Part shown: positions 1 to 47,001 of the stretch, piece after piece
Numbering within the stretch: position 1 is the first letter of the stretch
Layout of the letters: every line of letters begins with the position of its first letter
Assembly: GCA_048939625.1 (NCBI GenBank)
Contig: JBHLPH010000016.1
Coordinates: 1 to 47,001 of the forward strand
From: Promethearchaeota archaeon
GTDB taxonomy: Archaea; Asgardarchaeota; Hermodarchaeia; Hermodarchaeales; Hermodarchaeaceae
Direction: 5' to 3'
DNA length: 47,001 nucleotides
Program-made: the position numbers and the translations under genes
The notes under the pieces: generated by a model
What the model was told of the DNA's origin: nothing
Seen by the model: the letters and a program-made list of their open reading frames with translations, nothing else
The model's database searches: none

Positions 1-66
1 CTCGTGGAACGGAACCAGGCAAAATGGCTTGACCGACAACAAGAAGTGGTCGAAGTTTTAGTCTAA
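1..66 (+). CDS. 3' end of a gene entering the window; probable Vps25-like (ESCRT-II) winged-helix protein
   Basis: Frame 1 reads LVERNQAKWLDRQQEVVEVLV-stop(64-66), resembling the L..G.AEW.D....(hydrophobic) motif of Vps25 winged helices. It converges on the EAP30 gene. Only 21 codons are visible. Confidence 0.45.
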   Translation, partial: LVERNQAKWLDRQQEVVEVLV

Positions 67-82
67 GCTAGACCGGGATTGC

Positions 83-817
83 TTATTCGCCTGGGTTGAG
101 CCCGGGGAAGAAGTATCGTTTACCATGAACATAGGATTCATCCACTTTCGCTGCCCCAACGGATTCTAGGCTTTTAAGAGCAGCATCCGCACGTTCTTGG
201 GCCCATCTAGTTTCTTTTATGACTTCTTCCAGTGTCGTGTACCCGGATCGGCTAGCCAATGAGAGAACTGCTACCTGGTCATTGGTTAATTCCCGTGGAA
301 TTAGTTCGACGATGCGAATACCGGAGGGAAGCTTTCGAATGCCGGGAATGAGTTTGGCGGCTGCTAGGTTTTGTATTGCTTTCGCGACGTCAACTTGGGA
401 CACACTAGCCTTCCGCTGTTTATTGACGATTAGCACAATCTCTGCTAAGGTCATAATGCCACCCGTAGCATCTCGACGTCGTTTGGCAATGTCTAGGATT
501 TGAAGACCTAATTCGTCATAGAAGCGTCCTCGGCCGGTAAGTCGCTCCATGAGTCCGGGCTTCTCTTTCATATCCTCGGCAAAGGGGATACCCGGCATGG
601 TGATACCAAGTTCATGGGCGATTGTGGCCGCCTTCTCACTATATTCGGGTGAGACTGTGATGACTTCTCCGTAGGTTTGTTCAAAGGCATCGGCTTTGTC
701 TCGTAATTCGGAGATGGTTTGGAGCATGTGCTCAAGTTCTTTGAGCATGAGTTCAACGCGTTTTTTCTTATAGGCCGCATCCATTTCCATTTGTTTTTCT
801 ATTTCCCAGAGTCCCAT
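83..817 (-). CDS. ESCRT-II EAP30-domain protein (Vps22/Vps36-like)
   Basis: FYDELGLQILDIA...TGGIMTLAEI...VSQVDVAKAIQNL and PRELTNDQVAVLSLA...GYTT....ETRWAQERA match the SNF8/Vps22 tandem winged-helix motifs; N-terminal helical region. Confidence 0.92.
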   Translation of the reverse strand: MGLWEIEKQMEMDAAYKKKRVELMLKELEHMLQTISELRDKADAFEQTYGEVITVSPEYSEKAATIAHELGITMPGIPFAEDMKEKPGLMERLTGRGRFYDELGLQILDIAKRRRDATGGIMTLAEIVLIVNKQRKASVSQVDVAKAIQNLAAAKLIPGIRKLPSGIRIVELIPRELTNDQVAVLSLASRSGYTTLEEVIKETRWAQERADAALKSLESVGAAKVDESYVHGKRYFFPGLNPGE

Positions 818-830
818 GAGCTGTTCCTCC

Positions 831-1124
831 TCATATTTGTCGAATGTAGTTAAGCCAGGTTTCGGCTCGCATTGCGAATCGTCGCGCTTCTAATTCCTCC
901 ACGTGTTGGGTTAAATTGTTTCCATATTTAGCCCAGAAGTATTCATACCATTCCTGGGCTTCCATGGTAACATGGTGATCAGGACCAAGCATGGCTTCAG
1001 CAAAGGCCACGACCACATCCAAATCTTCAAGAACATATTCGGCGTTAATGCGCAGATTAGCTTTGTTGATAGCGTTCACCAACCGTTCGCGCATTTCGGC
1101 AAAGGAACGCATTGGGTGTGCCAT
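831..1124 (-). CDS. Small helical protein; probable stand-alone Vps28 C-terminal four-helix-bundle paralog
   Basis: Operonic between vps28 and EAP30 (19 and 13 nt gaps). Aligns by eye with the C-terminal ~95 aa of the neighbouring Vps28. Confidence 0.7.
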   Translation of the reverse strand: MAHPMRSFAEMRERLVNAINKANLRINAEYVLEDLDVVVAFAEAMLGPDHHVTMEAQEWYEYFWAKYGNNLTQHVEELEARRFAMRAETWLNYIRQI

Positions 1125-1143
1125 CAGCTTTCTGCCTCAACAT

Positions 1144-1791
1144 TTATTCATCCGCCGCCATTTCTCGGAGTCGTCGCTTGAAATCGTTTAACCAGCGAAC
1201 AGCTTGGAATTCGAGCTGTTTAGCTTCTTCGGGCGAAAGGGTTTCTTGAGGGTCTCGACCTTGGAGTTGATTCCGCCAATCTTTGAGTGCTACTAGTATC
1301 CAATAATCGGGTGGGAAATTCGGATACTTAGTTAACAGGATAATGGCATCATCCAAGAGTGGGACAACAAGGCTCATTTTTGCAACGTCACCGAGTTTGG
1401 CAATATCAATAAGTGTGATTATGTCTGAGACAATATCAGCCGTTTTGGCTGCCATTCGAACCGAGGTTTGGGGAGTCAGTTCGACCGTTTCTTCACCTTC
1501 GGGTGCCCGTTCACCTATTTGCAACTTCTCAACTGCGATGGGGAAGCGTTCGGTGATTTGTTCCTCTTCTACAAACTCATCCCAGGATTCGCCTTCAGCT
1601 TCCAGTAACTGTCGAGTTTTGATAGTGTCTTTAATAAGTGATTTGAATTGTCGCTTGTAGAGAGCAGGCTGTAAATCGCCTTCATCAAATTTTTCTGCGA
1701 TACTGTCGAGGGTTGCTATCGTTCCATACAATTCTGCTTCTAGTTCGACAACCTTCCCCTTTTTTGGTCGTTTTTTCTCACGCATGGCCAT
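1144..1791 (-). CDS. vps28: ESCRT-I subunit Vps28
   Basis: AELYGTIATLDSIAEKF...Y...L N-terminal hairpin, FPIAVEKL, and C-domain ADIVSDIITLID..KL...PLLDD...W...L..EEAKQLEF. Confidence 0.88.
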   Translation of the reverse strand: MAMREKKRPKKGKVVELEAELYGTIATLDSIAEKFDEGDLQPALYKRQFKSLIKDTIKTRQLLEAEGESWDEFVEEEQITERFPIAVEKLQIGERAPEGEETVELTPQTSVRMAAKTADIVSDIITLIDIAKLGDVAKMSLVVPLLDDAIILLTKYPNFPPDYWILVALKDWRNQLQGRDPQETLSPEEAKQLEFQAVRWLNDFKRRLREMAADE

Positions 1792-1817
1792 AGCATTCGC
1801 CTCTGAAATGGAATAGT

Positions 1818-2573
1818 TTAGACGTATTTTTCGAGAGCCTTGTCAATCTGGTAAAGTCGTTTCTTGTACCGTTTGTACAGTTTGGTATATTCGGTAGAGG
1901 TAATTTCTGCTGAATCGAATTTCTGTTCAAGATTTTGTAATAAATCGGAGATTGCTAGTTTCTCACTTTCCAGTTCGAGCTTCTCGCGTTCTTTAGCGTC
2001 AGCAGGAAGGATGAGAGCATCCATGTCGTCTTCATCGGTGACTTCACCAGTGGTAATGGAGCCTGTGTCGATTTGGGCTGCCATTCGGGCAATTCGTTCG
2101 TCGCGATCTTGGACTTTCTTGGTTAGCCGTGAAACCTCACGTTCCAATTGCTGATACCGTTGTTGCAGCACTTCTTCCTCCTGAGGCATCTTCACCTTGG
2201 GGGCTTCTCGGGTTACATCAGGCACAGGAGGCTCACGGGCAAACAGGCCCTTAATACTATTAACCACCTGATAGACATGATAATGGGGTTGCCATTGGGT
2301 GACTATTCGGAGATGAATAGCTCCAGATTCAGAATCAACCCGGGGATGCTTCGTTGGAGTTAGCATTCGTGCAACTGGCGGTTGAGCTGGAAAGTTCGGA
2401 GGCACAATAATCTCAACGAGGAACTCATCCTTACTTCGGGGTCCACCTTTGATTTTTCCTCGCCAACGACGAAGATTAGACTCAACGGGAGTAAAGGTGG
2501 GTGCTCGTCGGTACATCAATTGTGCTTCACGGGCAATCGCTAATTCTTGTTGACTTCTAACAGCCTGTGCCAT
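1818..2573 (-). CDS. vps23: ESCRT-I Vps23/TSG101-like protein (UEV + coiled coil + steadiness box)
   Basis: UBC fold (P.NFP.QPP, HPRVD..G.IHL) with His replacing the catalytic Cys, a central coiled coil and a C-terminal steadiness-box hairpin. Start moved to ATG 2573, which follows a GGTG SD-like motif (ORF track start 2624). Confidence 0.88.
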   Translation of the reverse strand: MAQAVRSQQELAIAREAQLMYRRAPTFTPVESNLRRWRGKIKGGPRSKDEFLVEIIVPPNFPAQPPVARMLTPTKHPRVDSESGAIHLRIVTQWQPHYHVYQVVNSIKGLFAREPPVPDVTREAPKVKMPQEEEVLQQRYQQLEREVSRLTKKVQDRDERIARMAAQIDTGSITTGEVTDEDDMDALILPADAKEREKLELESEKLAISDLLQNLEQKFDSAEITSTEYTKLYKRYKKRLYQIDKALEKYV

Positions 2574-2620
2574 AGAATCACACCATGATATCTTTATTCG
2601 AATCCTGCTTGTGAGAGCGT

Positions 2621-2636
2621 ACATTTAATCTTTGGC
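2621..2636 (-). promoter_or_regulatory. Putative BRE/TATA promoter of the vps23-vps28-EAP30 operon
   Basis: Minus strand GCCAAAGATTAAATGT about 50 nt upstream of ATG 2573. Confidence 0.35.
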
Positions 2637-2658
2637 AACTAGAACTTGCCAAGGGCAG

Positions 2659-3201
2659 TTAGGTTGAACTACTCTTAGTTTTGTGCTTAGTTGTTGAGCT
2701 TCGTTTGGGGGGTTCGTCCTTTACTGCTTGGCGGACAGTGACTAGTATATTGCTTTGAAGTTCACGAAGAAAATTCTCAAACCGTGTTTCAAAGAGCGTA
2801 ATCATTTCTTCAAGGCGCTGAACAGCTTGAGTTAATGTTGGAACGAGTTCTCGTTGGAGCTCTTTTAGATCTGCTGATGCTGATTCAGGTTTTTTCTTCG
2901 CTACCTTGTCTATGGTTTTTTCAAAGGTCTCAAATCGATCGACGAGAACACCAAGTCGTTCAACAGAGGATTCTGAGGCTATAGTGTCATCCGCGACTAG
3001 CTTTTGCAGTGTTTTCACCTCCCGGAGGAGGGCCCGAATGTTAGCTTCCATCTTGAGATTCATCCGTCCCAGGTCTGAGTCGAGTAGGTTCAGACCTTTC
3101 ACTATCCGCTTCAGGGACTCAACGGTAGGGACTAGGCCCTTTGGCGTTTTGATGGCTTCGATTTCAATTGCATATTTTGGCGGATCAGAGGACACGGTCA
3201 C
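2659..3201 (-). CDS. Hypothetical coiled-coil protein in the ESCRT/ubiquitin cluster
   Basis: 180 aa ORF with a short N-terminal beta motif (IEIEAIKTPKGLVP), heptad-rich helices and a basic tail; GTG start. Confidence 0.75.
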   Translation of the reverse strand: MTVSSDPPKYAIEIEAIKTPKGLVPTVESLKRIVKGLNLLDSDLGRMNLKMEANIRALLREVKTLQKLVADDTIASESSVERLGVLVDRFETFEKTIDKVAKKKPESASADLKELQRELVPTLTQAVQRLEEMITLFETRFENFLRELQSNILVTVRQAVKDEPPKRSSTTKHKTKSSST

Positions 3202-3398
3202 ATTAACCCCCGAAGCTCTCGTTCAAGTTTTACTCACCGCAGACTTTTAAGCTTTAATTTAGCCAATCAAACCTTCAACATGCCAATAGTATTTGCTGAA
3301 AAAACGAGTAAAAAGTTCCATGAAGGATGTATTTCCATAGTTTTTTAAGAACGCATCTAGTAGAGATGCCCGAGCGGAACTGACTAAGGGGCAAGACC

Positions 3399-3650
3399 AT
3401 GACACAATCAGCAGGGCGGTTCATTATCTCATCGGTGAAAGAAATTGGCCAATGGGATTGGACCAAATCCACTGAGATGTGTTGTGTCTGCCGCCTCCCT
3501 ATCAAGACTGGTGAACAGATGGTCTACTGCCCAAATTGTGGCAATCCCGCACATTATCGCCATCTCGCTGAGTGGGTGAAAATGAAGGGAACCTGCCCTA
3601 TCTGTCGGAACCGCATAAGCCTACGAAGGTTGAAACCGGTTAGAAAATAG
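3399..3650 (+). CDS. Small RING-finger protein (E3 ligase-like)
   Basis: CVC-x12-CPNC-x4-H-x2-H-x3-W-x6-CPIC with the conserved RING Trp; directly upstream of ubiquitin. Confidence 0.9.
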   Translation: MTQSAGRFIISSVKEIGQWDWTKSTEMCCVCRLPIKTGEQMVYCPNCGNPAHYRHLAEWVKMKGTCPICRNRISLRRLKPVRK

Positions 3651-3663
3651 TCGGTGGTTAAAA

Positions 3664-3900
3664 ATGCGAATAGAAGTTGTACCAGCGATTGGTGGTAGTG
3701 ACCCCATAGCTCTTGAAGTGGAACCCAATACAACTATTGGGGAGATTCGGAACCGCGTGGCTTCGATGCGTAGGATACCGCCCAACATCGTTATCCTGGC
3801 ATATCGTGGTGCACAGCTGACCGATGAACAGACGATTAAGAGTGTCGGTATCACTCCACATGATAAATTGTACCTCATCACGAGGACCGAGGGCGGCTAA
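3664..3900 (+). CDS. Ubiquitin-like protein ending in Gly-Gly
   Basis: 78 aa beta-grasp pattern (LEVEPNTTIGEIR, IPP, L.Y.G.QL.D..TI..VGI) ending LYLITRTEGG-stop. Confidence 0.95.
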   Translation: MRIEVVPAIGGSDPIALEVEPNTTIGEIRNRVASMRRIPPNIVILAYRGAQLTDEQTIKSVGITPHDKLYLITRTEGG

Positions 3901-4099
3901 GACAAATTAAACCAAACGGTTTCGATCTCAGTCGTCCCTCAGTTTTTTCTCTTCCCTACGTGACAATAAAGACTAGCACCTTCTGCGTTTGCCACAAATG
4001 AATCTATTTTTTATTGCTACCAACCGAAAAGGTATTTACGGGAAATGCATGTGGTAAGGGTAATGGGGACCGGCTTATCTAGGAAGAGGCGCTGTCCAC

Positions 4100-4561
4100 A
4101 TGCTGTCAGAAGAGGACTATTGGGCAAGATTAGCCCTTGAAGCGAAAAACATGGAAACTGAGGAACCGTCGTTCCAACCCGTGCAAGGGGACCTGAGACG
4201 ATGGCAGGGATTCATACTAGGTACAGGTATTTATGATGGGGGCGTTTTTGTCTTACAGATTAATGTTCCACGAGCCTTCCCCTATGAACCTCCACAAGTT
4301 CGATTTATCACCAAAATCTGGCATCCAAATATTTATCGAGGACGAGTGTGTGTCGGAATCTTAGGTAAGGATTGGCTTCCAAGCATGTCTTTAACTGGTG
4401 TAGTAGAAACGCTTCGAAACCTTCTAAATTTCCCTAACCCCGACGATCCTTTAAACCAACGGGCATCTCGTGAAGCAAAAAAAGAACCCGTAAAATTCGA
4501 ACGCACTGCACGGGATTGGGTTCAACGGTTTGCCGGATGGGACCAAATTCAACGTAGGTGA
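4100..4561 (+). CDS. Ubiquitin-conjugating enzyme E2
   Basis: YDGGVF, FPYEPPQVRFITKIWHPNI..GRVCVGIL..W with the catalytic Cys, PNPDDPLN. Confidence 0.95.
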   Translation: MLSEEDYWARLALEAKNMETEEPSFQPVQGDLRRWQGFILGTGIYDGGVFVLQINVPRAFPYEPPQVRFITKIWHPNIYRGRVCVGILGKDWLPSMSLTGVVETLRNLLNFPNPDDPLNQRASREAKKEPVKFERTARDWVQRFAGWDQIQRR

Positions 4562-4569
4562 AACCACCC

Positions 4570-5601
4570 ATGGATGACCAAGTCACTGAGGAACATAAGA
4601 AAATCCCAGTGTACCATGGGACTGAACGTTATGCTCGCCAATTGCTGCTTGAAAATTGGGACCAGGAAAAACTGTCGAAATCCACTGTAGTCGTCGCGGG
4701 GATTGGAGCCCTTGGGACGATTGTAGCTGTCGATTTGGTTCTCACAGGAATTGGAAAAGTTGTGATAATTGATTTTGACACTATCGAACTCTCTAATCTT
4801 AGTCGCCAATACCTCTATTTTGACGACGATGTGGGGAAGCCAAAAGCTGTCGTTGCCGGACAACGTCTCCGCGAAATGAATCCTGATGTGCAAGTGCTAG
4901 CTCTCAATTGTGCCATCCAAGATGTTAGGCATGCAATTTACGAAGAAGCCGATCTCATTATTGATGGTCTTGATACCTTTGAGGCTCGACGTTGGTTAAA
5001 CTCATTATGTGTCCAAAAGAACAAGGTCTTCTTAAGTGGGGGAATGTACGGTTGGTGGGGAAATGTACAACGAGTTGTGCCTTTTGAAACGGCCTGTTTG
5101 GAATGCCAGCCTTTGGTTCCCGCAGAACGCTTACAAAAAGCATGTACACCACCTGGCGAGCGTCGTAAAAAAGAAGAGCCACCTCCCAAATTCCCGTCCC
5201 TTCTAAGCGTGGCAACCATAGTTGCTGGAATCCAATTTCAAGAAGCATTAAAGCATCTGTTGAATGTAGGCACTCCGCTAGATAATTATCTGTTCTATGA
5301 TGGTCTCCATCAGCAGTTCACTATTCTCAAACTAGCACGAAATCCTAACTGCTTCCTTTGTAGTGACCGGTTCCGTCTCAAAGGAGAAATCTATGCTGTG
5401 GGGCGCAAGGAAACTGTCGCTGAATTGAAAAATCGATTGATTATGACTTTTGGTTTACAAGACCCCAAGATTATTCGTCGTGGAAAAGTCCTTGATGACA
5501 ATCAAGTCCTAGGAAAATTACGCCTAAAGGATAAAGAAACTCTTTTCATTATCGATACGGCCTTGGCGCAACCTCTGAAGTTATTGGCTGTTTTTAAATA
5601 A
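4570..5601 (+). CDS. Ubiquitin-activating enzyme E1 (ThiF adenylation domain + C-terminal ubiquitin-fold domain)
   Basis: RYARQ, GIGALG, DFDTIELSNLSRQ, GKPKA, CLEC/CFLC zinc pairs and a catalytic Cys in ACT. ATG 4570 follows AGGTGA (alternative GTG 4558). Confidence 0.93.
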   Translation: MDDQVTEEHKKIPVYHGTERYARQLLLENWDQEKLSKSTVVVAGIGALGTIVAVDLVLTGIGKVVIIDFDTIELSNLSRQYLYFDDDVGKPKAVVAGQRLREMNPDVQVLALNCAIQDVRHAIYEEADLIIDGLDTFEARRWLNSLCVQKNKVFLSGGMYGWWGNVQRVVPFETACLECQPLVPAERLQKACTPPGERRKKEEPPPKFPSLLSVATIVAGIQFQEALKHLLNVGTPLDNYLFYDGLHQQFTILKLARNPNCFLCSDRFRLKGEIYAVGRKETVAELKNRLIMTFGLQDPKIIRRGKVLDDNQVLGKLRLKDKETLFIIDTALAQPLKLLAVFK

Positions 5602-6352
5602 TTGGAATCACAGTTAACCGAACCAAGATTGCCACAATCACCACAAAAAGTGTAACACTCAATGTGATAACAAGAGCGGTTTCAGAGGACATACGGAAGC
5701 GTTCACGAACTCCCAAAGAGAGAAGAACCGCCCCCCACAGCATAGCGATACTCGCCAGAGCATAAACAGCAAGCCAGATAGGATGAATATACAAGAGTGT
5801 TAGTTCTAAAAAGGTAACTGGGGGAAGAAAAAGGAAAAGCAACCCAGCAGAAATCAGATTCGCAAACAGAAAGGGAAGTAATGCATACTGTCCCATCAAG
5901 AAGGTTTCAGAGAGTTGACCTTCGCGACCTGAATAATTGATTATCATCTGGATAATGCCAAAATAAAACAGGTTTAGTAGCATATACAGCAATAAAAGGA
6001 TTGCAAAAACCCCGAAAAACCCGATAAAAAGAAAGGCACCAGCATCTGTGATATGAGAAACCATTGCTACAAACCAAAGAGCGATAACCGCAATGTTGGC
6101 TAGAAAAAGAAGGGCCGGTCCACGATTATCAAGTTCATGAGCAATATCCCAGAACGTAACTGCCGGAAAACGAAAAACGCCCCAAAGGCGTTGACGAAGA
6201 GTCAGCCGTGATTCCCATTGTTTTTCAGGGCGTTTCATGAAAGGTAGAATTCGCTCAAATTGCTCCGTTCGAAATCGGTACCCACATTGAGGACATACAG
6301 CGTCGCCAGCTTCTACGAGAATTAGACATTCCGGGCACCGCAATTTCGACAT
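5594..6352 (-). CDS. Yip1-domain membrane protein with N-terminal zinc ribbon
   Basis: CPEC-x10-CPQC, then the W.VF..P..TF..I Yip1 entry motif and about five hydrophobic helices. Confidence 0.75.
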   Translation of the reverse strand: MSKLRCPECLILVEAGDAVCPQCGYRFRTEQFERILPFMKRPEKQWESRLTLRQRLWGVFRFPAVTFWDIAHELDNRGPALLFLANIAVIALWFVAMVSHITDAGAFLFIGFFGVFAILLLLYMLLNLFYFGIIQMIINYSGREGQLSETFLMGQYALLPFLFANLISAGLLFLFLPPVTFLELTLLYIHPIWLAVYALASIAMLWGAVLLSLGVRERFRMSSETALVITLSVTLFVVIVAILVRLTVIPII

Positions 6353-6453
6353 TTTGTTGAACCACCAGTAAGTGCAACTTGTATAGGAAGCTTATTTGCT
6401 TTCGGTTTTCAATCGCTGACGAAAGCTTTAAGTTAGAAGCTCTCAATTTTCTC

Positions 6454-6594
6454 TTCGAAGTGATCCCCGTGTGGAATGACTTTCTCCCAAACCATTGATC
6501 CTTTTCAAACAAGCAGCCACCCCAAATTTAGGAGGGGATCGCAACGAAAAATAATCCTTTTTATGATAACACCTCGTAACAGAGGAGAGGTTAC
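6454..6594 (+). promoter_or_regulatory. Putative structured leader or small RNA upstream of leuS
   Basis: TTCG-AA-GTGATCCCC (6454-6468) pairs with GGGGATCGC-AA-CGAA (6534-6548). Candidate BRE/TATA GAAAGCTTTAAG at 6421-6432. Further hairpins overlap the SD. Confidence 0.35.
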
Positions 6595-6599
6595 CTACT

Positions 6600-9494
6600 A
6601 TGATTGACTCTAAGGAAATTGAACCCAAATGGCAAATGCGATGGCGAGAAGCCCAAGCTTTTGATGCGGATCCTAATCCGAATCGTCCTAAGTTCTACCT
6701 GACCGTACCCTATCCCTATGCGAATGCTCCAATGCATGTAGGCCATGGTCGGACCTATACCATTGGTGATGTCCTCGCCCGCTACAAACGAATGAGTGGG
6801 TTCAATGTCCTGTTCCCTATGGCCGCCCATGTCACGGGTACACCTGTCGCTGGTGTTGCAAAACGAATTCATAATAAAGACCCGCAGATTCTAAAGGAAT
6901 ACCGATCAAGCATCGGATATTATCGATCGAAGAAAGATATCGATTCCGTCTTAGCCACGTTTTCTGATCCACTAGCAATTGCTCAGTTCTTTGTAAACGT
7001 CTTTGAAAGCGATTTCCGGAAATTAGGCTATTCCATTGACTGGAGACGAAAATTTACCACTAATGACCCTGAATATCATGCTTTCGTAACGTGGCAATTC
7101 ATCAACCTACAACGATTGGGCTATATCACGAAGGGCCGTTATCCAGTCCTTTATTGTGTGTCCTGTGGCAATGCTGTGGGTGAAGATGATTTACTCAATG
7201 GCGAACAGGCGAAGGTTGCAGAATTTGTAGCGTTGAAGTTTCCCTTTGAAGATGGCTTCTTAATCGCCGCAACACTCCGTCCAGAGACTGTTTATGGTGT
7301 GACCAACGTCTGGATTAATCCCAATGCGATCTATTCTAAAATTCAAGTCGGAGAAGAAATTTGGTATGTAGCTCAACCTGCAGTAAGAAAACTCGTCAAT
7401 CAAGGTCACCACTCAAAACGCCTAGACGAGATTTCAGGTTCAGAATTCATTGGCAAGACCTGCCAATCTCCCGTTGAAGACCGAGAGCTGTTGATCTTAC
7501 CCGCAGAATTCGTCGACCCTGAGAATGCAACCGGAGTCGTTTACAGCGTTCCCTCCCATGCACCTTTCGATTGGGCAGCGCTCCATGATATCCAGAAAAC
7601 CAAAAAAGCCATTCAAGGGTTTAAGCTGGATTTTGATGCCATAAAGTCCATTAAACCGATTTCTATCATCCGCATTGAAGGCTATGGAGAACATCCTGCA
7701 ATTGAACTCGTTGAAAAAATGAAAATCAAAGACCAAAAAGCCACAGCTAGACTGGATGAAGCCACTGACACCCTCTACAAGGCAGAATATTATCAGGGTG
7801 TAATGAAAGAGAACACAGGACCCTTTGCAGGTCGAAAGGTCAGCGAAATCAAAGATGAGGTTATTGCCCTTCTGGAAGAACAAAACCGAGCTTTCAAATT
7901 CTATCAACCTGACCAGAAACCAGTTGTATGTCGCTGTGGAAACGACATTGTGGTAGCTGTGTTACCCGATCAATGGTTCATCAATTATGGGAATCCTGAA
8001 TGGAAAGCAAAAGCTACGAAAGCGTTAGAGCAAATGTTCATTTATCCCGAGATGTACCGCAAGTTATTCGAATCAACCTTTTCTTGGCTAAAAGAACGCC
8101 CAGCAGCACGCAAACGGGGTTTGGGTACACGACTGCCATTTGACCGCAAATGGGTGATTGAATCCTTATCTGATTCAACAATCTACATGATCTTCTACCT
8201 AATCATCAATCACATCAGATCCAATCAAATTACTGCCCAGCAATTGGACCTGTCCTTCTTTGATTATGTCCTTTTAGGTAAAGGATCCATCGACACAGTT
8301 ACTGAAAAAACAGGCATCTCAGAGGAAATATTAACTGCAATGCGAGAGGAAGTCGAATACTGGTATCCTAACGATCAACGCCATACAGCGGTCGCTCATA
8401 TTCCAAACCATCTTTCCTTTTTCATTTTTCACCACGTAGCCTTATTTCCCGAGAAATATTGGCCGAAAGCCATTACGCTCAACGAATTTGTAATTCGTGA
8501 GGGCGAAAAGATGAGTAAAAGCAAAGGGAACTTCATTCCAATGGCTGAAGTACCTAAACGGTATGGCGCTGATCTCTTTCGATTGTATATCAGTCAAATT
8601 GGAGACTTGCAATCACTGGTTGATTGGAAGGAGAAAGATGTCACGAATGTTCAACGACGTGTCACACGCCTAACCCGAATACTAGAAGACGCCGCGAAAA
8701 TTCCGGAAACCGATTTGGAAGTATCAAAATTAGGCATGATGAGTCGTTGGATTTTATCAAAAATCAACACAACCATCCGCGATGCCACGGCCTCGCTAGA
8801 CCAGCTGAAAATTCGTAACTATGCATTACTAACATTCTTCCAATTACTAGGTGATGTCGAATTCTACATTCGTCGCATGAAAGATTCTGGTCAAGAACGA
8901 CACGCAGTCTTACGGTATGTTGTGACACGATGGGTGAAACTGCTAGCCCCATTAATGCCCCATCTAAGTGAGGAAATCTGGGAACGACTAGGGAGTATAT
9001 CATTTGTTTCCTTAGAATCATGGCCAACAGCAGACGATCAACTAATCGATGAAAAAATCGAGAAAGCAATGGATGTGGTCTTGCACACCATTTCAGATAT
9101 CAAAGAGATCAAAAAACTCCTGAAAGGCAAAAAAGCTACAACAGCCCACATTTTCATCAGTCCTAAATGGAAATACGATGCAATGAAGAAGGTCATCAAA
9201 GCCAACGCAGCACCAACAGTCAAAGATTTGATGCCTATTTTGATGAAAGATTCTAAATTGAAAAAGCGAGGAAAGGAGGTTAACGAATTTGTCCAAGCCA
9301 TTGTGAAAGCTGGAGGCTTTTGGACCTTCGTTGACAAACCAACTGAAAAGAAAGCCATTGAAGAAAACCGTGACCTTATTCAATCCGAAACTGGTTTTGA
9401 CGTGAATGTCCAAGATGGAGATAAGCCAATTACGGACCCAGAGAATCGAGCTCCAAAGGCTTTACCAGGTCGTCCAGCCCTGTTTCTCGAATAA
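6600..9494 (+). CDS. leuS: Leucine--tRNA ligase (archaeal/eukaryotic type)
   Basis: PYPY.N...HVGH, IDWRR.F.T, ATLRPET, TGVV.SVPSHAP.D editing motifs, WVIESLSDSTIYM, KMSKS. Confidence 0.97.
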   Translation: MIDSKEIEPKWQMRWREAQAFDADPNPNRPKFYLTVPYPYANAPMHVGHGRTYTIGDVLARYKRMSGFNVLFPMAAHVTGTPVAGVAKRIHNKDPQILKEYRSSIGYYRSKKDIDSVLATFSDPLAIAQFFVNVFESDFRKLGYSIDWRRKFTTNDPEYHAFVTWQFINLQRLGYITKGRYPVLYCVSCGNAVGEDDLLNGEQAKVAEFVALKFPFEDGFLIAATLRPETVYGVTNVWINPNAIYSKIQVGEEIWYVAQPAVRKLVNQGHHSKRLDEISGSEFIGKTCQSPVEDRELLILPAEFVDPENATGVVYSVPSHAPFDWAALHDIQKTKKAIQGFKLDFDAIKSIKPISIIRIEGYGEHPAIELVEKMKIKDQKATARLDEATDTLYKAEYYQGVMKENTGPFAGRKVSEIKDEVIALLEEQNRAFKFYQPDQKPVVCRCGNDIVVAVLPDQWFINYGNPEWKAKATKALEQMFIYPEMYRKLFESTFSWLKERPAARKRGLGTRLPFDRKWVIESLSDSTIYMIFYLIINHIRSNQITAQQLDLSFFDYVLLGKGSIDTVTEKTGISEEILTAMREEVEYWYPNDQRHTAVAHIPNHLSFFIFHHVALFPEKYWPKAITLNEFVIREGEKMSKSKGNFIPMAEVPKRYGADLFRLYISQIGDLQSLVDWKEKDVTNVQRRVTRLTRILEDAAKIPETDLEVSKLGMMSRWILSKINTTIRDATASLDQLKIRNYALLTFFQLLGDVEFYIRRMKDSGQERHAVLRYVVTRWVKLLAPLMPHLSEEIWERLGSISFVSLESWPTADDQLIDEKIEKAMDVVLHTISDIKEIKKLLKGKKATTAHIFISPKWKYDAMKKVIKANAAPTVKDLMPILMKDSKLKKRGKEVNEFVQAIVKAGGFWTFVDKPTEKKAIEENRDLIQSETGFDVNVQDGDKPITDPENRAPKALPGRPALFLE

Positions 9495-9497
9495 AAG

Positions 9498-9689
9498 TTA
9501 GGCAATTCGGCGTCCGAATTGTTTCGAAGATTCAGCCATCTCGTTAATAGGAAATTCATGTTGGCAACGAGGACATTTGGCATACCCACAATTACCCATT
9601 GTCGCCGAGGGACAATCGCCACAAGCCATAACTCGCCCATAGCTTGTATCAAATTGGAAGCCACATTGAGGACACTTAACAAGGGTCAT
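9498..9689 (-). CDS. Small Cys-rich zinc-finger protein
   Basis: 63 aa with CPQC, CGDC, C and CPRC (7 Cys). BRE/TATA-like CCGAAAACCTTTTTTAAA upstream at about 9721-9738. Confidence 0.75.
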   Translation of the reverse strand: MTLVKCPQCGFQFDTSYGRVMACGDCPSATMGNCGYAKCPRCQHEFPINEMAESSKQFGRRIA

Positions 9690-9742
9690 TTGGATTCAAC
9701 TGCGGCATCCTTCCCGAGCCTTTAAAAAAGGTTTTCGGACTG

Positions 9743-10813
9743 TTAGTCCTGCGCTCGCGTACATCGAATGAGGAGTACAAGTTCAAGGATAACAAGAATT
9801 CCGAGAATTGCAGCAATGATGATCACAGGCATACTGATGGTGAGGAAATTAGCGGCAGGGGGGAGCCCTCCACTGACTCCAGTAGCGATGACTCCCGTAT
9901 TATAGGCCATGAGCCCGACATAATCTTCGAGTGCTGAAAAAATCACCCGAACCCATACAATTGGAACCCCTGAATCCGAAGACAGTTGTTGGGCAAACTC
10001 ACCAGCCGCTTGAAGCTGAGCCACATCAGACGCTAAAATTAGACTAATTGACCCATTTTGTAGTGCTTGTTCAACTTCAATAAGCTCAAGGCCCGTAATG
10101 AAAACATTCTCATCTTCCATAAGGAGCCCCTTTACTTGGAGTCCTAAAGTTGCAGCGATGTAGGCTTCAGCGGGAAAAGTGATGATGACCTTCAACGACG
10201 ATAGCTGGTGAAGGGCATTTTGTTCGGATATGAAAGCCTCAAGTTCAGCAACTTTAGAAACAAACTCGGAGAATCGGCTTTGCCAGTACTGGGAATATGT
10301 GGAGTTGAGTAAGCTACACAGGTTTCGAGTTGCATTGGCAATCGCTATCGCGTTTTGAGGTAAGAGCCAGTAACCATGGAGATTTTCGTTGCCTTCAGGC
10401 TGTAGTATACTTCCTGAAGTCTGTTGCTTTGAGAGTCCATGACCATGCAGCGGGAGTAATGTCGCCCCAAAGGACTGATAATCTTCGAGTGTAATGTATG
10501 GTTTTCCAACCTGTGTGGCGAGATCTTCTTCCCATGCAAAATGCCCCGTCAGAACGAGCATATCAGCAGCAGTAGCTGTATCAATAATCGCTTGCGTGAG
10601 AGTAAAAGCATGAGGTTCAATTCCCTCAGGAAGCAGAATGGACACCTCAGCTTGGGTCCCAGCAACTTCACGGACGATTCCACCCAATGGTTGAATCGAT
10701 ACAGCAATTTGAAGAGCAGGAGTTGATTGGGCGAAAGACGGTGAGAGGAATCCCACTGTCCCTGCACTGACAATCAGTAACCCAAGTAAACATACTATGT
10801 GAGCCTGGCGCAT
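9743..10813 (-). CDS. znuA: Zn/Mn ABC transporter substrate-binding protein with C-terminal membrane anchor
   Basis: Signal peptide, SIQPL..IV.EVAG, LLP.G.EPH.F, NLHGYWL.P.N and a C-terminal hydrophobic helix; start set to ATG 10813. Confidence 0.88.
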   Translation of the reverse strand: MRQAHIVCLLGLLIVSAGTVGFLSPSFAQSTPALQIAVSIQPLGGIVREVAGTQAEVSILLPEGIEPHAFTLTQAIIDTATAADMLVLTGHFAWEEDLATQVGKPYITLEDYQSFGATLLPLHGHGLSKQQTSGSILQPEGNENLHGYWLLPQNAIAIANATRNLCSLLNSTYSQYWQSRFSEFVSKVAELEAFISEQNALHQLSSLKVIITFPAEAYIAATLGLQVKGLLMEDENVFITGLELIEVEQALQNGSISLILASDVAQLQAAGEFAQQLSSDSGVPIVWVRVIFSALEDYVGLMAYNTGVIATGVSGGLPPAANFLTISMPVIIIAAILGILVILELVLLIRCTRAQD

Positions 10814-10863
10814 AGATACCACCTTAATCGCATGAGGAGAAGTTATTAAGTTCTTAGGCAAAT

Positions 10864-10909
10864 GTTAATAATCCCGAATATTAATAATCTTTCTGGTATT
10901 TTTATTAAC
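10864..10909. promoter_or_regulatory. Putative operator in the divergent znuA / regulator-znuCB promoter
   Basis: TTAATAATC occurs twice (10865-10873, 10881-10889), with an inverted half-site TTATTAAC at 10902-10909. Confidence 0.4.
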
Positions 10910-10931
10910 CAAAACTCTTCGTGGTGCTTAA

Positions 10932-11324
10932 ATGCCAATTATCAGTATTTCACTCAATATCCAGGAATTGAATGCGCTCGATCGCCTACAAACCGTAGGA
11001 GGTTTTGCTAACCGATCAGAGTTACTTCGTCAAGCCGTACGCACTCTAGCCAATGAGATGCAAGACCTAGAAGAAGCCTCAGGGAAAATCTCTGCAGTGT
11101 TAACAATTGTATATGGGAAAAAAGGGAAAGGCATCGAGAGCAATTTTCTGCTTCACCGTCAAGCAGCCATCATCGATGCATTACTCCATTCCCACACAGT
11201 AAACGGAGAGTGCATAGAGGTTATTGTGGTGAATGGTCAGGCCCAAGATATTCGCGAACTAGTGAAGTCCTTGAAGGGTAATCGGAAAATCGTCATGGTG
11301 AAAGTGGCGATTATAGGAGAGTAA
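10932..11324 (+). CDS. NikR/CopG-family ribbon-helix-helix metal-responsive regulator
   Basis: IISISL...LD.....GF.NRSELLR.A RHH domain and an ACT-like C-domain with H...LHSH..G.C.EV. Confidence 0.88.
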   Translation: MPIISISLNIQELNALDRLQTVGGFANRSELLRQAVRTLANEMQDLEEASGKISAVLTIVYGKKGKGIESNFLLHRQAAIIDALLHSHTVNGECIEVIVVNGQAQDIRELVKSLKGNRKIVMVKVAIIGE

Positions 11325-11330
11325 CATCAG

Positions 11331-12137
11331 ATGGCAGCAACCCCTTTAATTGAAGCACAAGACCTTGAAGTAAAATATCCTGACGGGGACATTGCGCTTA
11401 CCAATGTCACTTTTTCGATTGATGCACCAACCTTCATGGCGATAATTGGCCCAAACGGTTCAGGAAAAACGACATTAATCAAAACCATGCTGGGGATTTT
11501 GAAACCGACAGAAGGATTCATTCATGTTATGGGATTCGATGCAAAGCGAGAGTATAAAGAAATCCGCCGAATGGTTCGATACGTTCCTCAGCGGGACCAA
11601 ATTGAAGCCACCGTGCCCATGAAGGTAAAAGACATCGTATTAATGGGACGCCTATTGAAAAAACCACCCTTGCGCATAGCGTCGGGAAAAGATATCAAAC
11701 TAGCCAAGGATGCGTTACGGAGAGTGAATTTAGAAGAGCTGTGGAACCAACCCTTCCCTGAATTATCTGGGGGGCAAAGACAACGGGTCTTGGTAGCACG
11801 GGCAATGGCTACAGAGGGCGAAATTATGATGCTTGATGAACCTATGTCGGGAGCCGATCATGATAGTCAAGTTCAGATTGTTGAAGCTCTCAAGGAATAC
11901 TACGAAGAACATGAGGTTAACATCATCATGGTAACACATGATTTGAATCCAATTCACACCGTGGTAAAAGACGTCTTAATGTTGAATCGTACCGTGATGG
12001 GAGTTGGCCATCCCTGTGCGCTCATGGATTTAGAACTCTTGAAAAAAGTGTACGGTCCGACTGCAAAGATAGTGGAGTTGGCTGGGCACAAGTATTGTAT
12101 CACACATGACTCGGGGTTTGATCGGCATGGTCATTAA
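11331..12137 (+). CDS. znuC: Metal ABC transporter ATP-binding protein
   Basis: GPNGSGKTT, YVPQ, LSGGQRQR, LDEP, VTHD; His/Cys-containing tail. Confidence 0.92.
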   Translation: MAATPLIEAQDLEVKYPDGDIALTNVTFSIDAPTFMAIIGPNGSGKTTLIKTMLGILKPTEGFIHVMGFDAKREYKEIRRMVRYVPQRDQIEATVPMKVKDIVLMGRLLKKPPLRIASGKDIKLAKDALRRVNLEELWNQPFPELSGGQRQRVLVARAMATEGEIMMLDEPMSGADHDSQVQIVEALKEYYEEHEVNIIMVTHDLNPIHTVVKDVLMLNRTVMGVGHPCALMDLELLKKVYGPTAKIVELAGHKYCITHDSGFDRHGH

Positions 12138-12978
12138 TGCCTTATTGGCAATTTTGTCTTCACCGATAATCCAGCGGGTTCTTCTAGCTTCGGTGCTGAT
12201 TGCAGTCATTGCAGCTACTACGGGCACTTTTATGGTATTCAGAGGACTATCATTTCTCACTGCGGGGGTTGCTCATGCAGCCTTAGGTGGCGTTGCTTTA
12301 GCATTGTTTCTCCGAGCAACTGGAATTGCCCCTTGGTTCGACCCAATACTTGGCGCAGTCGTATTTGCCGTATTTGTCGCTGTAATGACAGCTTATGCTG
12401 GGGAACGTGGAATTGCACAGAAAATGGAAGTAGCCGTCGGTGTATCGTTTGCTCTTTCCATGAGTATTGCGGTTCTCCTCATGTATTATTTGCCTCCAAC
12501 TATGGTTCCAGTTATCTGGGATTATCTGGTGGGAGACATCCTTCTCCTTGATGACCTTGATATTATCCTCCTCCTGGGCGTCGCATTTTCCCTCATTATC
12601 CTATTCATCTTATTCAAAAAAGAATTTGTCTATGTGAGCATTGATATGGAGGGATCTTCAGCACATGGAATGCATGCCCGAGGTTATAATTATCTGATGT
12701 TAATTTTCGCGGCAGTAGCAATTGCTTTAACCATTAAGGCAGTCGGAGCAATCCTTGTGTATGCGATTCTAATCGCGCCTGCCGCCGCCTCCAATGAAAT
12801 AATGAAAACTGTCAATAATGTCATAATTGGCACCTTTCTAATAGCATTGGTTGCAATGCTTCTTGGCCTTGCTGGCTCATTTCCAATCTTTGCCTCACCA
12901 AGCGCCCTAGCTGGAATCATAGCAGCCCTGTCCTACATCATTGCAATCCAATTCAAACGATACAAGCGCTCCAAATGA
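12127..12978 (+). CDS. znuB: Metal ABC transporter permease
   Basis: G.F.V.RGLS.L..GVAHAALGG, YL.GDIL, KAVGAILV.A.LIAPAA; overlaps the znuC stop. Confidence 0.92.
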   Translation: MVINALLAILSSPIIQRVLLASVLIAVIAATTGTFMVFRGLSFLTAGVAHAALGGVALALFLRATGIAPWFDPILGAVVFAVFVAVMTAYAGERGIAQKMEVAVGVSFALSMSIAVLLMYYLPPTMVPVIWDYLVGDILLLDDLDIILLLGVAFSLIILFILFKKEFVYVSIDMEGSSAHGMHARGYNYLMLIFAAVAIALTIKAVGAILVYAILIAPAAASNEIMKTVNNVIIGTFLIALVAMLLGLAGSFPIFASPSALAGIIAALSYIIAIQFKRYKRSK

Positions 12979-13082
12979 CACAACACAGTAATTCTTCAAA
13001 AAAATTCAACTTTACGTATAAAATCGGTGTTACCACGATTTATTAGCGACGCCACCTGTTGGTTCTTTGGAGAGACGAGTCC

Positions 13083-13856
13083 ATGTCATCGAATTCTGAT
13101 TATGCCCAAGGAATCGTTCTCATTAATGGTCGCGCATATCCCGCAAAAGAAGTGCTCCAAGCCTTGGAACGCCAAGCCATGACATCACTACGTGCCGTGG
13201 GAGACGAGTTATGGATTGGCAAGGAGCGAGTGCGCCCATTGGCTAAAACCACACCTGAACAAGCCATGAAATTAACCTGCTATGGTAGTCTTGCTTTTTG
13301 TTGCGATTTAACTCGTGACTGTCATCTTAGGGACCAAGCCTTGGAATTACTCGGAATTTCAAAAGAAGAGTATCACGAAATCCAACGAGACTGCCACCAG
13401 CAATTCTTACGGTATGGAGAACGCCGGTGGCCACAGGAACAATATCGTGCATCGGAAGCTGACTATTCTCGATCGCATACTTTTTCCGATGACCATACCC
13501 CACATGAATCCTTTGAGGCTTGGCGAGAACGGACATCAGCTAGTAGATATGGAAGTAGTCAAGAAGTAACCAAATCATCGAGTGCGAGTTCAGACAGTAA
13601 TGTAGATCTGGGCGGACTTTTTTCAACACCAGAGGAATATAGTTCACGAGTCTTAACCGACCCAGATCCCTTCTCTGGGATAGCAAGCCGTGGATCCGAG
13701 CCTTCAAGCAGTTACTCCCATGACACGTGGTATTCCTCTGCTGGAAGTGCTGCAACCTCGCCTCACACGACTGCACAGGGTTTTTGTATCTATTGTGGTA
13801 CCGATCTCCGAGAGGATAGTGAATTCTGCAGTCGCTGTGGGCGGAGCCAAAAATAG
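13083..13856 (+). CDS. Hypothetical protein: Cys cluster (methanogenesis-marker-9-like), Ser-rich linker, C-terminal zinc ribbon
   Basis: CYGSLAFCC-x5-C.LRD.AL..LG.S.EEY and a terminal FCIYCG-x8-FCSRCG; start set to ATG 13083. Confidence 0.75.
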   Translation: MSSNSDYAQGIVLINGRAYPAKEVLQALERQAMTSLRAVGDELWIGKERVRPLAKTTPEQAMKLTCYGSLAFCCDLTRDCHLRDQALELLGISKEEYHEIQRDCHQQFLRYGERRWPQEQYRASEADYSRSHTFSDDHTPHESFEAWRERTSASRYGSSQEVTKSSSASSDSNVDLGGLFSTPEEYSSRVLTDPDPFSGIASRGSEPSSSYSHDTWYSSAGSAATSPHTTAQGFCIYCGTDLREDSEFCSRCGRSQK

Positions 13857-13910
13857 GAAGAACGAATGGCTTACATTAAAAATAGATATTACTTAGTTTT
13901 GGGGTATGAG

Positions 13911-14543
13911 CTAGCCTTTTTTCGCGAGTTTGCGTAGAGTGTCGATTTGTTTCGTGAGCTTATCTAAGTCCTTTTTCCAGCGTTGAATTTTCTCTATGTC
14001 AGCTTCAGTCTTATCGCCACTGACTGCTTCGAAATCTGAAATGCGTCGTTCCAGTTCGAGAGCACGACTGCTTAATCCTGCGATTCGCGCATGCACTTCC
14101 GGTGTAGGTGAAACGATTTCAAGCAAAGTTTTAACCGTAACGCGAATCTCTTCAAGAACGGTGGCTAGCTGCGTCATTGTTTGCCGAATAGAATGAAGGC
14201 TTTCACTCACAAGGGTACTCGATTCTTCAGTCGGACCCTTTCGACGGATAAGAAATAGCCGCACCTTGGAGAGGATATCAAAATATAGTTGAATTAGTTG
14301 CTCTTCATCACGGAACCAAGCTGTAAGCGGGTTCCATTTGGAAACCAGCCCGTACAACCCTTCAAGTTCTTGACTAAGTTGTTTGGATTCAGCGCTATCT
14401 TCGGCCTGAATGGCAGCTTTAATTTGAGGAATGAGGGAGATTATCTCGGCCTTTGCTTTGACCTCTTGGGCAGTAGCGATATCTGATCCCATGAGTTGAC
14501 GATATAATTCTTCAAGCCGTTGAACGCTTTCGATTTCGCTCAC
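13911..14543 (-). CDS. Hypothetical helical/coiled-coil protein
   Basis: 210 aa charged alpha-helical ORF filling the gap; no recognised motif. Confidence 0.7.
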   Translation of the reverse strand: MSEIESVQRLEELYRQLMGSDIATAQEVKAKAEIISLIPQIKAAIQAEDSAESKQLSQELEGLYGLVSKWNPLTAWFRDEEQLIQLYFDILSKVRLFLIRRKGPTEESSTLVSESLHSIRQTMTQLATVLEEIRVTVKTLLEIVSPTPEVHARIAGLSSRALELERRISDFEAVSGDKTEADIEKIQRWKKDLDKLTKQIDTLRKLAKKG

Positions 14544-14595
14544 ACCAATTCAAATCCTCAACTTAGTAGTACTCGAATCTATGGAACTTGTGTGA

Positions 14596-15615
14596 TTACC
14601 AACCTAGCCCTAATCGGATTTCTCGTAGCGATTGATAGGTAGTGGGATAACCGAGCATCGTATAAATGCCAGTTATCTCTGTGGCATCTGCGAGGGATTT
14701 CGCGCGGTTATACTCCGATTCATCCTCGAGAACCCAATGAGACATACTAAACTCAACCCCCGATTTATTAAGAGAGTTGATAAAGGAGAGATTTTCAACA
14801 TAATCGGTAAAGTCTTTTGATCCTGGGTCTGGCAGGATTGGGGTCCATGGAAAGACTTCGATTGCAAGATGCTTACTCAGTTTAGCAATTGTTTCAAGAT
14901 CCAGACCCAGATTTGTACGTGTACCAGCCACATACCCACTTTCGGAATCTATCGGATATGTTGGTATCACCTTTAGGTCGGGTTTTACTTCCTTGGCAGC
15001 GGTTACCAGTTGTTGGATTGTTTTCGACGTTTTTGCTACCCGCCATTCAATCCATTGGTTATATAATGCTGGATTGGCTGAAGGGTCTGCGATTTGAAAG
15101 GTGTGCCGGAGATCAGCATACTCTGAGAATTCGTTACGACAATCGTTGCAATAGCAGTAACTGGCGTGGGCGTATCCGAGGTTGCCCAAGAAGAGGGTTT
15201 CAATGGGGTTTTCTGCCACCTCTTTGATAACCGTCACCATATGCTTGATAAACGCTGGTTTATTCGGACAGACGAGGTTGTTTAGAGGTTGCCCGTCAGC
15301 CGTGAAGGTCTTGAATTCTTGATCTGCAGCAAAAAAGGCATCCGCAAACACGTTTAGGTATGCGCCTGTACGGATTCCCACAGCCTCGGTTGTATCGACG
15401 AATTCATCAAAGAAAGTGGGGAATTCTTCATCTGCGGGTGCTACTTTGCTGGAATAAAATACTTTGCCAGACATATCCTTTGCAACAGCGACGACGTACT
15501 CAAGGTATCCGCCATAGCTGGCAAAAAAGTCGTCAAGACTAGTTTTCAGTCCGCGAGGATCCACAATGAGTGAAACCCCCCGGGTTAGGAGGTCCCGTAT
15601 CTCCACAGTTTCCAC
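14596..15615 (-). CDS. Glycoside-hydrolase-like TIM-barrel protein (GHL6/GHL10/GH42-like)
   Basis: AKD..G..FY.S, G.R..AY..VF.D, CPN.P, CYC..C...F, W..WR, KP, G.D...IA motifs. Confidence 0.65.
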   Translation of the reverse strand: METVEIRDLLTRGVSLIVDPRGLKTSLDDFFASYGGYLEYVVAVAKDMSGKVFYSSKVAPADEEFPTFFDEFVDTTEAVGIRTGAYLNVFADAFFAADQEFKTFTADGQPLNNLVCPNKPAFIKHMVTVIKEVAENPIETLFLGNLGYAHASYCYCNDCRNEFSEYADLRHTFQIADPSANPALYNQWIEWRVAKTSKTIQQLVTAAKEVKPDLKVIPTYPIDSESGYVAGTRTNLGLDLETIAKLSKHLAIEVFPWTPILPDPGSKDFTDYVENLSFINSLNKSGVEFSMSHWVLEDESEYNRAKSLADATEITGIYTMLGYPTTYQSLREIRLGLGW

Positions 15616-15670
15616 CTACAAGATTTACTATAAGAACTGTGGATGGATGCCTCAATAAAGTTGTCGTCAG

Positions 15671-18600
15671 CTAGCCGAAGAAGGTGTCCAGTCTACGCAT
15701 TCCTATAGTATCCAGCCACTCAACACCTAGCGCGTCCAGAACTTGTTCGAAGGTACTCTTTACCAAGTCCTTGTATTTGGTTACATCGATATCCTGAGGA
15801 GAAGCTTGCTCCACGGGTTTCACACCACCGGTGGTTTTCACAAAAGATATGATGTCACCTGCCGTCACCTCTTTACCTGAATCTTGAAGTTGCCGGGCTG
15901 CCTTCACATGCTGGGGGGTCGTTTTCGTGTATGCATCGAGGCTTTTCGTTAATTGGACACGAATCGCCAAATCCTCTACATCAAATTCCCGTCGCTCAAG
16001 CATGGTCAGCTTTTCACGGGCTAGGCGCAGGATCCGGTCCTTCGCTGAAGTAAATCCATCCGGATCTCGGACTTGGCTTAGAATGTCAATCATTTCCATG
16101 AACGCCTCTTGAAGAAAGAGTGGCGTATTCCGTTTCTTGCCTGTCAACCCCTTAATATCCACTTGCCCATCCTTCGAGACACCAAGATAATTCTTCTTTC
16201 GGCTTGACAAGGCCACATACCGGTATTCCTTCTCAACATCTAATTCCACACGGAGTTCCTGTTCACTATATTCAATTAGCTTCCTTAGCTGCTCTTGGGA
16301 TGGATGGTCTAAGAACAAGCTATCAGTATCACCATACAGAACCGTTACCCCAAGCTCCTCAGCCTTTTCGATTGTCTGCGTAATCGCATACCTTCCCAAA
16401 GCCGTGACACTATTACCTGACCAGCAAGCTTTCCCATTTCGTCTGATATAAACTAGATGATTTTTTACATCGACGCAGTAGACCATCCCATTATAATCGA
16501 TCCAAGATCGATGATCTACCCCCTTATTCTGCATTGGTTCTAGCATTTGGTATGAAATGTAAATATTATTGAAGTTTTCAGAATTAGTAATTGTCGAGGC
16601 ATATCCCATTTTTAATATGAGTTCTTGAAAATTATCAGCCAAGGCTTTTGAAGCAGTTCCATAGGATCTCCCACTCCAACCATCTCCGAGCATCATAGAT
16701 TTGAATAGAATACGCAATTGTCGTGGAGACAGGTTTAACAAATTTCTTGGAATAAACTTATCATAACTCTTATGAAATTGTTCAAGATACGAATATAGTT
16801 GCTTATTGTGGACTGTCAGATTTTTTTCATATTCCTTAAAGTCAAATGGCAACTTTGCCAACCATTTCTTGATTTTCGCTCGTTTATCAACATTGGATTG
16901 CGTGACTATAACTTTGTATTCTCGTGAATTACCTCCAGTAGCACAGCCCTCAGCTAGCCAGATGCCAAAGAATCTTAACCAATCATCCATCGAAATTCTG
17001 ATTTGCTTTTCTACAATTTCCTCGAATTGATGTTCAGCTTTAACAATTCGTCCCTTTCTATCTCGCTTTTTAATTTTGGTTCCGACAAGTTTCTTTTTCT
17101 TAACTGGAGGAAGAATAAACCACTCTTGCTCTTTGCCTGTCCATTCAGCATTTCTTTTGTATTTCACATATCTTGGCATATCTAAAGGAGTTCTAAAGCC
17201 CCATCTGATAACCTGTTTGTAATTATTTTTTCCCCGCCAACCAACATACATTCTATGGTTAGGTGTTACCAACAAATCGATGTTACTACTAACCTGAGAA
17301 AACATTGGCCCCGAGTAGTATTCTGCAATATACTTTTGCGGTTGCTCATATACTAACTCACTACATTTTCCTAGTGTGGCAACTTTTTCATTTGAAAGCA
17401 AGTCCTTAAACAATTTCCATCCATTTTCTGTTAAAATCTCAGTATCATCCGAATAACATTCAGCTGCAGGGGCACAATACAAGGGAAAGTGACTGGCGCC
17501 TAGCACCCCATACTGGGCATTCAAAAATACTTTGAGCGCTTGCTCGACTACGCTGAACCAGCTTCTTTGTTCAGTGGGGAGTGTTTTGTCCTTTGCTCTT
17601 AATTTGAAGTGCTCAACACGAACGTCCCGTATAAGTCCAATGATAAGACTTGTAATTCCTTGCCTGCGGGTGCAAACCCAATGGGGTGTGCCGGGAACGA
17701 GGTTGTCTTTGCATTCAGGGTGATCGCACCGGACGGTTTCATAACTTAGATTGTAGGCTTTCATGATACTAGGATACAGGCTTGCAAAATCAACAACGGT
17801 GACGTTGAAGTGAACCCCTTCTTTGGGTTCGACGACGATAGCGCCCATGTATTTTTTACCTTTGATGATGGCTTCGGTGACCGCTTCGCCTTTAAAGGCG
17901 GCGATTTCGTCTTGGCGGGGGATGAGGTAGTTGCGCTGGCGGTGAGCATAGTAGAGGAGGCTGCGGATCCAGTTGGATACTGCGGTACGTGTTAGGTCAT
18001 GCATTCCCTGACGGGAAATCCGCATTAAAAGTAGAATCAGGCCCATCACGAGGTCGTTATCAAATTGAGTTAGACGGAGTGTAAGGCTGGCATCCTGCCA
18101 GTTATACTGCGCCAAAAGATCTGTAGGAATTTTGTTGATTTGATCAGGAAGTTCCAATTTGCCTTCTCCTAAAAGGGCTTGGCTAATAGTCTCGAGACGA
18201 ACCTCGCTGTATCGATTTCGAAATGCGTAAATCTGGATGGAGCGATTATGGAAGAACCGGTATAGGTCTATGTGTACACCATATTCTAGTTCAGCTTCAG
18301 GATTACCTCTAAAACCGCCTCGCAAGCGGATGGGATTGTCAGCCGGTGGGATACCAAGTTTTTTCGCTCGATTCACGAGATATTGGAGGTCGAAGTTGTC
18401 GCCATTGAAGGTTAACAAGATAGGGGTTCGCCAAAGGATGCGAAATACATTTTCAACAAGTTCTTTTTCGTCATCAAAAAATTTAGTAGTAACCGTATCG
18501 GGAAGGTTGTCCTGAGTGACATCTCCCTTGCCACGTCGAAGCATTAGGAGTTTGCCCATTCCACTGTCATCTGCAAAAGCAACTGAGATAATAGGTTGGG

Positions 18601-19387
18601 GGGCTTGATCGGGATCTGGAATACGGTCAATGAATTCTGATTCGACCTCAATATCGATTGCTAATCGTGGTAGGGAGGTAGCAGGTGTTAGGAAGAGGGG
18701 GAGATACTCCTCAATCAGTTTGGAGAGTTCTTTATCATCTTTGAATAGTCCACGTATTTTTGATGCATCTTCAGGAGAAAATTTCTGGGGTACAGGAACG
18801 AGCTTGGTGTCTTGAACACGATACATAAGCCCGGGTGTGAGCGCACGATCCATTGTGTAACATTGGGTGTAACGGATGTCTGCTTCCCAAGCATGATCGC
18901 GTCCTAATTTTTCACGAATCGAGTCAGGACGGCCACCAATAGCCAAGGGGTCTCGTGCAACAATGATAGTGTATTCTTGTTCTTGGTCTCGAAGCAAGTT
19001 GTATTTAGAAATCGTCTCCAGTTTTAGAAAGCCTGGGTGGCTAATTACATCGTTTTGTTGGGAAAGATCATTGCGAGAAAAATCGGTAAGACAGTAAGGA
19101 TGGTGTTGCGTGTTGTCAAGCCATTCATAAATTTGAGCTCTGCTAGCATCATAAATTTTGACTTTAGCGACACCGACATCACCTTGATAATCGATATTGA
19201 TCAAGACTCCTGGAGGACCCGATTCAGGAGTCTTGGGAAAATCAGATGGGCGAATTGGCTGATTTTCAAGCTGTGTAAGAATGTGCTTTAAGAGAGAGAA
19301 CCTCTTGCTTTTTGATGATGGTGGAGTTTCCTTGGATTCGGTTTTTGATTCAGATGTGTCCATCCAAGACGATAGATTCGAAGGCAC
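15671..19387 (-). CDS. polB1: DNA polymerase B1 (crenarchaeal/Asgard type), intein-containing
   Basis: DIEV...RIPD exo I, FNGDNFD, KY.GA.V, DFASLYPSI, KVFLNA.YG, YGDTDS, KKNY.G. Removing the intein leaves 889 aa, typical of PolB1. Confidence 0.93.
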   Translation of the reverse strand: MPSNLSSWMDTSESKTESKETPPSSKSKRFSLLKHILTQLENQPIRPSDFPKTPESGPPGVLINIDYQGDVGVAKVKIYDASRAQIYEWLDNTQHHPYCLTDFSRNDLSQQNDVISHPGFLKLETISKYNLLRDQEQEYTIIVARDPLAIGGRPDSIREKLGRDHAWEADIRYTQCYTMDRALTPGLMYRVQDTKLVPVPQKFSPEDASKIRGLFKDDKELSKLIEEYLPLFLTPATSLPRLAIDIEVESEFIDRIPDPDQAPQPIISVAFADDSGMGKLLMLRRGKGDVTQDNLPDTVTTKFFDDEKELVENVFRILWRTPILLTFNGDNFDLQYLVNRAKKLGIPPADNPIRLRGGFRGNPEAELEYGVHIDLYRFFHNRSIQIYAFRNRYSEVRLETISQALLGEGKLELPDQINKIPTDLLAQYNWQDASLTLRLTQFDNDLVMGLILLLMRISRQGMHDLTRTAVSNWIRSLLYYAHRQRNYLIPRQDEIAAFKGEAVTEAIIKGKKYMGAIVVEPKEGVHFNVTVVDFASLYPSIMKAYNLSYETVRCDHPECKDNLVPGTPHWVCTRRQGITSLIIGLIRDVRVEHFKLRAKDKTLPTEQRSWFSVVEQALKVFLNAQYGVLGASHFPLYCAPAAECYSDDTEILTENGWKLFKDLLSNEKVATLGKCSELVYEQPQKYIAEYYSGPMFSQVSSNIDLLVTPNHRMYVGWRGKNNYKQVIRWGFRTPLDMPRYVKYKRNAEWTGKEQEWFILPPVKKKKLVGTKIKKRDRKGRIVKAEHQFEEIVEKQIRISMDDWLRFFGIWLAEGCATGGNSREYKVIVTQSNVDKRAKIKKWLAKLPFDFKEYEKNLTVHNKQLYSYLEQFHKSYDKFIPRNLLNLSPRQLRILFKSMMLGDGWSGRSYGTASKALADNFQELILKMGYASTITNSENFNNIYISYQMLEPMQNKGVDHRSWIDYNGMVYCVDVKNHLVYIRRNGKACWSGNSVTALGRYAITQTIEKAEELGVTVLYGDTDSLFLDHPSQEQLRKLIEYSEQELRVELDVEKEYRYVALSSRKKNYLGVSKDGQVDIKGLTGKKRNTPLFLQEAFMEMIDILSQVRDPDGFTSAKDRILRLAREKLTMLERREFDVEDLAIRVQLTKSLDAYTKTTPQHVKAARQLQDSGKEVTAGDIISFVKTTGGVKPVEQASPQDIDVTKYKDLVKSTFEQVLDALGVEWLDTIGMRRLDTFFG
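16412..17458 (-). mobile_element. Intein with LAGLIDADG homing endonuclease in PolB1 (349 aa)
   Basis: Starts CYSDDTEILTENGW, block B VTPNH, LAGLIDADG-like FFGIWLAEG and FKSMMLGDG, ends VYCVDV.NH...RRNGK..WSGN followed by +1 Ser. Flanks rejoin as PAAE|SVTALGR. Visibly more AT-rich than the host gene. Confidence 0.93.
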
Positions 19388-19475
19388 GCAGTATCGCTTC
19401 CGCCTCGAATAAGAACCATCTCACTTTTTAGCCTTTAGCCCTTTGATAGAATATACTGTTCAGAGGAGAATTATT

Positions 19476-19922
19476 ATGCCATCTTGTTCTCTACCATTAA
19501 AAGAACTCATCGTCGCTCGCTTTAATGCCGGCGAGGATCTTTTAGCAGCTATCAAAGAGGTTGTTATTGAACATCAGGTTTCGGCAGGAATGCTAACGGT
19601 AATTGGAGCCGTTGATCGAGCACATTATGGGTTTTATCATCCCCACAAGAAAGTGTATACGAATCTCAAATGGGCCCCCACAACAGAAACATCTCCTGCT
19701 CTCGAAATTGCTAGCTGCGTTGGAAATATCGCTCTCTTGAACGATGAGGTGGTCATTCATGCCCATATTACTTTCACAGGTGAAAAAGGTGAAATCATGG
19801 GCGGACATTTGCTTGAAGGATGCCGTGTTAACCCAACTGCGGAATTAACCCTTTTGAAGGCAGATGGTGTATTGCGTAGGAGGCGAAATGAGGAGCTAAA
19901 TTTGGCTCTTCTTTCGATTTAA
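19476..19922 (+). CDS. PPC/DUF296 domain protein
   Basis: RF..GEDL, IGAV, LEIASCVGNI, HAH, GGHL..G, TAE; start set to ATG 19476. Confidence 0.9.
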   Translation: MPSCSLPLKELIVARFNAGEDLLAAIKEVVIEHQVSAGMLTVIGAVDRAHYGFYHPHKKVYTNLKWAPTTETSPALEIASCVGNIALLNDEVVIHAHITFTGEKGEIMGGHLLEGCRVNPTAELTLLKADGVLRRRRNEELNLALLSI

Positions 19923-20008
19923 TAACCGTTCTGATGTCTTGAGGCGTTGCCACGAAAGACATTAAATCATCATAAGAGTATCTAATTTGAGCGAGGTGTG
20001 ATGGAACC

Positions 20009-21754
20009 TTGGCTTCGGCACAGCCTCCAGCAGGGTTAACTATCTCCATTAAGGAACACGAACATACACGATTGACGGCAGATAACACCATTTCCCGATT
20101 TGATCCACGTGGTCAAGTGTTAATCAAGAATAATTCTCGAAAGTATGCCGTATGGGATGCAGAATTAGAGCTAAACCGACAAAATCGAACCACTTTAGGA
20201 ACTGATACCTTGGATATCGGTCGTTTGGATCCGATGACAGAGTGGGAAAAAGATTTCATCGTAAAAGAAATCGAGTCTCCTATGCTTTTACTCTCTGAAG
20301 CTCTTGATACATATTATGAACGCGTCGGCGTAAACAACGCCTTGGTTTTCGAGTATAAGATGCCTATAGAGATCAGTCTCAACCTTCGAAATCACTCAGG
20401 CGCAAGAATCCATGATATTATTGTTACAAAAGAAATCCCACCAATTTATGATGACATTGCGATTCAGAAAGCTCAGGTTGGTTCTGTAGAGTATGATTCT
20501 AAAGCCGGTCAAATTATTTGGAAAATTGCAGAACTACCTTCCGAACAAGTTGCTGTACAACGAATCCGTGCAACTATAACTGCTGAAGACACGGAGCCGA
20601 AGCCTGGTGGTAAAGTGCAAGCTTCGTATCGAATAACTGATGTAGTACGTAGTACACTTGTCCCAACGCTTCATGCATCAACGGAAACTGAGATCGGTGT
20701 TGAAAAGGAAGAGAATCCAATGCGGGTTGGGTTCTGGCGATGTAAAGCGTCTCTCCGGAATGCATCAGAGTTTCCACTTCGTCTTGAACGTGTGCAGGTT
20801 GTCCTGACAGCACCTGAAAATGAGGTCCTGTATGAAGGAAATCCGAATCTTCGGTTAGAACCAGGTGAAGTTTGGGGTCATGAATTGGAAGTGAGTGGAG
20901 AGCAGCCAGAATTTGATGTAATTGCCCTCTCGACTGTGGAAGCGCCAATTATTCGTGAAATTGTAGGAACAATTGAAAAAACTGAAACGGTGTTGCCCGT
21001 ACTTCGCGTTGAAGGTAATAAGCGTGTGGAACCCCTGGAATTACTTGCTTGGGAACCTGCTCCTGTGTCTGTCACTTTGCAGGCAAAGAATACGGGTTCA
21101 ATCGAGTGTGACGAAGTCACATTCATTGAAACACTTCCAGCAGGATTTGAACCTCCTGAAACCACGCAAATTCGTGTTCGGTTAGGTGATAAGCCGATTA
21201 CTCGAAGTCTGAAAGTAGATGTTCGACCAAAGGACCGAGATTTGAATCTCCCGCATACCCTGAGTATTCAACTTCAAGATCTGACTGAAAACCACTCTCC
21301 AATAACCCCGGGAGATACCTTGACAGCCAATTACATCAGCATTGCACGAGCGCCAAAACCCAATCATGAACATCCGCTTCCAGTGAAAATTGAAGCCAAC
21401 ACCTTTCCTCCCGGTCCAAAAGCCACTGCCGAAATCTCTGAGACAATGGCCCCAGTCATCAAAATTCGTTCAGTGGTGCGAAAGCTTCGAAAGACTCGAA
21501 CTGTGGCACCCACCTCCGAAGTGGGGGAACTGCTTGTTACGGTTACTTTTGTTAATGAGGGGGAAACTAGCCTCCATGATCCCGAGTTACAGGATCTAAT
21601 TCCTCCGAATTTTGAATTCGTTGGTGTGCCACAAGGAACACCAGAACCAACTGCCCGTGAAACAATGAATGGCACAGTTGTCACTTGGGTTTTGCCTACG
21701 ATGATGAGCCGAGAAAGCTTTGTTGGTAAGTACAAGTATAAGCCAAAGGATTAG
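20009..21754 (+). CDS. Cytosolic multi-beta-sandwich protein (mu-homology-like N-terminal half, DUF11/Ig-like C-terminal domains)
   Basis: Repeated Ig-type motifs (..N.G.......D.IP..F, W...L); no signal peptide or TM; TTG start after GAGGTG. Confidence 0.7.
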   Translation: MASAQPPAGLTISIKEHEHTRLTADNTISRFDPRGQVLIKNNSRKYAVWDAELELNRQNRTTLGTDTLDIGRLDPMTEWEKDFIVKEIESPMLLLSEALDTYYERVGVNNALVFEYKMPIEISLNLRNHSGARIHDIIVTKEIPPIYDDIAIQKAQVGSVEYDSKAGQIIWKIAELPSEQVAVQRIRATITAEDTEPKPGGKVQASYRITDVVRSTLVPTLHASTETEIGVEKEENPMRVGFWRCKASLRNASEFPLRLERVQVVLTAPENEVLYEGNPNLRLEPGEVWGHELEVSGEQPEFDVIALSTVEAPIIREIVGTIEKTETVLPVLRVEGNKRVEPLELLAWEPAPVSVTLQAKNTGSIECDEVTFIETLPAGFEPPETTQIRVRLGDKPITRSLKVDVRPKDRDLNLPHTLSIQLQDLTENHSPITPGDTLTANYISIARAPKPNHEHPLPVKIEANTFPPGPKATAEISETMAPVIKIRSVVRKLRKTRTVAPTSEVGELLVTVTFVNEGETSLHDPELQDLIPPNFEFVGVPQGTPEPTARETMNGTVVTWVLPTMMSRESFVGKYKYKPKD

Positions 21755-21756
21755 GA

Positions 21757-22803
21757 TCAATAATACCAGGTTTCAAGTTTTGGTTCTAATAAATCCCGTT
21801 GTTTGTCGTCTTTTGATGCAGGGCATACTGAACTGAGAGGACAGGTTTCCTGACACGGGACGCTGAGGAGGTGTGCAACTTCAAAACACTTCTTTGTACA
21901 ACCTGTAACACAAATTGGATCTGATGCTAGGCAACACTGTCGTCCAAAATGCCAAAAGAAATCATCAAGCTCTAGTACGGATCGGGATGCGACTTCTCCA
22001 ACCTTTGAGTAAGCAACTGCAATCATCTTTCGAAGTTCCACATCCGTTTCCAAGTTCAAGGGTCTTTGTTGACGTAGGTGTGTGGCGAATTGTGGTGCGA
22101 TATTCACGATGCCAGTGCGAAGAGCTATCCGTGTAAGATGGTTATCAACTGGAATGCGAACTTGATCACCATCAGTTATTGACCAGAGATTACGGCGTAG
22201 GATGAACTTCAAGAACAGGTAGCCTTTCTTTTTTGCAGGGTCTTCATAGGCTTTGAATTGTGAAAGCAGTTCCATAAGTCCTGAACGGTGCATTCGAGTA
22301 TCTGAGGTTACGCGATGATTTGCGGCTTCGAGTAAATTCAGGACAGAGCCCTGATAATGCATTACCAGATTAGATCCACTATTCCGTAGTAAAGCAGCTC
22401 TTTCTTGGGGATTTCGTATTGTCACTTGGATTGGCTCGTGGACAGTATACCAATCTATAACTGTCTCTGTGCTAATTTCAGCCATTACTGAAGGATCGAA
22501 AAGATGAGGATCGGCCTTAAATTTGCGTAGACTCAAATGCCAAAGGAGATCGGCACCTTGGAAATATTCTCCATCCACAATTCCTTCAAAACTTTGGTTT
22601 GGTGGGCTCGTTCGGTGATCAATACCTGTTACAAAGAAAAAGAATCGAACAATCCCTTCGGGTTGATAATCGGTGGATGGAAAAAGTTGGGGATCTAAGA
22701 ATTGCTCAGCTTTTGGCTGGAGTTCAACAAGAAGCTGTCCAAGTTTTTCACTCTGGACATCTGAAACGGTCACTGAATAATCCACAGAAATTAACACACC
22801 CAC
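21757..22803 (-). CDS. Queuosine-salvage (DUF2419/QNG1)-like, HhH-glycosylase-superfamily protein with C-terminal Cys cluster
   Basis: G.YF.G.D.LW, ERA.LL...G..L...Y.G, KK..L, IPVD.H..RI.LR.G, LDDFFW..GR, Cys-rich tail, terminal TWYY. Confidence 0.65.
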   Translation of the reverse strand: MGVLISVDYSVTVSDVQSEKLGQLLVELQPKAEQFLDPQLFPSTDYQPEGIVRFFFFVTGIDHRTSPPNQSFEGIVDGEYFQGADLLWHLSLRKFKADPHLFDPSVMAEISTETVIDWYTVHEPIQVTIRNPQERAALLRNSGSNLVMHYQGSVLNLLEAANHRVTSDTRMHRSGLMELLSQFKAYEDPAKKKGYLFLKFILRRNLWSITDGDQVRIPVDNHLTRIALRTGIVNIAPQFATHLRQQRPLNLETDVELRKMIAVAYSKVGEVASRSVLELDDFFWHFGRQCCLASDPICVTGCTKKCFEVAHLLSVPCQETCPLSSVCPASKDDKQRDLLEPKLETWYY

Positions 22804-22857
22804 CTCCCTCCAAATAGGAAGGAATAAAAGTCTTTGTCAGAAGAAAATCTATGACGA

Positions 22858-23406
22858 GTGATGTCTGATTTCAAAGAAGCTCAAATAGATGATGTATTTC
22901 GGCAAATGACTGAGGTCCTTGAAAGGACACTGAACCGTATCAGTGAAGTCGAGCAACATATCTCAAAGGACCTTGAAAGTATTCGGCGTCAACTAGATGC
23001 TGTTGGAGTCCTAAAAGACAATATTGCGAATCTCAATAATCGAATTGATTCGTTAAGTAAGAAGTTGACGGAACTAAGCAAATCGGAACCCCAGGAACTC
23101 AACCGTTTGATGATGCGGTCCATCGCAGAATTAGATAAACGCATGCAAATGTTTACTATCACAGAAGTTTTATCACGGCTTGAAACAGGACAGGCATTTG
23201 CACCACGAAGTATGACCGCTGCACGGGCTCCCAAAACAACCTTCGAACCCGAACCTAAGGCGTCAAAAGATGCCAAAGCACCTGAACCAGCTCCAGAAGC
23301 TAAAGCCGAAGTTGATGCAGTAGCAGAATCCACTGGTTCTGGTGAGCCATGGAAAGAGCGAATGCGTGAGAAATATGGTTTGAAAAAGAAACCGGGAAAG
23401 GTTTAA
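22858..23406 (+). CDS. Coiled-coil protein with Pro/Ala/Glu linker and C-terminal Trp-containing basic helix
   Basis: Heptad repeats over aa 1-110, linker EPEPKA..APEPAPEAK, tail GEPWKERMREKYGL. Start is GTG 22858 or ATG 22861. Confidence 0.8.
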   Translation: MMSDFKEAQIDDVFRQMTEVLERTLNRISEVEQHISKDLESIRRQLDAVGVLKDNIANLNNRIDSLSKKLTELSKSEPQELNRLMMRSIAELDKRMQMFTITEVLSRLETGQAFAPRSMTAARAPKTTFEPEPKASKDAKAPEPAPEAKAEVDAVAESTGSGEPWKERMREKYGLKKKPGKV

Positions 23407-23407
23407 C

Positions 23408-23860
23408 TCACTTCTTCTTTTGGATTTCAATGTAGCGCCGTATCATTCGTTCCATTCGGAGGCAGTATAGGGCATCTTGAGCAGCTTGGAGAGTTTCTGA
23501 AATTAATTCTTGAACTTGAGCATCTGCAGAGGATGACCGAAGATCTCCTAAGGATTCAAACCCTTGGGCAATGGTTGCGGCTAGCTGAGAATAATGGGTT
23601 ACGCTGCTACGTCGTTGTTCACGAAGATTAGAAAGCAGTTCCTGAAATTGGGGTTCGATAGTGTCTAATCGAGCTTTGACCAGTTGGTCGATTTGGTTGA
23701 TTGTATCCTTGAGTGTTGATACTTCTTGAGTTAGTCCAGAAATTCTCGTGAAGAGGTTGTTAAAGGCTTGTGTTACAAAGGGGATTAACGATTCATCACC
23801 AGTAGCAGCTGGCTGTTCTGGTGGCGGTGGGGTTGGTGGAGAGGGGGGTTTATCAGCCAT
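23408..23860 (-). CDS. Coiled-coil protein with N-terminal polyproline tract
   Basis: MADKPPSPPTPPPP followed by heptad helices; GGAGG SD upstream. Confidence 0.82.
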   Translation of the reverse strand: MADKPPSPPTPPPPEQPAATGDESLIPFVTQAFNNLFTRISGLTQEVSTLKDTINQIDQLVKARLDTIEPQFQELLSNLREQRRSSVTHYSQLAATIAQGFESLGDLRSSSADAQVQELISETLQAAQDALYCLRMERMIRRYIEIQKKK

Positions 23861-23874
23861 GTTTGTTTGCCTCC

Positions 23875-24264
23875 TTATTTGCCTCCTTTCTTGGCAGATT
23901 CGAACTCCTTTACTGTTTTCAGAATTTCATCTAGATCAATTCGATTCGTGAGTTCGTCCACAATTTCAATGATAACGCGAATCGCTTCTTCGATATCTTT
24001 TAGGTTGCTGAGTTCTTTGGCCCGGTCAACTTCGGCAATAAGCTGTGTTTCTACTAGTTGACGTTGTTCGCGGAATGTGGACACGTCCCGATGGATTTCT
24101 TGAGCAGCTAGATTCGCTTGCTTTGCAGTCTGTTCCATCTGTGCGGAAAGATCCTGACCGAGTTGTTCCATTGCTGACTGTGTTGCTTTGAGTTGTTCGC
24201 CGAGGTCTTCAAGGCCTTTTTCGATTTTTGCTATGGCGTCTTTAACCATCGCTGCATCTGACAT
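23875..24264 (-). CDS. Coiled-coil protein directly downstream of the actin-like gene
   Basis: ATG 24264 with a GGAG SD, 8 nt after the actin-like stop; continuous heptads. Confidence 0.82.
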   Translation of the reverse strand: MSDAAMVKDAIAKIEKGLEDLGEQLKATQSAMEQLGQDLSAQMEQTAKQANLAAQEIHRDVSTFREQRQLVETQLIAEVDRAKELSNLKDIEEAIRVIIEIVDELTNRIDLDEILKTVKEFESAKKGGK

Positions 24265-24272
24265 GAGTTCTC

Positions 24273-25304
24273 CTATCCTTCTTTCGTGTTTTTTGCGGTA
24301 CCGAGCCAACTACTGTAAAGAGGTTTTTCAAGGTCAAAAACCTTGACTGTGAGGTGGGGGATTTGTGCTTTGAGATCCGTTTCAATCCGTGTTGGAAGAC
24401 CAGGAAGCATTGAACCTCCTCCAGTGAGGACGATATTTGCGGCTAGTTCTGCGCGCACAGTAGTGTCTACACGCATTAATACATCTACAATAGCCTCTGT
24501 TAAGCCTTTGTCTCCTACCCCAAGAAGCGTTGGATGAAATAATACTTCTGGGGCTTGCCAGGGTAGCGGTCCGAGTGGAAGTTGTAGTCCTTCAAACGAA
24601 AAATCAACGTCGTCCTCAAAAACATCATTAACGGCCATGGGAAAGACTTGACAGTGAGTTTGTTTAATCGCCCGAATTGCTTTCTCATTTTGCGTAAGTT
24701 GAGTATAATGGGGGACTAATTCCGCTGGGGAGGTTTCGCTTTTATGGAGTAAGAGTTTCCGAATTTCAGCAGATACAAAAAAACTGCCTGTTACTAGGGG
24801 GAGAATTTGCTCTTCAAGGAGAAAACCTCGATAAATCGGAGTGACAAAGGTGCTAGTGTAGCCGATATCAACAATTAATCCAGTTTTTCGTCCCCAATGA
24901 CTCCACGTTGATATCTGTTGAATTGCAGCATCAACCTGGTGGCAGCCTAGAGCCTCCTGGAGAACTTGACACAAATCATTCACTCGATCTGATGGAGATT
25001 GTGGAAATACCAACAACGTTAATTTGAGTTTATCACGTTGCTTGTTCATTGTGGGAAAGTGCTCTAACGCTAGAATGCACAGTTGTGTAATAAGCGAAGA
25101 ATCCGTGGGAAGAAAACCGTCCTCTAAAGGAAATATCCACGCTCGACGGCCTGGATCTAATTCGAGAAAAACCGATGGACTGCCACTTGGGTTGGGATTT
25201 TTAAAAGCAGCAGGTATGACTATGGGTTCTGGTTGTTCAGGAAACCCACATTTCATGTAGCCACTACCCAGGTCAATGATAAGGTTGGCTTGGGTATTAT
25301 TCAC
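24273..25304 (-). CDS. Divergent actin-related protein (acidic paralog)
   Basis: IIDLGSGYMKCGF, FPLEDG, AIQ, G.KTGLIVDIG, PIY.GF, IK...C.V, APEVLF.P.L.G, D..VR.EL.ANIVLTGG.SMLPG, YSSWLG. Confidence 0.9.
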   Translation of the reverse strand: MNNTQANLIIDLGSGYMKCGFPEQPEPIVIPAAFKNPNPSGSPSVFLELDPGRRAWIFPLEDGFLPTDSSLITQLCILALEHFPTMNKQRDKLKLTLLVFPQSPSDRVNDLCQVLQEALGCHQVDAAIQQISTWSHWGRKTGLIVDIGYTSTFVTPIYRGFLLEEQILPLVTGSFFVSAEIRKLLLHKSETSPAELVPHYTQLTQNEKAIRAIKQTHCQVFPMAVNDVFEDDVDFSFEGLQLPLGPLPWQAPEVLFHPTLLGVGDKGLTEAIVDVLMRVDTTVRAELAANIVLTGGGSMLPGLPTRIETDLKAQIPHLTVKVFDLEKPLYSSWLGTAKNTKEG

Positions 25305-25416
25305 AAACCAAACCTAGGATACATATTTGAAAATAGTTTCTATTCGAAAGCTAATGTCTAGAGATTTCTCGAAATTATTAGGTGGTACGGGGAAAAAGAA
25401 CCATGCAGAAAGCAGC

Positions 25417-26430
25417 TTAAGGTGGTCTATGCAGAGTTGCGGCACCTGACCACGCGTTGGTCAATGCATCCTCGAGTGCGTAAACATTAATGGGAAGATG
25501 TGGAAGGCGACGTTTGAGTTCGTATTCGAACCGTTCACGGAGTCCAAGGAAGAGGGATCCACCTCCCGTGAGTACAATATCATTTGATAGTTCTCGGCGG
25601 ATGGTCATATCAGCCTGCTCAATACAATTCACCACAGCATCTATCAGCCCCATATCACCAATCCCAATGAGTGAAGGGTCGAACAGGACTTCTGGTGCTT
25701 TCCAAGTAACCGAGCCCAGAGGAACTTTTAGATCTTTACGTCGATAATGCCATTCACGCGGCGTTTTCTTGATTTTAGGATTAGGACGAACCTGACAGAA
25801 ATTACGTTTAATATACTCGATGGCTTTGGTGTCTGTTGCAATTTTGGCATAGTCAGAGTACTTTGCTGAATTCTTTGCTTTTTCCTCGAATAGGCGCCGT
25901 AAAGCTGCAGTCACATAGAGACTTCCTGTTACGGTATCAACTACATGTTCCCGTAGGAGAAATCCTTGGTAAATGGGCGTTATAATCGAAATCGTGTGCC
26001 CAATATCTACGACTGTTCCTGTATGTTTTCCAAGGAATAGGAGTGTGAGAACTTGTTGATAAGCTGCAAGGAGTTTCCGGCATCCAAGTTTTTCTCGAAG
26101 TCCATCACACACATCATAGATACGATTTTGCTCGACTGTAGAAAAAACGAGGAGTTGGAGTTCAGTTGCAACCCGTTGGAACCCTCCAATCGCTACCCGG
26201 TTAAATACATCCAGAATGAGAGGGGCTAGAATCTCACTATCTGGAAGACTTCCATTTTCGAGGGGATAGAATTTACCAATTCGTGTTGGGTCAAGTGTAG
26301 TAAGATAGGGGTCACCCTTATTCTTTTCAGGATCTTTCAGGTATGCAGGAATTATCTTGGGAAGAGCATCATCAGGATGGCCATATTTGAGATAGCCCGT
26401 GCCTAAATCGATAATAAGGGGATTCTGCAT
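25417..26430 (-). CDS. Divergent actin-related protein (basic paralog)
   Basis: IIDLGTGYLKYG, YPLENG, Q.VL.L..G..TG.VVDIG, PIYQGF, IK..FC.V, APEVLFDPS.IG, D..IR.EL..IVLTGG.S.F.G, W.G. Confidence 0.9.
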   Translation of the reverse strand: MQNPLIIDLGTGYLKYGHPDDALPKIIPAYLKDPEKNKGDPYLTTLDPTRIGKFYPLENGSLPDSEILAPLILDVFNRVAIGGFQRVATELQLLVFSTVEQNRIYDVCDGLREKLGCRKLLAAYQQVLTLLFLGKHTGTVVDIGHTISIITPIYQGFLLREHVVDTVTGSLYVTAALRRLFEEKAKNSAKYSDYAKIATDTKAIEYIKRNFCQVRPNPKIKKTPREWHYRRKDLKVPLGSVTWKAPEVLFDPSLIGIGDMGLIDAVVNCIEQADMTIRRELSNDIVLTGGGSLFLGLRERFEYELKRRLPHLPINVYALEDALTNAWSGAATLHRPP

Positions 26431-26465
26431 GAGGGTTCCTCAGTTCCTTTAAGATACGGAAATGA

Positions 26466-27281
26466 TTAGGGTCGGGTAAGTAACGTTGAGTATGGTAATG
26501 TGGGGTCAATGAAGTTAAATGTAACTTTAGGAAGTTCCACATCGAGAATTTGTGTCAACCGACTCATCCCAGGTGATTCGGTGAAACTCTGAGGGAGGGC
26601 AACAAGTTTTATTTTTAATTGGCTAGCCTGAATTGCTAGTTCATGAGTAAGATGTCCTGTGAGATAGGTATCATATCCGCGTTGCCTTGCTAGATGTAGC
26701 CAGTGAGAGTTAATTCCATCACCAGAGACGATTACGAGCCGATTCACTTCATCATCAAGATTCCCAACATAATTGATTGATGGAACATTTAGCCGTTTTG
26801 TGACATATTGAATTAACATCTTGAGATTCATTTCTTTGGGAACTTCACATGCGCGTCCGAGTGGATGAATTCCACCTAAAAGAGGAACTTTGAACACATC
26901 GAAAACATCGAATCCAAGCGTATGTGCTAGCACATCGTTCATTCCTCCGTCAACCATGGCCCAATTATAATGGGTGACATAGACTGTCATTTTATGTTTT
27001 AGTAGATGCTGCAGTAGCAGTTGGGGAACCCCTGTTAATGTGTGGGTCGATCGTGGAAAGGGAGAGCGATGTGTAATGAGGAAGTTGGCTTTGTGCTCGT
27101 TGGCTTTAACGATGACAGGAAGTGTGATATCTACACAGACATCAACGGCATTAATCCGTACACGTCGTTGCTTTGATTCATCATTGACGCCAAGAATCAC
27201 GCCATCGACATCGTCCTGTGGCACATACATTGCTGGTGCTAGTTTTCTAATATGCGAAATAATATCCCATAGAGTCGTCAT
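26466..27281 (-). CDS. Nif3-like protein with degenerate metal ligands
   Basis: D.DG..LG, VD.T..VI..A....A..LITH, Y..H.N, GG.ND.LA..LG, LGR, YLTG...H, TE.PG. Confidence 0.85.
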   Translation of the reverse strand: MTTLWDIISHIRKLAPAMYVPQDDVDGVILGVNDESKQRRVRINAVDVCVDITLPVIVKANEHKANFLITHRSPFPRSTHTLTGVPQLLLQHLLKHKMTVYVTHYNWAMVDGGMNDVLAHTLGFDVFDVFKVPLLGGIHPLGRACEVPKEMNLKMLIQYVTKRLNVPSINYVGNLDDEVNRLVIVSGDGINSHWLHLARQRGYDTYLTGHLTHELAIQASQLKIKLVALPQSFTESPGMSRLTQILDVELPKVTFNFIDPTLPYSTLLTRP

Positions 27282-27416
27282 GAAAACACAACTTCGGCTG
27301 TGATTATACCCAAGAGAACTAATCTAGATTTTTAGTCTTTTGTGGGGTCTGCGATACAATAATTTCAAAGACTTTATAATCCCTCTTCGCTAGGCAACGC
27401 GAGGAGAACCAAGAAC

Positions 27417-28793
27417 GTGCCCCCTCAAAAGAAACACAAGGAAATTAGTCGTGAAGAGGTTGCTGCAGAAGTCCTCTCACTTTGGAACGAAGAAGCTCAA
27501 TCCCTTCGTGGGGCAATGGGTCAAATTGCTAGGAAATGGGATATTACGGATTGGCGAATTCGAACTGCCATTCATAGTCTAGTCTTTGAATCAGTTCGTC
27601 GTTTGAACACAATTGATTTCCTTCTTGACCAAGTTCTAAAGAAAACCCAGATTGCAGAGATTGACCCCTTTATCGGCAATACATTGCGAGTAGCTACTTA
27701 TCTTATTCACTTCACAGATACACCTCCAGCTCTTGCCACAAATGAAGCCGTTGCAACCATTAAACGTCGAAAAAACAAACGACTGGCTGGTTTTGTCAAC
27801 GCTGTTTTACGAAAAATGCAGAAGACTAACTTTGCTAAAGTTATAACCGCATTTCATGATATGGGATTAGAAGAGCTTGAATATTCGATTCCTCGATGGT
27901 TATTCGAATACATGACACGAATTCTTGGACCAGACGAAGCAAAGAAGTTCTTTTCAACAAGTCTTCAAAACCCTTCGGTCTATGTTCGTGTTAATACATT
28001 GATTCAACCACACAATCAGACATTAAAGGAGCTTGAACAAGCTGAGTTCCTTTGCACTCCCATTGAAAAGCTCCCAGAAATGTTGAAGCTCCAACGGGGG
28101 AACGTTCCGGTTACACAAACAGAGGTATATGCCCAACATGGCGTTTACCTTCAAAGCCTAGCCAGTGGGTTAGTATCACATATTGTTGATCCAAGTCCTG
28201 CTGAAATTGTAATTGACTTATGTGCAGCACCAGGGAGTAAGGCCTCACATCTTGCTCAGCTGATGAAGAATCAGGGGAACATACTTGCCTTGGATAATAT
28301 GCCGTTACGTGTTGAAGAAATGACCCGGAACCTTGGACGGCTAGGTGTAAGGAATACCCACGTAATATTTGCTAATAGCCTTAAGCTTCCTTTTCGGACC
28401 AATTTTTCGAGTAAGTATGTTTTGGTCGATCCCCCATGTAGCAATACCGGTGTGATTCAAACACGCCCGGAAGTCAAATGGACCATGAGCCCCGAAAAAA
28501 TTCGTCGTCTCAGCCGGGTTCAAGCTAGTCTACTAGAAATGGGAAGCAAGTTGGTTGAACCAGGAGGATTTTTGGTGTATTCAACCTGTTCTTTGACTCT
28601 GGACGAAAATGAGCACCTCATCCGAGATTTTCTTGATGCCAATATAGGCTTTAGTTTAGTGCCTTCGCAGCCTTGGCTAGGGATAGCGGGATTTGAGGGA
28701 ATGACAGAATGCCAACGTCTATTTCCACATCGTGAAGATACTGAAGGTTTTTTCATTGCTAAACTCCAACGTGAGCCAATACCTTTTGATTAG
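27417..28793 (+). CDS. rsmB: RsmB/NOL1/Sun RNA m5C methyltransferase with N-terminal NusB-like domain
   Basis: NEAV...GFVNAVLR (NusB-like), RVN, DLCAAPGSK, DPPCS, YSTCS...ENE, GFFIA. Confidence 0.9.
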   Translation: MPPQKKHKEISREEVAAEVLSLWNEEAQSLRGAMGQIARKWDITDWRIRTAIHSLVFESVRRLNTIDFLLDQVLKKTQIAEIDPFIGNTLRVATYLIHFTDTPPALATNEAVATIKRRKNKRLAGFVNAVLRKMQKTNFAKVITAFHDMGLEELEYSIPRWLFEYMTRILGPDEAKKFFSTSLQNPSVYVRVNTLIQPHNQTLKELEQAEFLCTPIEKLPEMLKLQRGNVPVTQTEVYAQHGVYLQSLASGLVSHIVDPSPAEIVIDLCAAPGSKASHLAQLMKNQGNILALDNMPLRVEEMTRNLGRLGVRNTHVIFANSLKLPFRTNFSSKYVLVDPPCSNTGVIQTRPEVKWTMSPEKIRRLSRVQASLLEMGSKLVEPGGFLVYSTCSLTLDENEHLIRDFLDANIGFSLVPSQPWLGIAGFEGMTECQRLFPHREDTEGFFIAKLQREPIPFD

Positions 28794-28808
28794 TAGCAAA
28801 GCTGTTTT

Positions 28809-30218
28809 CTAAATGAAGATTGGCCACATCGACATCTGTTTCGGTAATGACAATTGCCGGAATGGTTTCTCTTTGGAAGCGTCATTTACGAACTGAGCAA
28901 GGGAACCGACTGTCATTGGTTTCTTGTAGGATTTTTTCGCTGTTGATTTTTCACGAAGCGTTACTGGAAAGTCCTTAGCTTTCATCTCGTTATCACCGAT
29001 AACAGCAAGAAAGGGAACCCACTGTTGTCCAGCATTTCTAACTTTCCAGCCTATGGTTTTTCCGCGATCATCAAGAACTGCCCGAACATTCCGTGACCGG
29101 AGTTGATCGACAATTTCACTGGCATAGGCTTTATGACGATCTGCTATGGGCGCAATAACGACTTGGACCGGTGAGAGCCAAAGCGGTAACATGGGAAGTT
29201 GTCCCTCTTGTTGCCGTTTTGCAGCACTTTCGAGTAGCCCGTACACTAGCCTTTCAAGACTCCCTATGCTGGTGTGGACAATGATGCAGCCCACATCCTC
29301 CCCGTTCTCATTCACGTAAGTAATTCCATAACGTTCTGCATCAGTGACATCGAGTTGAACTGTACTCAGTTGTCCCGAACCCTCTGCAGCATCCACAAAC
29401 TGAAATTCGTTCTTCACGTTCCAGTAATGCGTCATTTCCGGTAATAACTCGACAAGGATGGCACGTTTCAGATCCTTAGCGAGCATAATGAGTAAGTCTT
29501 TGGTCTGTTCATAATATTCTTCGACTATCCGGAAAACCAGCAGATAATCGATACCAAGACCGTGAATTAGAGTATCATAATTCTTGGTAATCATTGCGAA
29601 TTCCTGTTTACCCTGTTCATAGTCCGCGCAGAAACAATGAATATCCGGCATAGTAAACGCTCGTAATCTTCGAAGACCCACACATTCACCCCGTTTTTCT
29701 AGCCGGAATGAAGGAGAGAGTTCAAAAATCCGAACCGGAAGCTGTCGATGGGACATTTGCGTGTTTTTCATCGTCGAAAATAGACCAAAATCGCCAGCAA
29801 AGCGTAATAAGAGCTCCTTGTCTTTACTTAATTTAATGCGGTAATCTTTTTCCAAGAATTTCTCTGCCTGCTCGGCAATATCTTTCTGGCTAATCCGATA
29901 CATCAAGGGGGTTTCAATTCGCATAGCCCCAATCATATCTACTGCAATCGTATGGACGTAATCTTCCAATAACTCCTTCAAGAGCGCTCCTTTGGGATAG
30001 AATTTGAAGTGTCCCACATCAGAAGCAGGTTCGTAATCGATGAGTTCCAATTGCCGCATAATGCGAATATGGGGTGGTTCCCCTTTGGCGGCTCGACCAA
30101 GTTCTTCTGTCTCGATAAAGGTGCGAAGTTCTCCTTTGACAGCCACCTGACTATCTAAATCGTCTAAATCGAGAGGTTTTTCGACGCCTTTTGAGTCAAT
30201 GATTAAGTACTTAGCCAA
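28809..30218 (-). CDS. thrS: Threonine--tRNA ligase, archaeal type, lacking the N-terminal editing domain
   Basis: EPPH...M...EL.DYEP.SD.G...YPKG, SFR.E.RGE..GL.RLRAFTMPD.H, LSTVQ.D, GS.ER, LPLWLSP.QV. Probable TTG start 30218 (ORF track 30239). Confidence 0.92.
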   Translation of the reverse strand: MAKYLIIDSKGVEKPLDLDDLDSQVAVKGELRTFIETEELGRAAKGEPPHIRIMRQLELIDYEPASDVGHFKFYPKGALLKELLEDYVHTIAVDMIGAMRIETPLMYRISQKDIAEQAEKFLEKDYRIKLSKDKELLLRFAGDFGLFSTMKNTQMSHRQLPVRIFELSPSFRLEKRGECVGLRRLRAFTMPDIHCFCADYEQGKQEFAMITKNYDTLIHGLGIDYLLVFRIVEEYYEQTKDLLIMLAKDLKRAILVELLPEMTHYWNVKNEFQFVDAAEGSGQLSTVQLDVTDAERYGITYVNENGEDVGCIIVHTSIGSLERLVYGLLESAAKRQQEGQLPMLPLWLSPVQVVIAPIADRHKAYASEIVDQLRSRNVRAVLDDRGKTIGWKVRNAGQQWVPFLAVIGDNEMKAKDFPVTLREKSTAKKSYKKPMTVGSLAQFVNDASKEKPFRQLSLPKQMSMWPIFI

Positions 30219-30301
30219 AGCTAACGCCTTCCTATACAATATACCGTGTACTCGCCAAATCTCGTTTCAATAGGGATAAAAGTTTCTCTAGACGACCGAG
30301 A

Positions 30302-31507
30302 ATGGAAATGGAGATAACGACAATGACACCATCTCTTGTTCAGGAAAAAAGCCAACAAGCTCTCAACCTCCTCAAGAAACTCGATTTCGATACATGGATG
30401 ATATGGGTTCGAGAAACAAAACAGATGGCTGATCCTGTACTATCGCTTGTGCTGGGAATCGACCTCGTATGGCAGTCAGCATTAATTTTTACTCAAACTG
30501 GACAACGTATCGCAATTGTAGGCAACTTCGATGCAGATGGTCTAAGACCGCTAGGAGTCTTCGATAAGATTATTCCGTATACACAAGACATTCGAGAAAC
30601 ACTTCGAAATGAGCTTGAGGCTCTTTCCCCAAAGAAAATCGGTCTAAACTATAGTCGTGATGACGTAGCTGCTGACGGCTTGACCCATGGAATGTACAAC
30701 CTACTCGCTGAATACTTACAGGGTACGCCTCACACCCAAAAATTTGTTAGCGCAGAACCTTTGCTTCTTCAATTACGGGGACAAAAAACACATGAGGAAA
30801 TCAGACGTATTCAGCAAGCGGTCACGATTACGGAACAAATCTTTGACGAAGCCAAGCAATTTCTCCAAGTTGGACAAAGTGAGCAAGAAATTTCTAAATT
30901 CTTCCATCAGCGTATGAAAGCGCATAGCGTTTCATTTGCTTGGGGAATAGATCACAATCCAGCAGTTGATGCGGGACCAAACAAGCAGTTTGGTCATGCA
31001 GGACCTACTGAGAATGTGACAAAAGAGGGACATCTCTTACACTTCGATTTTGGAGTGCGATACCAGGGATATTGTTCGGATATACAACGGATGTTCTTTT
31101 TTGGTTCAGCATCACATATCCCAGAAGAAGTGCAGACAGCTTTTGAGACCGTTCGTGATGCCATCCAAGCAGCTTCAGAGTTCATTAAGCCGGGTGTGAA
31201 AGGTTATGAAGTTGATAAGGTAGCACGTAGCTTTATTTTAGATCGAGGGTTTGATGAATATCAACATGCCCTTGGGCACCAAGTGGGTCAAGAAGCCCAT
31301 GATGGTGGCACTCTTCTTGGTCCGTTATGGGAACGATATGGTGCCAGTCCAAAAGGTGTTGTCGAACCAGGAAATGTCTTCACGCTAGAACTGTATGTAA
31401 CGACACAGAATTTTGGACAGATCAGTCTCGAAGAAGATATTGTGGTCACCAAAAAAGGATGCAAGTTTTTATCTACCCCTCAAAGTGAACTCATCTGTAT
31501 TAGTTAA
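30302..31507 (+). CDS. Xaa-Pro peptidase family (M24B), metal ligands intact
   Basis: HFDFG....YCSDIQR, HALGH.VG..HD, FTLE, LEED. Confidence 0.92.
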   Translation: MEMEITTMTPSLVQEKSQQALNLLKKLDFDTWMIWVRETKQMADPVLSLVLGIDLVWQSALIFTQTGQRIAIVGNFDADGLRPLGVFDKIIPYTQDIRETLRNELEALSPKKIGLNYSRDDVAADGLTHGMYNLLAEYLQGTPHTQKFVSAEPLLLQLRGQKTHEEIRRIQQAVTITEQIFDEAKQFLQVGQSEQEISKFFHQRMKAHSVSFAWGIDHNPAVDAGPNKQFGHAGPTENVTKEGHLLHFDFGVRYQGYCSDIQRMFFFGSASHIPEEVQTAFETVRDAIQAASEFIKPGVKGYEVDKVARSFILDRGFDEYQHALGHQVGQEAHDGGTLLGPLWERYGASPKGVVEPGNVFTLELYVTTQNFGQISLEEDIVVTKKGCKFLSTPQSELICIS

Positions 31508-31513
31508 AAAAAA
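31506..31513 (-). terminator. Oligo-T terminator after tRNA-Arg(GCG)
   Basis: Eight T residues on the minus strand, 3 nt downstream of the tRNA CCA. Confidence 0.55.
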
Positions 31514-31516
31514 TCG

Positions 31517-31593
31517 TGGCGGGCCCGCAGGGATTTGAACCCCGGACCTCCAGATCCGCAATCTGGCGCCATATCCTACTAGGCCACGGGCCC
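31517..31593 (-). tRNA. tRNA-Arg(GCG), CCA encoded, no intron
   Basis: Reverse complement GGGCCCG...CCAGA-TTGCGGA-TCTGG...GGTTCAAATCC...CGGGCCC-G-CCA; TTTTAAAA box upstream at 31629-31636. Confidence 0.95.
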
Positions 31594-31674
31594 TTGATGT
31601 AGTAACTGTTGTAGGGTAGAAATTGGACTTTTAAAAGCTTCTCCCACAAACTGGGATTGTAAAGACGCAACCGA

Positions 31675-32178
31675 TTAGGTTCCTGCTAAAATATTTCGCC
31701 ATTCATCAATATCTTCGAGAAGACTTTCTCGGTGTTTTACACTCAGATCTTGGTTTATTTTGTAACCCTCAAGAGTTCTTATCCATCGCGCCCAAGGACC
31801 CATTAGCCGAGGATCATGTCCCACGAGGCGGTGAGAGAGTTCGCGTCGTTTACGCATAGCTGCTAGAATATCAACAGCCCGTGAGAACCGCTCAATCTCC
31901 CGTTTCATTGCATCTACCTCATCTAAGGCGGGATTTGTGCCATATTGATCTGAATTTTGAGAGAAGCGATCCAAAATAGATTCTACCTCATTGGGTTGCA
32001 GGTTGGCAGCTCGGAGAGCTTCATCTGCAACCATCAAGGCTTTCTCAAGAACAGCTTTTAGTAGTATCAAATTGTTTTGGGCAATCACGTTTGGTGGATG
32101 TTCTAAGGTTTTTTCACAGTCTTGGAGAAGTTTTTCTACGGTTTTCCGATGGTCACGCACTTCTTTTTCATATGACAT
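31675..32178 (-). CDS. Hypothetical helical protein
   Basis: About 167 aa charged helical ORF (ATG 32178; ORF track 32187). BRE/TATA-like GAGAAACTATTATAA on the minus strand at about 32248-32262. Confidence 0.7.
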   Translation of the reverse strand: MSYEKEVRDHRKTVEKLLQDCEKTLEHPPNVIAQNNLILLKAVLEKALMVADEALRAANLQPNEVESILDRFSQNSDQYGTNPALDEVDAMKREIERFSRAVDILAAMRKRRELSHRLVGHDPRLMGPWARWIRTLEGYKINQDLSVKHRESLLEDIDEWRNILAGT

Positions 32179-32312
32179 TGACTTCAACCTTATATGGGAT
32201 AGAATTGGTTCTGCCTAGGCACCTAGATGAATAATCGAGAAAAGTCGTTATAATAGTTTCTCGAAGGATTACTGTTGAGTAGGGATTTTTGAGTGATAAT
32301 TAGCCTCGAATA

Positions 32313-33437
32313 CTAAACCGTTTCAAGAGGAATCTGGTTCAGAGTCTCATATTCCTCGACTTTCTGACAGATAATCGTGTCTCCGAGACGAACACTTCCC
32401 AAACCAGGAACCTTGAGACCAGTTTCAATAGTAAATACCATCCCTGGAAGAACAGGGGTTTCTTCAGTAGGAGAAATATAGGGTGCCTCGAGTGGTTGAA
32501 GTCCAATTCCACTTCCTAATTGTGAATCCAAGTTTTTCAAATAACCTCGATCATCTGTAACTCGACGGATGCTTAAAGCAATATCGCGGACAAGGGTTTC
32601 TGGGTTGAGTATTTTTTTGGCTGTGTTCACCGAATCTCGAGCGCATTCAAAAAGTGCTTGCTGTTTCTTAGTTGGCTTTCCAGTAAGAACCGATCGTGTA
32701 AGATTGGAACAGTAATCATCATTTACAGCTGATACAGAAATTACAACGAACTCCTTGGATCCAATTTCGCGACGGCCCGCAGGAACGAAAGGACAGCCTG
32801 CACGAGGTCCGGATGCAATGACTGTAGGATACCCAGTTTGTGTGGCTCCAGCTTTTCGGAGGGTTCGTTCCACTTCGCCTGCTACTTCGATTTCTGATAT
32901 CCCTGGACGTATGAACTCAATTGCAGCTCTTAATCCATTTTCCGCGATTTGGAAAGCAGTTTTAATTTTTTCGATTTCAACTTCGTCTTTAATCATTCGC
33001 AATTCGGCTAGAGCGTTGGAGATATTTCTAAACCCAGCGTCGGGTAAGAGGCTTTTGATTTCCTCGAAGCGCCGTGCAGATATATGGTTTAATTCAATTC
33101 CAATGTCAACTGAGCGCAGATTATAAGTCTCAAGGGCAGTTTGGAGAGCCTCAATAAGAGTAGATTGGATGCCATTGGTAATCTGAGGATGGTAGGGTTG
33201 AATGTTCCGAAACCATGAACCCGATTTTGCGAATTCACATTCAGCCTCAGGAACGATAAGCAGAGGATCGGCGTCGCGAACGAGAATCGCAACGGAGTTC
33301 CCCAGTATTCCTGTTGGTTTATACCCTGTAATGTACCGAATATTGAATGGATCAAACAGGAGCACACCTTTAAGTTCTTCACGGGTCATAATTCGCTGAG
33401 CCCGGTCTAGGCGCATACTAGGAACACCGCTGTACAT
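32313..33437 (-). CDS. Catalytically degenerate aminopeptidase-P/M24-fold protein
   Basis: Creatinase-N domain (NIRYITGY) plus M24 core (LRMIKD..EI, PG.SE.E, PGMVFTIE), but with most metal ligands replaced. Start is ATG 33437 or 33416. Confidence 0.88.
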   Translation of the reverse strand: MYSGVPSMRLDRAQRIMTREELKGVLLFDPFNIRYITGYKPTGILGNSVAILVRDADPLLIVPEAECEFAKSGSWFRNIQPYHPQITNGIQSTLIEALQTALETYNLRSVDIGIELNHISARRFEEIKSLLPDAGFRNISNALAELRMIKDEVEIEKIKTAFQIAENGLRAAIEFIRPGISEIEVAGEVERTLRKAGATQTGYPTVIASGPRAGCPFVPAGRREIGSKEFVVISVSAVNDDYCSNLTRSVLTGKPTKKQQALFECARDSVNTAKKILNPETLVRDIALSIRRVTDDRGYLKNLDSQLGSGIGLQPLEAPYISPTEETPVLPGMVFTIETGLKVPGLGSVRLGDTIICQKVEEYETLNQIPLETV

Positions 33438-33501
33438 CCAGTGTAGTAGGATTAAATTTCTATCCCTTACTACCAATTTCTTTCGTGGAATACTAATCTT
33501 C

Positions 33502-33509
33502 TTTATATA
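33502..33509 (+). promoter_or_regulatory. TATA box for tRNA-Arg(CCG), possibly shared with the divergent gene
   Basis: TTTATATA ending 31 nt upstream of the tRNA 5' end. Confidence 0.55.
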
Positions 33510-33540
33510 GGACTGATGTCTTTTCGAAAGATTATCCCAA

Positions 33541-33618
33541 GGGCCCTTGGCCTAGTATGGATAGGGCGACAGGTTCCGGACCTGTAGATCCCGCGTTCAA
33601 ATCGCGGAGGGCCCGCCA
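33541..33618 (+). tRNA. tRNA-Arg(CCG), CCA encoded, no intron
   Basis: GGGCCCT...ACAGG-TTCCGGA-CCTGT...CCGCG-TTCAAAT-CGCGG-AGGGCCC-G-CCA. Confidence 0.95.
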
Positions 33619-33713
33619 CTCCGAGTTCGACTTTATGGTCCTTGCATATCTAAAATGCTTAAAGGTCTCTCAATCCATGAACCGCTAGTATCTAGAGGTT
33701 TGTAGCATTGCAA

Positions 33714-34631
33714 ATGGAATCCCAGTGTGTCACTTGTTTAATTTCACGAGCCTTTCAGGAAGTGCAATTAGCGACATCTAACGTAGAATTACAATTAGCC
33801 GCCATGACTGAGGTCGTAGGAATTCTACACTCATCAATGATGCAAGGAAGTCGCTTTGAGAAGATTCCTGCATATGTTGGCACACGGCGGGACCATGCTA
33901 TTCAACGCATAACCGGTTGTCCGGACGCTTATGCTCAATTAAAACAGAAATCCAATGAGGCAGCCTTAGGTCTGATTGCTCCACTCGAGGACTTTGTAAA
34001 GAAGCCGAAAGATTCCAAGGAATGTTTTCGTAGAGCATGCATAGCAGCGTCACTTGGTAATGTTATTGAATACGGTGTATCGGGGCACGAAATTCCATGG
34101 GACAATTTACCTCAACTTATTACAAAAGCCGAAAGCGAATTAGTAGTTGACCATATTCCACAACTGTATAAATTGGCACAGGAGGCTTCACACACGCTTT
34201 ATTTGACAGATAACGCAGGTGAAGTCGTGTTTGACCGGTTACTAATCGAGGCTTTAACGAAAGTAGGTTCAAAGGTCACAGTAGCTGTGAAAGAGAAGCC
34301 GGTTTTGAATGATGCCATGCTTGAAGATGCCAACGCCGCAGGATTAGCTGATTCAGCGGATCTTGTCACAACGGGAGGCGGAGCTGTTGGCGTCTTACCT
34401 CAATGGTGCTCAGAAGAGTTCCTTAACCTGTTTAATGAGGTTGATTTGGTAATCGCAAAAGGCATGGGACACCATGAGACGCTCCCAGAATTTACGTTGC
34501 CTACCCCGTCAGCGCATCTATTGCGAACGAAATGCTTGCCAATTGCACGCTCTTTGAATGTACCCAAGGACCGAAACGTTGTGAACGTTCTCATTGGGCA
34601 TCAAGGACCCTTAGGACCGCTAACAAAATAG
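33714..34631 (+). CDS. DUF89/ARMT1-like damage-control phosphatase
   Basis: C..CL, D.Y...K..SN, GN.I.YG, TDNAGE..FD, P.LNDA...D, IAKGMG..E, KC..IA. Confidence 0.9.
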   Translation: MESQCVTCLISRAFQEVQLATSNVELQLAAMTEVVGILHSSMMQGSRFEKIPAYVGTRRDHAIQRITGCPDAYAQLKQKSNEAALGLIAPLEDFVKKPKDSKECFRRACIAASLGNVIEYGVSGHEIPWDNLPQLITKAESELVVDHIPQLYKLAQEASHTLYLTDNAGEVVFDRLLIEALTKVGSKVTVAVKEKPVLNDAMLEDANAAGLADSADLVTTGGGAVGVLPQWCSEEFLNLFNEVDLVIAKGMGHHETLPEFTLPTPSAHLLRTKCLPIARSLNVPKDRNVVNVLIGHQGPLGPLTK

Positions 34632-34640
34632 GATAAACCT

Positions 34641-36446
34641 CTACATTCCATCCTCTTCGGTGCTGATATAGTAGTATTCTCCCCGCTGTTTTTGTTCACG
34701 ATCTAGTCGACTATCTTCCTTGTTGACCCTTGGTCGTCCTGTTGCATGATCACGGCGAAAAGTGACCCCCATATCCTTGAGAAATGTATTCATACCCAAT
34801 CTAAGATCTACAGGCGCTTGACATAATCCATTTTCCCCGGGCTTACCTGAGAATACGGAAATTGTATCAGCAAACGCAGAAATGGTAACCATATCATGCT
34901 CCACGACAAAGGCAGCTTTTCCTTTATCATGTACAATGGATCGAATAACTTTGGCTGCAGCTAAGCGCTGTTCAATATCTAAGAATGCAGATGGTTCATC
35001 GAGAAGAAAGAGGTCTGCAGGTCGCGCCAGACATGCAGCAATAGCCACCCGTTGAAGCTCACCACCACTAAGTTCAGCGACTTGACGGTCCTCCAGCTTA
35101 TCCAAGGATAAGGGTCGCATCACCTCAGATCTGAAGAGGCTTGTTAGCACTGAAGCGCCCCCTACTTCATGGATAGTTTCAAGAACAGTGTCCTTGCTGT
35201 CAGAGCTAAGATATTGGGGTTTGTAACTGATTTTGAGATCGGTTTCGGGAATTGTGCCCTCATCGGGTTCTAAATCTTGAGCGAGTAGGCGTACAAAAGT
35301 CGTCTTTCCGATTCCGTTGGGTCCTAGGACTCCGATTACTTCCCCTTGATGTACCTGACCGGGCATGACTTGAAGCTTAAAGTCCTCGAATTGTTTCATC
35401 ATCGCATCATATTCAAGGAGTAATTCCACATTAACCCAAAATTCTTCAGAAGGCGGACTTGTGTCGAAATGGATTTCTTCATTTCGGAACCGAACATTGC
35501 TGTCTGGCAGATATCCATTGAGGTAGATGTTAATGCCTTCTCTAACGCCATGGGGATTTGAGACAATCCCATACACTCCTGGTTCGCCATAAAAGATGCA
35601 GACGTAATCTGAGATATAATCAGCAACAGCGAGATCATGGACCACGCTGATGACCATTTTTCCTTCAAAGGCTAATGACCGAATAGCGCGGGCTGTTCGA
35701 ACACGTTGATAGACGTCGAGGTAGGAGGTTGGTTCATCAATGAGGTAAACATCGGCGTCACGAGCCATGACCGCCGCAATGGCCACTCGTTGAAGCTCAC
35801 CACCACTAAGAACAGACAAATCTCGGTGAAGAACCCCTTCAAGTTCTAGCTGATCAGTGAGAGTAGAGAGTATTCCACGTTGATCTGTAGATTCAAGAAG
35901 GGATTGCACTGATCCTTTGTAAGCGTCTGGAATAGAGGTGACAATTTGGGGTTTGTACGCAACAGTGAGTTCCCCCTTCGATGCTTTTTCAAAATAGGGT
36001 TGGAGACCGGATCCGCGATAATGACGGATAATTTCAGACCAGTCTGGGGGGTCTTCGAAATTTCCGAGATTTGGCTGTAACTGGAGAGCAAGGATTTGTA
36101 ATGCGGTGGATTTACCAGTTCCATTTGCACCCACTAGCCCAGTTATTGAGCCAGGAGCAGGAATCGGTAAGCGGAATAGCTTGAAACTGTTTGGTCCATA
36201 TCGATGAGAAGTATCTGTTTCTAACTCGTCAGCAAGATTGATGATGCGTAATGCCCCAAATGGGCACTTTCGTGTACAGATGCCACAGCCCGTACATAGA
36301 ATTTCAACAATGCGTGGTTGGGCATCCTTTTTGTCTTCGAAGACAACAACCTCATCACCCATTCGCTGTGGTGGACAAAAGCGCTGACATTCTTTTGAGC
36401 ACTTGGAGGGGTTACAGGCACGTGGATCTAATACCGCAACACGCAT
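34641..36446 (-). CDS. rli: Ribosome recycling ATPase ABCE1/RLI
   Basis: Two Fe-S motifs (C.P.KC..EC...CP; CTGCGIC..KCPF), YG.NSF.L, two ABC domains with LSGGELQR, TFRRD..GRPR.NK; ATG 36446. Confidence 0.97.
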   Translation of the reverse strand: MRVAVLDPRACNPSKCSKECQRFCPPQRMGDEVVVFEDKKDAQPRIVEILCTGCGICTRKCPFGALRIINLADELETDTSHRYGPNSFKLFRLPIPAPGSITGLVGANGTGKSTALQILALQLQPNLGNFEDPPDWSEIIRHYRGSGLQPYFEKASKGELTVAYKPQIVTSIPDAYKGSVQSLLESTDQRGILSTLTDQLELEGVLHRDLSVLSGGELQRVAIAAVMARDADVYLIDEPTSYLDVYQRVRTARAIRSLAFEGKMVISVVHDLAVADYISDYVCIFYGEPGVYGIVSNPHGVREGINIYLNGYLPDSNVRFRNEEIHFDTSPPSEEFWVNVELLLEYDAMMKQFEDFKLQVMPGQVHQGEVIGVLGPNGIGKTTFVRLLAQDLEPDEGTIPETDLKISYKPQYLSSDSKDTVLETIHEVGGASVLTSLFRSEVMRPLSLDKLEDRQVAELSGGELQRVAIAACLARPADLFLLDEPSAFLDIEQRLAAAKVIRSIVHDKGKAAFVVEHDMVTISAFADTISVFSGKPGENGLCQAPVDLRLGMNTFLKDMGVTFRRDHATGRPRVNKEDSRLDREQKQRGEYYYISTEEDGM

Positions 36447-36517
36447 TGAAGATACATTCCTTCTTCTTCGAACGCAATTCCGGTTTTTAGTGTTATGGGT
36501 ATGCAAATAGGCAGAAT

Positions 36518-37924
36518 TCAGCTCATTATCCTAAGCCACACAGCTCGTTGTCTAAGAATCGAAAGAGCAGTTGCGGCTCGTTGTGGGGTTGGGTAGTTGG
36601 GAATAACGGCTTTGTGTAAAATTGGAATCCCGGTCTTCACAATATCTTCAGCTAACCAGCAGGTTATAAGCGGTTTTTGTGGGTTGTCTTCGTGGGCTTT
36701 TGCAACGGCTTCTGATATGAGTTTGATATCTGAAAAAGCCGTTGGGACACACAACACGAGGACCATATCGACTTCTGCGTGGTTGAGAAGCATTGCTGTT
36801 ACTCGCTGATATGTGGCTGGCGAAGCTTCTGGCCCCAGATCAACGGGATTTATCATTGGACATATCGGAGGCAAGAATGTTTGGAACTCCTTGACAAGCG
36901 GTGTGGGAAACGGATTTACCTCTAACCCGAAACGAGTGCACGCATCTACTGCAAGAACTCCAGGACCTCCGCTATTTGTGATAATACCTACAGAATTTCC
37001 TTTTGGAAGAGGAGCTTGGGATAATATCAGGCATGAATCAGTAAATTCTTCTAAGGTGGAAACTTGAATTATACCAGTTTGCCGAAACGCACCAGTATAG
37101 ATTGCTTGGTCTCCTGCCATTGCGCCGGTGTGTGATTGAATTGCTTGGCTGGCCGCATAAGTTTCCCCAGGTTTTAGGACGACTATGGGCTTTTGGGGCG
37201 TAATTTGCTTTGCTACCGATAAAAAGTGACGAGCGTTTTGGACTCCTTCGAGATAGCAACCGATTATTGTTGTCGGTGTATGTGATTCAAGGTAGCTGAG
37301 AATTTCTTCGGGACCAATATCGGTTGCGTTTCCATAACTGACAAACATGCTGAAGCCAAGACTCGCTGCACGAGCCATTGCCAGAACAACAGCACACATG
37401 GCCCCACTTTGGGAAATAAATGCTAGATTACCAACTTGTAGACGATGTTCAAAGCTGGCGAATATCTGCTCGTTGGTTGCGGCAAACCCAGCACAGTTGG
37501 GTCCTAACAACCGCATCCCATAATGTCTAATGCGTTTTCCGAGTTCAAGTTCTGTAGTTAAATCTCCTAACTCACTGAATCCGGAGCTCATTATAATTAA
37601 CGAATGTACTTTTTTCCGCCCACAAGCATCAACGGCATCTAGGACCCGGTCTTTGCGTAAAACAATGATAGCCAAATCAATTGGATGAGGAACAGCCTCT
37701 ATTTTTGGATAGGCTTTCAATTCAAGGACGGCTTCTAGGCGTGGGTTGATAGGGTATATGGTGCCTTCGAATTTACCTAATTGGAGGCTCCGGATTACTT
37801 GGTATCCAATTCGATCTGGTTTATCAGTGGCACCAATAACAGCGATTGATTTTGGATTAAAGAAGGCATTGAGGGTTGTACTTGACACACTGGACACCAG
37901 AGTCAGATTACCATCAATACCCAC
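36518..37924 (-). CDS. acdA: Acetate--CoA ligase (ADP-forming) alpha subunit family
   Basis: FF.PKSIAVIGA, YPINP, GF.E.G, R.LGPNC.G, ISQSGA, SHTG phospho-His, TNSGG.G, NPVD. Confidence 0.88.
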   Translation of the reverse strand: MGIDGNLTLVSSVSSTTLNAFFNPKSIAVIGATDKPDRIGYQVIRSLQLGKFEGTIYPINPRLEAVLELKAYPKIEAVPHPIDLAIIVLRKDRVLDAVDACGRKKVHSLIIMSSGFSELGDLTTELELGKRIRHYGMRLLGPNCAGFAATNEQIFASFEHRLQVGNLAFISQSGAMCAVVLAMARAASLGFSMFVSYGNATDIGPEEILSYLESHTPTTIIGCYLEGVQNARHFLSVAKQITPQKPIVVLKPGETYAASQAIQSHTGAMAGDQAIYTGAFRQTGIIQVSTLEEFTDSCLILSQAPLPKGNSVGIITNSGGPGVLAVDACTRFGLEVNPFPTPLVKEFQTFLPPICPMINPVDLGPEASPATYQRVTAMLLNHAEVDMVLVLCVPTAFSDIKLISEAVAKAHEDNPQKPLITCWLAEDIVKTGIPILHKAVIPNYPTPQRAATALSILRQRAVWLRIMS

Positions 37925-38017
37925 CTGACGATGGGTTATGAAAGTGCTAAGACGCAGACCGTTTTAAGACTTGCTGGCACCACCAGCTTCGGGAAGGAGA
38001 TGTAGTCTTGAAGGATC

Positions 38018-38944
38018 CTAAGTGAATTGAATTAACTTTGCGATTTCTCGTTGGCGTGAGCGAAGTGTGACTTCTGTAATGCCTAATACGGTGGCAACAG
38101 CCTGTTGTGACCGGGTTTCACCAAGTTGTTTAGCAGCAAGATAAATGGCTGCAGCTACATAGCCTTTGGGATCTTTTCCTGAGAGCTGAAGTTTCTGTGA
38201 CGTTAGACCAAGAATTTCTATAGCACGTTGTTCAACTGGTACTGATAGCCCAAGAGCATTGGCAAAACGTGGGACAATTGAACTAATATTTTGTCGTTTG
38301 GGCTTTAGGTCCAGCGTCTTCACTAACAGCACGTAACATCGTTTGATGACGCGTTCTTCCTCTGATGAAGTTTTCAATACACTATCTAATGTTAACGGGA
38401 AACCACACGTTTTCGCTGCTGCAAAAACACAGGCGGCAACCATTGCCTTGATACTATGCCCACGGAGAAGATCATTTTTGTAGGCTTTTCGATAAAAAAT
38501 CGCGGCGGTTTCGCGTATGTGTCCAGGGACACTCAGCTTTTCGGCCATTCGACGAATTTCTGTAAAAGCGATGGTGAAGTTTCGTCGTCGCCATGTTGAT
38601 CGGGAGTTCCACCGCATTATTCGTTCGAGTCGTCCCGCTCGTTCAGGGGATATACCGTTTCCATTCAAACGGGTGGATACTTTTGTTGATAAACCAAAAT
38701 CAGGGAGCATTTGAGAGAGTGGTAACCCATTTGTGCTCCGTTCAGCTTTCTCTTCCGGTGTGAATGCCCGTACACCGGCTCGAGGATCAATCATCGCCTC
38801 AGAGAGGACCATTCCACAATTAGTACAGATGAGTTCACCCCTTTGAGGATCGTGTACAATATCTTGAGATCCACAATCGTGGCAACGACCAAATTCAGAA
38901 TGTTTGGTTGTGACTGCCGTATTTTTTGAATATTCCACAGTCAA
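38018..38944 (-). CDS. tfb: Transcription initiation factor B (divergent paralog)
   Basis: C..CGS.....D..RGE.IC..CG.V zinc ribbon; two cyclin repeats (L.RG.SI...AA; GK.P.G..AAA.Y); Q..VA....ITEVT.R. Confidence 0.92.
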   Translation of the reverse strand: MTVEYSKNTAVTTKHSEFGRCHDCGSQDIVHDPQRGELICTNCGMVLSEAMIDPRAGVRAFTPEEKAERSTNGLPLSQMLPDFGLSTKVSTRLNGNGISPERAGRLERIMRWNSRSTWRRRNFTIAFTEIRRMAEKLSVPGHIRETAAIFYRKAYKNDLLRGHSIKAMVAACVFAAAKTCGFPLTLDSVLKTSSEEERVIKRCYVLLVKTLDLKPKRQNISSIVPRFANALGLSVPVEQRAIEILGLTSQKLQLSGKDPKGYVAAAIYLAAKQLGETRSQQAVATVLGITEVTLRSRQREIAKLIQFT

Positions 38945-39096
38945 GAAGCCTTTAACCTCACAAGATAAGTGGTGAAAGTGTTTTTTTATAACTCCGCAAT
39001 AATAGCACCAAAAACATCAACTAATGCTTATAAAGACAGTTTATTCTATTGTGTTAGTGGTTCTCGTAGGTTAGCGGGGTGATCGCCTTATTTGGT

Positions 39097-40002
39097 TCAT
39101 AGGTTAGCCTTGCTGATAAGTTGCTCTAACGCAGCACTTCGAATTCCAGGGAAGTAGTTGTGATGTTTTGCTATTTGGACAGTAACTCGGGGAATGTGTT
39201 CATGTCGTCGAGTGGTTCGAGAAATTGTGTCTACTTCGTTGAGATTTTCAGCTGTTAGAAGTGAGATGATAACGGGCGCTTCAACGGAAATATAGGTCTC
39301 CCAAAGCGATGGTTCAAAGGTTTCTTTGAGCCAAGCTACTATTGTTTGATGATCGGTCGCGCGTTCATCCCAAGTCATTCGCATTAGAAAGGGAATACTT
39401 CCTGCGGCTCCAAGCTCAACGAAGGTGCTAAAAATCACAGCTCGGCCTTCGATAATTTCTTTAACTAACTTACGGACACGTCGTGCAGTCAAGTTAGACT
39501 GCTCTGCGATCTCCACGATTGACTTTCGTGGATCCTCTTTCAAAGTTTTTAGGATACGAAGATGAAGTTTGGAGAACTCCATAATCTTCCCGGGTGGACT
39601 CAACAATTGGTGTGTTTCTATGTTGTGAACGCAGTCAAAACTTCGTAAAAAAGCCCCAATGTCCCATAGATCTTGTGAGTCACGAAATTCGGCGATAAGG
39701 ACATAATGACCACCAGTGTAGGAAGCCGCGGCAATGACCTTGTTATTGCCACCCAATGTGTTTACAAACTCAGCTTCATCTTGAGACCCATCAGTGGCTA
39801 GCATCCCATAGAGCAACCGGACACCTGCCATTTCTAATGATAATCGAAGACCGTAGCTGGTGATTATTCTAGTCTCCTCAAGTTTTTTGACTCGTTTTTT
39901 AATCGCACTTGAAGAGATGTTGTACTTGAGCGCGAGTTCTCGATAGGTTATCCGGCAGTTTTCATTTAGATCGTTAAGAAGGCCCTTGTCAATTGAGTCC
40001 AA
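39097..40002 (-). CDS. Lrp/AsnC-family regulator with two tandem HTH+RAM units
   Basis: D.ID..LL..L..N.R..Y.ELA.....S...I..RV..L, and a second unit IL..L..DPR.S..EIA....LT...V. Confidence 0.88.
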   Translation of the reverse strand: MDSIDKGLLNDLNENCRITYRELALKYNISSSAIKKRVKKLEETRIITSYGLRLSLEMAGVRLLYGMLATDGSQDEAEFVNTLGGNNKVIAAASYTGGHYVLIAEFRDSQDLWDIGAFLRSFDCVHNIETHQLLSPPGKIMEFSKLHLRILKTLKEDPRKSIVEIAEQSNLTARRVRKLVKEIIEGRAVIFSTFVELGAAGSIPFLMRMTWDERATDHQTIVAWLKETFEPSLWETYISVEAPVIISLLTAENLNEVDTISRTTRRHEHIPRVTVQIAKHHNYFPGIRSAALEQLISKANL

Positions 40003-40024
40003 ACTTGGTCACCAAATAATTGTG

Positions 40025-41368
40025 CTAAGTTGAAGGGATTCGCCCTACTTTCCAAGGAGTATGTGGTAACATGTTTGTAGTGTCAATTAAACGATCTTCA
40101 ATCGCAACTAATTTTGTTTTCGCGTCTTGGAATTCAGTATGAGGAGCTAGAATAATAACACAGTCAGCCCTCAGAGCGTCTTCAAATGTTGTGGGAGTGA
40201 AACCCAAATCCGTTACTTCCTTCTTTGAAAAGAATGGATCATAAGCAAGGATTGCGTCCGGATGGTAGTCACGCAAGTGCTCAAGAATCTTCAAGCTAGC
40301 AGCAAATCGTGTTTCCTTTACATCAGCTCTGAAGGAAATGCCCAGAAGACTTACTTTCGAACCGTTGATGGATTTTTTTTGGGCATTCAAACAACGAATA
40401 ACTAATTCGATGGTGTGAAATGGCATGCTATCATTAAGGTATCGGACTTGACGTAGCAGCGCAGAGTTGATTCCCAGCTCCTTTGCTTTATTGATGAGGA
40501 ACCAGGGATAGACGGGGATACAGTGACCACCGACTCCAGCACTTGGTCGATGAATCATACAATGTTCCCGTGTACCCTCGTTTGCCGCAGCGATCACCTC
40601 CCAAGCATCAACACCTAAGGGTTCACAGAGTTGCGCCAATAAGTTCGCATAACCGATATTTACATCGCGGAATGTACCTTCTGCGACTTTCACCAGCTCT
40701 GCGGCCAACAGCGATGAAGTTCGTACTACATCACCAAAGAGCCCATATACCCCCGCCGCAGCCTCAGTGCTTGCTTCATCGATACCCCCAACAACTTTCG
40801 GAAACTTGTAAAGATTTCTGACAACACGACCGACCATTAGCCGTTCAGGACTGTGAGCGAGACCAAAGTCTTTACCCGCTTTTAACCCGCTTGCGGCTTC
40901 CAGAACCGGTTGAATAACAGTCTCTGTTGCACCAGGAGGCATCGTTGTGGAAGTAATCACTAGGTCCCCTTTTTTCAAGCCCTTTCCGGCGACGTTAGCT
41001 GCACTTTTGATTATGGTGTAATCTTCCTGACCCTGTTCATCTACTAAGAGCGGGACTAATAGAATTATGACATCTGAGTCATTTGCTGCCGCAGTTCCGT
41101 CCGTGGTAGCGCGGAATTTCCCTGCCTTAACCATCTCCTGCAAGAGTTCTGGAATGTTTGGTTCGCCAATAAGTGGAGAATCTCCACGGTTAATCATATC
41201 CACTACTTTCTGATTGGTTCGTACACCAACGACTTTAGCTCCCTCTTTTGCAAAAGCAACGGCTACAGGCAGCCCCATGTTTCCAATGCCAACAAGATCA
41301 ATTGTGACCTCGCCCTTCTGAAGTGCAGAGGAAATTTGATCGGCGGATTTTCCGTATACTTTCACCAT
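40025..41368 (-). CDS. Nucleotide-sugar dehydrogenase (UDP-ManNAc/GlcNAc type)
   Basis: G.G..GLP.A, ST.PPG.T, SPER, AE..K..E..FRDVNI, GVGGHCIP..P; ATG 41368. Confidence 0.92.
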   Translation of the reverse strand: MVKVYGKSADQISSALQKGEVTIDLVGIGNMGLPVAVAFAKEGAKVVGVRTNQKVVDMINRGDSPLIGEPNIPELLQEMVKAGKFRATTDGTAAANDSDVIILLVPLLVDEQGQEDYTIIKSAANVAGKGLKKGDLVITSTTMPPGATETVIQPVLEAASGLKAGKDFGLAHSPERLMVGRVVRNLYKFPKVVGGIDEASTEAAAGVYGLFGDVVRTSSLLAAELVKVAEGTFRDVNIGYANLLAQLCEPLGVDAWEVIAAANEGTREHCMIHRPSAGVGGHCIPVYPWFLINKAKELGINSALLRQVRYLNDSMPFHTIELVIRCLNAQKKSINGSKVSLLGISFRADVKETRFAASLKILEHLRDYHPDAILAYDPFFSKKEVTDLGFTPTTFEDALRADCVIILAPHTEFQDAKTKLVAIEDRLIDTTNMLPHTPWKVGRIPST

Positions 41369-41460
41369 TCGGACAACCTCGCGCACTAAGCACCTCAAAG
41401 GCGCACTTAAGCATTATTGTTAAGAAAAATTCCATAATTTGGAGATAATCAGAATGGACC

Positions 41461-42171
41461 TTAAGATTTAGTAAGGTGGAGTTTGTCGGCTAGAAACGCC
41501 ATTATCATGGGAATGATGTTATTAAGACGTCGTGTCCAGAAATGATTAGCACCTTTAATCAATCGGAGGTATTTTTCCTCAACTTGTAGCATCGCATATA
41601 TTGTCTCAGCCTCAACTGGATTGACAGAATCATCATCTTGACCATGAACGACATAAGTGGGACAGGAGACGTAGCGAATGGCATCCTTAATGAGATCTGC
41701 ATCTAAATCAGGTAGTTTGAGTGGTGCGCTGATAATGACAAGTGCAGCAGGAGAGACATCCATCGCAGCAGCTAAGCTTATACTCCCTCCAAAACTGTAG
41801 CCTAACAGAGCGATATGGACATTATTAGTATGCGGATGGTTCCGTAGATATTTTACCGCCGCAATTGTATCCTGTATTTCCCCGATTCCTTGCCCAAACT
41901 GCCCCTCGCTTTTTCCAACTCCACGATAATTGAAACGAAGCGTATTGAAGCCTTTCGCCACAGCCGCATCTTGTATGGCTTTCAGGCGACTATCGTCCAT
42001 GGATCCACCGAATAAGGGATGTGGATGGCAAAGGACTATTCCTGGTTGGTTCGCTTGTTCAGTCAAGACAAGAATGCCTTCTAAGGAGAGTTGAGGGGTT
42101 TGAATCGTGATGCCTTGTTCACGACCTTTCACAGATTCGCGGGTACGAGGTGAATCGGACACTTCAGCCAC
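41461..42171 (-). CDS. Alpha/beta hydrolase
   Basis: CHPHP..GGSM, RFNYRGVG.S.G, GYSFG nucleophile elbow, HG..D, GA.HF. Confidence 0.9.
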   Translation of the reverse strand: MAEVSDSPRTRESVKGREQGITIQTPQLSLEGILVLTEQANQPGIVLCHPHPLFGGSMDDSRLKAIQDAAVAKGFNTLRFNYRGVGKSEGQFGQGIGEIQDTIAAVKYLRNHPHTNNVHIALLGYSFGGSISLAAAMDVSPAALVIISAPLKLPDLDADLIKDAIRYVSCPTYVVHGQDDDSVNPVEAETIYAMLQVEEKYLRLIKGANHFWTRRLNNIIPMIMAFLADKLHLTKS

Positions 42172-42333
42172 ATCTCAAAAAATTCAGACTACTATAGATT
42201 CGAAGTTATCTCGTCCTTTTAAACATGCGTCCCAGAAGCCTCATCAGTACATTAGAATTAAAAACGGCAGTATACGAAACTGCACCAGATTAAAAAGCGC
42301 AAAAGAACTGAACGCTAAAAGCGAGGTCTTTTT

Positions 42334-43242
42334 GTGCCGAAAAACGAGAAGCATATTCATGAGCAACTGGGTTTGAAAGTTGTTGACAGCCATTCCCACT
42401 TTCTCCCTTATGCCACTTTTCAATCCTGGCAGGTAAGTTCAGACGCCGTACAGCGACGTATCCGAACCCGAACGGATATGACTAATGTGGAAATACCAAG
42501 TCAAGATGAGGATTTTGTGCAACGATGGATCAATGAGTTGGAACGATATGGAATCACAAGAATTGGAATGATGGTTGGTCCTGAAGCGTGGAACGAGTTT
42601 TCAGAAGCAATGAAACGGTTTCCGGGTAAATTCTATGGATACGCTAATATCAATCCCCTTTTACCCGATGCGGAAGAGCAAGCCCGGTTCGTTATTCGTG
42701 ACCTAGGCTTTCATGGTTACAAACTCTATCCAGTTCTTCATAATTTTCATACCTACGATGAAGAGGCATACAAAATCTACGAAATCGCTGATGAACTTAA
42801 TGTTCCTGTACTTCACCATTTTGGGATTTCGATTGGAGCAGGTGTGAATCTTCGGTATGGCAACCCTCTAGATTTGCAGCCTGCGGCTCGGGATTTTCCA
42901 CGCGTTCATTTCGGTATTGCACATCTTGGTGCAGGTATGTTTCGAGAAACGCTTCTTCTTTTTTACCAACAGGACAATATCTACGTGGATACTTCAGGAT
43001 CCAACGTCTGGATGCGATACATTCCCTACCCTTCGGATCTGAAAGCTGTTATGAAGCGAGCTCTTGAAGCGGGTGGGCCTGAACGAATTGTGTTTGGAAC
43101 TGACAGCTCAATGTTTCCTCGAGGATTTCGTTATGATATTCTTGACAAGCAGCTTCGTATCTTTAGGGAGCTAAATGTATCTTATGAGGATTTGGAGAAA
43201 ATCTTCAACACGAATATCAGAAGAATTATGGGTGAACACTGA
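42334..43242 (+). CDS. Amidohydrolase-2 family metal-dependent hydrolase
   Basis: DSHSH, G.KL.P, PVL.H.G, AHLG, N.Y.DTS, RI.FGTD, N..R. Confidence 0.9.
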   Translation: MPKNEKHIHEQLGLKVVDSHSHFLPYATFQSWQVSSDAVQRRIRTRTDMTNVEIPSQDEDFVQRWINELERYGITRIGMMVGPEAWNEFSEAMKRFPGKFYGYANINPLLPDAEEQARFVIRDLGFHGYKLYPVLHNFHTYDEEAYKIYEIADELNVPVLHHFGISIGAGVNLRYGNPLDLQPAARDFPRVHFGIAHLGAGMFRETLLLFYQQDNIYVDTSGSNVWMRYIPYPSDLKAVMKRALEAGGPERIVFGTDSSMFPRGFRYDILDKQLRIFRELNVSYEDLEKIFNTNIRRIMGEH

Positions 43243-43244
43243 AC

Positions 43245-43775
43245 TCACTTGTCTGATTCCTTCTTTGCTTCAGATTCTTCGTCACGAGGGTGCTGGCGTT
43301 TGAGTGGTTTTTTTGAATCAATACTGTAAATGGCTTTGATATAGAGGTGCCCCTCACATCTGGGACATGGACCAATTTCTCGGAAAATGTGATCTCCGGC
43401 CTCTAGAGGACCCTCTGTTTCAACGTCACATTCGTCACATGCGATAAGGCGTCGAACTTCGGCAAATTCAAGTTTTGTTGAAACACGCGTTCTACGGTAG
43501 ATAAGAATAAGGAAGATAACTAAAAAAACTAAACCGATTCCCCAGAGGACCAGATTGAAAGGGGGGAGTTGGAAGAATCCCCACAATAAGAAAACGACGA
43601 ATAGGGTAATAAGTAGGGCCCACCAGAATCGCTGACCTGTACCACCTGCAGTTAATTCTGGACCGGGTTCACCAGCAGCACGAGTTTTCGTCAAATCTAT
43701 CGACTCCGATTTATCTGAGTAATTTCTGAAGAGCTGTAACCAGTTCTCCTTCAATGGCTTCAGATGTCGGTTCAT
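43245..43775 (-). CDS. Two-TM membrane protein with C-terminal zinc ribbon
   Basis: Two hydrophobic helices, then C..C......GD.IF...G.CP.C.G...I.AIY. Confidence 0.75.
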   Translation of the reverse strand: MNRHLKPLKENWLQLFRNYSDKSESIDLTKTRAAGEPGPELTAGGTGQRFWWALLITLFVVFLLWGFFQLPPFNLVLWGIGLVFLVIFLILIYRRTRVSTKLEFAEVRRLIACDECDVETEGPLEAGDHIFREIGPCPRCEGHLYIKAIYSIDSKKPLKRQHPRDEESEAKKESDK

Positions 43776-45145
43776 TATTTAGGTTTGCGCATTCGTTGAA
43801 TAAATGAGAGTGTCTCCTCAATTTCTCGTTCCCTTGCCTCGATTAGTGGCCACATGCTCAGTCCGACCCCTTCACCCGAGATTTCAGCGAATAAATCGAT
43901 GAAGAGACCAACTTGATAGGCATACATATTTGAGACCGTTTGAGATGGGCGTCCATGCTTGATGTGAAATTCAACCATGGCATAATTGCTCCATCGACGG
44001 TAGGTTTCATTTTGCCAAAGTGTTGCAGCATCGAGAGGAAAGTGCATTAGGGCATTCTTTTTGCCAACGTTTGGAAAAAGAAAGGGTGCTTGGAATGGAT
44101 TTTGAACATTCCATTCAATGTGGAGTAGATCCTGGGTTTTGAGAGGGTGTAATTTGCAGGGAAGAGCCCAGTAATCCCGTCGCACCTCAGGTGTGGCAAG
44201 ATCATAGGAATGCCATTTTTTCGGCACAAACAATGTGATAGGACTAGTAGTGCCTTGAAGATTATCGATATGGCTTATACGCCGATCGCTAGGAACCTCT
44301 TGATAATGATAGCTTCCACCATAGGCTTTGGTCATGTAGTCTGCCATGGGATTGAAATCATCAGGAGTAATTTGCAGATCATCACTGTCCCAATTGATGA
44401 AGGAGCGAATTATGTGACCAGGACGTTTGCCTTTGAGTAGAGGTCTTGCCCCATAATCGGCATTGAATGACACAATGAGCGGCTCGAAGGTCTTGCCTTT
44501 TTTCCTTACTATTACATACACGGGCTCATAATCATAGAGATGTCGAGGAAGCAACTGAATAGGCCAATATGCAAAATACTGGATGCAATACACATTCTTA
44601 TCTGCGGGATCGTGGCTTACTCGATATTTGATCACACATGTTGGCGTATTTTCAGAAGGAAAGATGCTTGAAAAGAGATTACGTACATACTCTAGGAATT
44701 GTTCAGAATATTCTGAACGAAGTCTTTCACGGATTCGGTCTAATACGCCATGCATCTCTTTATCCCAGGGGATATCACTATCGGGTAAAGCTACACCTAG
44801 CACAGCAAGTTTGGCTCCATTGAGGTTTTCTGGAAATTCGCCGAGGCAAAAGAGGAATAGCGTGTCTACGATGCCTGCGAAATCACCACCACGAACCCGT
44901 TTTCGTAAAGAAGCTAACCTTCCAGTGTCTTCTATAAGACCTAGATTTTTTGCGAGGTCGGCTTGTTCTTCTCGAATAAGGAGGGGATCAACATAAAGTA
45001 TAGGACAGAACTGTTGAGCAAGCCGATGGTCTTCATCTGAGGGTTTATCCAATGCGGGATTGAAATCAGATAAAGGAAACGCCTTCTTCCACCGATTCGT
45101 GATTTGTTCTGATGAGTTCATAATTTTAGTCTCCTGCGTTAGCAC
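43775..45145 (-). CDS. Hypothetical protein with Vps62/NPP1-like motifs
   Basis: LA.QF.PIL, YRV......IQYF.YWP....H..DYEPV.V, H.Y. Confidence 0.6.
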   Translation of the reverse strand: MLTQETKIMNSSEQITNRWKKAFPLSDFNPALDKPSDEDHRLAQQFCPILYVDPLLIREEQADLAKNLGLIEDTGRLASLRKRVRGGDFAGIVDTLFLFCLGEFPENLNGAKLAVLGVALPDSDIPWDKEMHGVLDRIRERLRSEYSEQFLEYVRNLFSSIFPSENTPTCVIKYRVSHDPADKNVYCIQYFAYWPIQLLPRHLYDYEPVYVIVRKKGKTFEPLIVSFNADYGARPLLKGKRPGHIIRSFINWDSDDLQITPDDFNPMADYMTKAYGGSYHYQEVPSDRRISHIDNLQGTTSPITLFVPKKWHSYDLATPEVRRDYWALPCKLHPLKTQDLLHIEWNVQNPFQAPFLFPNVGKKNALMHFPLDAATLWQNETYRRWSNYAMVEFHIKHGRPSQTVSNMYAYQVGLFIDLFAEISGEGVGLSMWPLIEAREREIEETLSFIQRMRKPK

Positions 45146-45238
45146 TCGTGAATAGCATATGACCGAGTTATTATCTACTTTTGGGTATAATTTCTCACCT
45201 TCTAATCACGGATAGAGAAGATTTTATTTCAACTTGTA

Positions 45239-46195
45239 GTGATATCTGGCATTGTGACAGAAATTTCCATCGAGCGAATTAACCCGAAGGCAGATGTCCC
45301 AGATCTGGTTGCCTTGAATCGGAAAGATTCAGAAACCAGTGAAACAAGCAACCCTGAGGAATGGCAGCATTTATCACGTATGGAACTGTGGCAGCAAGGA
45401 GGACCGTGGCTCGACCGACAAACCTTAGCGCTTCATTTAGATGTCATGGAAGAAGCCGGTGGAATAATCCTCATTGCTCGAACACCAGACATGCTTGTAG
45501 GTGAACTAGAACTTCTAATTGAAAACCAAACAGAACGCAGCCCCCAGGCTTTCATTGCCTGGATGGTTGTACACCCGGGATTTCGACACCAAGGTATTGG
45601 TACACAAATGATTACCAATGCAGCTACAATTGCCCGAAGTCAGGGTTGTAACCAGCTCTTCACTACTGCTGAAAACGCGGAAGCCACCCAGTTTTTCGAG
45701 GCAAATGATTTTCAAACCATTGATCAAGAAGCACAATTTTCAAAAACCCTCAAACCGTTTCGAAAGCCCCCGCCATTTGGTGTTCAACAGATTGCGTTGC
45801 ATTGGAAGCAACGTGAACATACTCCAATGGGCTTTGTGCCGCGCATCGGGATAAATTACACTTCAGAATACATCTGGAGTTACCTGCGGCATACAGATCA
45901 CTTGTATAGTATGCTTGGAGTCGATGTGCCAAGACCCCAATTATGGTTATTACGACAAGGCGAGAAGGAAGCCCTCACCGTTGATTATCCCTTTTTGCGA
46001 ATATGGGTAGATGAAAAAAATGCTCAAGATATCGAATTCCTAACTTCTGTCCTGACGATTACAGAATATCTTAGCTGGAAAAATGGAGTAACCCAGTTAT
46101 CAGCGTTCTCACATCAAGCTCAATATGATTTCTTCACCGAGAGAGGTTATCAACTGAAACAGGAACATCCGTTCCTAACCCGATCACTGTCCTAA
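45239..46195 (+). CDS. GNAT-family acetyltransferase (second degenerate GNAT domain)
   Basis: V.P.FRHQGIG acetyl-CoA motif, FF...F, C-terminal FF..RGY. Confidence 0.85.
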   Translation: MISGIVTEISIERINPKADVPDLVALNRKDSETSETSNPEEWQHLSRMELWQQGGPWLDRQTLALHLDVMEEAGGIILIARTPDMLVGELELLIENQTERSPQAFIAWMVVHPGFRHQGIGTQMITNAATIARSQGCNQLFTTAENAEATQFFEANDFQTIDQEAQFSKTLKPFRKPPPFGVQQIALHWKQREHTPMGFVPRIGINYTSEYIWSYLRHTDHLYSMLGVDVPRPQLWLLRQGEKEALTVDYPFLRIWVDEKNAQDIEFLTSVLTITEYLSWKNGVTQLSAFSHQAQYDFFTERGYQLKQEHPFLTRSLS

Positions 46196-47001
46196 TCGGA
46201 ATGAATAATTCGACCATTTACCATACGGTATTGATGCTCCGATGCAGATAGAACAGCAGTCTGATGGCTCACGACAATGATTTGCTGGAAAGTTCGAGAT
46301 AATTCATCTTGAAGGAGCCGGATGATATTATCACGACGTTGGATATCTGAACCACCAAAGGGCTCATCCAAAAGTAAAAACTGTGGAGCTGTTCCTCGAC
46401 CTTGCGGGAGAAGAGCAATTGCAAAGCCCAACCGTAGGGCGAGGAGAAATTGATCCTCGGTTCCTCCACTGTAGAGATTGGCTTCCACGTATTCTCCAGC
46501 CGTTGAAGAATACACTTTGAGGCTATAATCTTCACTCAGTTTTGGAAATCGATACTTACCATCTGTTATTGCTGCTAATAATCGCTCCATGACACTTACA
46601 ACACGAGGGCGAACTTGTTCCCGACCTCTCTCAGCAACCTCACGAATGAGCTCAATGATGAGTTGACCTGTTTTGATGGTTTCATCTAATTGTGCGACTT
46701 CATGTTCCTTTTGTTCGAACTCGTCAACAATGCCCTCATTATCCTTTAGTAACATTGTGAGTTCATCGATTCTGTCAACTGTGGTTTTTCGAGTGGTCTG
46801 TAAACGTACCTTGTCTTCCCGCATCTCTCGGACTTTTTGGTCGAGTTCTTCAAAAAGCGCATCTGAATACACGCCCAGTTCTTCTGGTAAGCTAGGAAAA
46901 TCAAGAGAGGAAAGTTCCTCATTTAAGTTGGAGATATCCGCTTTAGTCTGAGATAGATCGCTTTCAGCTTCAGTTAATCCAGTTATTTGTTCCTCTATTG
47001 A
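46192..47001 (-). CDS. SMC/Rad50-family ATPase, C-terminal part (runs off the window)
   Basis: Frame stays open to 47001. Coiled coil, then YSGG..DQ..LALRL, LLDEPFG..D..R, Q.I.VSH. Confidence 0.9.
   Translation of the reverse strand, partial: SIEEQITGLTEAESDLSQTKADISNLNEELSSLDFPSLPEELGVYSDALFEELDQKVREMREDKVRLQTTRKTTVDRIDELTMLLKDNEGIVDEFEQKEHEVAQLDETIKTGQLIIELIREVAERGREQVRPRVVSVMERLLAAITDGKYRFPKLSEDYSLKVYSSTAGEYVEANLYSGGTEDQFLLALRLGFAIALLPQGRGTAPQFLLLDEPFGGSDIQRRDNIIRLLQDELSRTFQQIIVVSHQTAVLSASEHQYRMVNGRIIHSD

Follow-up and report, generated by a model that had tools for sequence, protein, structure and literature searches.

Separately encoded C-terminal domains (CTDs) of the ESCRT-I protein Vps28 have been described in Asgard archaea. 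Makarova et al. (2024, PMC10936438) reported that some Asgard genomes encode the Vps28 CTD separately, beside a full vps28 gene, and the part of their table that covers Heimdallarchaeota AB_125 places cog.004115, annotated as "Vps28 protein, C-terminal region", between the EAP30/vps22 gene and the UEV-Vps23 gene. Elsewhere among the Asgard archaea, Vps28-C occurs within fusion proteins, joined to adaptin, longin, or further modules (PMC10936438). The eukaryotic Vps28 CTD is the element of ESCRT-I that contacts ESCRT-II (PMC10936438). Vps22 of Asgard archaea forms homodimers, and yeast two-hybrid assays detected its interaction with components of ESCRT-I (Hatano 2022, PMC9192718); the interaction screens of that study covered Thor-, Odin-, Loki-, and Heimdall-type proteins and did not include the free CTD (PMC9192718). 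The free CTD is mentioned neither in that study nor in a 2023 preprint on UEV-Vps23, a functional study of it was searched for and not found, and the treatment of cog.004115 by Makarova et al. (2024) consists of one sentence, without phylogeny or function. The existence and cataloguing of separately encoded Asgard Vps28-C genes are already known, and the cog.004115 entry contradicts an earlier note on the DNA analyzed here, which had stated that such a subunit was, to its knowledge, undescribed. The Asgard ESCRT-I/II system is the best available model for the assembly of the eukaryotic ubiquitin-ESCRT pathway, and the gene reported here touches the question of how ESCRT-I hands off to ESCRT-II in Asgard archaea without the eukaryotic Vps36 GLUE/NZF module.

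The ESCRT gene cluster and its small gene

The window, which is the whole stretch of 47,001 nucleotides (nt) analyzed here, derives from contig JBHLPH010000016.1 of a Promethearchaeota archaeon of the Hermodarchaeales and begins at the contig end. Its first genes form a minus-strand ESCRT cluster. The small gene, predicted to encode a free-standing paralogue of the Vps28 CTD, is located at 831 to 1124 (−) and was called as an ORF of 97 amino acids (aa) with an ATG start; the open frame is 101 aa long and has no in-frame extension upstream. The neighbouring full-length vps28 gene (1144 to 1791, −) encodes a protein of 215 aa that matches PF03997 over residues 19 to 206 (E = 9.9e-15) and consists of the N-terminal core/steadiness box and a CTD at approximately residues 118 to 206. 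Directly downstream of the small gene is an ESCRT-II gene of the EAP30/Vps22 family (83 to 817, −; 244 aa; PF04157, E = 1.4e-26), and upstream of vps28 is the ESCRT-I gene UEV-Vps23 (1818 to 2624, −), whose product matches UQ_con (E = 5e-16), UEV (E = 3.1e-4), and Vps23_core (E = 3.5e-4). The spacer between vps28 and the small gene (1125 to 1143, −) is 19 nt long and contains the Shine-Dalgarno-like sequence GAGG, and the spacer between the small gene and vps22 (818 to 830, −) is 13 nt long and contains GGAGGA, which is likewise Shine-Dalgarno-like. In a close relative (L046), the cluster extends further, with genes for Vps25 and Vps4 on the opposite strand.

The first gene of the minus-strand cluster (2659 to 3201, −) encodes a helical/coiled-coil protein of 180 aa with no Pfam match above the cut-off. 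Its homologues, identified by phmmer, occupy an equivalent site ahead of UEV-Vps23 in loci of the Hermod, Baldr, and Wukong types, and it is a candidate for an extra ESCRT-I subunit, possibly a stalk or steadiness-box subunit resembling Vps37/Mvb12. A RING-ubiquitin-E2-E1 set (3399 to 5601, +) is divergent from the ESCRT strand. The ThiF-type E1 (4558 to 5601, +) has a ubiquitin-like domain at its C terminus (residues 279 to 330; PF00240, E = 6.5e-4), and directly after its gene lies that of a 252-aa membrane protein (5594 to 6352, −) that combines a zinc ribbon at the N terminus with a Yip1 domain (PF04893, E = 1.7e-12). Yip1 proteins are eukaryotic membrane-trafficking factors.

The frame at 831 to 1124 (−) is a real, functional gene. 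Public data contain 19 clusters of 97-aa orthologues sharing 69 to 93% identity with its product, and pairwise dN/dS values among the Hermodarchaeia orthologues range from 0.03 to 0.12, with synonymous sites being near-saturated. Distant stand-alone relatives of 94 to 107 aa, with 24 to 42% identity to the window protein, were retrieved from 1.84 billion protein representatives, and none of the 7 entries returned by that search is a full-length Vps28. In a whole-genome profile search, 89 of 400 Asgard genomes were matched, and about 67 of the matches are short stand-alone frames. Public records label the Hermod-type protein "hypothetical protein" and assign no Pfam domain to it. One Hermodarchaeia MAG contains a 98-aa orthologue (L027, 1501 to 1797, +; L061, 4001 to 4297, +) that matches the family over residues 1 to 55 only, and the C-terminal half of this protein looks frameshifted or misassembled.

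Homology to the Vps28 CTD and predicted fold

Comparison by hhalign of a profile of 38 free copies with a profile of 40 Asgard Vps28 proteins gave a probability of 92.5%, an E value of 4.9e-7, and a score of 44.4 over 85 columns, with residues 9 to 96 of the small protein aligned to residues 118 to 206 of the 215 residues of Vps28. The same comparison with the reversed Vps28 profile scored 16.2, and 20 column-shuffled profiles scored no more than 16.8, with a best control E value of 0.049. The controls are far below the real score, which indicates that the match exceeds what chance or helical composition would give. The aligned region of Vps28 is the only one to which the 97 aa correspond, and the N-terminal core/steadiness-box hairpin, which docks into the ESCRT-I headpiece, is absent from the small protein. 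A split vps28 gene was considered and rejected, since the neighbouring Vps28 has a complete CTD.

Hidden Markov models (HMMs) built from either family alone recovered the other. The HMM of the free copies gave matches, colinear throughout, to the final ~90 aa of bona fide Vps28 from many genomes, with E values of 1e-4 to 8e-3 per genome and of 5e-6 to 1e-3 within the ORFs of the fetched loci. Conversely, the HMM of Vps28 matched Baldr-type free copies with E values of 4e-8 to 2e-7 and Hermod-type free copies with E values of 2e-4 to 2e-3. The end-to-end similarity reaches significance only after relatives are added. BLASTP of the small protein against the Vps28 of the window gave an E value of 0.009 with 22% identity over 45 aa, and hhalign with narrow profiles (Neff 1.6) was uninformative, aligning the last helix alone with 3% probability. 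No Pfam family was found for the small ORF at E values up to 1 or for six of its relatives at E values up to 10. The neighbouring vps28 is the sole above-cut-off match to PF03997 genome-wide, a search that misses the small gene, and the genome-wide search with the free-copy family HMM did not reach the CTD of the neighbouring Vps28. Family HMMs searched against all PDB chain sequences gave no Vps28 entry at E values up to 10, and their matches there, such as those to de novo helical bundles and triosephosphate isomerase, were due to chance only. The case for homology to Vps28 is built on profile-profile comparison, on transitive matches, and on the predicted fold.

The four helices of the small protein span residues 4 to 23, 28 to 46, 51 to 67, and 77 to 96. 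An AlphaFold (AF2) model with these four helices, generated from a 27-sequence alignment, had a pLDDT of 89.2 and a pTM of 0.80 and predicts an up-down four-helix bundle of ~95 residues that superposes on the solved Vps28 CTD. Foldseek placed the Xenopus Vps28 CTD (2j9w) at ranks 1 and 2, with an E value of 3.8e-3, a TM score of 0.82, and an rmsd of 2.1 Å over 99 columns, and the yeast Vps28 CTD (2j9v) had a TM score of 0.73. Other folds had TM scores of 0.49 or lower, except for two loose helical matches with TM scores of 0.60 to 0.63. An earlier AF2 model from a narrow alignment (pLDDT 75.8) pointed weakly in the same direction, with a Foldseek E value of 0.12 for 2j9w. HPt and CheA P1 domains were rejected as identities of the small protein, there being no invariant His in the 27-sequence alignment of the family and no Hpt family in the Pfam scans.

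The earlier note had aligned the 97-aa ORF end to end with the CTD of its neighbour, and its four segment pairs, matched by eye, are the pairs found by hhalign with diverse profiles. It had left the significance of the profile match and the fold to be checked; the former is clear from an E value more favourable than those of all controls (at least 0.049), and the latter agrees with its expectation, the top Foldseek structure being a Vps28 CTD. Pfam, hhalign, the AF2 model with Foldseek, and synteny together bear out its central proposal of a free-standing Vps28-CTD homologue in an ESCRT-I/II cluster, beside a complete vps28.

Distribution, origin, and divergence of the free copies

Free copies are present in every sampled genome of the family to which the window belongs (f1, 18 of 18) and of families f4, f5, f6, and f7 (31 of 31), as well as in 9 of the 12 genomes of f12 and in both matched genomes of f33. 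These families range over Hermodarchaeia, Baldrarchaeia, and MAGs labelled Wukongarchaeia or "Hodarchaeota", together with genomes recognized as Heimdall-type by their fusion architecture. The gene order UEV-Vps23, Vps28, free CTD, and Vps22 was observed in every locus with enough flank, with a Vps22 homologue following the small gene in all of these loci, and in two loci (L024 and L041) the small gene overlaps the vps28 stop by a few bases. A survey of the gap between vps28 and vps22 in Asgard genomes, suggested by the earlier note, has turned out in its favour, with the free copy in a fixed order where present. In the Heimdall-type family f7 (L026, L028, L037, L038, L042, and L043), a UEV/E2-like domain (PF00179/UEV), Vps23_core, and a full Vps28 are fused in a protein of ~455 to 489 aa (L026, 1841 to 3238, −), and the free CTD gene is retained just downstream. 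The copies of this family were recovered by the Hermod-type profile with E values of 1e-15 to 1e-22. Vps23-Vps28 fusions of this type have been described for Heimdallarchaeota (Hatano 2022, PMC9192718).

The free copy was not found in Loki-type genomes and most other sampled families, which indicates that it is dispensable for the pathway. In L035, vps28 directly abuts vps22. In the large-genome family f10, which is probably Loki-type, no free copy was found between vps28 and vps22, and the gene there (L031, 1565 to 2905, +) lies on the opposite strand and encodes a protein of 446 aa whose N terminus bears Cys-rich zinc ribbons. Judged by its Cys-rich N terminus and its length, this protein appears to resemble the published Znr_PH_CC_SB architecture. 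Weak matches to the free-CTD profile were also found in two proteins that belong to no Pfam family, at the C terminus of one of 466 aa (L036, 330 to 1730, +; residues 373 to 461, E = 3.8e-4) and at the N terminus of one of 550 aa (L044, 375 to 2027, +), and both may be multidomain proteins with Vps28-C like those reported by Makarova et al. (2024).

A maximum-likelihood tree calculated for 23 free copies and 24 Vps28 CTDs places all the free copies on one side of a branch with support of 100/99, and both subtrees group the genome families alike. The single clan and the matching family order indicate that one old duplication, followed by co-inheritance, produced all free copies, rather than repeated recent duplications. 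A recent tandem duplicate was rejected because the two proteins share ~20% identity and all free copies belong to a single old clan. The small protein had been called a duplicate in the earlier note, which is correct insofar as it is a paralogue of the Vps28 CTD and incorrect if a recent copy is meant, the tree and the low identity marking it as old and diverged. That the small protein is, in identity and origin, an ancient diverged paralogue of the Vps28 CTD is highly probable.

The free copy and the Asgard Vps28 CTD are homologous across the whole domain, but they fall into separate clans, with the longer branches in the free copies. They have a common core, which includes I19/I128, L24/L133, L35/L146, and L83/L193 (free copy/Vps28) and the W-L-N of helix 4. 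However, the free copies do not retain the Vps28-CTD invariants D129, W172, R199, and F204. Only E33 and Y67 are invariant in the 27-sequence alignment of the free copies, and K66, Y30, and E55 are further residues specific to this family. E33 takes the place of the conserved Pro144 of the Asgard Vps28 CTD, and K66 and Y67 form a short extra K-Y segment after helix 3. With the loss of several Vps28-CTD invariants, binding to the partner of Vps28 could have gone altogether.

Proposed role and comparison with known systems

The free CTD, conserved and always encoded between vps28 and vps22, suggests itself as a candidate part of the ESCRT-I/II junction. As an overall explanation, we consider it fairly likely that an ancient Vps28-CTD paralogue acts there as a separate subunit. 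The 3' half of vps28 would have been duplicated once, or the whole gene would have been duplicated and its 5' half then lost, giving a free copy without the N-terminal core, the anchor of Vps28 in ESCRT-I. The small gene would then have been inherited with vps28 and vps22 in a fixed order and co-transcribed with them. For its binding partners and role, we infer that the product would be a separate small subunit at the ESCRT-I/II junction that is made coordinately with its neighbours and recognizes a partner from the same pathway by means of the Vps28-CTD scaffold. The likeliest partner would be the Vps22 homodimer, which in Asgard archaea stands in place of the eukaryotic Vps22/Vps36 pair and could present a second CTD-docking site, and an ESCRT-III subunit may be the alternative. 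Binding would occur via a conserved surface of the small protein itself, with the EY[IV]LE[ED]L motif of helix 2 and K66-Y67 after helix 3. The fixed place of the small gene directly before vps22, its close or overlapping junctions with the neighbouring genes, and strong purifying selection favour a co-produced subunit that docks on a component of the pathway. The mechanism itself, that of a stoichiometric subunit, is proposed tentatively and has a little less than an even chance. Its most specific form, in which the free CTD would be a dedicated stoichiometric subunit of an ESCRT-I/II supercomplex, would pre-date the split of Heimdall/Wukong from Hermod/Baldr, and would fill the second, otherwise empty docking site of the Vps22 homodimer, is speculative and rather unlikely. 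If it were true, the asymmetric eukaryotic Vps22/Vps36, which has one Vps28 contact only, would have arisen later through simplification of an arrangement with two CTDs.

The small protein may instead bind a partner other than Vps22, such as the Vps28 CTD in a bundle-bundle heterodimer, an ESCRT-III protein (Vps20-like), or another factor, and act as an adaptor for one branch of the pathway. The diverged surface is compatible with a new partner, and the yeast Vps28 CTD is reported to contact Vps20 too. The fusions of Vps28-C to adaptin, longin, and other modules in other Asgard archaea (Makarova et al. 2024) and the 466-aa protein of L036 also fit such an adaptor. However, the location directly upstream of vps22 in all lineages points to Vps22 first, and we regard a different partner as unlikely.

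A decoy is an improbable role for the small protein. As a decoy or competitor, a role that the earlier note had suggested beside that of an extra adaptor, the free CTD would occupy the Vps28-docking site on ESCRT-II (Vps22) and limit or time the hand-off. In favour of this role, it shares fold and homology with the domain that contacts ESCRT-II in eukaryotes (Makarova et al. 2024) and, without the N-terminal core, it cannot join ESCRT-I through the headpiece. However, a decoy should keep the binding surface of the original, and the Vps28-CTD invariants are replaced while new invariants are present. Furthermore, the gene has a fixed place in the operon, close to or overlapping both neighbours, which suggests that its product is made in parallel with theirs, an unusual arrangement for an inhibitor, and the copy has been retained since one old duplication. 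Judged from the residues, the divergence would fit a simple decoy somewhat less well than a specialised subunit. Lastly, an unrelated four-helix bundle (e.g., HPt-like) with a convergent resemblance to the Vps28 CTD is very improbable, for although the VIA-align Z scores of CheA P1 domains (11.9 and 11.3) equal that of the Vps28 CTD (11.5), a structural similarity at the level of generic bundles, and the small protein has neither a Pfam match nor a PDB sequence match, the profile-profile match has clean controls, the reciprocal HMM matches are specific to the Vps28 C terminus, Foldseek singles out Vps28, and the small gene always adjoins vps28.

The separate subunit at the ESCRT-I/II junction, which remains our preferred reading, differs from its eukaryotic counterpart in architecture. 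The eukaryotic Vps28 CTD (2j9w, 2j9u/2j9v, and 2g3k; the C-terminal half of PF03997) is tethered to the N-terminal core, whereas the small protein is untethered, and the solved chains share 12 to 17% identity with it and gave no direct HMM match. The NZF finger of Vps36, the partner element in eukaryotes, is a eukaryotic insertion described for yeast (PMC10936438). The Pfam scan of the Vps22 encoded in the window gave the EAP30 domain alone above the cut-off, which suggests that this protein has no NZF finger. Among the Asgard systems, cog.004115 is the same as the small protein in being a Vps28-C-like helical bundle alone, extra to the Vps28-containing gene, and its layout as tabulated for AB_125 is that of the loci described here, a likeness based on size, domain, and gene position. 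For the biochemistry of Asgard ESCRT-I/II, the free CTD is a reasonable candidate, though not a surprising one. The present analysis makes a modest addition to the catalogued family, namely, significance tests, a single old origin, an invariant synteny, and family-specific residues, and it assigns "hypothetical proteins" of Hermodarchaeia to the free Vps28-CTD family, an addition that is likewise modest.

Follow-up and report, generated by a model that had tools for sequence, protein, structure and literature searches.

Does the clustering of two actin-related genes with three genes for small helical proteins, in the genome of a hermodarchaeial Asgard archaeon, reflect a dedicated actin-like system, or only a gene order handed down together with its surroundings? 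We know of no function or partners for Asgard actin-related proteins (ARPs) other than lokiactin, profilins, and gelsolins. Asgard ARPs are already established in the literature as a diverse group, and a literature search found neither this locus nor the three partner proteins, CC1, CC2, and CC3, described. The genes, including the two ARPs (ArpA and ArpB), are collected in Table 1, with positions referring to the window, i.e., the whole 47,001-nucleotide stretch of DNA that was analyzed. The neighboring NIF3 gene lies upstream of an Arp gene in all loci reaching that far.

Table 1. Features of the locus, listed from the NIF3 gene to CC3
Feature	Position	Strand	Description
NIF3/DUF34-family gene	26466..27281	-	Pfam PF01784, E 5e-38
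ArpA	25417..26430	-	337 aa, ATG start, A-type paralogue; PF00022, E 5.5e-36
Intergenic element GAAACTRTTTTCAAA	25326..25340	-	21 nt upstream of the ArpB GTG; putative BRE/TATA-like promoter
ArpB	24273..25304	-	343 aa, GTG start, B-type paralogue; PF00022, E 1.5e-33
CC1	23875..24264	-	129 aa, helical, coiled-coil-like; no known family
CC2	23408..23860	-	150 aa, helical; no known family
CC3	22861..23406	+	181 aa, long single helix, linker, and C-terminal motif

Gene organization and putative transcription units

Direct reading of the open reading frames confirmed the gene anatomy given in a preliminary description of this DNA, namely, adjacent actin-fold paralogues, SD-led genes at spacings of 8 and 14 nt, and a convergence with a 1-nt gap. 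In particular, the ArpB stop codon (TAG, 24275-24273) is followed 8 nt on by the ATG of CC1 at 24264, with a GGAG overlapping the stop, and the CC1 stop codon (TAA, 23877-23875) is followed by the ATG of CC2 at 23860 after 14 nt containing GGAGG. This spacing and the GGAG support a CC1 of 129 residues, and a 144-aa ORF starting at TTG was rejected. CC3 ends on the plus strand at 23406, converging on the CC2 stop codon at 23408 on the minus strand; its start is likely the ATG at 22861, which is kept in orthologues, rather than the GTG at 22858. The five genes are genuine and evolve under constraint: wherever dS could be estimated, dN/dS lies between 0.035 and 0.18, indicative of purifying selection.

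ArpB, CC1, and CC2 share one strand, short spacers, internal SD motifs, and a single upstream promoter-like element. This element, GAAACTRTTTTCAAA, matches only once within the window and is the one strongly conserved block in the otherwise variable 112-nt spacer between ArpA and ArpB (nine species). An exact copy precedes ArpB in every locus of genus g1 holding the ArpB start, except one; in L006/G007, the element carries one mismatch (TTTTGAAA). In G006, which has a 288-aa ORF between the A and B genes, GAAACTRTTTTCAAA stays with ArpB. From its position, we infer that it acts as a BRE/TATA-like promoter. The GTG start of ArpB is invariant in all orthologues and has no SD motif. Since the TATA-like element precedes this GTG by 21 nt and the SD-led genes follow at 8 and 14 nt, the gene anatomy suggests that ArpB-CC1-CC2 is one operon with a leaderless transcript.

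The spacing between CC1 and CC2 ranges from overlap to 14 nt in all lineages. Between the Arp gene and CC1, it amounts to 8 to 22 nt in g1 and ranges from overlap up to 22 nt across g1 and the lineages L023 and L024. The coupling of the Arp gene to CC1 is not universal, because in genus g2 the gap widens to 110 to 280 nt. In every genus-g1 locus, ArpA starts 35 nt after NIF3 and its ATG is preceded by GAGGA; it probably belongs to a transcription unit in which NIF3 is the first gene. CC3, being convergent, would be a separate transcription unit, tied to the Arps only via adjacency and shared distribution. A scan for bacterial-type promoters and terminators, which is inapplicable to archaea, gave counts at shuffle level.

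Fold and conserved motifs of ArpA and ArpB

Both Arps score far above the cut-off of 27 bits for the Pfam Actin family (PF00022; 124.5 and 116.5 bits), and they are paralogues of each other, with 41% identity (E 7e-90). The top PDB sequence match of ArpA is Arp1 (2.2e-26), a marginal lead with actins close behind, and that of ArpB is yeast actin (1.2e-25), with actin ranked above Arp1. The AlphaFold2 model of ArpA (pLDDT 91, pTM 0.90) displays the four-subdomain actin fold, and Foldseek gave TM values of about 0.8 to many actins. Actin was also the top structural match by VIA Z (34.7 over 312 residues), with Arp4 at 31.5, crenactin at 30.9, and ParM at 20. Furthermore, D8/G10/G12/K15, Q125/Q126, D142/G144, and G289/G290 are invariant across both paralogues (22 family members). 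As the phosphate-1, phosphate-2, and adenosine motifs are thus kept, the Arps probably still bind ATP.

Different from lokiactin and actin, with which they share fold, family, and ATP-binding motifs, the Arps form a separate clade and have diverged to 22 to 26% identity with lokiactin (26% for ArpA and the lokiactin of the same genus). In the comparison with lokiactin, the H161 and D157 equivalents are replaced, subdomain 2 shows a deletion of 15 alignment columns, and the proteins end about 25 to 27 residues before the lokiactin C terminus, with the C-terminal helices of subdomain 1 gone. In actin, the last ~25 residues line the barbed-end cleft.

The lost C-terminal helices and trimmed subdomain 2 would suit Arps that do not polymerize and instead bind, singly or in tandem, by a modified barbed-end face along a helix of CC3 or of CC1/CC2. 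In chromatin remodelers, the HSA helix is bound in this way by nuclear Arp4-actin and Arp7-Arp9. CC3 is predicted to contain a single helix of 108 residues, and the structural neighbors ranking highest for ArpA include Arp4, Arp7/9, and Arp8 (VIA Z 30 to 31.5). However, this ranking does not put nuclear ARPs above actin, and the searches revealed sequence similarity neither to HSA domains nor to nuclear ARPs; we regard a non-polymerizing role of this kind as very unlikely.

Phylogeny and the question of a heterodimer

The Arps form a group that is separate from lokiactins and actins, has 100/100 support, and sits on a stem of some 1.5 to 2 changes per site. In our trees, which hold few named ARPs, they appear as an isolated, long-branched clade without orthology to lokiactin or to a eukaryotic ARP class. 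Their closest matches outside the family are divergent eukaryotic actins mixed with unnamed metagenomic actins. A profile search of 1.84 billion representatives retrieved four family clusters at E <= 1e-119; the next matches, at 1e-53 to 1e-37, were eukaryotic gene models fusing two actin genes, and ordinary single-domain actins appeared only at about 1e-36. The long proteins with two actin stretches were rejected as fused two-Arp relatives, being eukaryotic models that fuse tandem actin genes.

The A/B duplication is old and basal, and either paralogue alone persists beside CC1 to CC3: genus g2 retains just the A-type gene, lineages L023 and L024 just the B-type gene, all with the three CC genes intact. 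Because some lineages keep A or B alone with all CC genes, an obligate ArpA-ArpB heterodimer is unlikely.

The preliminary description had proposed a dedicated ArpA-ArpB heterodimer on a coiled-coil scaffold, serving as nucleator, capper, or anchor for the canonical lokiactin in the manner of Arp2/3 or dynactin Arp1/Arp11. The two paralogues are indeed adjacent, and lokiactin is, as had been anticipated, encoded elsewhere: contig C19 carries its first 25 codons where the contig breaks off, and full copies occur in same-genus genomes. The genome also carries one profilin, which the Pro-rich CC2 tail of this genus could recruit, and two two-domain gelsolins; the narrow lead of Arp1 over actins among the PDB matches of ArpA points the same way. 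Nevertheless, the single-paralogue lineages, the place of the family on an isolated long branch apparently unrelated to any eukaryotic ARP class, the alteration of subdomain 2 and of the C-terminal cleft, both used in actin-actin longitudinal contacts, and the loss of the Pro-rich CC2 tail in several lineages all count against it, and we consider the heterodimer reading very unlikely. ARPC4 (PF05856) gave no match in this 87.6%-complete genome, nor did it in control genomes. Thus, from the earlier interpretation we retain the conserved cluster, the constrained genes, the operon-like ArpB-CC1-CC2 arrangement, and the separately encoded lokiactin, whereas the dedicated heterodimer and the link to eukaryotic ARP complexes are not supported; any action of the Arps on lokiactin, a nucleator or capper role included, is likewise unsupported.

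The helical proteins CC1, CC2, and CC3

The alignment of CC1 (14 sequences) has 28 invariant columns, with 36 to 40% identity to genus g2 and a dN/dS of about 0.055; in Pfam and PDB, it found only sub-threshold generic coiled-coil matches. The CC2 alignment has 50 invariant columns (dN/dS 0.04 to 0.06). Downstream of a disordered N-terminal tail, which is Pro rich in this genus, CC2 features an invariant (L/M)IPFxTQAF motif, to which the g1 and g2 alignment adds a following xxLF, and then QRRSS(V/I)T and ALYCLR blocks, which show slight variation in the distant lineages. Polyproline was rejected as a family feature, since the tail is Pro rich in g1 and one other lineage and not in P0134, P0138, or g2. 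Look-alikes of CC2 in the ESM Atlas reached a best score of 0.84, within the noise range.

CC3 (dN/dS 0.035) is modeled by AlphaFold2 as a single helix over residues 2 to 109, followed by a variable, disordered linker of P/A/K/E composition (110 to 162) and a C-terminal amphipathic motif, W-x-E-x-M-x-x-K-Y-G-L-K-x-x-P-G, invariant in the g1 and g2 alignment. Its 42-residue tail matched no Pfam family at E <= 10, including WH2 (PF02205).

The three proteins had been described as coiled-coil proteins, a designation that holds for CC3, whose 3.5-residue hydrophobic periodicity exceeds all 1000 shuffles, and for CC1 (heptad periodicity, p = 0.014). CC2, which is heptad-like over about residues 30 to 70 only (p = 0.13 for the whole protein), appears better termed helical than coiled-coil. 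Paralogy among the three was rejected (hhalign probabilities of 2 to 11%). Weak ESCRT-like matches (CC3 to the Vps28 core, 2caz_B, E 0.005; CC2 to Mod_r/Vps37, 0.042; CC1 to Vps23_core, 0.059) raised the idea of an ESCRT-I relationship, which was rejected, as a scan of all family members yielded nothing but scattered, inconstant matches to coiled-coil families below threshold. A complex prediction of CC1, CC2, and CC3 against ArpA, run without controls, scored 0.00 against a mark of 0.32 and speaks neither way.

Distribution and synteny

The Arp family occurs in 18 of the 400 Asgard genomes considered, all within one GTDB family, and CC3 is present in 19/19 genomes of the GTDB class Hermodarchaeia; no Arp or CC family member was found outside Hermodarchaeia among the 400 genomes. 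A CC2 profile search of 5.8 billion proteins returned 85 matches; all belong to this clade, and no Pfam domain was present in any of them. As judged from these searches, the module is found throughout the Asgard class Hermodarchaeia and in no other group.

The cluster is kept in every relative examined (>30 loci). Such conservation, whose absence the preliminary description had named as refuting its reading, is weak evidence here, because the flanking ThrRS-RsmB-NIF3-...-Qsalv-DUF11 block is equally collinear and synteny therefore does not discriminate. About 10 flanking genes, among them PCC and PolB, are collinear in all lineages, and a lineage with rearranged flanks around an intact cluster, which would make synteny informative, occurred neither among GTDB genomes nor among contigs from genomes or metagenomes.

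A frozen gene order could thus explain the locus, the Arps being ordinary lineage-specific Asgard actin paralogues and CC1-CC2 (and CC3) an unrelated module, e.g., for membrane tethering or remodeling or for chromosome organization. The collinearity of unrelated housekeeping genes in every lineage agrees with it, as do the wide Arp-CC1 gap in g2, the generic coiled-coil matches of the CC proteins, and the basic amphipathic C-terminal helix of CC3, which would equally suit membrane targeting. Yet, CC1 overlaps the Arp gene or starts <=22 nt after its stop in g1, L023, and L024; in the window, the only locus read in this respect, CC1 is SD led and ArpB is without an SD motif; the sole conserved upstream element precedes ArpB; and four orphan families with an identical narrow distribution are contiguous. 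On balance, we find frozen synteny unlikely.

A putative class-specific actin-like module

The explanation that we place first, and to which we assign an even chance, is that one or two Arps and three unrelated helical proteins constitute a class-specific module, a self-contained actin-like system beside lokiactin. ArpB, CC1, and CC2 would derive from one leaderless transcript and, because they would be made from it together, most likely act as one complex, and ArpA would ride on the NIF3 transcript. The architecture of CC3 (a rod, a tether, and a basic amphipathic C-terminal helix) suggests an adaptor docking on an Arp or on the membrane. The working principle may be nearer to operons of an actin homologue plus adaptor (ParM-ParR, crenactin-arcadins) than to Arp2/3, and the module is probably a second actin-like system beside lokiactin. 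Many class-specific orphan genes would share such a distribution by descent alone, which weighs against this explanation.

It is possible to hypothesize, more specifically, a second actin-like machine in which an ATP-binding Arp, homo- or hetero-oligomeric, is organized by three new partners, with the CC3 helix docking on the Arp or the membrane. We hold this version to be unlikely; if true, it would represent an independently evolved counterpart of arcadin-2/ParR/WH2- or HSA-type recognition in the archaeal lineage nearest to eukaryotes.

With its one or two Arps and its three small partners, the locus provides a candidate set that is limited in size, well defined, and strongly conserved. If a complex forms, accessory subunits would for the first time be identified for an Asgard ARP, showing how actin paralogues gain dedicated partners outside eukaryotes; if not, the Arps simply add a further lineage-specific branch to the Asgard actin radiation already known.

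Comparison with known actin systems

Like the paired eukaryotic ARPs (Arp2/3, Arp7/9, Arp4-actin, and dynactin Arp1/Arp11), ArpA and ArpB are divergent actin-fold paralogues encoded beside non-actin partner genes and keep ATP-binding residues. Different from those, the hermodarchaeial pair is dispensable, given the single-paralogue lineages, and sequence searches relate CC1 to CC3 neither to ARPC subunits nor to HSA domains or dynactin shoulder proteins.

The crenactin "arcade" cluster of Thermoproteales likewise combines an archaeal actin homologue with small lineage-specific accessory genes. In one of these, arcadin-2, a linker connects the core to a C-terminal helix with which the protein binds in the groove of crenactin; the predicted layout of CC3 is the same. 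However, structural comparison places the Arps no closer to crenactin (Z 30.9) than it does to actin, and the CC1 to CC3 profiles found only generic coiled-coil matches among PDB sequences, a search that a short peptide such as that of arcadin-2 might escape.

The ParM-ParR, AlfA-AlfB, and CorM-CorR operons similarly couple an actin-fold ATPase to small adaptors, and these bacterial adaptors dock on their actin-fold partner through a peptide or helix at one end. The Arps, in contrast, are of the eukaryote type (ParM Z 20 versus actin 34.7), and their locus is chromosomal and class-universal, with no sign of mobile elements or centromere-like repeats.

Finally, the CC3 tail resembles WH2 in that a short amphipathic helix is followed by G-L-K-K-K in this genus. 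It differs in having no PF02205 match and no helix-LKK spacer; moreover, the basic LKKx reads LKEE in genus g2, and the docking cleft of these Arps is altered.

Conservation and distribution of the gene cluster

The locus reads as the preliminary description had it, with two paralogous actin-fold genes (ArpA and ArpB) followed, at spacings of 8 and 14 nt, by two genes for small helical proteins (CC1 and CC2), on which a third such gene (CC3) converges with a 1-nt gap. Both ArpA and ArpB, which share 41% identity, match the Pfam Actin family far over its cut-off. Furthermore, the pairwise dN/dS of all five genes, calculated against three same-genus orthologues where dS could be estimated, ranges from 0.035 to 0.18 and is as low as that of the housekeeping neighbor NIF3, so that the small open reading frames (ORFs) can be regarded as genuine genes.

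Features of the Arp locus and other genes of the window discussed in the text
Feature	Position	Strand	Length	Remarks
ORF with weak match to CC3 profile	2659-3201	minus	180 aa	profile match at 2644-3021
DUF11-repeat protein	20009-21754	plus	581 aa	
Queuosine-salvage-like gene	21757-22803	minus		
CC3	22861-23406	plus		ATG at 22861 is the probable start; stop 1 nt from CC2 stop
CC2	23408-23860	minus	150 aa	14 nt past CC1 stop; GGAGG in spacer
CC1	23875-24264	minus	129 aa	ATG 8 nt past ArpB stop; GGAG in spacer
ArpB	24273-25304	minus	343 aa	GTG start; 112 nt downstream of ArpA
ArpA	25417-26430	minus	337 aa	
NIF3/DUF34	26466-27281	minus		immediately precedes the Arp gene in all lineages

The window comes from a metagenome-assembled genome (MAG) of 2.31 Mb, 87.6% complete. 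Across 400 Asgard genomes, the Arp family is confined to one GTDB family, which makes up the entire class Hermodarchaeia. In particular, ArpA and ArpB occur together in all 14 other species of the window's genus, and the second genus of the same family carries a single Arp gene in three of its four species and a fragment at a contig edge in the fourth. CC3 is found in all 19 genomes of the class, and a search of 5.8 billion proteins with the CC2 profile returned 85 homologues, every one of them from the Hermodarchaeial clade. The cluster is real and conserved, and the module it encodes is specific to Hermodarchaeia, where it appears to be indispensable. We found no earlier description of this locus in the literature surveyed.

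Isolation, structure and phylogeny of the Arp family

When the Arp family profile was searched against 1.84 billion representatives, four clusters of the family were recovered at E <= 1e-119. The next matches, from 1e-53 to 1e-37, were eukaryotic gene models fusing two actin genes, and ordinary single-domain actins score at about 1e-36. AlphaFold2 models ArpA with confidence (pLDDT 91), and the structure nearest to the model is eukaryotic actin (VIA structure comparison, Z 34.7), followed by Arp4, Arp7/9, crenactin, Arp2/3 and Arp8 (Z 30 to 31.5), MreB (Z about 25.6) and ParM (Z about 20). In both paralogues, the phosphate-1, phosphate-2 and adenosine motif residues show no variation. Different from the lokiactin (the canonical Asgard actin) of the same genus, with which it shares 26% identity, the Arp family lacks 15 residues of subdomain 2, carries an insertion in subdomain 4, shows replacements at the equivalents of D157 and H161, and ends about 26 residues earlier, without the C-terminal helices lining the barbed-end cleft.

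Lokiactin itself is represented in the window's genome by its first 25 codons, at the end of contig C19 (G000:C19:73868-73942), and full-length copies occur in same-genus genomes. The gene is also broken or split at contig ends in the same-genus MAGs G005, G007, G010, G011 and G014, a recurrent assembly break. The window's genome further encodes one profilin and two two-domain gelsolins; a match to ARPC4 was absent from this 87.6% complete genome, in a search in which the control genomes were uninformative.

In the phylogenetic trees, which included few named ARPs, the Arp family forms a single clade (100/100), set apart by a stem of 1.5 to 2 changes per site, and groups neither with lokiactins nor with Asgard ARPs or any eukaryotic group. 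In the careful tree, rooted with an outgroup, the family divides at its base into an A clade (support 95/86), comprising ArpA of the window's genus, the single genes of the second genus and a few metagenomic lineages, and a B clade (90/60), comprising ArpB of the window's genus together with the single genes found in two further metagenomic lineages. It follows that the duplication is older than the diversity known today, and that reciprocal loss came after it. All lineages with a single Arp retain CC1, CC2 and CC3 in place, which speaks against a system built around an obligate heterodimer of A and B, and against the dedicated ArpA-ArpB pair proposed in the preliminary description. As for a nucleator resembling Arp2/3, the presence of two Arp paralogues is the one observation that speaks for it.

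Small helical proteins

No mutual relatedness of CC1, CC2 and CC3 was detected in pairwise comparison, and searches of Pfam, PDB and Atlas gave no family match beyond sub-threshold, shifting coiled-coil matches. The designation of all three as coiled-coil proteins holds for CC3, with strong heptad periodicity, and for CC1, where it is moderate, but only in part for CC2, where it is local. CC3 is predicted to form a single 108-residue helix, a disordered and poorly conserved linker rich in P, A, K and E, and a short terminal helix, on which the alignment places the sole invariant stretch of the tail, W-x-E-x-M-x-x-K-Y-G-L-K-x-x-P-G. The tail was considered as a WH2 motif and failed the corresponding sequence tests. 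In CC2, a low-complexity N-terminal tail, Pro rich in the window though not in every lineage, precedes three blocks invariant in the alignment, LIPFxTQAFxxLF, QRRSSVT and ALYCLR.

Elsewhere in the window, the 180-aa ORF, which has counterparts in two same-genus genomes, weakly matches the CC3 profile in its coiled-coil part (E 1.5e-5), a resemblance that is probably generic coiled-coil similarity.

Gene order and operon anatomy

Gene order, put forward in the preliminary description as a check, is conserved in more than 30 genome and metagenome loci as ThrRS, RsmB, NIF3, Arp gene(s), CC1, CC2, convergent CC3, queuosine-salvage-like gene and DUF11-repeat gene, but it does not discriminate, the flanking genes being equally collinear. 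Since no lineage with differing flanks was found among these loci, the conservation of the cluster cannot separate functional linkage from class-wide frozen synteny.

The operon anatomy is more informative about linkage. The ArpA-ArpB spacer is variable apart from one conserved block, GAAACTRTTTTCAAA, located 21 nt before the GTG with which ArpB invariably starts; it is exact in all loci of the window's genus that hold the ArpB start, except for G007, which reads TTTTGAAA with one mismatch. In G006, a 288-aa ORF of no known family (locus L009 of G006:C3, 4695-5561, plus strand) is inserted between the Arp genes, and the element and the GTG start remain with ArpB. Shine-Dalgarno (SD) motifs precede CC1 and CC2, and none precedes ArpB. 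In archaea, a TATA box lies about 26 nt before the transcription start site, first genes are often leaderless, and SD motifs occur on internal genes; the position of the element and the SD pattern agree with this arrangement and would fit a leaderless ArpB-CC1-CC2 transcript. ArpA starts 35 nt after NIF3 behind a GAGGA motif and is therefore probably part of the NIF3 transcript, and NIF3 and the Arp may be functionally linked. CC3 forms a separate convergent unit, and in the second genus, where ArpB is missing, CC1 begins with GTG after a gap of 110 to 280 nt.

On these sequence grounds, the best-supported reading is that ArpB, CC1 and CC2 would act jointly, and that CC3 and ArpA probably also belong to this module. 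Such a module would combine a putative ATPase of the actin fold with small helical proteins coupled to it in an operon and with a protein built of rod, tether and conserved terminal helix. By analogy, it may resemble ParM-ParR and crenactin-arcadin in working as an actin homologue plus adaptor, apparently without being a member of either system. We suggest it as a compact candidate, open to direct testing, for the first Asgard ARP whose partners are defined.

Flanking genes

In the three more distant contigs with annotated wider flanks, one side continues with PCC and PolB, and the other side holds an M24 peptidase. In one lineage (P0128), the family-B DNA polymerase (PolB) downstream of the conserved block contains an intein (weak matches to Intein_splicing and LAGLIDADG), which is absent in two others. 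The queuosine-salvage-like gene (PF10343, E 2.7e-8) is divergent from CC3 across a spacer of 54 to 57 nt, and among 31 relatives it turned up only in Hermodarchaeia and one other Asgard family. The DUF11/CLIPPER-repeat protein (E 1.6e-9) stays collinear with the Arp module at all loci and shows a sub-threshold match to the adaptor-complex medium subunit (mu-homology; E 1.2e-4, 22 bits versus a cut-off of 31.6); the weak Adap_comp_sub match also occurs in its distant orthologues.

Follow-up and report, generated by a model that had tools for sequence, protein, structure and literature searches.

A prolidase-like protein with a dismantled metal site at a Hermod locus belongs to an old Asgard clade whose likeness to the Spt16 N-terminal domain is probably convergent

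The analysed window, a stretch of 47,001 nucleotides from a Promethearchaeota archaeon of the Hermodarchaeaceae (contig JBHLPH010000016.1), contains on its minus strand an open reading frame for a protein of the M24 peptidase fold that has lost most of its metal site (Table 1). Elsewhere, the window holds a ubiquitin-ESCRT cluster of a kind known for Asgard archaea (83-5601), with genes for Vps22/36-like (83-817), Vps28 (1144-1791), UEV-Vps23 (1818-2624), an E2 (4100-4561) and an E1 with a ubiquitin-like domain (4558-5601), followed by a Yip1 gene; a 1238-aa family B DNA polymerase (15671-19387, minus) interrupted by a LAGLIDADG-like insert that is probably an intein; a 581-aa protein (20009-21754, plus) with DUF11 and a weak match to an adaptor-complex mu subunit; two tandem, divergent short actin-family genes on the minus strand (24273-25304, 343 aa, and 25417-26430, 337 aa); and a short ThrRS-like gene (28809-30239, minus, 476 aa) apparently devoid of an editing domain, as judged by eye from the sequence.

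Table 1. Coordinates of the pseudo-peptidase gene, its parts and its neighbours in the window
Feature	Position	Strand	Remarks
Pseudo-peptidase ORF	32313..33437	minus	called length 374 aa; true start probably 33416 (367 aa)
Creatinase/prolidase N-terminal domain (PF01321)	32991..33413	minus	residues 9-149
Pita-bread Peptidase_M24 domain, metal site dismantled	32364..32972	minus	residues 156-358
S234 codon	32736..32738	minus	altered metal ligand
N245 codon	32703..32705	minus	altered metal ligand
S309 codon	32511..32513	minus	altered metal ligand
E338 codon	32424..32426	minus	metal ligand, kept
G352 codon	32382..32384	minus	altered metal ligand
Clade-specific C-terminal tail	32316..32342	minus	fixed length, ends [ED]T + hydrophobic residue
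Intact M24 peptidase (D,D,H,E,E)	30302..31507	plus	different, distant subfamily
tRNA-Arg(GCG)	31517..31593	minus	conserved neighbourhood
167-aa all-helical ORF	31675..32178	minus	directly downstream of the pseudo-peptidase, same strand
tRNA-Arg(CCG)	33541..33618	plus	conserved neighbourhood
DUF89/ARMT1-like phosphatase	33708..34631	plus	neighbour in Hermod, Freya, Jord, Atabeya

The called frame is open over all of its 374 codons, although orthologue lengths and their alignment make the next Met the likelier start, since most orthologues begin there and comprise 367 aa. The protein has the Creatinase_N and pita-bread domains that characterise an M24B Xaa-Pro peptidase (PepQ) and lacks the full set of five metal ligands (D,D,H,E,E) and the substrate-binding histidines of such an enzyme: against the intact M24 peptidase nearby, the ligands read S234, N245, S309, E338 and G352, and the histidines are replaced by F217, S305 and L316. 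The earlier note on this DNA, which took the same peptidase as its control, was therefore right that the metal ligands are lost and a single Glu is kept; this neighbour is a fair control for the motifs and is not the parent of the pseudo-peptidase. The predicted structure (pLDDT 91) is matched best by prolidase, at Z 42.8 and with an rmsd of 1.7 over 347 residues. Creatinase reaches Z 42.0 (41-42 for creatinase and ectoine hydrolase DoeA), and Spt16 stands at rank 29 with Z 36.8. A sequence search of solved structures was likewise headed by Pyrococcus prolidases (148 bits, about 30% identity), and Spt16 was not among its matches at E < 0.001.

The gene is under purifying selection, with a dN/dS of 0.063 against three genomes, which resembles the value of 0.067 obtained for the intact neighbour from one unsaturated pair. 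Of 18 Hermod relatives, 16 have an orthologue, at identities of 53-89%, and among 50 Hermod orthologues D245 is kept in 10, H309 in 12 and E338 in 48, so that the letters recalling Spt16 are late changes within Hermod. The free variation of the site residues would suit a decaying pseudogene or a relaxed, functionless paralogue; however, the low dN/dS contradicts this reading, as do the breadth of occurrence in Hermod and full-length, single-copy frames in 10 families, and we regard it as scarcely credible.

Relatives were searched in 300 Asgard genomes and 1.84 billion representatives, which yielded full-length proteins with damaged sites in 10 Asgard families, including Hermod, Thor, Freya, Jord, Atabeya and Baldr. 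These proteins are monophyletic in both trees (100/100 with IQ-TREE under LG+C20+F+G4; 97 with FastTree on 260 rows), and their best matches outside the clade are nearly all intact PepQs. All orthologues measure 360-400 aa with a conserved C-terminus, whose closing [ED]T plus hydrophobic residue is missing from intact Asgard PepQs; they retain the N-domain residues usual in prolidases (R9, N32, Y35 and G38), and their acidity slightly exceeds that of active PepQs. Longer, fused forms were also looked for and none turned up, a result of little weight. In a sample of 25 genomes from other families, no M24 gene proved to belong to the clade; the sample included complete genomes of Heimdallarchaeum aukensis, of another Heimdallarchaeota member (4.9 Mb), of a Loki and of an Odin archaeon. 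What the earlier note saw as a metal-less aminopeptidase is thus a selected gene with a dismantled site, and a member of an old Asgard clade rather than a lone decayed paralogue; since the literature searched contains no description of it, the clade is apparently undescribed. Another, apparently separate M24 protein whose ligand positions are damaged (V,N,H,R,E) is encoded in Asgardarchaeum (L329:1483-2571); it did not join the clade in the tree, but the length of its branch weakens this placement.

The metal site has come apart differently in each lineage. In the order of the canonical set, the ligands are D,E,S/N,H,A in Thor, D/N,D/E,H,K,E in Atabeya, N,D/N,H,E,E in Freya, V,R,H/S,K/R,E in Jord, N,K,H,E,G in Baldr and N,D,H,E,E in one further family; to judge from these residues, Freya and the last family, which keep four of the five, might still bind metal or show residual activity. 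Judged from present-day states and change counts, D245N, a one-base change, requires at least 4 events on the tree, and the replacement of His by Arg at least 8. Comparison with active enzymes revealed no pocket residue that is both conserved and specific to the clade. Conservation confined to the clade is seen instead in the linker (G135, K137), in the first helix of the C-domain (E163, R170, T171), at T252 and in the C-terminal tail, with frequencies of 0.98 in the clade and 0.10 in active enzymes for R170, 0.79 and 0.01 for G135, and 0.72 and 0.01 for T252. Because these positions lie outside the pocket, we infer a binding protein.

The same comparison bears on the possibility of a metal-independent enzyme with new chemistry, for which creatinase provides a precedent in the same fold. 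The creatinase fold score, as high as that of prolidase, and the persistence of E338 in Hermod would fit such an enzyme, but a pocket that is not conserved argues against it. The E338 site carries K, H or Y in other classes, the His position of creatinase-type members is F/Y/N/L/R, and in the tree the clade stands apart from the creatinase-like proteins of Asgard. We therefore consider new chemistry improbable. A creatinase-like M24 subfamily reading x,E,H,E,S and marked by an HSDT motif has a member in the same genome (L003:913-2214, contig 67) and is widespread in Asgard, Heimdall and Loki genomes included.

The surroundings of the gene are conserved beyond Hermod; most clade members lie near tRNA-Arg, ArgRS or DUF89 genes. 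One or both of tRNA-Arg(CCG) and tRNA-Arg(GCG) occur near the gene in Hermod, Thor, Jord, Baldr and two further families, and ArgRS is a neighbour in Freya, Jord, Atabeya and one more family; ThrRS, ABCE1 and an RsmB-like gene are further neighbours. In the window, the two tRNA genes point outward and flank the pseudo-peptidase together with the 167-aa gene, and in Thor this pair is found upstream of the orthologous gene. A gene for a ribbon-helix-helix (RHH), coiled-coil and winged-helix (wHTH) protein stands upstream on the opposite strand in Freya, Jord, Atabeya, Thor and one more family, and was not found in any of 19 Hermod genomes. The protein, exemplified by L269:4825-5352, has a single gene per genome in Thor, Freya, Jord, Atabeya and two more families, and this gene usually sits just upstream of the pseudo-peptidase. 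The synteny supports orthology; as to function, it gives no more than a hint of translation or regulation; proximity within archaeal housekeeping blocks need not imply shared function.

Directly downstream in Hermod, and only there among the genomes searched, lies the gene for the 167-aa helical protein, a candidate partner of the pseudo-peptidase. The protein is strongly conserved (mean column identity 81%), and its C-terminal four-helix bundle is matched best by the yeast Vps28 C-terminal domain (Z 11.0, rmsd 2.3 over 84 residues). Homology to Asgard Vps28 (3.7% in profile comparison) was not supported, and neither was homology to the RHH-wHTH protein (27%).

The neighbouring intact M24, about 0.8 kb away, raises the possibility, also mentioned in the earlier note, that the protein is the inactive subunit of a heteromeric peptidase formed with an active M24 paralogue; the prolidase-typical N-domain residues that it keeps, and the intact PepQ that Freya and Jord also hold, are compatible with such a complex. 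The two genes are, however, adjacent in Hermod only, second matches in Hermod genomes are weak, and no canonical PepQ was found in the source genome (88% complete), whose other M24 proteins belong to distant subfamilies. A heteromer with an active PepQ is for this reason unlikely in Hermod, and we give the heteromer reading as a whole little chance.

The earlier note had gone further and proposed, from a likeness of motifs, a possible relative of the histone-binding Spt16 N-terminal domain (Spt16-N) of FACT. When checked on real Spt16 sequences, taken from metagenomes and mainly of plants, fungi and a few others, the Spt16 motifs given in the note proved broadly right, and one parallel stands: D245N is the only identical ligand-site replacement in the two proteins. 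Most of the shared letters (SG, YCS, RT, GxGIG, GMVF and DT), on the other hand, are ordinary M24 consensus that active PepQs have too. At the site of E338, Spt16 has S/A/T/N, and at that of the last Glu it has A/S/I/T rather than the Gly of the Hermod protein. Where columns conserved in Spt16 differ between intact PepQ and the clade, 10 agree with intact PepQ and 3 with the clade; G236, Y263, D353 and T367 are retained by Spt16 and altered in the clade, whereas D138 and D151 are common to the clade and Spt16 more than to active enzymes, and the last substrate His is Arg in Spt16 and in many clade members.

Profile comparisons pointed in the same direction as the columns. An Spt16 profile that retrieves solved Spt16 structures and proteins named Spt16 gave intact PepQs 80 bits in Freya, 73 in Odin and up to 88 among the representatives, compared with 6-55 bits for the clade and 35 for the Hermod protein; in reverse, the clade profile gave PepQ 299 bits and Spt16 75. 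Homology of the pseudo-peptidase with Spt16 is detectable, HHalign reaching 99.5%, and the closest prokaryotic matches of Spt16-N are of the PepQ type, with archaeal ones leading. PF14826, the Spt16 N-lobe, matched none of 37 clade members at E up to 1, while Creatinase_N matched all 37; a search of five genomes with PF08512, PF08644 and PF14826 found no match, but the controls were equally silent, so that this counts as no evidence. A complex prediction for the pseudo-peptidase with the genome's own histone scored 0.00, which is uninformative either way. The profile ranking suggested in the earlier note, and a ranking by fold, thus turned against a special relationship, the Spt16 profile preferring intact PepQs and the fold preferring prolidases. 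Since profile scores depend on evolutionary rates, trees were used as well.

In free tree searches, Spt16 never grouped with the clade. Forcing it beside the Hermod protein was rejected (AU p 0.024); beside the Hermod group, it cost 11.5 log units and was not rejected in the free search (p 0.31); as sister of the whole clade, it cost 1.2 log units (AU p 0.47). We further attached Spt16 in turn to each of the 69 branches of a fixed tree. This was done with plain and with mixture models, for the two lobes together or the C-domain by itself, and also after removal of the site columns. Placements inside the clade carried a total weight of 0.2-2%, nearly all with p < 0.06 on the two-lobe alignment and a few with p 0.05-0.13 on the C-domain only, and the branch sister to the whole clade carried 2-4% (p 0.33-0.52), as one of 25-36 tolerable branches. 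The phylogeny proposed in the earlier note accordingly rejects Spt16-N as the direct sister of the Hermod protein and tolerates a sister position of the whole clade.

That sister position is the form in which the Spt16 proposal has to be weighed: a PepQ duplicate of the Asgard ancestor would no longer have needed catalysis, would have gained a chromatin role and later been fused into FACT. It is consistent with the tolerated placement, with a clade that is Asgard-specific, old and slightly acidic, with the shared D138, D151 and Arg, and with the PepQ-type prokaryotic matches of Spt16-N, headed by archaeal ones. It is opposed by the low weight of that one branch among many, by the columns and profile scores that favour intact PepQ, including the four residues kept by Spt16 and changed in the clade, by the repeated origin of D245N and of the Arg, and by the failure to find the clade in the Heimdallarchaeia-type genomes searched, complete ones included. 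We judge it very unlikely. Spt16-N derives from somewhere in the PepQ radiation, and the data give the pseudo-peptidase clade no preference; the pseudo-peptidase likely arose independently and its likeness is probably convergent, which falls short of proof because the backbone of the PepQ tree lacks resolution.

We favour, with a probability of roughly 0.7, an Asgard-specific pseudo-prolidase retained as a protein-binding factor, for which the following course can be proposed: (i) the gene of a PepQ-type Xaa-Pro peptidase would have been duplicated early in Asgard history; (ii) one copy would no longer have needed its metal site, which has decayed differently in each lineage; (iii) the two-domain prolidase fold appears to be retained in the model, and the prolidase dimer probably with it; and (iv) the protein would have taken on a non-catalytic job, binding a partner through linker 135-138, helix 163-174 with R170, and the C-terminal tail. 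A housekeeping adaptor in translation or gene regulation may be the likeliest role, given the neighbouring tRNA-Arg pair, ArgRS, ThrRS, ABCE1, RsmB-like and RHH-wHTH genes. The ribosome-associated Ebp1 and Arx1, which arose from methionine aminopeptidase, may be a parallel. Of the particular roles, translation is a tentative suggestion, partnership with a regulator a more doubtful one, and binding of histones improbable.

Databases annotate the clade proteins as ordinary Xaa-Pro peptidases, and an old, single-copy pseudo-enzyme family spread over much of Asgard diversity offers a target for a non-catalytic role of the pita-bread fold in archaea. Were the clade the surviving sister of Spt16-N and active on archaeal chromatin, which we think a slim prospect, the histone-chaperone domain would gain an archaeal root. 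Histone chaperones have been called eukaryotic innovations in a broad survey (10.1101/2021.11.30.470311), a 2026 preprint on Asgard chromatin makes no mention of FACT (10.64898/2026.07.02.735847), and no paper that connects Spt16 with Asgard proteins turned up in our literature searches.

To conclude with the known systems, archaeal PepQ/prolidase (M24B; PDB 1pv9, 1wy2; NF040821) has the same two domains and the same length and is the best match by sequence, profile and fold; the Hermod protein differs in lacking four of the five metal ligands and the substrate histidines and in its clade-specific linker, helix and C-terminal tail, and it scores 164 with NF040821, for which the cut-off is 630. 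Creatinase and DoeA share the fold and have non-canonical sites, but they keep a conserved catalytic set, which the clade lacks, its last Glu being mostly lost, and they branch apart. Ebp1/PA2G4 and Arx1 have the M24 fold without catalysis (PMC3888471); they are single-domain derivatives of methionine aminopeptidase and have no creatinase N-domain, which the Hermod protein has, and TIGR00495 does not match the latter. Spt16-N of FACT (PDB 5e5b, 3cb5, 3biq, 5ce6), of which the human form binds H3/H4 at about 2.8 uM (PMC4741192), shares with the Hermod protein the two-lobe aminopeptidase-P fold, the absence of a metal site and the D-to-N change at the second ligand; it differs in sequence (about 16% identity), in fold rank, in PF14826, and in forming a separate branch in every tree, and its insertions and fused dimerisation, middle and acidic domains are missing from the stand-alone clade proteins. 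The pita-bread fold has thus become a non-enzyme more than once, and a motif likeness to Spt16 is easily reached by convergence.
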